Part shown: positions 1 to 64,000 of the stretch, piece by piece
How the letters are laid out: each line of letters opens with the position of its first letter
Numbering within the stretch: the first letter of the stretch is position 1
Assembly (NCBI GenBank): GCA_951406725.2
Contig: OX597816.1
Span: 70,184,001 to 70,248,000 of the forward strand
Source of the DNA: Octopus vulgaris
Lineage: Eukaryota
DNA: 64,000 nucleotides
Direction: 5' to 3'
Position numbers and translations under genes: made by a program
The notes under the pieces: generated by a model
The model's input: only the letters and a program-made list of their open reading frames with translations
Databases searched by the model: none
Told to the model about the DNA's origin: nothing

Positions 1-722
1 AAGAGATTTTCTATTTATAGAAATAGGGGTGAAATAAATGTCAGAAGTTATTCATAAAGAAATTCAAGTAGAGAGGGGGTTATAATACCCTAGAAGCTAT
101 TTACTATTATTTGGCAAACAGATTTTCTATCAAGAAAACAAGGTCAATGTCAGATGGTCACAATGACCACCTATATACCAAAAAGTTATAGAGAATACAG
201 AGATCCCTTTACACTTATATACATAAGTTTATACTTAGCTGGTAGGTGTTGATTATTTTGATACGTTGGATTAAAGGAGAAATTATAAATCTAATATTTA
301 TTCATTTTGGAGAAAAATCTATCATTTATAATGAGTAGGTATAATACTTAATAAACTGAGGACAAAAGTCTTATTAATAAAGTGAATATATTAGGGGTCA
401 AATATATATATTGGAAGAATAGTAACCAAGATGAATAATATTCTTAGGTTTAGTAGAAGGCGATTTATTTTTATGAAGAGAAGTAATCAAGATGAGTAAA
501 TTACTCAGATTTAGTAGATAGAGAATTGTTATTAAGGAATTAAATTATAGAATCTGTTAGACATAGTATTTACTATCCGCGGAGGAAAGCTAATTAGTTA
601 GGTAAAAATATCTTGGGTTAATGGTATATTAAGAAATGGAAGTGAGGTAATCAACATGAACTGAGTAGTTTCTTTAGGGACATAGGATTTATACTATTTA
701 ATATAGGAGATTATAAAAAAAA
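1..722. repeat. Inverted copy of 6101-6821, flanking the Penelope-like element; probably continues past the window edge
   Basis: Bases 1-46 (aagagattttctatttatagaaataggggtgaaataaatgtcagaag) are the reverse complement of about 6776-6821; the match continues to about 722/6101. Confidence 0.85.
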
Positions 723-842
723 GAGAATTTAATTCCAAATGTGCAATGATTTTTTTTAGTAATCTATGCATGTTGAATTAAAAGCTAGTATGGTATATTC
801 ATTCTTATTTAATTATAAAGTTTAGGAATGGTCACAATATTA

Positions 843-1154
843 TTATTTAAAATATTTAAATATACGGGATGTGCTATGTATGCAAGATGCTCCTAGTTCA
901 GAACAGTTATTTAACAGATTTGTATTATTCCTATGTTTTAAAATTTCATATGTTTCCATAGAACAAAGTTCACAACCATCTCTGCTATTTCTATAAGGCC
1001 ATGCTTTTCTTACTATATCCCATTTCAGGTTAAATTCTATATTATTTCTTTTCAGTTCCCAAATTTTACTAGACAATGATGTGCAACCTGCCTTGTGTTT
1101 AAGCCTAAAGGAGGAAAAATGATAGTTTAAATTGTTATATTTCGGAATGGTCAT
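843..1154 (-). mobile_element. Penelope-like element, C-terminal GIY-YIG endonuclease region (decayed)
   Basis: TSLSSKIWELK...LKWDIVRKA.PY....CELC..E...I...LLN..SEL...C.H resembles the C-terminus of PLE ORFs. Confidence 0.75.
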
Positions 1155-1639
1155 TTTGCCAGTTTAGCCAATAAAAACACACGCACTATATATTTGGTGT
1201 TACTTTGCTTCAGTGTTATTTATTTTTTACATTAATCTTAATCTTATTTCGGCCAGAGTTCTTTCGTCACACTCTTGTTTAAATGGGTTTTTTTTAAATC
1301 CACCGAACAACCGAAATAAAGATAGTTGTTATTTGAAGTCACTATTGTACATTTATAAATTAAATTTTGGATCAAACAGCGGCCAGATATCGAACATTTC
1401 GATCTAATCCTACAATTACATCGGGGGGGGGGGATAATTTCTGGTACTAGTATTATTTATGGATGAGTCGTTTTCATTTCCGTTACTCGAGTTATTATTA
1501 GTATTAGTGTTATTTCCTCTTACAGTAGTTATATTGTTATGTAACTAGTTATTAATCCATTCTCACTATCCTCATCTTCTACATTTTTATCTTTACTACC
1601 TATATTATTGATGTTATTATCACTATTTATACTAATGCT

Positions 1640-1649
1640 GTTATTATGA

Positions 1650-1738
<89 letters not shown>

Positions 1739-1782
1739 TTTTATTATTATTATATAATTATTATTAGCATTATTATCAATAC

Positions 1783-1849
<67 letters not shown>

Positions 1850-1868
1850 TTCATTATTATTATCATTC
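1640..1868. repeat. (ATT)n microsatellite at the 3' end of the nested LINE
   Basis: Seen directly in the sequence. Confidence 0.95.
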
Positions 1869-1869
1869 A

Positions 1870-4800
1870 GTAGTTTTATTTTTATAGCGTGCTTTCACTT
1901 CACTGTGTGCCTTGCGTATTTGCTGTGATTTGTTGTGATGCTTTGATTGTTACTGGATTGAAAGTGTTCTGCGTAGGATGTGTGCAGTGCCTAGTAGTGC
2001 AATTTTCTGTATGTTATATGTGTTTGTAAGTCCTGGTGTTTTTGTTATGTATTTATCTGAATATTTTTTTATCATGCCTAATGCACCTACTATGATAGTG
2101 ATTCCACATTCTGGTTACCTCTATTTCCAGGTCTTTGTATATTGAAAGTTTCACCATTTCTTTTAGTGACACTTTGTCATCTGCTGGTATTGATACATCA
2201 ATTAGAAAGCATTTTTTTCTTCATGATCTCTGACAACTATATCTGGTCTGTTGGCCTTAATTTCTCTATCTATGTGTATTGGCATATCCCAGAGTATGGT
2301 TGCTTTCTCATTTTCTGTGACCTTTTCCGGTGTGTGCCTATACCATCGTTTTTCTGTTGTTATTCCATAATATTGGCATAGCTTCCAGTCGTCTGAATAT
2401 ATTCCCTCTTAGCCAGGACTGGGCAGCCAGAGATAATATGATTTATTGTTTCTTGTCCATCTCCACATATTCTGCAGTTACTTGTAATATTTCTTTTCAG
2501 TACATGTGTTTGGTAATTTCTGATGGGGAGGGAGGCTTTGGTCTTGTGCTGCAACTAAAAATCCCTCTGTCTCTGCTTTGAGTCCTGAGCTTCTCAACCA
2601 TTGCTGGGATTTTTCTATGTCTATTTCTTTTGCATCTAGTTTAGTCCTGTATTTGCCATGACGGGACTTTTGTTGCCATCGTTTTATCATGGTTCGTTGC
2701 TGTTCTAGTTTTAGTTTGGATTTCATTTGTTTTATAGCTTTTGTTGTTTCTTCTTCTTCTTCTTCTCCTTCTCCTTCTTCTTCTTCTTCTTCTTCTTCTT
2801 CTTCTTCTTCTTCTTCTTCTTCTTCTTCTTCATATTGTTAAGTGGTATGATTTCTCGTTTGTATTTGTCAGCTTCCTTAAATACTGAGAATAGGTTTTTG
2901 TTTTGCTATTTGTATCAGGTTTCCTTGCTTCTGAAGTAGGTATTTTTACAGTCCTATGGTGGTTATTTTATAGTAGTTTTCCAGCTGTATAAGGCCTCTA
3001 CTATCTTCTATACGTTGTATATATAGCCTTTCTATGTCAGATTTTGGGTGATGCATCCTAGATTCTGTCATTATTTTTCTTGTTTTCCTAACTATTTTGG
3101 TCAGTTCATTTAGTGTCCAGTTATGGATATTGTAGCTGTAACTTATAACTGGGACGGCTAAAGTGTTAATAACTATTATCTTGTTTTTAGCATTGAGTTC
3201 TGTTTTTAGTATTGATCTAACTCGTCTATAACATTCTTTTCTCTTTCATTTGTGTGTGTTGTGTTTTATCTAGTTCATGGATTCCTAAGTATTTGCAAGT
3301 TTGGCTTTGGTCTAATTCTTTTATTTCATTGGTTTTATCTAGTGTGATGTTGCTACGCTTAACTAGTTTTCCTCTTTTCATGGTTACTTTGGCGCATTTT
3401 TCTTATCCAAATTTCATATCTATTTCTTTGGTGAATCCATGAACTGTCTTTAGTAGTGTTTCCAGCTGTTTGTCATTTGTAGCGTATAGTTTTAGGTCAT
3501 AAAAGGTGGCTAATCGTTTTGCCGTAACATTTATATCCGCGTCCAGTTCAATTTAGCAAATCAGATAGAGGTCAGAGTGCCAAGCAGAAAATGAGTGGAG
3601 AGAGCGTGTCTCCCTGGAATATTCCTCTTCTAATGTGGATGGCTTTGGTTTTCACGAGTCCCCATTTGTTTGAAGCTGTAGCACTGTTTGCCATTTATTC
3701 ACGCCTTTCTGTAGTCGATCCAGGCCATATTAAGGTCTTTCTTCTTTCTGTGGCTGTCTTCAGTTATGGCTTTATTGATCATTAGTTGATCTTTACAGCC
3801 ATATGAGCCTTTGCGGCATCCTTTCTGCTCTTCTGGAAACAGGTTGTTTTCGTCCTGGTGCTTGTTTAATCTTTGTGATAGTACTGCAGTAAATGCTTTG
3901 TACATTGTAGGGAGACAGGTTATAGGTCTGTAGTTTTCTGATTTTGCTGTCTCATTGGATTTGGGAATTAAGATGGTTTTCCCCTTCGTGAGCCATTCAG
4001 GCATTGTCTCTGGCTCTGCCAGTATGTTGTTAAGGTTTTCAGCCAGCTTTTTGTGCATTCCTGTCAGATATTTCAACCAGAAGTTGGGGATCTTGTCATG
4101 CCCAGGTGCCTTCCAGTTGCTTAGTCTTTGCAGTGCCTGAGTGACCTCTTCAGTTGTTATGAGGGTTCAAAGTTGCTCAGATGCTATGTTTGTTGTTTTA
4201 ATACTCCTTTGTTTTTGGTTGTTCATTCGCCGACCATATTCCTTTCCAGAATTCTCCCACTTCTGCCGTTGGTGCTTCAGTGATGTCTATTTTATTTTTG
4301 CCAAGTTCTTGGAAGAACTTTTTGGGGTTGGAGTTGAATTATTTGTTTTGTTCAAAGAAGCGTTGGCGTTTCTAATACCGGCGGATTCTTTGTGCTTTGG
4401 CAAGGATATCTTGCTTTAGTTTTTCTTTTATCTCAGGTAAATCTTTTTCTGTGATGTTGAATTTGCGCAGTATTTTTGTTTTCTTTTTGCTGCTTAGTAG
4501 CGTTGATTGTCTACTGACTTCGTTAAGAATCGACAGATCTTTTCTCATTTTTTGTATTTTCTTTTGGATGTTATTTAACCACAGGGTTTGTTTGGGTGGT
4601 AGTACTCCTGTTTGGATGGGTTTCAGCTTCTTCATGATCTCTGACAACTATATCTGGTCTGTTGGCCTTAAATTCTCTATCTGTGTGTATTGGCATATCC
4701 CAGAGTATGGTTGCTTTCTCGTTTTCTGTGACCTTTTCTGGTGTGTGCCTATACCATCGTTTATCTGTTGTTATTCCATAATGTTGGCATAGCTTCCAAT

Positions 4801-4935
4801 GTATGTAGGTCCCAACTCTGTCGTGTCTGTGAATATATTCCTTCTTAGCCAGGACTGGGCAGCCAGAGATAATATGATTTATTGTTTCTTGTCCATCTCC
4901 ACATATTCTGCAGTTACTTGATATATTTCTTTTCA
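1870..4935 (-). mobile_element. Non-LTR retrotransposon with a restriction-like endonuclease (R4/Dong-like), decayed and nested in the Penelope element
   Basis: RT motifs NYRPITCLPTMYK, EEQKGC, WIDYRKA and GIFQGD; C-terminal CRICG..ETINHIISGC..HRHD zinc knuckle and RPDIV endonuclease motif; flanked by AAT repeats. Confidence 0.85.
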
Positions 4936-4939
4936 TTAC

Positions 4940-6100
4940 ATGTTTTCATTATTATTATTATTATCATTATTATTATTGCTATTATTATTATTATTACCAT
5001 TATTATTGCTGTTACTATTTATTCTATCTCTAGCTAACTTTATATTTTTACTATTAAGTATAGCTATTACGGTAGCCATATTTGGAAGAGTAGAATATGA
5101 TATTCTTACTGATTTCTTAGAAATTATTTTATAATATTCATGGGAAGCTGGGAAGTTTTTTTCTGGTATAGACATAGATCTGCTGTATATATTCGTAGAG
5201 ATCGCCAGTTGAAGGGGATATTTAACCAAATAATATTTTTTCCTTTGTATTTTTTATTTGAGTAAGAGTGGGAAAGATTAATGTTATCTATATTCTTACG
5301 AAATTCATTATTCATTTTAGTCTTATATTTATGTTTATTAGGGTTTTTTCTTTGTGGGAGAGATTTTTATATTATTATTTACATTTATTTTATCTGGTTT
5401 AACATTTTCATATTTATTTGCGATCTGTTTACTATTTTCATTCATATTATTGAGTTTATATACTAGGTTCTTTTCTTCTATTGATTTATGTTTATTTTGA
5501 GTATGAGATTCTATATTATTTGAGCTATTTACATTCACTTCATCGTTTAAGAGATTTATGTTATCACGATCCAGGAAATCACCTTCCTGGTCGTATCCAG
5601 CCCTGGATAATGCAACATTATACTGATGCGAGTGAGAGTCAAACATTTCAATATTCAATGATAATTTTGAAATTCTCCGAGAAATATTTTTCACAATTCA
5701 TTTTAGTATATAAGGGGGGGGTGATTAGATAATTTGTTTACGTATTTGGTAACTTCACCTTCCTTTCTAAATAGGTGATATAACTTTGAATTTAAGTCTG
5801 AGGTAACGTCTAAAAAATTCACTAACTTGGTGTTATATTCATACGTAATACCTAAGTTGAAATCTTTGAAAAATTTACTAATTTTCTTTCTTATTTTCTC
5901 AATTTTTGATTTATTGTTACTAGGTACAATAAACAAAGCATCATCTCTATATAAACCTCCTTGTAATTCTGGGATTTCCCTACTAATGCATTTTAATAAA
6001 TACACCCCTACTAAATTAGTTCTCTCTGCCGAATCACTTGAGCCCATGGGTATGTCGAAATTATTTGGGGTATCAGCCCTAGTCCATAATTTTCCTTCAA
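4940..6100 (-). mobile_element. Penelope-like reverse transcriptase (frameshifted, 5'-truncated)
   Basis: FDIPMGSSDSAE..LVG, GLYRDDA, VNFLDVT, YVNKLSNHPP, IIWLNIPF and ISYSTLPNM motifs. Confidence 0.85.
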
Positions 6101-7111
6101 TTTCTTTTTAATCTCCTCTATTAAACAGTATAAATCCTATGTTCTTAAAGAAACTACTCAGTTCATCTTGATTACCTCACTTCCATTTCTTAATATATCA
6201 TTAACCCACGATATTTTAACCTAACTAATTAACTTTCCTCCGCGGGTAGTAAATATTATGTCTAACAGATTCTATAATTTAATTCCTTAATAACAATTCA
6301 CTATCTCCTAAATCTGAGTAATTTACTCTTCGTGATTACTTCTCTTCTTAAAAATAAATCACCTTCTACTAAACCTAAGAATATTATTCATCTTGGTTAC
6401 TACTCTTCCAATATATATATTTGACCCCTAATATATTCACTTTATTAATAAGACTTTTGTCCTCAGTTATTAAGTATTATGCCTACTCATTGTAAATGAT
6501 AGATTTTTCTCCAAAATGAATAAATATTAGATTTATAATTTCTCCTTTAATTCAACGTATCAAAATAATCAACACCTACCAGCTAAGTATAAACTTATGT
6601 ATATAAGTATAAAGGGATCTCTGTATTCTCTATAACTTTTTGGTATATAGGTGGTCATTGTGACCATCTGACATTGACCTAGTTTTTCTTGATACAAAAT
6701 CTGTTTGCCAAACAGTAGTAAACAGCTTCTAGGATATTATAACCCCCTCTCTACTTGAATTTCTTTATGAATAACTTCTGACATTTATTTCACCCCTATT
6801 TCTATAAATAGAAAATCTCTTTTCTCTCCTTTCAACTAATTATACTTCCCAACATTTTAGCAGTTCAAAATAAGATAAACTCTACTACCTTAATGTTCTT
6901 AAAATTCAAATCGACATCTTTGTCTATATATCTATCTTTTCTATAATGTTGTCAGTTAATATGAAAATTATGTATTAAAGGAAAACCTCTATAAATTGCT
7001 GGTGATTGCTCAACATTTTAAAACTGTTGTAATACTTACAATATTTAATAAAATGATGTAGCGTGAAACGATCGTACCAAATTACCGAAGATATTCTTGT
7101 TGCTTATTTTG

Positions 7112-7191
<80 letters not shown>

Positions 7192-8179
7192 TATTTCAAA
7201 TATTTATGAATGAAAAAGGGAAGAAAATGGAGAAAACGGCATACAGCCACCAGTTTATTCAATGATATTCAAATCTATATAATGAAATTCCTGTCCTATA
7301 ACCATTTCCATATCTAATTACGTCAATTACAGAAATTAAAATAATTTAATTTAAATTAAATTTTCATTTTGATTTCTGGTTACTTAGGTATTTCATTGGA
7401 GTTGAGAAAGAGAAAGAGAGATTGAAAGTGAGTGAGAGAGAAAGATGGTAGGGAGAGAGAGAGATTGAAAGCGACAGAGAAAGATGGGTAGAGAGAGAGA
7501 GAGAGCAAGAGGGCGGTAGCATTTATCAAGTTGTGCATGGGTTTTTTTAAAAATGCGTTTTTTGCCAGAAATGCGTTTCTATAAAAACGCACACTTTCAA
7601 AAATGCACACATATGGATCTGTCGAAGGTGAACCAACACGTTGAAATGTAAAGCCCTTTTGGAAAAATTCTCTCCTGATGAAGTATTCAAATAATTAGTT
7701 TCAATATGAAAATTTAAATTAAATTAATCTAATTTCATTTCTGTAATTAAACTAATTTGATACGATCTGATCGGTTCGAAGATTATCTACGATTACGAAT
7801 TAATTAAGGATCTTGTTTCCATCAACCGAAATATGTTATACAAAGAACGCTCATATGCAAAATTTATGTAGATTGAAGCTTCACAGAGTTTACAAACGTA
7901 TACGTAAGGATATAAGAAATGAAGTAACAACTTTATCACAATATTTGTTGTTTGTTCCTTGACGAGTCACGCCTGGCTCATAAGAGCCAGTTTCCCGGTT
8001 TCCTTGGCGTATAGGTTCCCCACCTGGACGGGACGCTGGTCTGTCGCAGGTGAGCTGCAAGATGCAGGTGAGCTGCAAGATGCAGGTGAGCTGCAAGATG
8101 CAGGTGGAAAGAGTGACAGAATGTTGTGGCGAAAGAGTCAGCAGAAGTTCGCCATTACCTTCTGCCGGAGCCTCTTAAG

Positions 8180-9150
8180 CCAAAATAAAAGAGGAAAGAC
8201 ATCCATGTTCACTGATTATTCTATTATGCTTAACATAATACGTGTCATAGAAAAATAGCTTAGCTTTCTTAATGGAAGCGGGCGGGAAAAAATAAAAATA
8301 GGAGGTTTCGGTTCCAGAAAATCTGGACATAATAGAGAAATTTAGATATCGGATCTGAAATTGACATCATAAATTTGGTAGGAATCATTAGGGTACATGC
8401 CTGTAACAACAAAAAAGTTGAAATTTGTTGTCTTGTGTTACACATTGATCTTATGCAACCATTCTTTACTTATTCACAAATTAGTATGGCCATTACTTTA
8501 CAATCTGTGGCTCTATGTACTTCATATATGTTCCATCTACAACCAAACGCCGGTATTTGAGCCTCGAAGTAAATGCTCAACCATCGCCATATTGCAAAAA
8601 CTAACTTCCTGCAATAGATTTGTCACTTTTACTTCTTGTACAGCGAGGTGTTCCCTTTAGACATTCATGTAGTGTGTTATATATTTCCACAGCAAGTCTA
8701 ATAATTGTATCCAGCACTGCCATTTTCTTATCTCCTTCGATTCGTTCATATTAATGATACAATGCAAACTGCCTAATCTTAATTCCACTGAATTTCAAAC
8801 ATCGAATGTTCTCTCCACGCCATTGTCTGATATGAATATCAAACACATATATCAAACTAGACTGGTCTCACCTACAGGTGAGAAAAGTATTGAGGCTTGT
8901 TCAAAATAATTAGATTGTGTTTCAAATTGTCCTCGAAGCTACAGATATCAACGTTTATATTTCAAAGACGCAGTCAATTTTTCCTTTGTACGTGTGTTAG
9001 TTTCACACATACTGCAAATTCAATCCTGATATGATAAATAAGTTTGGATTTCGTACACTCAGGTCATATAATCCACGAAGCTCTTGTTGAAATTGAAGTA
9101 AGCAAAATTTTAATTTACCGAGATTAGTTCTGAAAAGATTGAATAACTTC
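8180..9150. repeat. Paralogous intron-1 block of the peptide gene family, including the end of a DNA transposon
   Basis: Homologous to about 13430-14020, 26470-27400 and 44590-45360 (shared ctgatatgaatatcaaacacatatatc and ttaatttaccgagat). Confidence 0.75.
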
Positions 9151-9155
9151 CCAGC

Positions 9156-9220
<65 letters not shown>

Positions 9221-9407
9221 TAAATTCAAATTCATCAGGAACAAGGAACACAAATATTTACGCACATGCACACACACACACATTCAAACACACATATAGA
9301 TATGAGTGTATATATGTGTGTATACAAATACACATATACACATATAGATATGTATGTGTGTATATGTGTGTATACAAACACACATATATATATATACACA
9401 CACACAT

Positions 9408-9484
<77 letters not shown>

Positions 9485-9690
9485 GTATATGTATGTATTC
9501 CCTTATTTGTTTCAGTCACTTGACTGCGGTCATGCTGGAGCATCGACCCCCCAGGACTTATTGTTTGTGAGCCTAGTACGAATTCTATCGGTCGCTCTTG
9601 CCGTACCTCTAAGTGACGGGGCCGTAAACTCACTAGCATGGGTTGTCAAGCGATGTTGGGGGGAACAACCACAGACACACAAACATATAC

Positions 9691-9742
<52 letters not shown>

Positions 9743-9878
9743 GACGGGCTTCTTTCAGGTTCCGTCTACCGAATCTACTCACAAGTGGAGTGCTCAGCCA
9801 CTTGCACGTTAATTTCACAAGCAGGCTGTTTTGTTGATAGGATCAACTAGAACCCTCGTCGTCGCAACCTACAGTGTG

Positions 9879-9990
<112 letters not shown>

Positions 9991-10334
9991 ATAATAATAT
10001 CACGGTAATAAAGATTTTAGACATTTTTTATTACTTGTGGCCTAGCGTGTGGAAAAATTAGTCAATAGACTATATATTACACATATAAATACAGTGTACA
10101 TTTAAACACATAAGAGGTATCCGTCATTAGGATTCCTTTCACGCTAGAAGTAGGAGCTAAAGTCCAAACCACTATTAGGGATAAAAGCTCGAAGGGAATG
10201 AAAAATAAAAACATTTAGCATCTGTCTCCTGAAACCATGGTTAAACTTGTAGTGCTGTGACCCACCTTGGTCACCGTCTAATTACCAAAGCAAAGGAAAG
10301 ATTTTGGTACATAGATAGATAGATTGATAGAGAG

Positions 10335-10367
<33 letters not shown>

Positions 10368-10406
10368 TGTAGATATACATATGCAGATAGGAAAAATGAA
10401 ACTTAC

Positions 10407-10457
10407 TGGTCAGTGTTTCTTCTTACATGATACGTAATGGAACAATGTTCTTATATA
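10407..10457 (-). promoter_or_regulatory. Orphan promoter and non-coding exon 1 of the peptide family (copy 0)
   Basis: TATATAAG at 10457-10450 and a GTAAGT donor after 10407; the 50-nt spacing matches the complete copies; upstream 10490-10650 is homologous to 46200-46390. Confidence 0.7.
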
Positions 10458-10668
10458 GCAACCATACGCTTAGTTGTCACATGTATAACACGTTCCGGGT
10501 TGTTTATCACTTGTTTATTTCAATGAAAGTTTTATTATAAACCTTGAAAATAGTAATTATTGAGATCACATTTGATTTCTACCTCGTGCGAAGTGTGTCG
10601 TTTCCAGGCCAGAATACCAAGGTGAAGGAGAAATACCATTACATAGAGACATATCTACACATGCACGT

Positions 10669-10733
<65 letters not shown>

Positions 10734-12128
10734 GATATATATATAAATGCATGTGCGCTTGTATGTATGCGTGTGAGAGAGAAAGATAGGCAAAGAGAGA
10801 GAAAGAGATAGAGACAACAAATAGTGCTCAATACATAATTTTTCTTCATTGGAGTAAATATGACTTACTATTCCCTATAATGTCTACTGCAAAGCAGCGG
10901 TAAGTCAAATTTACAGCAATTAAGAGAACATATGTAATGGCCATCATTTACATCTTGTCTTGCATATATCACTCAGTTTAAAAAGTAGTAAAACTGAAAC
11001 ACAGCCACGGGTTTACAAAACAGAGTGGTGATGAATAATATCCAGAATGTTATGTTAAATTCTACGTATTACATTTACATAGCTGAGGGATAATCAAAGT
11101 TATGAAAAACTAGTTACTAGCCAAAGGAACAATCGGTAATCGAGGTTTTGGCCAATGAGGGATGAGAGCTAATTAATGTAGTTGAATGGAACGGAAGGAA
11201 TTATCACGTGACCGACCAGACCATCAGATGTTGCTACACATCGCTGGTCACAATGCGTTCGCATTGTTTTAGCCTTCGAACGACGCCACCCCGCTGGCTA
11301 AGCGAGCAAGCTAACAGAAGAAAGAGTGAGAGAAAGAGTGGGGAAAGAGTATAGCAGGGATCACCACCCCTCTGCCAGAGCTTCGTGGAGCTTTTAGGTG
11401 TTTTTGCTCAATAAACACACACAACGCCCAGTTTGGGAATCGAAACCGCGATCCTACGACCGCCAGTCCGCTGCCCTAACCACTGGGCCATTACTCCTCC
11501 ACTGGAAGAATTATAGCAGAATAAATTTTAGGTATTATTGGTGCCATAAACGTAATCGTAGTGAATATTGAGTTGTGGTCTCTTGGAGCAGACATGAATA
11601 GGAAGCAATAATACTGAAGAGGACAAACTGAGCTGAAAGGACTAGTTAAGGGAAATTATGAATATTTTTATAAAAATCATGTTATATACAGGAAATGCAT
11701 AAGATCATTCTTGTGTGAATTATGGTTTACAAATATCGGGCTACAAACAAGAGTAATTCTCAAGAAAAATTGATTCCAGTTATAAAATGCCTGCATCAAA
11801 TTAGAATTGGATGCAAAAATCAATTGTAATAAGTGTCATTATACAATTGTATAATTGTATAATTGTATGATTGTGTTTGTCCCCCCAACATCGCTTGACA
11901 ACCGATACTGGTGTGTTTACGTCCCCGTAACTTAGTGGTTCGGCAAAATATATCAATAGAATAAGTACTAGGCTTACAAAGAATAAGTCCTCTGGTCGAT
12001 TTGCTCGACTAAAGTTGGTGCTCTAGCATGGCCACAGTCAAATGACTGAAACAAGTATAAGAGAAAAAAGAGAAAGAGAATACAAGGGTCGAAAAACCTC
12101 CTAGCGAATGGGATAATAAACTTCCTAG

Positions 12129-12189
12129 CTTCGGTCAAGGGGATCGTCATGTATATTCCCAAGATGGTGAGAAAGAATGTAGAATTCAT
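12129..12189 (-). pseudogene. Signal-peptide exon of the peptide family with a mutated donor (copy 1)
   Basis: Encodes MNSTFFLTILGIYMTIPLTE; accgaag|CTAGGA replaces accgaag|GTAAGA; no mature-peptide exon seen downstream. Confidence 0.75.
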
Positions 12190-12978
12190 ATTGAACCTTC
12201 AAAATTTAAAAAAAAAACAAATATACAGATACATATGTAACCATATATATATAGACATATAGTGACTTTTATGCATATATAGGCAATATTTTTGGATGTA
12301 TTGTTCAAAGATATATAGGGCGTGACATAATTACTATCATAAGTAATTTGCCGATATCATCGATTTCAATTTTGAATATTAGAAATTGGTCGTCTAATTT
12401 CGATTTATATTCCCATGGATTATCTACGATTAAGAGATAATTAAGGATCTTGTATCCATGAACCGAATTATGATATGCAAACATTAATAAAAGAATTCTA
12501 CATGACCGGTGTATATTTACTACTTATAAACATATGTAGAAATAAGGCTTAACAGACTTTAAAAACGTATACGTAAGGATTTATTGGAAAATCTGATGAC
12601 AAATGCAGTAAAGACTTCATTGCAAAATTTCAGCAGCCTAACTCCAGTAAATAGTTTAGAAGATATTAACGGTTTACTAAGAATAGAAAGAGGTAGCTGT
12701 TATGACAATACCGCACAAATATTTTGGATACGTAAGCTTTTACATATATTTCAGATCACACCATAAAAGGAAACTTTCCGCTCAAGCGTCTGTGAGTGTT
12801 AAGCCACAGACACGGTCTTGCTGCTGCTATTACTAATACAACTATCACTTCTACTAATACCACTACTACAATTACCAGTACTACTGCCTACGAGTAGACT
12901 ACAGTTACCTACAACCACTAACACTGTTACTACTACAACTACTATGCAGCGTGTTATATATATTTCTACAGCAAACCA

Positions 12979-13200
12979 AGGCGGTGAGCTGGCAGAATCG
13001 TTAGCGCACCGGGCGAAATGCTTAGCCGTATTTCGTCTGCCCTTTAAGCTACGTTCTGAGTTCAAATTCCGCCTTTCATCCTTTCGGGGTCGACTAAATA
13101 AGTACCAGTTACACACTAGGGTCGATATAATCGACTTAATCCATTTGTTTGTCCTTGTTTGTCCCCTCTGTGTTTAGCCCCTTGTGGGTAGTAAAGAAAT
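12979..13200 (+). mobile_element. tRNA-derived SINE
   Basis: ggcggtgagctggcagaatcgttagc...gttcaaattcc head with A/B-box-like motifs, followed by a tcatcctttcggggtcga..aaataagtacc core. Confidence 0.7.
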
Positions 13201-14059
13201 ATGTATTTCATATGCCGTTACGTTATACTACTACTATAACTACTACTACACCTACTCTGTGTCTTAACTGTTGCAAAAATGTGAAACATTATCACCATAA
13301 ACCAAGACATTTTGAATTTCCAGTCTGCATTGTGTTCACATAGACAGATAAAGAAATCCTTTCATTACACTAGGCAACAAAGATTTTATTACAGAAGACC
13401 AACTAGGTGTTCCTAGTTAATTTCGGTATGCTGATTGTTCTCTTTAGACATTCATGCAGTGTATTATATATTTCTACAGCAACTATCCAGTTGATATATC
13501 AACATTTCTCCTGTGATTCGTTCATACTAAGAACATAATGAGCTGCCCAATCTTAGTACCACAGAATTTCAAACATATGATCTGTTCACGTCATTGTCTG
13601 ATATGAATATCAAACACAGATATCTAAGCAGAATGGTCGCACCTACAGACACGAAAAGAATTGAAGCCTGTTCAAAACACCATTGTGTTTCAAATTTTGC
13701 TCGGAGCTACAGATATCATAAACGTTTATATTTCAAAGATGCAGTCTATCTCAATTTAGCAAGTTTATTATATTCGTTCTGTGTTGGATTCACACATGCT
13801 GCATATTCAATCCTGACATGACACTATCTTAAATCTGTATTTCGTACATTGAAAACCTATAATGCACGAAACTCGTTTTCAAAAATGAAGCGCAAATGAA
13901 GTAAGGAAAAACATTTATTTAGCGAGATAAATTCTGCTAAGGCAAAATGAAAAACGTTCAACTAATAATAATATATCAGTTGAAATACATCCAGAACAAA
14001 GAAATCAAATAGCTAAGCACTCACGCGCGCACACACTCGTACACACACGCGCGCACACA

Positions 14060-14142
<83 letters not shown>

Positions 14143-14318
14143 GAGGGCATTATACATACATCAGAGGGCATATACATACATGCCACACGCTAAGAGGGAC
14201 AATTAGTCATTTCTACCAAAAATATTACTAATCCCACCGAATGCAATTTTTCAAAGTAAGACATTTAAAAAATATAGACCTGTATCACAGTGATTTCATA
14301 CTTACGTATGATACATCC

Positions 14319-14366
14319 AGGCCTGCTGATGAATACGTAAGTATGAAATCACTGTGATACAGGTCT
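14319..14366 (+). ncRNA. Minimal type I hammerhead ribozyme
   Basis: aggcctg CTGATGA atac-gtaa-gtat GAAA tcac-t-gtga TA caggtct: complete core with stems I, II and III. Confidence 0.85.
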
Positions 14367-14795
14367 ATATTTTTTAAATGTCTTACTTTGAAAAATTGCA
14401 TTCGGTGGGATTAGTAATATTTTTGGTAGAAATGACTAATTGTCCCTCTTAGCGTGTGGCATGTATGTATAATGCCCTCTGGCATGTATGTATAATGCCC
14501 TCTATATATAAATTAATATGTTCAATAAGAAAAAAATTATTTTCGAAATTTTTTCTCTTATGAGGTTTTCACGCTATCTACCTGACAATTTCTTGTTAAG
14601 TTTTCCTTATTAAGTAGTTGTCCTTAATTGCTAAATTTTTATTCCGAAAAAACTTTTCCTTTCCCGAAATGCAATTCGTAAAAGTCTGCCATTTACCGGA
14701 TGTAATATATGTAAACTCACCCATGTGCTTCGTTGATGTTGATCAGTTAGCTGATCGGCTTAAGCGAGGCAGGGTCGTTTATGTATGATACATCC

Positions 14796-14843
14796 AGGCC
14801 TGCTGATGAATACGTAAGTATGAAATCACTGTGATACAGGTCT
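14796..14843 (+). ncRNA. Minimal type I hammerhead ribozyme (second copy)
   Basis: Identical to 14319-14366. Confidence 0.85.
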
Positions 14844-15114
14844 ATATTTTTTAAATGTCTTACTTTGAAAAATTGCATTCGGTGGGATTAGTAATATTTT
14901 TGGTAGAAATGACTAATTGTCCCTCTTAGCGTGTGGCATGTATGTATAATGCCCTCTGGCATGTATGTATAATGCCCTCTATATATAAATTAATATGTTC
15001 AATAAGAAATAATTATTTTCGAAATTTTTTCTCTTATGAGGTTTTCACGCTATCTACCTGACAATTTCTTGTTAAGTTTTCCTTATTAAGTAGTTGTCCT
15101 TAATTGCTAAATGT

Positions 15115-15270
<156 letters not shown>

Positions 15271-15275
15271 ATATT

Positions 15276-15306
<31 letters not shown>

Positions 15307-15586
15307 AATTGAGGATAAAATCTTTATAAGAAATTATCAGTAGTTAGCTAACTACTGATAATTTCTTATAAAGATCTTATCCTCAATTGTAAATTTATAT
15401 TTTTCACCGGAATAGTTTAATACTGAATTTTTGTTCCGAGTAAGCAATTTAGTACCGAAATGCATTGCGAATAAGCCCGCCATTTTCATAGATATGTAAA
15501 AATAAACATTCGTACATGCTACGACGAATTCTACGGTTGGCTATCGGGTTTGTAACGTTATGTTTTTTCTTATATGTCTTGAGTTT

Positions 15587-15650
15587 GTTGCACTGATGAA
15601 CATAGAATGCATATTCTGCATTAATTGCGAAATCACATGTGATATGTAAC
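15587..15650 (+). ncRNA. Type I hammerhead-like motif with an atypical stem II, inside a diverged relative (15301-15780) of the 477-bp unit
   Basis: gttgca CTGATGA ... GAAA tcac-at-gtga TA tgtaac. Confidence 0.6.
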
Positions 15651-15804
15651 TAAATTCTTTTTATAAATGACTTGCTTTGAAGTTTTGCATTCGGTAAAAT
15701 TTTGTTTATTTTAGTAGTTTTGACCGCCATTGGTCCCTCTTAGCGTGCGGTATCTATAAATAATAGTACCCTCAATATAATATATATATATATAATATAT
15801 ATAC

Positions 15805-16215
15805 TCTTTACTCTTTACTCTTTTACTTGTTTCAGTCATTTGACTGCGGCCATGCTGGAGCACCGCCTTTAATCGAGCAACTCGACCCCGGGACTTATTC
15901 TTTGTAAGCCCAGTACTTATTCTGTCGGTCTCTTTTGCCGAACCGCTAAGTGACGGGGACATAAACACACCAGCATCGGTTGTCAAGCAATGCTAGGGGG
16001 ACAAACACAGACACACAAACATACACGCACATACACATATATGCATATATATGACGGGCTTCTTTCAGTTTCCGTCTACCAAATCCACTCACAAGGCTTG
16101 GTCGGCCCGAGGCTATAGTAGAAGACACTTGCCCAAGGTGCCACGCAGTGGGACTGAACCCGGAACCATGTGGTTGGTAAGCAAGCTACTTACCACACAG
16201 CCACTCCTGCGCCTA
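15805..16215. mobile_element. Composite SINE(s); relatives near 9500-9790, 11865-12070, 27480-27850, 31280-31670 and 46760-46970
   Basis: Shared tttcagtcatttgactgcggccatgctggagcac...ctagtacttattctatcgg and gtggttggtaagcaagctacttaccacacagccact motifs. Confidence 0.75.
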
Positions 16216-16227
16216 TATATATATATA

Positions 16228-16275
<48 letters not shown>

Positions 16276-16502
16276 AATATATATATATATATGCATATAT
16301 GTGTAGGTGTATGTGCGTCTATGTATATATATATATATATTTATATATACCAATTAAGGACTGAACACGAAAAGTGGACAGTCAACATACTAGATATAGA
16401 CGTCAAATCGTCATTCACCACAAAAGATTATGTTCTCAGATCAAACTCAACACAAAACCATAGCAATAAACAAGTGAAAAATATACGAAATAAAATAATT
16501 AC

Positions 16503-16567
16503 CCATGTACTAACTTAGTTTCAGCTGTTATTTTCCGCAAGGAAAACTGCAGCCATCATCAGCATGG
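16503..16567 (-). ncRNA. Type I hammerhead ribozyme
   Basis: Reverse complement: ccatg CTGATGA tggctgcagttttcc-ttgc-ggaaaataacagct GAAA ctaa-g-ttag TA catgg (GUA triplet). Confidence 0.85.
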
Positions 16568-17009
16568 TCCGTTATAAATGTAATTTGCTGGACTAGATGC
16601 AAACACGATACCGAAATATCGCGTGCATGGAGTTCAGCCTATTACATTTGAATATATCTTTCAAATGCCTTTACTTTGGCGCGTTGAAACCCGAGAAAAC
16701 TAGCCTGCAGCTAATAATTAGCAGCAGTTAATTTATCGGTTAGAGAACATATTTATTTATATAAAATTAATTAAGGGTAGAAATTGATATTTATCAATTA
16801 AGACCAGTGGTCTAGCATATTAAAAAAGAATCCGAAGATTAAAATATTTATATATACCAATTAAGGACTGAGCACGAAAAGTGGACAGTCAACATGCTAG
16901 ATATAGACGTCAAATCGTCATTCACCACAAAAGATTATGTTCTCAGATCAAACTCAACACAAAACCATAGCAATAAACAAGTGAAAAATATACGAAATAA
17001 AATAATTAC

Positions 17010-17074
17010 CCTTGTACTAACTTAGTTTCAGCTGTTATTTTCCGCAAGGAAAACTGCAGCCATCATCAGCATGG
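17010..17074 (-). ncRNA. Type I hammerhead ribozyme with a stem I mismatch
   Basis: As 16503-16567 but the 3' arm is caagg. Confidence 0.7.
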
Positions 17075-17516
17075 TCCGTTATAAATGTAATTTGCTGGAC
17101 TAGATGCAAACACGATACCGAAATATCGCGTGCATGGAGTTCAGCCTATTACATTTGAATATATCTTTCAAATGCCTATACTTTGGCGCGTTGAAACCCG
17201 AGAAAACTAGCCTGCAGCTAATAATTAGCAGCAGTTAATTTATCGGTTAGAGAAAATATTTATTTATATAAAATTAATTAAGGGTAGAAATTGATATTTA
17301 TCAATTAAGACCAGTGGTCTAGCATATTAAAAAAGAATCCGAAGATTAAAATATTTATATATACCAATTAAGGACTGAACACGAAAAGTGGACAGTCAAC
17401 ATGCTAGATATAGACGTCAAATCGTCATTCACCACAAAAGATTATGTTCTCAGATCAAACTCAACACAAAACCATAGCAATAAACAAGTGAAAAATATAC
17501 GAAATAAAATAATTAC

Positions 17517-17581
17517 CCTTGTACTAACTTAGTTTCAGCTGTTATTTTCCGCAAGGAAAACTGCAGCCATCATCAGCATGG
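17517..17581 (-). ncRNA. Type I hammerhead ribozyme with a stem I mismatch
   Basis: As 16503-16567 but the 3' arm is caagg. Confidence 0.7.
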
Positions 17582-18023
17582 TCCGTTATAAATGTAATTT
17601 GCTGGACTAGATGCAAACACGATACCGAAATATCGCGTGCATGGAGTTCAGCCTATTACATTTGAATATATCTTTCAAATGCCTATACTTTGGCGCGTTG
17701 AAACCCGAGAAAACTAGCCTGCAGCTAATAATTAGCAGCAGTTAATTTATCGGTTAGAGAAAATATTTATTTATATAAAATTAATTAAGGGTAGAAATTG
17801 ATATTTATCAATTAAGACCAGTGGTCTAGCATATTAAAAAAGAATCCGAAGATTAAAATATTTATATATACCAATTAAGGACTGAACACGAAAAGTGGAC
17901 AGTCAACATGCTAGATATAGACGTCAAATCGTCATTCACCACAAAAGATTATGTTCTCAGATCAAACTCAACACAAAACCATAGCAATAAACAAGTGAAA
18001 AATATACGAAATAAAATAATTAC

Positions 18024-18088
18024 CCATGTACTAACTTAGTTTCAGCTGTTATTTTCCGCAAGGAAAACTGCAGCCATCATCAGCATGG
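18024..18088 (-). ncRNA. Type I hammerhead ribozyme
   Basis: Identical to 16503-16567. Confidence 0.85.
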
Positions 18089-19180
18089 TCCGTTATAAAT
18101 GTAATTTGCTGGACTAGATGCAAACACGATACCGAAATATCGCGTGCATGGAGTTCAGCCTATTACATTTGAATATATCTTTCAAATGCCTTTACTTTGG
18201 CGCGTTGAAACCCGAGAAAACTAGCCTGCAGCTAATAATTAGCAGCAGTGATGATGGCTGCAGTTTTCCTTGCGGAAAATAACAGCTGAAACTAAGTTAG
18301 TACATGGGTAATTATTTTATTTCGTATATTTTTCACTTGTTTATTGCTATGGTTTTGTGTTGAGTTTGATCTGAGAACATAATCTTTTGTGGTGAATGAC
18401 GATTTGACGTCTATATCTAGCATGTTGACTGTCCACTTTTCGTGTTCAGTCCTTAATTGGTATATATAAATATTTTAATCTTCGGATTCTTTTTTAATAT
18501 GCTAGACCATTGGTCTTAATTGATAAATATCAATTTCTACCCTTAATTAATTTTATATATATATTTATATACACATATATGTGTGTGTGGGTGGGTGTAT
18601 GTCTTATATATATATATAATACAATGTACATTTAAACACATAAGGACTCCACTCGTGGGATTCAACATGTTAGAAAGAACAGATAGGTTCTATAACCACA
18701 AACTTGATTAAGTATTGTAAGTTTTTGGATAATTTTCGGATTTTAAAAGTTGGCATTTTCCTATTGCCGACGAGGGGATGCGTCTGCGCAGTAGATTTTG
18801 AAAATAATAGGATATATAAAGAAGGGGCACATAGTTGATTGCCTCATGTTTTATATATTTAATCTAAAGTGTACCTGTTGACGAAGATTTGACCTAGCGA
18901 ATACTGTTTTTTTTTTTGCTAAACTAAAATCAGAAACCAATTGCTCCAGGAATCTAGATGGTAAAAGTTATTATTTTTTCATTTCGTCCCTGTCGGATTT
19001 TGTGGTTATAGAACCTAGCTTTTCTTTCTAGCGTGTTGAATCCCACGAGTGGATTCCTTGTGTGTTTAAATGTACACTGTATTTTATGAGTAATACATAG
19101 TCTTTGGACTAAATTTTTACACGGTAGGCCACTGGAAGTGAACATTTCTATTTATTTCCATTTCCCTTTGATATGATTAA

Positions 19181-19286
<106 letters not shown>

Positions 19287-19917
19287 GAATATATATGTGT
19301 ATATATACGTGACACAACGTTGGCTACGACAACGAGGGGTTCCAGTTGATCCGATCAGCGGAACAGACTGCTCATGAAATTAACATGTAAGTGGCTGATA
19401 ACTCCACAGACACGCCTACCATGAACGTAGTTCTCGGGGAGAGAAATACAGATACAAGAGAAAGAGGAAGAGGAAGAAGAGTGAAGGTTGCGGTAAAAGA
19501 GTACAGCAGAGTTCGCCACCTAACCCTGCCAGAGCCTCCCGGGGCTTTAGGTGTTTTCACTCCGTAAAAACTCACAACGCCCGGCCTGGAAATCGAAACC
19601 ACGAGCCCGTTGCCCTAACCACTGAGCCATTGTGCCTGCACTATATATATTTTATATATAAACGCATATATAAACTATAAAGCATATATACAAAAATAGC
19701 AAAAAATGGAAAAAAATGATGGTAAATTTCTTTTTAGTTAAAAAAGGTGGAGTTGCGTCCCCTAGACAGTTTGTGTTTCTGATTCTGGACCCCATGTCGA
19801 ATTTATCGATTTTTTTCAGAACTGGGGAACTTTTCAAAATTTTCGCTGCGTTAGTTATGAATTATAACATTGGGCATGTGTGTGTCAAGTTTCATCAGAA
19901 TCGGTTGAAAGCCGTGG

Positions 19918-20014
<97 letters not shown>

Positions 20015-20967
20015 CTAAGTATATGCATATATACATACATATATGTACATACCTACATATATATGTATATATACATGCATATATGGGTACGGGACATCAA
20101 AAAAAAACGTTGAACACAATGAGAAATGAAAACATAAAAACAAAAACATAGAAAACAAACTCTTTTTCGAACAACGAAAAAAACAAACAGAGAAACATGG
20201 CATACAACATAATGAATATTCCCCTTCATCAGTTGTCCCTGTTTCATCTACGCCGCGTTTTGGAGGCAAGGACAATACGCGACTTCGTTTAAACAGTCCT
20301 TCCCGAAAAAAAATTAAATTAAATTTGGGATTTTTTGCGGAGGGTGAGAGTTGTAACAAGAACAGGACAGTGAATATAAGATAGTAAAAACAAATGGTGA
20401 GGGCTATTAAGCCAAGACGTTAGAAAAATTATTATGAACGCTAGGAGAACGAGCTTATGAGAGGAGGCAGGTATAAGCACGTGTTGTCTTTAGGAAGGAA
20501 ATAGGCAGAAAGACAGATTCTCTTTCGTCGCGTGCCAGCGACGAGATAGTCAAGGAGGATGAATGAGAAAGAGGGAACGGTGAAGGGAAGAGGAGAAGAA
20601 TAGGGAAAGGTGGGAGAAAAAACCAGAAAGGATGAAGAACAAGAGAGGGAGAACCAAAAGTGACGGAGAGTGTTGGCCAGCATGTTTATGCTAAAATAAG
20701 AGTTGAATGAACTAAAACACTCCAATTTGATGAGTGACAAAGTTGTTTACACTTACACCGTTTAAAAAAATCAGCATAGGATTTAAACAGTTTTTCTTAT
20801 ATGATTGACAAAGGAAATTGAGTTTAACCCTAGGCGTTAAAGCCCGCTGATGAGAATTAAGCCGTCAACATCACGATTTGGAACCTCGATACGGCCTTGT
20901 AGGACTTATCTCAATTTGTACATAGATACATGTACATACATACGTATGTGTGCATACACACACACAT

Positions 20968-21054
<87 letters not shown>

Positions 21055-21406
21055 CGTGATCACGGTGACCGACCAGGCTATCAAGCGTTGCTACACATCG
21101 ATGGTTACAATGCGCATTGCTTTAGCCTTCAAATGACGCCACCCTGCTGGCTAAGCGAGCAGGCCAACAGAAGAAAGAGTGAGAGAAAGTTGTGGCGAAA
21201 GTGTACAGCAGGGATCGTCACCACTCCCTGCCGGGACCTCGTGGAGCTTTAGATGTTTTCACTCAATAAACACTCCCAAGCGGAATTTTCCTTGTATTGT
21301 TTGTCCTGTAGTCTAATTTTTCGTTGTTTAAAAAAAGTCCGTTTCCTTGTTTGATTTTATGTTCTCGTCTCTCGTTGTGTTCTACGTTTATTTGTGGTAT
21401 CCTGTA

Positions 21407-21442
<36 letters not shown>

Positions 21443-21554
21443 TGTATATATACATGTAGAGGTAAGTATGTACATACATGTATGTATATATATTTTATTT
21501 ATTTATTATATTACTAAATGACCGAACGCACGCGTTATTTCTCTTCTCCAAGTT

Positions 21555-21598
<44 letters not shown>

Positions 21599-21601
<3 letters not shown>

Positions 21602-21726
21602 GGTGTCCCAAAAAATGTATACACATAGTGGTTCGGCAAAAGAGAACGATAGAATAAGTACTAGGCTTACAAAGAATAACAAATTTACAATTATTTAAGG
21701 TGTGTATACATTTTTGGGACACCCTG
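21599..21726. mobile_element. Tc1/mariner-type MITE containing a SINE fragment
   Basis: TIRs cagggtgtcccaaaaaatgtatacaca / tgtgtatacatttttgggacaccctg, flanked by TA. Confidence 0.8.
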
Positions 21727-21735
21727 TATATATAC

Positions 21736-21791
<56 letters not shown>

Positions 21792-23106
21792 TCATACATA
21801 CGAGACAAGCAGTTGATAATGGTTATTATATATTTTTCCCTCAAAGTAATAAATTTGACTTATGACTGTTTTCTAGGATGTCTACTGGAAACAGCTGTAG
21901 CTCCAATTTGCTGCAACTAAAATGTAATGACCATTATTTATATATTGCCTTGCATGTATCAATTTTTTTAAATAGACGGTAAATTCGATGCACAGCAACG
22001 GATTTACAAAATAGTGTGGTGGTGAACTATAACCTCGGATTCTGCCATAACAATAGGTGGAGTTCTTTATTGATCTAAGCGAGAAATTATGGAGCATTTT
22101 GTCAGGATTGATAATTCCCCACCAATAATTCTGTTTGAACATATACATGTATACACACACATAGATATACTTACATACACACACGCAGATATTTATGCAT
22201 GTATATATACATACACACGCACACATATATATACGGCCGACCACATAGTGGCTTGCCCTCCAAATATACATATATATATATATATATAGCATATATCATA
22301 ATGATATTTATTCTCCGATGCAAAGCGACAATTTTCAAACAAACAAATGACCGAAAAAATGATGATCTAACCTCAGGCTGAATCGAACTCACACACCGAC
22401 GCTTTCATGGCTCCTTGCGAATGTGATTGGCCAAACGCTTAGCCATCAATTTCAGTCAAATTTAGTTAAGTTATTGTTTAGTATACATACATATGGGTAT
22501 GTGTGAGTGTGTGTGTGTCTGTCTGTCTCTGTGTCTGTGGAGATATGTATCTGTGAATTAAATTGAGAGTTTGTGTTTCAGAATATTATGTTTAGTTCTA
22601 CGAATTGTATTTACATAGCCGTGCGATAATCACAGTCACACTAAAAGAACAATCGATCATTGTCTGATATTGGCCAATGAAAGGATAGATGTAACCAATG
22701 TATTCGAATGGAAAGGAGGAAATTGTAGGAAAATAAATTTAAGACATTATTGGTGAAATAAAAGCGTTTCAAGTGGACATCGAGATGTGATCTGTTGGAG
22801 CAGACATGAATAGGAAACAATAATTGTGAAGAAAACAAACTAAACTGAATGGATTGATTAAGGATTATATTGAGATATTTGTATTTATTAGAGGAATGTC
22901 ATGTTTAGGGAATCTTTTAACAGAACATTCTAGTGAATATTATGGTTCATATATATCGGAGCACAATGGGCAGTGATTCTCAAGAAAATTGATTCAAGAG
23001 AGTTATAAGTATCTTGCACCAAAACTAGATGCACAATTAATCATATTACGAATCCTTAGACAAGGGTCGAAAAATCATTTAAATAATGGGATACTAGTCT
23101 TCTTAC

Positions 23107-23167
23107 CTTTCGTCAAGGCACTCATCACGTATATTCTCAAGATGAGTTGAAAGAATGTAGAATTCGT
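23107..23167 (-). pseudogene. Signal-peptide exon of the peptide family with the start codon lost (copy 2)
   Basis: ttttacag|gttcatc ACG aat tct aca ttc ttt caa ctc atc ttg aga...aaa g|gtaaga; ATG>ACG, and Q and R in the hydrophobic core. Confidence 0.75.
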
Positions 23168-23291
23168 GATGAACCTGTAAAATTTATAAATATCAACATA
23201 TATAGAGATATGTAAACACATATAAAGATTTAGATACATACATAGGTATTATGTTTGATGTGTGTCCATACATATACAAACACATGATATA

Positions 23292-23333
<42 letters not shown>

Positions 23334-23692
23334 AATTAGAATAAAAAAACACTTTTTATCAATTCAACAATGAAAAATTAAATTATACCATTTAGAAAAA
23401 TTACATATAATATTTCTATAATTTTTCTAAATTTAATTTTTCATTATTGAATTGGTAAAAAGTGGGTTTTCTTCTAATTTATATATATATATATATATAT
23501 ATACTAAGCAATAAAGGGTTTAGCAACGAATTGCCTTACCACATACCGAATTTAGAAATAGCAGTCAAAGAGTTATAGCTATTTCTTCTACTAAAAAGGG
23601 AGATCTCAGTAAAAAACACAGCAATTGGAAGGCAGACACAAACAGGTAAGAGAGAATGAATTGACGGCAATCTATCATACAATTTTAAGTTA

Positions 23693-23792
23693 TCTACGGA
23701 CGCACGTTTCGAAATCAAGTTTTTAGGAAAGCATGAGAATTAGATATTAAATAATTCTACGTTACCCAAACTTCTTTTCTCTTCAGCGTAGA
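23693..23792 (-). ncRNA. Type I hammerhead ribozyme with a long stem II
   Basis: Reverse complement: tctacg CTGAAGA gaaa...tttc GAAA cg-tg-cg TC cgtaga (GUC triplet). Confidence 0.75.
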
Positions 23793-24288
23793 ATACTATA
23801 ATCATAAGTGATTATATATTGAATTTTGAGATACTAGAAGGCACCAACTCAACTCAGTATCAGAGCGAGCTAGAATCCGCAACTAGTATCACCAAACTCA
23901 ACGTGTGAATGAAAGGATTGTGTCACCAGCCCCTTCCCACCCGCGTGTAGCCAAAACAAGATGCTATGGTCATCTACTGAGATAAAATATGGTTATCCGT
24001 AATAATGAAGGGTGAAATTAATTAATTTGGAATAATTATCAATTACACCAAGTAGTCTTCGGCATGTAAAAGCCTCATTCGAGGAAAATTTAAGTAATAC
24101 TAAGCAATAAAGGGTTTAGCAACGAATTGCCTTACCACATACCGAATTTAGAAATAGCAGTCAAAGAGTTATAGCTATTTCTTCTACTAAAAAGGGAGAT
24201 CTCAGTAAAAAACACAGCAATTGGAAGGCAGACACAAACAGGTAAGAGAGAATGAATTGACGGCAATCTATCATACAATTTTAAGTTA

Positions 24289-24388
24289 TCTACGGACGCA
24301 CGTTTCGAAATCAAGTTTTTAGGAAAGCATGAGAATTAAATATTAAATAATTCTACGTTACCCAAACTTCTTTTCTCTTCAGCGTAGA
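24289..24388 (-). ncRNA. Type I hammerhead ribozyme with a long stem II (second copy)
   Basis: Same motif as 23693-23792. Confidence 0.75.
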
Positions 24389-24405
24389 ATACTATAATAC
24401 TAGAA

Positions 24406-24477
<72 letters not shown>

Positions 24478-25514
24478 TATATTTTGTTAAATTTGATTTA
24501 GTATTTCTAAATTGAATTTTTCCCTGTAAGTTTGGAATAATATTCCCTCATATTGTTATTATACATATATATATTGAACCCTTCGAACTTTTCTTAACTT
24601 GTACTTTCTGCTTTTTCCTATTGTCATTTCCTCCTACTCTGGTTGCTCTGGTTGTCCATGATAGATCGCTAGCCACTACACATTCTTTATTTTCTAGCCC
24701 TGTTTTTTCTGTGTTCCTTTCTGTAGAAGAGCACAGGCTCGAAATGTTAAAGACGTTTTCAGTTCCAGAGCATTAAACTAATGCATCTCTTTGTTGTCTA
24801 CACCACCTGTCTCCGTCTTTTGTTTTTTGGGATTTTTTTTGTGAATTCTCCCTATATATGTGGTATGACGACCTAATTAGCATCTGACTTAACTCACCGA
24901 TTTCATAGATTTGAATTTTGAATACAAGAAAATAGTTATATAATTTCGATTTATATTCTATAGATTATCCACGATTAAGTGTGAATTAATGATTTTGTTT
25001 CCGTCAACTGAACCATTACATACAAAGAACGTTGATATGCAAATATAAATTCATGAAACAATTCTACAAGACAGCTATATGTTTAAAACTTTTAACATAT
25101 GTAGATTAAGGTTTTAAAAACTTTACAAATGCATACGTAACAATGTATTTGAAGATCGCAAAATAAAGCTAGTAAAAACTTCATCACAAAATTTAAGCAT
25201 GTTAACTCCAGTAAATAGTATATAAGCTATTAACAATTTACTAAGTATATGAAGATGTAGCTGCTATACTAGGGGCGCACAAATATTTTCCACATACCAG
25301 TCTGTATAAATAAACATTTCAGATCACATCATGGAAGCAAACCTTCTGCTGAAGCGTCAGTGAGTGTTAATTCACAGACACGCTTTTGCTGCTACTACTA
25401 CTAATACAACAACCACGTCTACTTATGCGCAACTAGTACGTTTACCAATACTACTACCAAATTCTGTACTACAATTACCCACTACTACTAACACGGTTGC
25501 CACTGCTGCTGCTG

Positions 25515-25547
<33 letters not shown>

Positions 25548-25714
25548 GTGTCTTAACTCTTACAAAAATGTGAAGCATTATATCCATAACCCAAGACATG
25601 TTGAAATTCCAGTCTGCATTGTGTTTCCATAGACAGATGAAGAAATCCTTTCACTACACTAGGCAACAAGGATTTTATTACGGGAGACCGAATAGGTGTT
25701 CCTAGCTAATTTCG

Positions 25715-26565
25715 GTCAAATCTACGATTACATTTTTTCTACTGAGTTTAGATTATCGTGTAAAAGGCGAATCAGTAAAATTTACAACCACGTCTAGGTT
25801 TTCATTTTAATCGGCTTAATGCCAGTAATATAAAGTTTAAAACAATTTTGGTTTGCCAACTATATACATATTCTGACGATTTTGATCGATAAAATTTGTT
25901 CTGAGTTGGCAACACCTAGTGAAGAGCATTGTAAAGGCCGAACAGTCAGTCACTAGCTGGCAGTCATGTAGAGCGGTTGTTGAATCTCTCTGCTGGTAAG
26001 CAAATAACAAGCTGTGTAAACTTGAGTGTTTTTATAGCAATTATTTTGAACTGTAGTATGTATTTGTTTCTATTTTGTTCTTCGTTTATTATTTCTTTCT
26101 CCATTTCTTTCTGATATTGTATGGTAATTAAAATGCAATCAAGGAAACGTGCTTGTGAAAATTCTCCAGACAACTTTTGCTATATCTATGGACAATATAC
26201 ACCTTAGCCAGAGCGTAGAAACATATCAACGAAGATTAAACTTGCCTACAAGTATTATTTTGACGGTAAGTTTGGAGATCAAAAGAAGAAGTGGGCACCA
26301 AATATTTGCTATGCGCAATGCACTGCATTGTTAATACTTTGGATGGAAAGTAAAAGAAAAATCTATGCTGTTTTCAGTCACTTCAATGGTTGTTATTTCT
26401 CTTTGACATACATTTGGATTCACAAAGAAAACAAATAAAGAATTCATGACACACAAATATCGGTTACACAAAGTCTGAACATAATAGAGAAATTTAGATA
26501 TCGGATTAGAATTTCGCATCTGGAATTTGGTAGGAATCAATAGTTTACGTGTCTGTAACAAAACA
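25715..26565 (+). mobile_element. Decayed DNA transposon fragment (Chapaev3-like)
   Basis: CENSPDNFCYI.GQYT...KLAYKYYF..KFGDQ.KKWAP remnant at about 26130-26350. Confidence 0.6.
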
Positions 26566-28205
26566 GAAGTAAAACTTTCTTGCCGCGTATTATACACAGA
26601 CCTTATGCAACCATTCTTTACTGATTCAGAATTTAATACGGTCGCTACTTTAACATCAGTGACAGATCTGTTTACTTCATATATCTTAATTCTACATCCA
26701 AACGCGGATATTTGAGACCCTAATTAAAAGCTCATGCAGCGACTTGCTGCAACAGCTATCTTCTTGCAATATATTTGTCACTTTTACTTCTTATAAAGTG
26801 GGTTGTTCTCTTTAGACATTCATGCAGTGTATTATATATTTCTACGGCAAGTCCAACAATTGTATCCAGCCCTTCCATCTACGTGTCTCCTGTGATTCGT
26901 TCATACTAAGAGCATAATATAAGCTATCTAATCTTAGTTCCACTGAATTTCAAACATCTAATATTCTCTCCACATCATTGTCATGATATGAATGTTAAAC
27001 ACATATATCTAACCAGAATGGTCGCACCTACGGACGCGAAAAGTATTGAAGCCTGTTCAAAATTACTACATTGTTTTATATAGTCCTCGAATCTATAGAT
27101 ATCACAAACGTTTATATTTCAAACATGCTGTCAATCTCACTTTATAGCAAGTGTATGACAATCGTTCTGTGTTAGTCTCATACATGCTGCATATTAAATC
27201 CCGTCATTATAGATGTCCTTAATCTGGACTTGGTATATTGAAAACCTACAATCTACGAAGCTCTTGTTGAAAATGAAACATAAACGAGGTAAAGACAAAT
27301 TTAATTTACCGAGATAAGTTCTGCTGGCTAAGGAAAAATAATAACGTCCGGCGAATAATAATATATCAATTCAAGCACTTCCAGAACAAAGACTTCAAAT
27401 AATTACACACAAGCGCACACAGACACGTATATATACACATATAGGTGTGTATGTGTGTGTGTGTGTGTGTGTATGTATTCTTTTATTCCTTTCTGTCATT
27501 TGACTGTGGCTATGCTGAAGCACCGCCTTTGGTCGAACAAATCAACACCAGCACTTATTCCTTGTGATCCTAGTACTTATCCTATCGGTCTCTTTTTGCC
27601 GAACCGATAAGTCACGGGGACGTAAACACACCAGCATGGGTTGTCAAGTGATCATGGGGAGACAAACATAGACGCCTGCACACACACACACACACACACC
27701 TAGAGTTTCAGTCTACCAAATCCACTCACAATGTTTTGGTCGGCCCGAGGCTATACTAGAAGAGACAGGCCCAAGGCGCCACGCAGTGGAACTGAACCCC
27801 CAACCATGTGGCTGGTAAGCAAGCTACTTACCATAAAGCCATGCCTGCATCTATATATATATATATATATATATATAATAATTGCAGCGTGGAAGGGGTG
27901 TTTGTAAACCATTCGAGAACACACACAAACAATTAATTTCACATCAACATTTAAATTTCATTTCTGTGAAATTGTTCTCGACACTTTGAAACTTGGACCT
28001 GTTTACTGAGAAATCTTCGTGCTGCAGAAATGAGGTTAGTGTTGCAAAGGGAAGCCATCCTTCCCGTCTTCAACTTATGATACACACGAACTCGATGGCT
28101 TCCCTTTGCAAATACTGATAGGGCACAGAAAGTGTGTCTATAGCCAGCTGGAGGAGGTGTCCTCCTGGGGCTACAAACTACAGTAGCATCCATCTATATA
28201 TATAC

Positions 28206-28301
<96 letters not shown>

Positions 28302-28359
28302 GGCGGTGCCCCAGCATGGCCACAGCTCATGAGCTGAAACTAGAATCAATCAATCAATC

Positions 28360-28391
<32 letters not shown>

Positions 28392-28429
28392 ATACATACA
28401 TATACATACATATACCTATCACAGCTGCA

Positions 28430-28700
28430 TCCTTGTTACACGAGAAAAGCCATTGCCAAGAAGACTTACTGAAATGATTCATGGTTGTTGCCATGTGATG
28501 GATGCCCTTATATGACTTTTAAGCCCGGCGAAGCTTTTACCCATCTTATTACATACTAGACAACTGTGCTGGCTGGCAGGAGAGACAGGTGCCACGATAT
28601 GCACTCTCTTAGCATGTCTTTTTAGACCTCGAAATGAGAGGCACACCCTTCCACATTTTACACACGTTCTGTTATGAATTTTAATAGTCACATCATTGTT
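28430..28700 (-). mobile_element. LINE 3' fragment with C2H2 zinc fingers (RTE-like)
   Basis: CVKCGRVCLSFRGLKRH...CLVCNK..KSFAGLKSH. Confidence 0.45.
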
Positions 28701-28842
28701 TATCATGGGTCGATTTCTATGAGAATTTTGATAGCTTACCAGGCATGCACGACTCAAAAACCTCCGTCCACAAACCACACACAAAAATGCAACACTCTCT
28801 CACTTTCCACATGTTTACACTTCTACACACAAACACACAGAC

Positions 28843-28916
<74 letters not shown>

Positions 28917-28942
28917 ATTGATAGAGAGAGAGAGGTAGATAG

Positions 28943-29021
<79 letters not shown>

Positions 29022-29121
29022 CAGGCAGATTGACAGACGGACAGACAGACAGACAGACTGACAGACAGACAGAGAGACAGGCAGACAGACGGATAGATAG
29101 ATAAATAGATAGATAGATAGA

Positions 29122-30628
29122 TATGTTTCTTTATTAGCAACACAGGGCTGCACACAGATAGAACAAATTACAAGGTAGAGCTTTTCTTTTGAAGGTAAAA
29201 AAAAAGGGGGGTGTTCGATCAAAAGGGATCGTAAAAGGAGAGAAAGAGGACAAAAAAAAAGGGGGTTAAAAAAAGGGGGAGAGGGAAAAAAATTGATCAA
29301 TAGGGATCGTTATCACAGAAATGTCAATATGAAGTGTAAAGGGGAGGACAGGTGAGGTTTACCCGTGGAAAGAAAAGCCTACGGAAAAGACCACGGTAAC
29401 CTCGGTCAATGAAGTCACACGTTATATTTCTTTCTTTTATTTATTTTTTTTTTTTTGCAAATAAGCAACTCTCTGTATTAATTTTTATGGTTCATAGAAT
29501 CATAGTCAAGGTGGCTTCGTCATTCATACGTGCCATCCTTGCTACATTCACCCATCTTTTTTTAAAACATTCACTAGACAAAACTTGCCTCTCTACTCTC
29601 ACTTTCCTTCTCAAGTGATACTTGAAGAAGTTGATGAGAGATTGACCAGAGAGGAAAGTGTTTGTCTCTGATCCTTTCAGATACATTCTTTCGCCATAGC
29701 CACAAGTATGATAAAAATAGCTCTTCCTTCCCGTTTGAAGGAAGGAGGCGTGACGATATTGACGATAGACTCGGCTGATAAACCGACACGTCCCACACGT
29801 GACAGCAGTCGTTCGACATAAGCCCACAGGTGGGAAATTGCTGGACACTGCACGATTGCGTGCAGAGCGGTTTCGTCGCTCTGCCCGCATCTCGGGCAGG
29901 TCGGCCCCGTGTTTCTCGAGCCATGCCTATAGAGCTTATCCCGAACGGGTAGCGCTTCTCGGTAGCACCGCCAGGCCAGGGATCTCTGGAAGTTGTCCAT
30001 AGGTCCCGGGCCGAAAGTCGTTTGAAACAGGCGGGTCAGGTATTCCTCGTCGACGCCCAGGTTTGCCCCGAGATCGTCGTCGTACCTCCCCTCCACTAAT
30101 CCCCTATAGAATGCTTTGGTTGTGTTGAAGTCACTCAAGGTCGACCCGGGACGGCAGAGTTGCTTGAGAGCAACGCGACACTCGCGGTGCCATTCGCCCT
30201 TCCTCGGCCTCTTTTTGATCCACGACTGCAGTTCGGTCATGGAGACAAGTTGCGGGAATGCGTGCCTCACAAACGGCGACCACACCTGTTCACCGTCGTC
30301 TACATAGAGCCGGAGATGTCGCAGTCTCAGCGCGTGTCTGCGAATCATCAACCACGGCATGCCCAGCCCTCCTTTTAACGGGTGTTGACAGCAAATGGAT
30401 CGCCTGACCATCGGGACGCATCCTTTCCACAAGAAGCGGAAGAGGATGCGTTCTAGTTTGGTGATGGTAGGGTCGGGACAAGGTACGACGGTCAGGCGGT
30501 AGTAGATGATGGACGCGATGTACGCGTTCGCCACCTCCGCCCGACCTTTTAGGGACAGTTTCCTCTCGGCCCATTGCTGGGCGAGAGTGACCACCCTGCT
30601 CGTTATCTCGTTCCAGTTCTTCTCCATT
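29122..30628 (-). mobile_element. 5'-truncated Tx1/L1-clade LINE (ORF2 C-terminus and 3' UTR) ending in (ATCT)n
   Basis: LSLKGRAEV, FRFLWKG, PLKGGLGMP, LPVRDKL and CPRCGQSDETALHAIVQCP motifs; AATAAA followed by a microsatellite tail. Confidence 0.9.
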
Positions 30629-30630
30629 TG

Positions 30631-31810
<1,180 letters not shown>

Positions 31811-31945
31811 TTTTGGTTGGATCGATAATCCCTCTCAAATGACTTTGTTTTAACATATACATATATGGGTACACGTACACACACGCACATGTACTATGAA
31901 TGTATGTATGTACATGTATATATATATATATATATGCATACATAC

Positions 31946-32049
<104 letters not shown>

Positions 32050-32352
32050 TACATATATATCTTTATGCATATATCTATATACATATATGTATATATATAT
32101 ATGCATATACATATATATGCATACAAAATGTGACCGCGTGTGTATCGTTGGCGATTTTTTCCTCCGTCTTCCCTTCCTTGGATCTTTCCTTCTCTTATGT
32201 TTCTGACGAAGGAATCCGCTCGAAACGTTAAGTCCTCCTACTTTCTTTCCTTTCCTGAGCGTCCAATAACACTATACTTGTTCAACGTCTTCGCGTTGTT
32301 GTGTTTTCGTGTTTGGATTAAGTAACTATGCATATATGTATATATAAATCCA

Positions 32353-32389
<37 letters not shown>

Positions 32390-32393
<4 letters not shown>

Positions 32394-33655
32394 GGGCGTT
32401 CAATAAGTAATGCCTCTGACCCACTTCCCATAGCAGTAGAGCAACGAAACTTGGCACAGTTATTAGTCTTTTCCTACATAGGAACTACCCAGAGTCATGC
32501 ATTTCTCCCATCGTTTGATACAGCTCTGGAGACCGTTTTTGTAGAAGACCCCAGCTTGGTCCTCCAACCACGACGTGACTTCAGAAATCAAGGCTGCATC
32601 ATCTGGGAAACGCTTTCCTTTCAAAATCAACTTCATGGCTGGGAAGAGGTGAAAATCAGAGGGTGCAAGGGGAGGAGTTCATAGCTGCACGCTTGTGCTT
32701 CTGATCTGGCGACACGCGAGTTGTGGACCGGAGCGATGTCCTGCAGGAGGAGGATGCCTTTGTTGATCTTGCCCCGCCTCTTGATTTTGATAGCTTCTCT
32801 TAATTTCCTCAAAAGTGAAGCACTATAGGCTCCTGTAATTGTGGTACCCTTTGCCAGGAAATCTGTCATCACAACTCCGTCCTGGTCCCAGAAGACTGTG
32901 AGCATAACCTTGTCAGCGGAGGGCTGCACCCTTGCCTTCTTTGGAGGAGGTGAGTCACGATGCTTTCACTGCATTGACTGGGCTTTGGTCTATGGATCAT
33001 AGTGATGGACCCAGGTTTTATCCTGTGTGATCAGTCTTTTGAAAAATTTTGACTCATCTTCTTGGCACATCTCCAAATTCATCCTCGTGCACTCAACGCG
33101 TTCTTGCTTCTGGAAAGGTGTGAGCAACCTGGAAATCCATCTGGCAGACACCTTTTGCATATGCAAATGGTCATGAATGATAGTTTCCACAGACCCGGTA
33201 CTAATCTTGACCTTATGGGCTATTTGGCGAATAGTTATGCGTTGACCTTCCAAAATGCAGCCTCAACTTGACGGACAGACGTCTCATCAACGGCAGAAGG
33301 GGGCGACCAGATCTGGGAGCTGTTTCCACAGAGTTCCGACTATGTTTGAATTCACAATGCCAGCGTTTTACAAGGTCATATGATGGGGCATCATCACCAT
33401 AAGTTACTTTCATTTCATCAAAAGTCTCCCGTGGTGTGCGTCCTTTCAAATACAAAAACCAGATCACTGCTCGACACTCAACAGGCTCCATTTCACACTT
33501 GACTCAGTTCAAACACCTGTAAATCAGAAACCACAATTCAGAGCTGTAATTCGCCACTTAATCTATAGAGGTATAAATAAGTGCACATGCAAAATTTCAT
33601 GCTAGATCAAACAAATGCAAGTGGGTCAGAGGCATTACTTATTGATCGCCCCTCG
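32390..33655 (-). mobile_element. Mariner transposon, near full length, with a frameshifted transposase
   Basis: TIRs gaggggcgttcaataagtaatgcctctgacccactt and its reverse complement, TA flanks; motifs PRSGRP, VSARWI, ITQDKTWVHHYDP, KVMLTVFWD and LLQD.AP.H. Confidence 0.95.
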
Positions 33656-35375
33656 TATAATAAAAATGTGTGTCTGTCTGTGTGTTTCCCTAAAACTTGA
33701 GAACTACACAACCAATTTCATTCAAATTTTATACATGCCTTACTGAGGGGCCGGGGAGTGTCATAGGCAAAACAAATTTTTTACTTTTTGCCTAGGGCGA
33801 GCCCACAGCAATATCATATCTTCTCCACTACGATTCCCTAAAACTTGAGAACTACACAACCAATTTCATTCAAATTTAACACATGCCTTACTTAGAGCCC
33901 ATGTAGTTTCATGGACAAAAAATGTTCAAATACTTGCCTAGGGCGAGCCCATAGCAATATCATATTTACTCCACTATCTCAGTATTACGTGTTAAAAGTG
34001 AAACAAAAATATTTCTCTATTTTATGTGAGATACTTTCACTTTAACAATAAAAATTAGAGGTAATAATAACAATTGAATTATATGTAGTAAGTAATAATT
34101 AAAATCAAACTAAAGTATAATATAAACGTAACATAACAAAAGTTAAAATAGCAATTGGTATAAAATTGTATCAATGACTTGAACTTGAATAAGTGGTTTC
34201 ACATGAATGGGAATAAATTTTTTTTAAATTAGCGTGCAGAAATGGAATAGTCCAGATGGAGGTGTGCACATACCGTTTACTACGGCTTTTACATTAGATT
34301 ATCTGCTAATCAGCTAGCGTTAACTATCTATGTGAAGTTAGGCTGTATGTAATGTCTGTTTTCTCGAACAGCCGCTTCTACTGAGTACTGCTGTTGGTTT
34401 ATTTCTTATACATAAAGGACTATAGCTTCAACTCCTTACTGCTTTTTGATTCACCGTAAAGTTTGTTGTTATTATTATTACTATTTAACTATTGCTTTCA
34501 CGTTTGTTGGTTCCTCGTAAGGGAAACGTTGTTGTGTTGCATTTGTTAAATAATTGTAAATTGTAACCCTCCCCCTTTGGGAGAAGGAGCTTTGGTTATT
34601 GTTTAAAAATTGAATTTTGTCCCTGTTTGGAGAAATTGACAATATGTTCATCGTTTACACGGAAGCAGTTTTGTTAGAATACCTTCGATAGAAGAAAGTC
34701 CAAAAATGAATTTCGCTGCAGCCGTCGGCGGGTGCGAACTCATTAAAATTAAAATGGAAGAAATACAAACCTATTTCGGATTGATCACCGACAAAGATGG
34801 TGAATCTAGGATAACACCACCAAACGAAATAAAAGAATAAATTAAAGAAAAGACTATTGTCTATAAAAAATACAATGTAGAGAAAAAAAAAAGATTTGAA
34901 CACCTGGAGGAAAGCACCATCGAAAAGTGTCTTGGTGCGACTATGAAAGATATCTAACCAGAGGCGGTAAATTCGCCACAATAGAAGCAAGGTTCGAGTC
35001 AACGGAGCGTGCAAGGGAGTACTCGACTCGAACCTTGTAAAGTGGAAATATTTTATTTTTACCTTTATATCTGGGACGTAGGACGACCCGGATACAAATT
35101 TAAAATGTCCCCCCAGAAGTAGAGGTAGGCTGGATCGTAGCCACACTTCTATACAAGAGGGAGGACAAGATACAATTGATCGAAATTGCTAGAGAAGGGG
35201 CCTACAATTCCAATTTTGTGTAATGTTATCATTAGCGATATCAAGATATAACTTTGTATTTTGTATTTTATGTGTAGAGGTATATATATAGATGTACATG
35301 TAATATGTACACATATATATACACATAGATACATGCACTAGCACTATGACTCGACAACGACGGATCATAATGCTA

Positions 35376-35376
<1 letters not shown>
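33656..35376 (+). mobile_element. Non-autonomous Helitron-like element
   Basis: 5' tataataaaaatgtgtgtctgtctgtgtg...accaatttcattcaaattt; degenerate subterminal hairpin, then CTAG|T at 35373-35377. Confidence 0.55.
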
Positions 35377-35444
<68 letters not shown>

Positions 35445-36170
35445 TATATTATGTCGAGGGCATTACTATACATAAATGTCACACGCGAGGAGGGACACTT
35501 AATATCAAAACTACCAAAATAAATGAATACATAACTACTTGATAAATTCTTATGAAGATTTTATCCTATTTTACCTTATTCAAAGATAAAATTTAACGAC
35601 TTTATTATTTAAATACTATTTTAAATTTCGTGTTCTTCTTAAGGTGGAGAAGTAACAGAACCAATGACGCGTCGGCAGATATACTTTAATGCATATTTTT
35701 CGACTCATTGCGTCTTGATTTCAGATCCCAGTTGCCTGGAGAAAGCAACAACAAACTAGGGTTGTATCTATAGTTTATTCATTTTAAGCGAATTTCCAAT
35801 AACCTAGTCAAAAACGACAGGTTAGGGACGGGCATTCCCAGGTGAAACCGAGAGTGCTGAAGGAGGTTCACATATGCAGGACATGAGCAAAGATAGAGCA
35901 CCAATAGACCAGATAATATGTTTGTAATTTTTCTTTATTCAATCTTTTAAAATACAACGCCGCTCTATGGTTATTCACAGAAATATTAAATACTAGGTTT
36001 GCTCATTGTAAATCGACAGAAAACGTTAATCATTTGACGATGTGGCCAATAAGTGCGTAGCATCGTGTTATTGAATCATTTTGACAATTATGTATGTAGT
36101 ACAACATCAACTTTGGAAGCCGTTCAAGCTCTGTACAAGCTGCTGCATTGGTTTTCCTTTGCTTTCCTTT

Positions 36171-36367
36171 TTATTTTGGATCTGGACAAGCCTTGGCACA
36201 CTTTACATACTGGTATAATATTCCTCTGCGGAAATATGTATAATAGCAATTATATCGACATTTGCAGTGCTCCTCTCGATAACACTTCTCCATAGAATTA
36301 TAAGAAAGAGCAATATCCTTGCTCTTAAGCTCAGCCTTGCAATCATATCGACATGCCAGTTCACCGG
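36171..36367 (-). CDS. Intact orphan mature-peptide exon (64 aa, 8 Cys) of the secreted peptide family (copy 3); possible alternative last exon
   Basis: ctaattttag|CC GGT acceptor; GELACRYDCKAELKSKDIALSYNSMEKCYREEHCKCRYNCYYTYFRRGILYQYVKCAKACPDPK*. Confidence 0.7.
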
Positions 36368-36724
36368 CTAAAATTAGAAAATGCGAAAAGTCATTAAATA
36401 GCATTTTATGATATTTAAAAACGAACATAAAGATACATTGCATCTTACTACATTCATTAGATTCATCTCTTTCTTTAAACCTGCTTTACGCTATTTCTAC
36501 TACATAGGTCAACGTTCAACGTGTCCACCGTTTAAAACAATTTACTCTCAACGCATATCACACATACATACTCTCAACTATATCACACATACATATATAT
36601 GGTGGTTACATAAGATTTCGTTATTGCAATAAATTTGACATGCAGCTGTTTCCAGTAGCTATCATAAGAAACAGCTCTAAGTCAAATTTACTAAAACAAT
36701 GAAAAATTATGCAGTGACAATTAA

Positions 36725-36806
<82 letters not shown>

Positions 36807-37364
36807 TTATAGTTCTAATCCAGAAACGCGTCCGTAACTAACCGTAGACTTTGTTTTCTTTATTTTTCCTTCTGTTTTACATATGTGAGTCACATGTATA
36901 TGTTGTATGTGGAGTCATACTTGTAGAAAATAGAAATAAGCGGTCTTTGACTGGTGTTTTTAATTCTTCGGTATGTGACTAAGCAACCTTTTACTTGCCC
37001 TTTTGTATATATATATATATATTTACTTGCCCTTTTGTATATATATATATATAAGCAAAGATGCAAGTTCTAAACCCTCTCCAGAGAATCACGTACTAGT
37101 TGTACTGCCAAGTAATATTCGTAGCCTCTTCAACATGAGTAAACGTTCGAACGAATTCTACTGCAATATTTTAACCCGAAGAGGACATCTACCCTATCTG
37201 GTTAACGATGATGCAGAGCTGAATCTGATAAATTGCAAGCAGAGGAGCTACCACATTCTAGTGTCTCGACGAGTAGACCACACTTGGTTTCGGGGTATTT
37301 CTGTCATCCTTCAGAACTGGACAACTTGTCTGCTAAAGATGGCAGTAGCTCGCCTATGCTTGCA

Positions 37365-37400
<36 letters not shown>

Positions 37401-38399
37401 CAAGCGAACCCACAGTCGCTGTGTCCCTTGAAATTTTACGTTACCATGGTGGACAGGTGAGTTTTAGCTTCACTACTATTATAATGTAAATCTTTTTGAA
37501 CTCATAATATTCTGTACGTGTATACCAATATTTACTGAACGTTTTTAATAATTCCTTCTGGAAATTATCTTGAGAATGTATAATATATTTGTTGTAATCT
37601 TTTGTGCCCATTATTTCAATGAGCTTGTTAAACTTTTTTATATTCTCAACATGCTCTTGTCACCAAAGAATGTACATTTATATGGATTGTAGTACTCTGT
37701 GTCAACCAATATTCTGTGCATGTTTGAATATACAGATACAATACCAATACCAATATCAATTCCTTCTGGAAACTATCTTAAGCATGTCTTTGAGAATGAT
37801 TATTTATGTAGTAATCTTTTGTGCCCAATATTTTAAGGAACTTGTTGAACTTTTTTATGTCCTTAACATGTCCCTGTTACCAAAGATTGTATATATGTAA
37901 TGTAGCAATTTGTAACACCAATAATTAACGCAACCAAACTTCTACATGTTACTTTTGACAATCTTTTTCAAAAGAGTGAAACCGGTAAAGTAAATAAACA
38001 TCTTTTAAATTGCATTTTCAAACCTTCTTTCGTATATAATTCCACTCGTGCGGTACCCTACAACGCCACTTTGTTATATATATACATCATGATTTAGAGT
38101 CTTCTCCAACACAACTTCGTTTTATAGACAGTTACTCTATATCCAATTGACTACTCCTAATGTATTCTTTCCTCTCTGACGTTAAGGGATACATATGGTA
38201 ATACTTATGATCATACCTAGCCATGAGCTGTCAACTCACTCTTACCTTTATTCTAAACAGACACAGTCCTCTAGTCAAAGATGTAGTAGTTGATAAAGAG
38301 ATAAATGAATTAGAAATAAATCACAATCCTCTACAAGCTACGACCCTAATGGACTTCATGCGATTCTTGGAAGGGAAGGCTATTCTTAGCTACAATAGC

Positions 38400-38454
<55 letters not shown>

Positions 38455-40657
38455 GCAATGAAAATCCTGGTATGAAAATTTAGGAGCATCCAGCACCTGT
38501 TCATGACAAATATTCTCTTGAAAAATTCCAAAAATTATAAAAAGAATATAGTATTTGCAGATTGCCATGTTCAGTATATAGCCTTATTTTTCACAATTAC
38601 GCCAATCGCTTTCAAATGTATTCATTCAGCATAGTTTGCAGAAGAATATACGGAAAATGAAAACTGTGATCAATAGAAGTTAATTTGGCTGATGGTAATT
38701 TCAGTTTCTTCACTTTAAGAAATGGGAAACGTTTTAGAAGACTTTGACTTCAAACAAATTCATCTGAAAAATTTATCAATGATTGCAACAATCATTTACT
38801 GCTTTTAATATGGCAGGCAAATGTAAACTCTCAGTACATTGGAGAAAACGGTATGATATTGATGTGATAAGTGACTAGCTTCTAAAGAAACGCTAAGAAT
38901 AATAAAGCTGATGGTGTTTGGGAAAATTTCGATCAAAATATATTTCTGGTCCTTTTTTATTATTTACTTATGCTTTTTATTACATTTTTTAAAAATGTAA
39001 ATTCATATGTATTGAATTGTCTTAAGTTAAACCATTTCAGCCTCATTTTTAGTAGTACTAGAATGTAAAATATTAACGTAAATATAATTAATTATATTAA
39101 TAACAGAAGCATTGTCACAAAGACACTAGAATTAAAAGAGCTGTAACTGAGCCTGGAAAAGTACAGGAAAAGAGGAAAGAAATCTTCAAAATCTAAAATA
39201 TCAATAACTGCCCTGAAATATTTTTTTAAATTTTTACAGAAAAGTTTATATTAAAATACTCAAGAAGCTATTTACTTTCAATTTTAGTGCATACTAACTA
39301 CCCAAAATTTATACATCAACATTTCAGTATTACAAATTTAGTGCAGTATACATTTTACAAATCACATAATAGTAATTTAAGTAAAATTGATTATGTATTA
39401 AAAACCCTACATTCTGATGTTCCTTTTTTAAAGGATAAAGTGCCATATATACATTTTGTACTCTACTTGTTTCTTGGCTTGCAGTTATTAAAATATATTC
39501 CTGACGGTAGACACTGTGTTATCTGAAACTGAAATCGCGATGAGATAATTTGTATCTTGGAAAACTTATATTTACTACTTTTTTAGACTAAATTTTGAAT
39601 TACATATCTTATAAATATACATGCACTATAAATATTTAAAACTGATATGTTAACGTAAATTCAAAAAACTTGCAATACAAAAACATAAATAAAACATAAC
39701 AAAAACATGCGCACAGTATTTGATGAACAATTCCAGAAATTATTTTCGTCCAAATACCGTCAGCTTCATTTTTCTCAGCCTAAAAGAAACAAATTACTGT
39801 AAGGGTCAAAGAAAACTTCGAGCCTGTATGGTCCAATTTTAACTGTTCTATAACTGCTATTTTAACAGCTATTTTATTTGCTGTTTTAAATATTAAGTAT
39901 ATAGATAAAAGATAAAATTGAACGACTTTATTCTGGTATTTTAACTACTATTTTAACTTTATAGATTGTCAGCCGCTTACAGCCGTCATCACAGTCTATT
40001 ACACAGAAAGTATCCCTAGCGTGCGAAGGTACGTTTTCCAGTGATCAGCGATGCACATGTACGATGGTTAGATTGTGTGACACCTTCTCTTCTTGAGTAA
40101 AATACTTCATTTCGTGCTCCTCTAAAGGTGGAAGAGTAACAGAACCAATGACGCATCGGCAGATATATTTTAATGCATATTTTTCGACTCATTGCGTCTT
40201 GAGTTCAGATCCCAGCTGCCTGGAGAAAGCAACAACAAACTAGGGTTGTATACATCTATAGTTTATTCATTTTAAGCGAATTTCCAATAACCTATTAAAA
40301 AGCGACAGGTTAGGAACGGGCATTCCCAGGAGAAACCGAGAGTGCTGAAGGAGGTTCACATATGCAGGACATGAGCAAAGATAGAACACCAATAGACCAG
40401 ATGATATGTTTGTAATTTTTCTTTATTCAATCTTTTAAAATACAACGCCGCTCTATGGTTATTCACAGAAATATTATCTACTAGGTTGCTCATTGTAAAT
40501 CGACAGAAAACGTTAATCATTTGACGATGTGGCCAATAAGTGCGTAGCATCGTTTTACTGAATCATTTTGACAATTATGTATGTAGTACAACATCAACTT
40601 TGGAAGCCGTTCAAGCTCTGTACAAGCTGCTGCATTGGTTTTCCTTTGCTTTCCTTT

Positions 40658-40851
40658 TTATTTTGGGTCTGGACAAGCCCTAGCACACTTTGCATACTTG
40701 TAGATTAGTGCTCTGCGGAAATATTTATAATAGCAATTATATCGACATTTGCAGTGCTCTCGATAACACTTCTGCATAGAATAATTAGTAATAGCAATAT
40801 CCTTGCTCTTAAGCTCAGTCTTGCAATCATATCGACATGCCAGGACACCGG
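40658..40851 (-). CDS. Secreted Cys-rich peptide, copy 4, exon 3 (63-aa mature peptide)
   Basis: Acceptor ttttag|CC; GVLACRYDCKTELKSKDIAITNYSMQKCYREHCKCRYNCYYKYFRRALIYKYAKCARACPDPK*; phase matches the exon at 42763-42823. Confidence 0.85.
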
Positions 40852-42762
40852 CTAAAATTAGAAAATACGAGAAGTCATTAAATAGCATTTTATGATATTT
40901 AAAAACGAACATAAAGATACATTGCATCTTACTACATTCATTAGACTCATCTCTTTCTTTAAACCTGCTTTACGCTGTTTCTACTACGCAGGTCAACGTT
41001 CAACGTGTCCAGCGTTTAAAACAATTTACTCTCAACGCATATATCTCTCTATAATATCCTAAATAACTCCATTATTCCGTCACCCATTATCCATAGTAAT
41101 TTGTCGTTTGAACTTCCTAATTTTATCTTTATTGAAGACGACACAAAATTAGTTGATCTGACTGCTATGATTTTAATTGTTCTGTTTTTCATGAATTTAA
41201 GTGCTCTAAATTATTTGAAAATTTCGATGAATTCCATGAAGCAATTTACAACTAACAATATATTGCTGTAATAGAGACACCATCGCTTTTATATAATATA
41301 CAAATGCGAGACGTTTACTCCTGCGAAAATTATTTACTCACTTTCAACGACAGTGATCAATATATTAGAAAAACCAATTGATGATTTTCATAGAACGTTA
41401 TGTTTTAAGTGACGGTGATAATACAGCTGGAAGAGACGTTCTTAATGTACATCTACACAAACTCGGGATCTCAAATAGGACATTCCAAATTTTCACGATT
41501 CTGAGAAAACTAAAATGTAAAGTGTATTCTAGAGAGTAGCAGCTCAAATAACGAAATATTGAATAAATAGGTTAAGAGAAGGATTGAATCTGTAAAAGAG
41601 AGATCATACTGATGACACTTATTAGGATGATTTCAGCAAGATATATCATGTTTCTTGATAGTAATATCGACAAACGTTACAAATGTATGGTACTCAGTGA
41701 TTTCATGAGATTCGTTTAGAACTGTTTGAAAGATAGAACAGCGTTCTTGACGTTTCTACTGAAGGAAATGATTAAGCATTCTTATAAAATGCATTACATC
41801 GTTTTTGATATTGGACTGATATGTTTTCAATTGTGTATAAGACGGAATGTGTTTCTTCTTAGAATAAAAGTTTCCAGTGATTATATCTTTGGAAATAGTC
41901 TCTGAGAATGAGGAAATGCTGAAAATCATGAAAAAAACTTATTCTTTATTTTGGTTTCCATCATATATGTGATACTGCAATTGGCAATGGAATCTTGGCC
42001 TGTAATAATCGATTATTCGTTACGCATTCCAGTAAAGACAAAATGAATAACGCTCAATGTAGCAATGAAGGACGGGTTTTGAGAGTCATGAAAAGGGCAC
42101 CGCGACAAACATTCATCTGCATTTAATCAGAAGAGGCAATCTTGGTTCTGTGTTGCATTAGGTGTTTTAATTAAAAGATGAATTTTTGCTTAGTATACAT
42201 GTGTGGTGTATGTCGTGTGAGCATATGTGTAATGTATGTGTGCGATTGCGTTTATTATGTGTTTCAGTATGTTATGTTTAGTTCCAAATGTGGTATTTAC
42301 ATAGCCGTGTGATAATCACAATCGCACTTATGGAGAACTAAGTCCAACCTAAAGGAACAATCGGTAATTGTGTAATTTGAACCGATGAAAGGATAGAGCT
42401 AAGGAATTTCGTCGAATGGAATGCAAGGAACTGTAGCAGAATAAATTTACGATGTTATTGGTGAGGTGAAATTGCTCGAAGTGAATATTGAGGTGTGGTC
42501 TGTTGAAGCAGACATGAATAGGAAGCAATAAGAGTGAAAGGAACAAACTGAACTAAAGGGATTGATTAAGGATTATATTAAGATATATCTTAATGAATCT
42601 CATATATAGGGAATTTTTTAAGAAAGCATACTTGTATGAATTGTAATTCTCAGAAAATTGATTCTAGACAGTTATAAAAATTCTGCACTAAAATTAGATT
42701 TGCATGCGCAAATAGACAACGGTTGAAAAATCATTTAACGAATGGGTGACCAGTCTTCTTAC

Positions 42763-42823
42763 CTTCGGTCAGGGCATTCATCATGTATATTCCCAAGAAG
42801 ATGAGAGAAAGTGTAGAATTCAT
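42763..42823 (-). CDS. Secreted Cys-rich peptide, copy 4, exon 2 (signal peptide)
   Basis: ttttacag|tttcaac ATG; MNSTLSLIFLGIYMMNALTE plus G|gtaaga (phase 1). Confidence 0.85.
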
Positions 42824-43000
42824 GTTGAAACTGTAAAATTTATAAATAACAACTTATATATTTATACATAAACACATACATACAGACATATCATGATGTA
42901 TATGCATACGTAGGTATTATGCTCGTATGTATATGACACTACTTGGAAAAATTATTAATTTTTAATTAATTAATATTAGTTTTACCCTTTATTATTGTTG

Positions 43001-43029
<29 letters not shown>

Positions 43030-43050
<21 letters not shown>

Positions 43051-44825
43051 TATGACAACTCCTGCTATATCTGTGAACAATATACATCTGAGCCACTATT
43101 TGTAGAAACATATCAACAAACATTAAACTTACATACAAATATTATTTTAACAGTAATTTAGGACAACAATAGTATGACTGGGACCCACATATGTGCTGTG
43201 CACAATGCAATTCGCTGTTAATAGCCTGGATGAACAGTAAAAAAAAACCTATGCAGATCTCAATCCCTAGAGTTTTGTGTGAGCTGAAAAACCACATCAA
43301 TGTCTCACAAAGAAACTTCTATTCTATTCAAATTGCGAGTCAGCAATAAATCGGGTATCACATGATGAATCAAATCCATCAACAGTTCCACCGGCAACGA
43401 CGACAGACAGCTGTTCATCTTAACAATCCGATAGCGATGTAGAAATAGGGATATATAGCGTATATGTTCCTGAAATTGGTCATGAGGAGTTAAAGGACTT
43501 AGTGCGCAATTTGGAATTACCAATATTTAGAGGCAGACTTGCTTGGTTCCAGATTTCAAGAATGGAATCTTCTCCAACCAAACAGCAACGTTTCCCGTAT
43601 GCGTCATCGCCATTTGCATTTTTCATCATATCACATACAGAAAGAGATCGTTTGTTTTTGCCACGACTTCAGTGGTCTGAACGAAAGGATTTAACATTCG
43701 CTATATCTCAAAAGAATGGTGAATGTTCATTAACTCTTTTAAAGCTAGGCTTGAAGCAGCATTATTGCATAACGGCAATAACTGTAGTATATTTCGCTGG
43801 CTTTAATGAGACTTATTAATCAATCGAACTACTGCTAAGATTCTCGAAATATAAAGATCGTATATAGAACAATGTAGCGATCTTAAAATTGTATCGTTAC
43901 AAATGGGTTCTAGTTGGCTACACAAAACATATGCGCTTTTACGCCTATGGAACAGTAGAAATGACAAGAACCTCTCCAGAAACATGATTAGCCATCTAGA
44001 ACTGAACATGCTATTGGTAAACACAAAATGAAACACTCAGCACTTACTGACCTTCATAAAGTACATCTTCCACCATTTCACATTAAACTTGATCTTATAA
44101 AAAATTTCGCGAAGGGTAATATCATCTCGACAGTGCGTTCTAATATAGAAAGGATAAATTCAAAGGAATATTGGCAGGTGCTAAGCTAGAAGCTGGAGTT
44201 ATCATTGGACTACAAAACTGAAAATAAATGTAAGCTGGTAGAAAACTTGGGATGCAGAATGTCTTTGAAAATGTTTTTTTTACATTCTCATCTTCTTCCC
44301 GGTCTACACTCGAGTGGTAAGTGACGAGCATGGTAAGCGAGTAGACGAACAGATCTCAGTTATGGAAAGCAGATACCAACATAATTTCAACCTGAATACG
44401 ATGGAAGATTCTTGTTGGTTCCTGCAGAGAGAGAATTTGTCAAGCTACAAAGGACAAAGGAAAAGGAAACACCAAAGTTTCACTTTAAAAAAAGGGAGTT
44501 CTTTAATAACAACATAATACTAACGCGCTTTGGATGAATGGTCTGTTACAGGGATGGTAACTTCGCTAGCGGGATTCCACTGTCTTCCTTCAGTCAGAAT
44601 AAAGGGGGAAAGACATTCATGTTTACTAATTATCTAAATATACTTATCATAAAACGTAAAACGGAAAAGCCGTTTAGATGGCTTTCATAATAGAAACGGC
44701 AGGGAAAAATGAAAAATAGAAGTTTTCAGTAACAGAAAGTCTGGACGTGATTAGAAGTATTTATATATCGGATTAGAAATTAGCATCAGAAATGTGGCAG
44801 GAATCAGAAGTCTACATATCTTTAA
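43030..44825 (+). mobile_element. Decayed DNA transposon (Chapaev3-like) in intron 1 of copy 4
   Basis: VSDEHGKR..QISVMESRYQ...MEDSCWFLQRE, plus an N-terminal CYICEQYT...W.PHIC remnant. Confidence 0.65.
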
Positions 44826-45413
44826 CAACAACATAAAAAATGAAATCTACTCCCTCATACTAATAACGTATCGGACACTGTCTAATTTTAGTTCCACTGA
44901 AATGCAAACGTTTAACGTTCTTTCTACGTTATGGCCTGATATGAATATCAAACACATATATCTAAATAGACAGGTCACACTTTAAAACGCAGTAAGTATT
45001 GAAGTACGTCCAAAATACATAGATTCTGTTTCAAATTGTCCTTGAAGCTCTAGATATAACTTAGGTTTATGATGCAAAGCTGTTCTCAGTTTCTCTAGTA
45101 CATATATAAGATTCGATTTGTGTTAGTTTTCACATAATCCATAGTCAATCCTGACGAGATAAATACAAAAAATCTGGATTCGTACATTGAAAACCTATAA
45201 TCCATGAAACTCCTGTTGAAAACGAAGCATAAATAAATTAAATAATTAAATAAATTTAATTAACGAAGATAAGTTCTGCTGACGGGAGAAAAATGAATAA
45301 AGTTCCAATAAATAGTATATCAATTCAAATACATCTAGAACAAAAACCTCAAATAATTACAAACTGAAACATACACGCAAGCGTACATGCGCGCACACAC
45401 ACGCGTATATACT

Positions 45414-45484
<71 letters not shown>

Positions 45485-46121
45485 AGAGAGACAAGGGGAG
45501 AAAGGGAGGAAGGCATATGCGCTTATATTTTAGTGCTTGCGTTTTGCTTTTGCCTCAACAAAGCTTGATAACTGGTGGTGGCGTTTTTACGTCACCGAAA
45601 TAGAGCGGTTCGGCAACAGACACCGATAGAATGCGACGTAGGTAGGTGGGTTGGTGCAAGCTTGTTTGAGTGACTACGCAGTCAAATGCATTAATTTGAG
45701 AAAGTGTGTCCTACAATAACCAAGGGCCGCCGTCCATTTCTGGTGAATAAGGAAATGGTGAGGAAGCCCTGCATGTAACACAGAAATGTGTGTGTGTGTT
45801 TTGTCTGTCCTGCACCAACACTTGATAACCGGAGATGGTTTATTTATGTCACAGTAATTTTAAAATTCGGCAACTGAAAAGGGTGCAGTTAGTCTGGTGC
45901 TCAGTAGTGTGGGCGAACTGCTTATGTTAAACTGCTAGGGTTGCAGTCTAAAGACTAAAGAAAATAAAGGATGTAGATAAAGAGATAGATAGATGGATAG
46001 ATAGATAGATAGACAAATAGATAGATAGATAGATAGAGACAGACAGAGAAAAAGCAGAAAGATACATAGAGAGACAGTTAAATATAAATACAGATATGAA
46101 GATAGGAAGAATGAAACTTAC

Positions 46122-46172
46122 CAGTAAGTGCTTCTTTGTATGTGGTGTAGAAGGTAACAATGCACTTATATA
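46122..46172 (-). promoter_or_regulatory. TATA box and non-coding exon 1, copy 4
   Basis: TATATAAG at 46172-46165; cacttactg|GTAAGT donor at 46122. Confidence 0.7.
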
Positions 46173-48359
46173 AGAATCCTACGTCAAGCTGTCACAAATA
46201 TAATACATGTTTATCGCTTGTTTATTTCAATGAAAGTTTTATTATAAACCTTCAAAATAGTAATTATTGAGATTACACTTACTTTCTTCCTTGTGTCAAG
46301 TGTCACGTTTACAGGCCAAGATCCCGGCCATTATCTCCTCGCATGCATTTTCAAGGAGTAAGGAAAATACCACTACATAGAGAGATACATATACACCCAT
46401 ACATACACATACATACGCACACACGAGTTTTTTAGATTACTGTATGTGCCCAAGTTTATGAGCGTTTTTGAGTATGTATGTAAATTCACAAAAAAAAACA
46501 ACAAAAGACAAAGACAGGTGATGTAGACAACAAACAGATGTATTAGTATAACGCTAGGGAAGTGAAAAAGTTATTAACGTTCCGAGCCTACGCTCCTCTA
46601 CAGAAAGGAACACAGAAACAAGGAGAGAAAATAAAGAATGTGTAGTGGCTAGCTATATATCATGGTGAATACCGGACAGAAGGGTCACACAGGAAAGCTA
46701 GTGATACGGGGAGATAATAAAGTAGTGGTGATCCCCTTATATATAAGTATGTATCTATGTGTAAGTTTCCTTTGTGTTCGAGCTAGTCCCACCAACAGCG
46801 GTTGACAAAATTTGTTGGTGTGTTTACATCCCCGTAACTTAACGGTTAGGCAAACGGGACCGAGAGGATATGTACTAGGCTTTGAAGAATTAATAAGTCC
46901 TTGGGTTGATTTGTTCGACTAAACTTTTCAGGCTCCAGCCTGTCCGCAATTAAATGACTGTAACAAAATATAAAGGAGAGCCAATGCAACAGCTGGTACA
47001 GAGCTTGAACGGCTCCAAAGTTGATGTTTCACTATCTCTTCTCTTCCAATTTCAACTTTCTTCAAAGCATAAAGAAATAATTTTTTTAAAGGAAATTAAC
47101 GAATACATTTGAAAACTGAGTTGCCGATTTTGACGAATGGGATATCGAAAATTCAGTAATATTTTGGCCAGTAAAGTACGTTATTTGCATTTACATATTT
47201 GCATTACAAAAATTTAACATTATAATCTGTCTATAATTCAACTATCCTAAACGAAACTTTATACCATGACGACGACGACGTCACATATTTCTATATGAGT
47301 GTGTGCCTTAAAAGACGTCCATTTCTCTATAAATTATGAGGAAATATAATCACTCACTTTCTCACATGCAAATGCAGACACACAGAAAGATAATGTGTGT
47401 GTGAGAAATAGAGAGAAAGAGCGAGAGCGGGAGAAAGGTAGTGAGGACCACTTACACATACATGCAAAAAATTACATACATGAAAACACACATTTCATTC
47501 ATTCCCCCTCCCTTTCTTTCTCTCTCTTTCACACGCACACACGCACGCATGCGCACACACACGTCTATTTCATATACACGTACATACATCTTTCACTTTC
47601 TCCTCCCTTTGCATTTCTGCTCCCATTTCAAATCAAATGTCGCGTTTTCACTTTCTCCTCTTTTTCAATTTCTACTCTCTTCAAAGCATAAAGATATTTA
47701 AAAAATTCATACGGAAATTAAAGAACAATCATACGATCTACCATATGAAACACTCAACAACATTCCTGCTTCAAAAGAAAGGCTGCCGTAAAATATCATA
47801 CTTTGGCACACACACGCACGCACACACACACACATACACACACACACACATACTACTTGAAACTTCTTTATAAATTATGTTATTTCTTGTTATGTGCACG
47901 CGCAAAATTACAGCCGAAATCCAATTGAAATCATGTTTTTCTATTCTGTAATTCGTGAATTCTCTCTCTCTGTATATATTTACATACATACTTAGAAACG
48001 CACGTATGCTTGGGCACATGCACTAATCTTACAAATGTGTGTGTGTGTTTGTGTTTGTGCGCGTGTGTGTCTGTGTGTTGCGTTTGTGTGCATGTGTGTG
48101 TGTGTGTGTGTGTGCGCGTGTGTGTGCGTGTATATGTATCTCTCTATGTAGTGGTGTTTTCCTTTTTCTTTGAAAATGCATGCAAGGAGATAATGGCCAG
48201 GATCTTTACCTGTAAACGTGACACTTGACACAAGGAAGAAAGTAAGTGTAATCTCAATAATTACTATTTTGAAGGTTTATAATAAAACTTTCATTGAAAT
48301 AAACAAGCGATAAACAACTCGGAATGTATTGTATTTGTGACAGCTTGGCGTAGGATTCT

Positions 48360-48410
48360 TATATAAGAGCATTGTTACCTTCTGCACCACATATGAAGAA
48401 GCACTTACTG
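48360..48410 (+). promoter_or_regulatory. TATA box and non-coding exon 1, copy 5
   Basis: TATATAAG at 48360-48367; cacttactg|GTAAGT donor after 48410; the next acceptor is ttacag| at 48746. Confidence 0.7.
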
Positions 48411-48753
48411 GTAAGTTTCATTCTTCCTATCTTCAAATCTATTTATATCTATCTATCTCTCTATATATCTTTCTGCTTGTCTCCGTCTGTCTCTATATAT
48501 CTATCTTTGTATCTATTTGTCTATCTATCTATCTTCATCCATCATTTTCTTTAGTCATTAGACTGCAATCCTGGCAGTTTAACACGAACAGTTTGCCCAC
48601 ACTATTGAGCATCGTACTAACCTACTCCTTTTAGTTGAGTTTAATGTTTGTTGATATTTATGTATATATTTATATGCATATATAAATATACATATATATG
48701 TGGACATATACATACAAATATATGTTGGTATTTATACATCTTACAGGTTCAAC

Positions 48754-48817
48754 ATGAATTCTACACTTTCTCTCATCTTCTTCTTGGGAATATACATGAT
48801 GATTGCCCTGACCGAAG
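48754..48817 (+). CDS. Secreted Cys-rich peptide, copy 5, exon 2 (signal peptide)
   Basis: ttacag|gttcaac ATG; MNSTLSLIFFLGIYMMIALTE plus G|gtaaga. Confidence 0.85.
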
Positions 48818-50704
48818 GTAAGAAAACTGGTCACCCATTCGTTAAATGATTTTTCGACCTTTGTCTATTTGCGCATGCAAATCTAATTTTAGTGCAGAAT
48901 TTTCATAACTGTCTAGAATCAATTTTCCTGAGAATTACAATTCATACAAGTATGCTTTCTTAAAAATTCCCTATATATGAGATTCATTTTATAGATAAGA
49001 TATATCTTAATATAATCCTTAATCAATCCCTTCAGTTCAGTTTGTTCCCTTCACTCTTATTGCTTCCTTTTCATGTCTGCTTCAAAAGACCACATCTCAA
49101 TATTCACTTCGAGCAATTTCATCTCACCAATAATATTCCATTCGACGAAATTACTTAGCTCTATCCTTTCATTGGTCCGAATCACACAATTACCGATTGT
49201 TCCTTTAGGTTGGACTTAGTTCTCCATAAGTGCGATTGTGATTATCACACGGCTATGTAAATACCACATTTGGAACTAAACATAACATACTGAAACACAT
49301 AATAAACGCAATCGCATACATACATTACACATACGCTCACACGACATACACCACACAAGTATACTAAGCAAAAATTCTTCTTTTATTAAAACTCTTAATG
49401 CAACACGGAACCAAAATGTGCCTCTTCTGATTAAATGCAGATGAATGTTGGTTGCGGTGCCCTTTTCATGACTCTCAAAACCCGTCGTTCATTGCTACAT
49501 TGAGCGTTATTCATTTTGTCTTTACTGGAATGCGTAACGAATAATCGATTATTACAGGCCAAGATTCCATTGCCAATTGCAGTATCACATATATGATGGA
49601 AACCAAAATAAAGAATAAGTTTTTTTCATGATTTTCAGCATTTCCTCATTCTCAGAGACTATTTCCAAAGATATAATCACTGGAAACTTTTATTCTAAGA
49701 AGAAACACATTCCCTCTTATACACAATTGAAAACATATCAGTCCAATATCAAAAACGATGTAATGCATTTTATAAGAATGCTTAATCATTTCCTTCAGTA
49801 GAAACCTCAAGAACGCTGTTCTATCTGTCAAACAGTTCTAAATGAATCTCATGAAATCACTGGGTACCATATATTTGTAACGTTTGTCGATATTACTATC
49901 AAGAAACATGATATATCTTGCTGAAATCATCCTAATAAGTGTCATCAGTATGATCTGTCTTTTACAGTTTCAATCCTTCTCTTAACCTATTTATTCAATA
50001 TTTCGTTTCTTGAGCTGCTACTCTCTAGAATGCACTTTACATTTTAGTTTTCTCAGAATCGTGAAAATTTGGAATGTCCTATTTGAGAACCCGAGTCTGT
50101 GTAGATGTACATTAAGAACGTCTCTTCCAGCTGTATTATCACCGTCACTTAAAACATAACGTTCTATGAAAATCATCAATTGGTTTTTCTAATATATTGA
50201 TCACTGTCGTTGAAAGTGAGTAAATATTTTCGCAGGAGTAAACGTCTCGCATTTTTATTTTAAATAAAAGCGATGGTGTCTCTATTACAGCAATATAATG
50301 TTGAGTGTAAATCGCTTCATGGAATTCATCCAAATTGTCAAATAATTTAGAGCACTTAAATACATGAAAAACAGAACAATTAAAATCATAGCAGTCAGAT
50401 CAACTAATTTTGTGTCGTCTTCAATAAAGATAAAATTAGGAAGTTCAAACGACAAATTGGTATGGGTAATAGGTGACAGAATAATGGAGTTATTTAGGAT
50501 ATTATAGAGAGATATATGCGTTGAGAGTAAATTGTTTTAAACGGTGGACACGTTGAACGTTGACCTGCGCAGTAGAAACAGCGTAAAGCAGGTTTAAAGA
50601 AAGAGATGAATCTAATGAATGTAGTAAGATGCAATGTATCTTTAAATTCGTTTTTAAATATCATAAAATGCTATTTAATGACTTTTCGTATTTTCTAATT
50701 TTAG

Positions 50705-50898
50705 CCGGTGAAGTGGCATGTCGATATGATTGCAAGCCTGAGCTTACGAGCAAGAATATTGCTCTTACTTATGATACTATGGAGAAGTGTCGTCGAGAGC
50801 ACTGCAAATGTCGATATAATTGCTATTATAAATATTTCCACAGAGGAATGATATACCAGTATGAAAAGTGTGCCAGGGCTTGTCCAGATCCAAAATAA
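50705..50898 (+). CDS. Secreted Cys-rich peptide, copy 5, exon 3 (63-aa mature peptide; 85-aa precursor)
   Basis: ctaattttag|CC completes the Ala codon; GEVACRYDCKPELTSKNIALTYDTMEKCRREHCKCRYNCYYKYFHRGMIYQYEKCARACPDPK*; AATAAA at about 51128 and 51288. Confidence 0.85.
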
Positions 50899-53184
50899 AA
50901 AGGAAAGCAAAGGAAAACCAATGCAGCAGCTTGTACAGAGATTGAACTGCTTGCAAAGTTGATGTTGTACTACATACATAATTGTCAAAATGATTCAGTA
51001 AACGATGCTACGCACTTATTGGCCACATCGTCAAATGATTAACGGTTTCTGTCGATTTACAATGAGCAACCTAGTAGATAATATTTCTGTGAATAACCAT
51101 AGAGCGGCGTTGTATTTTAAAAGATTGAATAAAGAAAGATTACAAACTTATCATCCGGTCTATTGGTGCTCTATCTTTGCTCATGTCCTGCATATGTGAA
51201 CCTCCTTCAGCACTCTCGGTTTCTCCTGGGAATGCCCGTTCATAACCTGTCGCTTTTTAATAGGTTATTGGAAATTCGCTTAAAATGAATAAACTATAGA
51301 TGTATACAACCCTAGTTTGTTGTTGCTTTCTCCAGGCAGCTGGGATTTGAACTCAAGGCGCAATGAATCGAAAAATATGCATTAGAATATATCTGCCGAC
51401 GCGTCATTGTTTCTGTTACACTTCCACCTTTAGAGGAACACGAAATGAAGTATTTTGCTCAAGAAATGAGGGTGTCACCCAATCTAACCATCGTACATGT
51501 GCATCGCTGATCACTGGGAAACGTACCTTCGCACGTTAGGGATACTTACTGTGTAATAGACTGTGATGACGGCTTTAAGCGGCTCGGCTGACAAACTATA
51601 AAGTTAAAATAGTAGTTAAATTACCAGAATAAAATCGTTCAATTTTATCTTTTATCGATATACTTAATATTTAAAATAGCTGTTAAAATAGCAGTTATAG
51701 AACAGTTAAAATTGGAGAATACAGACTCTAAGATTTCTTGGACCCTTAGAGTAACCTTTTTCTTTTCAGCTGAGTGAAATGAAGCTGGCGGTAAATTTTT
51801 TAGATGAATTTGTTTGAAGTCAAAGCCTTCTAAAACGTTCCCCGTTTCTTAAAGTGATGAAACTGAAATTACCTTCAGCCAAATTAACTTCTATTGACCA
51901 CACTTTTCATTTTCCGTTTATTCTTCTGCAACATTTGAAAGCGATTGACGTAATTGTGAAATGTGAGGCTATATAAAATCTGCAAATAATATATTCTTTT
52001 ATTATTTTGTAAATCTTTGTCATTAACAGGTGCTTCATCCTCCCAAATTTTGATATAAATAAGGAGACCCCCCACTTTGTTGATGCCCTATTCGGCAAAG
52101 ATAATGTGTGATGTTCTAAAAACTGAATTTTTTTTTTTGCTACAATCTCTTCAGTGTATTCCATGATCAGAATATTCAATAATAACAGTAACGTCATTTA
52201 TACACGAAGCACTTGTTTTGACAATTTGAATATAAATATTTTTCTGAACAAATTTTGATGTACCGAATGTATTGTTTGAAGAAATAAATAAAACTCTAAG
52301 ACACAAAATCTGTAGAAACAGCTTCGAAGATCGGTAAATAACCTTAGAAACGCAAAAGTTTGGCCAGCAAGCCGCTGCAAATTATCGAGACTCTTAACAC
52401 TAAAATTCTGGCTACCTGTGCCATTAAGTTGCATGACCCCTGATAACAGATACGGTCTTTATAAGAAAGATCATCATCAGCAGCATCAGTAGCATCATCA
52501 TCATCGCAAAAAGTGTTGTCAGACTTTAGCAAAATTAAGGTGTTTGCATTCAGCGTCTATACCCATAATACATTGCCATGAAGAATGTTATAATTTTGCA
52601 GAAGCTATGGCAAATAACTTTAAATTCTTCAAAACCAGAGTTCCATCAACGAAATATTTTCTCCGGGATAATCGGTTATTTTTTCTTTACTGGATAATGT
52701 TCTATACCACTTTAAATCTGTGTGATGTGACAGAAAAATGTCTGTAATTTTATCCTCAATTCGGTGTGGAGACACACACACTCACACACACGCACATACA
52801 CACACACACACTCGCGCACACACACAAGCGTGCGCGAGAAAGTTCAATTTCAAAGCGGATCAACGGTTCATCTGGAGTCATAAGCTCCTGAGGCCGGTTT
52901 ACCAGAATATGTGGTGTCTCTATCGCTACTCTCTGAACTGAACTCCGTATTGTCGCCGAGTTACCTATTTTTCCCAACTGTTTGGACTGTAGCAACGTGA
53001 AATGAATTGCTGAGGCCAAGAATACGATGCTTCGCCGACTCCAATAATCCAACCCAGAAGATTGCAATCAAGATTGCAAAACACTAAGTTACACACCTTG
53101 TGTGTGTATGTGTATACATATATGAATATATTATGTATACACATAATATACACGTGAAAGCACGTGGTTGGATATATATAAAAA

Positions 53185-53741
53185 AATATAATAAAAGAGT
53201 GAAAAGACTACAGAAGGCTTGTTTTATAAGGTTAAAGAATATATTTAAGTCGTTATGTTAGAAAAATGTTAGAAAATTTTGTGTATAGTAACATAGATTT
53301 GGGGGAAAGACCGGTTTTGTGTAAACTTTTCAATTTCTCAAATTTCTTTACCTACATCGTGTCACGTCTTCATTATGAAGTGCAAAGAGAGTTCCAGGCA
53401 GGGGGAGGTAATAAGGGATTTCTTCTAACATTCTTATACAGAGAAACTTATCTCATTAAAAAATAAATAAATAAATAAATAAATAAAGTGATTATCTCCC
53501 TTATTCGGGAAGAAATCCCTTATTACCTCCCCCTGCCTGGAACTTCTTTTTGCACTTCGTAATGAAGGCATGACACGATGTAGGTAAAGAAGTTTGAGGA
53601 ATTGAAAAGTTTACACGAAACCGGTTTTTCTCCAAAAACTATGTTACTATACACAAAATTTCCTAACATTTTTCTAACATAACGACTTAAATATATTCTT
53701 AAACCTTATAAAACAAGCCTTCTGTAGTTTTTTCAATCTTT

Positions 53742-53750
<9 letters not shown>
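53185..53750. repeat. Long inverted repeat (arms of about 240 bp)
   Basis: About 53185-53424 is the reverse complement of about 53510-53750. Confidence 0.8.
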
Positions 53751-53783
<33 letters not shown>

Positions 53784-53791
53784 GTACATAC

Positions 53792-53827
<36 letters not shown>

Positions 53828-53857
53828 CTCTATATATATATATATATGTGTAAATGT

Positions 53858-53901
<44 letters not shown>

Positions 53902-54275
53902 TGTGTGTGTCTCTCTCTCTCTATATATATATATAACATTTACTTGTATATAACAATACAAGGCTAACAATAACGTTTAGAATAGTTAAGAACTGAACGT
54001 ATTCTCACGGAAGGGTCGGAGGTTATAGCTCAGCACCACTCAATATTGTAAATACGTGGTCTCGCTTATATCAAACACACATATATATATGGTGATTACA
54101 TATGATTTCTTTATTGCAATTAATTTGACATGCAGCTGTTTCCGACAGTTATCAGAAGAAACATTTGTAAGCAAAATTTACTGCAACAAAGAAAAATTAT
54201 GTAGTGACAATTAACTAATGCTTGTCTCAAATATAATATAAATGCGTATATATACATGTATATATACATATATAC

Positions 54276-54336
<61 letters not shown>

Positions 54337-54606
54337 ATCGAAACAAGAAAACACAGCAACGCGAGGACGTGGAACAAATAAAGTATTATTGGACGCTCAT
54401 GCAAATGGGAAGAAGGAGGGCTTAACGTTTCGAGCGGAGCTCTTCGTCGGAAACATAGGAGAAGGAAAGATCCCGAGAAGGGAAGACAGAGGAAAAAATC
54501 GGCGAAACAAATCGCTGGCGGTACTCACGAGGTCACATAATGTATATATATTTATAAATGTATGTGTGTTTGTGTGTGTGTATATGCATATACACACACA
54601 CATACA

Positions 54607-54639
<33 letters not shown>

Positions 54640-55141
54640 AAAGCTAAAATCTCTCCAGAGATCTGCGTACAAGTTGTACGTAGCCACTTCAACATGTGTC
54701 TCCGTTCGAACGTACTCTAACTCTACTGCGATTTTTAAAAATTGCGAGCTGAAGCGAGTTACGGCCATCTTTGGTAGAAGAAAACCCAAAACCAGGACTG
54801 TTCTACTGGTCCCGTTCCTTGATGGTGGTAGCGGTTAGTTCCCCTGCTCGCAGTTTATCTGATGTAGCTCTGCCTCAAAAACAAGCCGGAAGAAATGTCC
54901 TCTTAGTGTCAAAATTATTGCGGTAGAGTCCATTCAAACGGACAGACATGTAGAAGTGGATACGAATAATACTTGCTTGATATATATATATATATATATA
55001 TATACGATGGGTTTCTTTTCAGTTTCCGTCTAGCAAATTCACTCACAAGGCTTCGGTCGGTCCGACGCTACAGTTGAAAACACTTGCCCAAGGTGGCTCG
55101 CAGTTGGACTGAACCCAGAACAATGTAATTCGTAAGCAAGC

Positions 55142-64000: not shown

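Follow-up and report, generated by a model that had tools for sequence, protein, structure and literature searches.

The block at 35580-36558 (minus strand) of the window, by which we mean the whole 64,000-nt stretch of Octopus vulgaris DNA analyzed here, is a headless last-exon copy (hereafter, the orphan) belonging to a family of cysteine-rich helical peptides. We give about an even chance to the reading that copy 4, the family gene located upstream of it, uses it at a low level as an alternative last exon of recent origin. Genes of this family have three exons: a short non-coding exon, which probably follows a TATA-like box, as judged from conservation; a signal exon of about 20 codons whose donor is in phase 1; and a last exon encoding the mature peptide. 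The main features are collected in table 1, where, as in the text, coordinates outside 1-64000 are on the window scale (position on contig C3 = value + 70,184,000).

Table 1. Position of the orphan exon, of copy 4, and of related units of the peptide gene cluster
Feature	Position	Strand	Remarks
Decayed headless exon	-114.7k		acceptor AG lost
Headless exon	-81.8k		open, but head without ATG
Decayed headless exon	-52.5k		stops in frame
Orphan 3'UTR copy	35580-36170	-	AATAAA at 35939, 35779, 35606; deletion of ~150 nt at 35625
Orphan last exon, coding part	36171-36367	-	phase-1 start, 64 codons, 8 Cys
Orphan intron 2 piece	36368-36558	-	191 nt; acceptor AG (36369-36368) intact
Rearrangement breakpoint 36558/36559	36544-36594	.	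near-perfect tandem duplication of 25-26 nt across junction
Old palindromic element, putatively MITE-like	36589-36721	.	adjoins breakpoint 36558
Genome-wide interspersed repeat stack	36810-38400	.	no family exon
Copy 4 3'UTR and 3' flank	38471-40657	-	AATAAA at 40427, 40267, 39932, 39878, 38981, 38961
Copy 4 last exon	40658-40851	-	proximal competitor, 63 codons
Copy 4 exon 2	42763-42830	-	ATG at 42823; predicted signal peptide of 20 codons; phase-1 GT donor
Copy 4 exon 1, predicted non-coding	46122-46172	-	putative, from conservation in paralogs; donor 46121; probable TATA-like box 46172-46166
Complete inverted paralog c50	48194-51446	+	exon 1 ~48400; signal exon 48747-48817; last exon from 50705
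Complete paralog c61	58845-62099	+	tandem twin of c50 in 10.65-kb duplication
Headless exon	82.1k		first two Cys lost
Right-end gene, exon 1	85.8k		
Right-end gene, signal exon	91022	+	C3:70,275,022; L036:7022-7081
Right-end gene, cassettes	92088, 97984, 110269, 113898, 114612	+	L036:8088, L037:3984, L038:6269, L038:9898, L039:612

Alignment to copy 4 bears out the preliminary description of a duplicate of about 1 kb covering exon 3, its 3'UTR and about 190 bp of intron with an intact acceptor. Homology extends from 36558 to 35625 (938 nt, 94.4% identity) and resumes in a second piece (35628-35582) after a deletion of about 150 nt relative to copy 4; a high-copy repeat starts at about 35572, at the end of the orphan 3'UTR. 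The frame (36365-36174, with a TAA stop at 36173-36171) is open and contains a glutamate insertion resulting from the duplication of GAG at codons 31-32. Two differences separate the last 52 intron nucleotides, up to the acceptor, from those of copy 4. The location first given for the orphan, on the same strand as copy 4 and about 4.3 kb downstream of it, is also correct, this being the distance from the copy 4 stop to the orphan acceptor. Neither a signal exon nor an exon 1 was detected in 36368-40657, whether with nhmmer profiles of the family or by a motif scan that recovered copy 4's own signal exon as a positive control, in agreement with the earlier report of an interval devoid of signal exons. 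On the minus strand, no intact head other than copy 4 exon 2 precedes the orphan. The arrangement is that of alternative last exons: two exons that are 94% alike, starting at 40851 and 36367, lie on the minus strand behind donor 42763, and the distal one has an intact acceptor, the same phase, a stop and a poly(A) signal of its own, but neither promoter nor first exons. The idea that the exon at 42763-42830 could be spliced to either cassette is partly supported, and the anatomy (strand, phase, near-identical acceptor, and absence of an own head) permits it. Transcripts aimed at the orphan must pass the AATAAA signals of the copy 4 3' flank (eight between the copy 4 stop and the orphan), and the acceptor of the proximal copy 4 exon is as good as that of the orphan.

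The orphan does not have the characters of a processed pseudogene (retrocopy), as part of an intron (191 nt) is retained and exons 1 and 2 are missing. Capture by a transposon was not favored either, because the repeats matched by one flank are not those matched by the other. The breakpoint at 36558/36559 is probably of the microhomology or templated-insertion type, as judged from the sequence around it. The palindromic element next to it has its best matches inside the cluster, with 92% identity to the 3' side of a paralog situated right of the window and 85% to two further cluster sites. The orphan may thus have arisen as a headless tandem copy by a local rearrangement of the microhomology type, presumably at a time when 3-4% less divergence separated the copies. 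Some transcripts initiated at the copy 4 promoter would then read through the copy 4 poly(A) signals, bypass the proximal exon at 40851, and have their signal-exon donor at 42763 spliced to 36367, the product being a second predicted secreted peptide with the copy 4 signal.

The intactness of the orphan is weak evidence of function. Because its non-coding divergence from copy 4 is only 3.4-3.7%, it would have remained intact in about one of four cases under neutrality (about 0.26 = 0.51 × 0.54 × ~0.95, the last factor, for the AG, being an estimate): in simulations with four substitutions, the frame and all cysteines were retained with a frequency of 0.51, and the probability of no frameshift was 0.54. 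The preliminary description was right about the intact frame and the in-frame glutamate, but the "many substitutions" that it ascribed to the orphan are mostly those of copy 4, since, of the 18 coding differences, 11 occur in copy 4 alone and just 4 in the orphan alone. The changes private to the orphan number 4/191 in the intron, 4/194 in the coding part (plus the insertion) and 15/529 in the UTR, versus 2/191, 11/194, and 2/529 for copy 4. Divergence is thus flat along the orphan (coding 4/194 versus non-coding 19/720, p = 0.80), a test whose power is low with only four to five changes, while the coding part of copy 4 is strongly accelerated (11/194 versus 4/720, p = 2e-5). Between the orphan and c50 or c61, all 14-15 coding differences are non-synonymous, and they are split over two branches.

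Most peptides of the family consist of one C-x3-C ... C-x4-C module; two modules are found in those encoded by the orphan, copy 4, c50, c61, c75 and the -3.5k gene. The AlphaFold2 model of the orphan peptide (pLDDT 83) contains helices at residues 9-15, 22-33, 35-45, and 50-58, and the product is predicted to form two disulfide-stapled hairpins, with a putative cysteine pairing. The glutamate insertion changes the spacing between the third and fourth cysteines to x5, which is found in only 1 of the 16 family peptides compared (x4 in 12, x3 in 3). Alpha-hairpinins are defined by a C-x3-C-xn-C-x3-C motif, a helix-loop-helix fold, and C1-C4/C2-C3 disulfides. The octopus peptides are reminiscent of them by their C-x3-C ... 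C-xn-C modules, which are predicted to be helical and occur as two in tandem in the orphan clade. Module 2 of the orphan (C36/C40, C56/C60) fits the motif, but module 1 departs from it (most paralogs have x4 there, the orphan x5), and the likeness is a resemblance only, as neither sequence nor structure searches produced a match. Like other members of the family, the orphan peptide is probably secreted, and the combination of a hypervariable mature part, a fixed cysteine frame and a conserved signal peptide hints at a possible defence, venom or recognition peptide.

Searches for relatives of these peptides gave no real Pfam match for three family members and a best E-value of 1.2 among PDB sequences. 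Word-index protein searches yielded homologs for none of three peptides; their targets were at most 112 aa long and gene models of 113-186 aa were thus missed. A profile search of 1.84 billion representatives returned four matches, three of which are predictions from the present locus and one an unrelated moth repeat protein. The ESM Atlas provided no usable match for two family peptides. With the orphan model, Foldseek returned no match and VIA-align a best Z of 3.8 (rmsd 7.3 over 60 residues), with none at 5 or above; these null results do not show that the fold is new. A full-text literature search, with subscription papers and bioRxiv supplements outside its range, found no description of the family, and four short family motifs were absent from two proteomics supplement files, one belonging to PMC7693380 and the other to PMC10138644.

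We considered 24 sequencing runs, none of which is on record as RNA; nine contain part of the stretch, and none contains half of it. The contigs of eight of these nine runs were aligned to the orphan region only (35500-36700, 35480-36720). A 42763>36367 junction with orphan-diagnostic bases was not seen in the contigs aligned to 35480-36720, where it could appear only as a loose end, and the copy 4 head was not found as a loose end on orphan contigs among the matches listed. Coding contigs of runs X8 and X9 end at 36350-36352, before the acceptor. Run X1, whose RNA status is a guess, contains a 195-nt contig (36002-36196, depth 2.7, no splice junction) that has one difference from the orphan over about 175 scored sites versus four from copy 4, seven from c50, and nine from c61, and that carries the orphan-private 3'UTR bases at 36067 and 36071. 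This contig hints at transcription of the orphan, but a DNA origin could also explain it.

Runs X2 and X3 bear two other organism labels. A 598-nt contig of X2 joins a family signal exon to exactly the acceptor position of the orphan, which confirms that this exon boundary is used within the family. The X2/X3 sequence is nearest to the orphan (16 differences versus 28-29 for X3). Because it has no glutamate insertion, shows a deletion of 1 nt close to the stop, and is a mosaic that includes copy 4 and c50 alleles, it is not the exon at 36367 of the present genome; the head of the X2 contig has ATT, like c50, c61, and c73, versus AAT in copy 4 of the present genome. This contig fits a shared head in another organism as well as a complete gene there. 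Over 36094-36369, X2, X3, X5, and X7 contain an allele or paralog absent from the present genome, with the 1-nt deletion and a mosaic of copy-4 and orphan bases, which suggests that the two tandem exons have recombined or that animals vary strongly. Contigs of X4, X8, and X9 correspond to c50-like sequence. If X2 and X8 are RNA, their paralog contigs, which pass the equivalents of the first two AATAAA signals (to 35866 in X2 and beyond 35625 in X8), hint at leaky 3' ends. Since the clade formed by the orphan, copy 4, c50, c61, and c75 has also lost the proximal 3'UTR of the family, leakiness may be a property of its 3' end.

Among public gene models, CAI9719436.1 joins 42764 to 36368. We rejected it as transcript evidence because, from 36207 in the orphan, it jumps to a piece at 5586-5383 and to a paralog exon read out of frame; a model that continues into such unrelated pieces shows only that the predictor finds the junction plausible. 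All three models found at the locus (CAI9719436.1-CAI9719438.1) are chimeric or mis-started, and the peptide family is therefore effectively unannotated.

The family extends from about -126 kb to +115 kb, forming a cluster of about 240 kb in the 464 kb examined, which contain no N. We counted 15 signal exons and 21 last-exon units; 9 of the latter have no signal exon of their own, 3 of the former have no tail, and several heads have lost their ATG or donor. Two signal-exon fragments on the minus strand of the window are without last exon, one (12082-12213) having lost its GT donor and the other (23059-23193) having lost its ATG and acquired a stop. A last-exon-only tandem duplicate is also found on the minus strand at C3 ~70,102,100-70,108,400 (L025), with an in-frame stop in the proximal copy, an open distal copy, and GTG in place of ATG in their common signal exon. 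Paralogs c50 and c61, which lie in the opposite orientation to copy 4, belong to a recent 10.65-kb tandem duplication (97%) occupying 47026-64000, from which most of intron 1 (42865-45872 equivalent) is deleted. At the left end of the window, long inverted repeats (1-721 and 6101-6821, 95.6%) bound a 6.8-kb element, likely a DNA transposon, within intron 1 of a gene that has its signal exon about 1 kb outside the window, on the left. A tandem array of four 507-nt units (99%), ending in an inverted copy, occupies 16337-18568.

A basal gene situated 27-51 kb right of the window (C3:70,275,022-70,298,720) contains one head followed by five open cassettes on the same strand. No other head was detected between these cassettes by nhmmer (E ≤ 0.5), blastn, and motif scan; the 91k head itself was recovered at E = 1e-9 before its use as a seed. 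The five frames comprise 32-45 codons, and the canonical AG is kept in four of them, the 114.6k cassette having TG and an in-frame AG 43 nt upstream. Cassettes 110k and 92k lack the last and the first cysteine, respectively. The three cassettes that were placed in the tree form one clade (support 100/99). Identity in the coding parts (0.33-0.52, Cys-Cys codons left out) is below that of the adjacent intron (0.61-0.81) in 6/6 pairs (p from 0.021 to 5e-11), and divergence is greater at codon positions 1-2 than at position 3 in 10/10 pairs, the pairs not being independent and intron ends possibly being constrained. Deeper non-coding pieces align at about 72-83%. The neutral chance that the four distal frames be open is 0.004-0.085, two of these four cassettes having been recognized in part because their frames are open. 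Another unit, near 116k, contains no exon. These comparisons point to selected alternative last exons. As the cassettes have diversified like translated exons and have no heads, they would most simply share the head at 91022, and this gene is the strongest candidate in the cluster for a true multi-ending peptide gene. We rate slightly below an even chance the broader proposal that the family diversifies by repeated last-exon-only duplication, with positive selection at the basal five-cassette locus and the exon at 36367 as the newest independent start.

Somewhat less probably, the orphan is instead silent debris of birth-and-death evolution, that is, a young partial duplicate that is spliced never or by noise and is not yet broken. 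Its flat divergence and the one-in-four neutral expectation for its intactness agree with this, as do the disruption of a conserved cysteine spacing by the glutamate, the 150-nt deletion and terminal repeat in the 3'UTR, and the abundance of tail-less heads and decayed headless exons in the cluster. However, orphan-private alleles are present in the RNA-like run X1, and the older headless cassettes of the right-end gene appear to be under diversifying selection, which indicates that headless exons can be used; moreover, the selection test on the orphan has little power.

It is improbable, in our view, that the orphan is the remnant of a complete gene whose 5' half was deleted in the present haplotype, complete or hybrid (copy 4/orphan) alleles existing in other animals and the exon acting here at most as a donor for gene conversion or unequal crossing-over. 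The 3'UTR tree places the orphan outside the group of copy 4, c50, and c61 (support 80/84), so that it may predate a simple copy 4 offshoot, but the intron-plus-coding tree leaves the branching order of the orphan, copy 4, and the paralogs unsettled. The X2/X3 type combines orphan-derived coding bases (36305, 36299, 36218, 36205) with a copy-4 type of 5' end (36335), as would be expected of a hybrid, and X7, a DNA-size run, contains X3-type, copy-4-type, and c50-type pieces side by side; on the other hand, contig graphs can merge paralogs into mosaics. No X7 contig crosses 36558 in the 76% of the run that was read, where contigs show presence and not absence. Such an origin is in any case compatible with a present use as alternative last exon. 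Far less probable still is a misassembly of the 36.5-38.5 kb interval, in which the true locus would have a signal exon of its own. This interval is rich in repeats and (AT)n tracts, but the 464 kb examined have no gaps, and a 122-nt contig of X5 crosses the breakpoint and is identical to 36529-36650, its gene-side arm of 30 nt falling one nucleotide below the 31-nt bar set for a bridge (X5 is the best holder among the runs, and its independence is uncertain). Furthermore, the orphan differs by 3-6% in non-coding sequence from every paralog and is therefore not a collapsed or split copy.

Arrangements of this kind have precedents in serpins, conifer CLEL genes and frog antimicrobial peptides; the octopus peptide family is apparently undescribed. 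Alternative C-terminal exons are duplicated in insect serpin-1 genes such as PpSerpin-1 (PMC10513286), and also in a venom serpin (PMC12758981). As in serpin-1, a common 5' part would be joined to one of several tandem, fast-evolving 3' exons, and exon duplication would stand in for gene duplication. The variable serpin-1 exon, however, encodes 44-50 aa of a large protein and its isoforms were shown by RNA, whereas the octopus exon encodes the whole mature peptide of candidate isoforms, the signal peptide alone being common to the endings. Alternative 3'-terminal exons of conifer CLEL genes encode separate peptides, with splicing that is largely predicted (PMC4016512). Here too, one signal-peptide start is associated with terminal exons carrying different secreted peptides, but CLEL products are plant signalling peptides with short linear motifs and no cysteine frame, unlike the Cys-framed octopus peptides. 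The report on the cpf-St4/cpf-St5 antimicrobial peptide cluster of Silurana tropicalis describes a fragment spliced to the adjacent gene, with 17 ESTs (PMC3731216). This is likewise a clustered family of secreted peptides with partial genes, but in a mirror image: the frog tail-less gene takes the terminal exon of its neighbor, whereas the octopus headless exon would take its neighbor's head, and the peptides are unrelated. The five-cassette layout, with a presumed single promoter and a single signal peptide, would be the mirror image of the protocadherin layout. According to PMC12758981, alternative splicing is rarely documented for venom-type peptide arsenals.

If the reading of the orphan as an alternative last exon of copy 4 is true, copies of whole genes, an old gene with several cassettes, and a nascent cassette of recent date coexist side by side in one cluster, in which it would be directly testable how a duplicated terminal exon turns into a used isoform instead of a pseudo-exon. 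Even if the orphan alone were silent, the family and its five-cassette gene would still be of interest. The analysis exposes about 20 octopus exons for hypervariable, disulfide-rich peptides, an apparently unstudied family whose annotation is wrong and in which five endings behind one start would let one gene make several different peptides.
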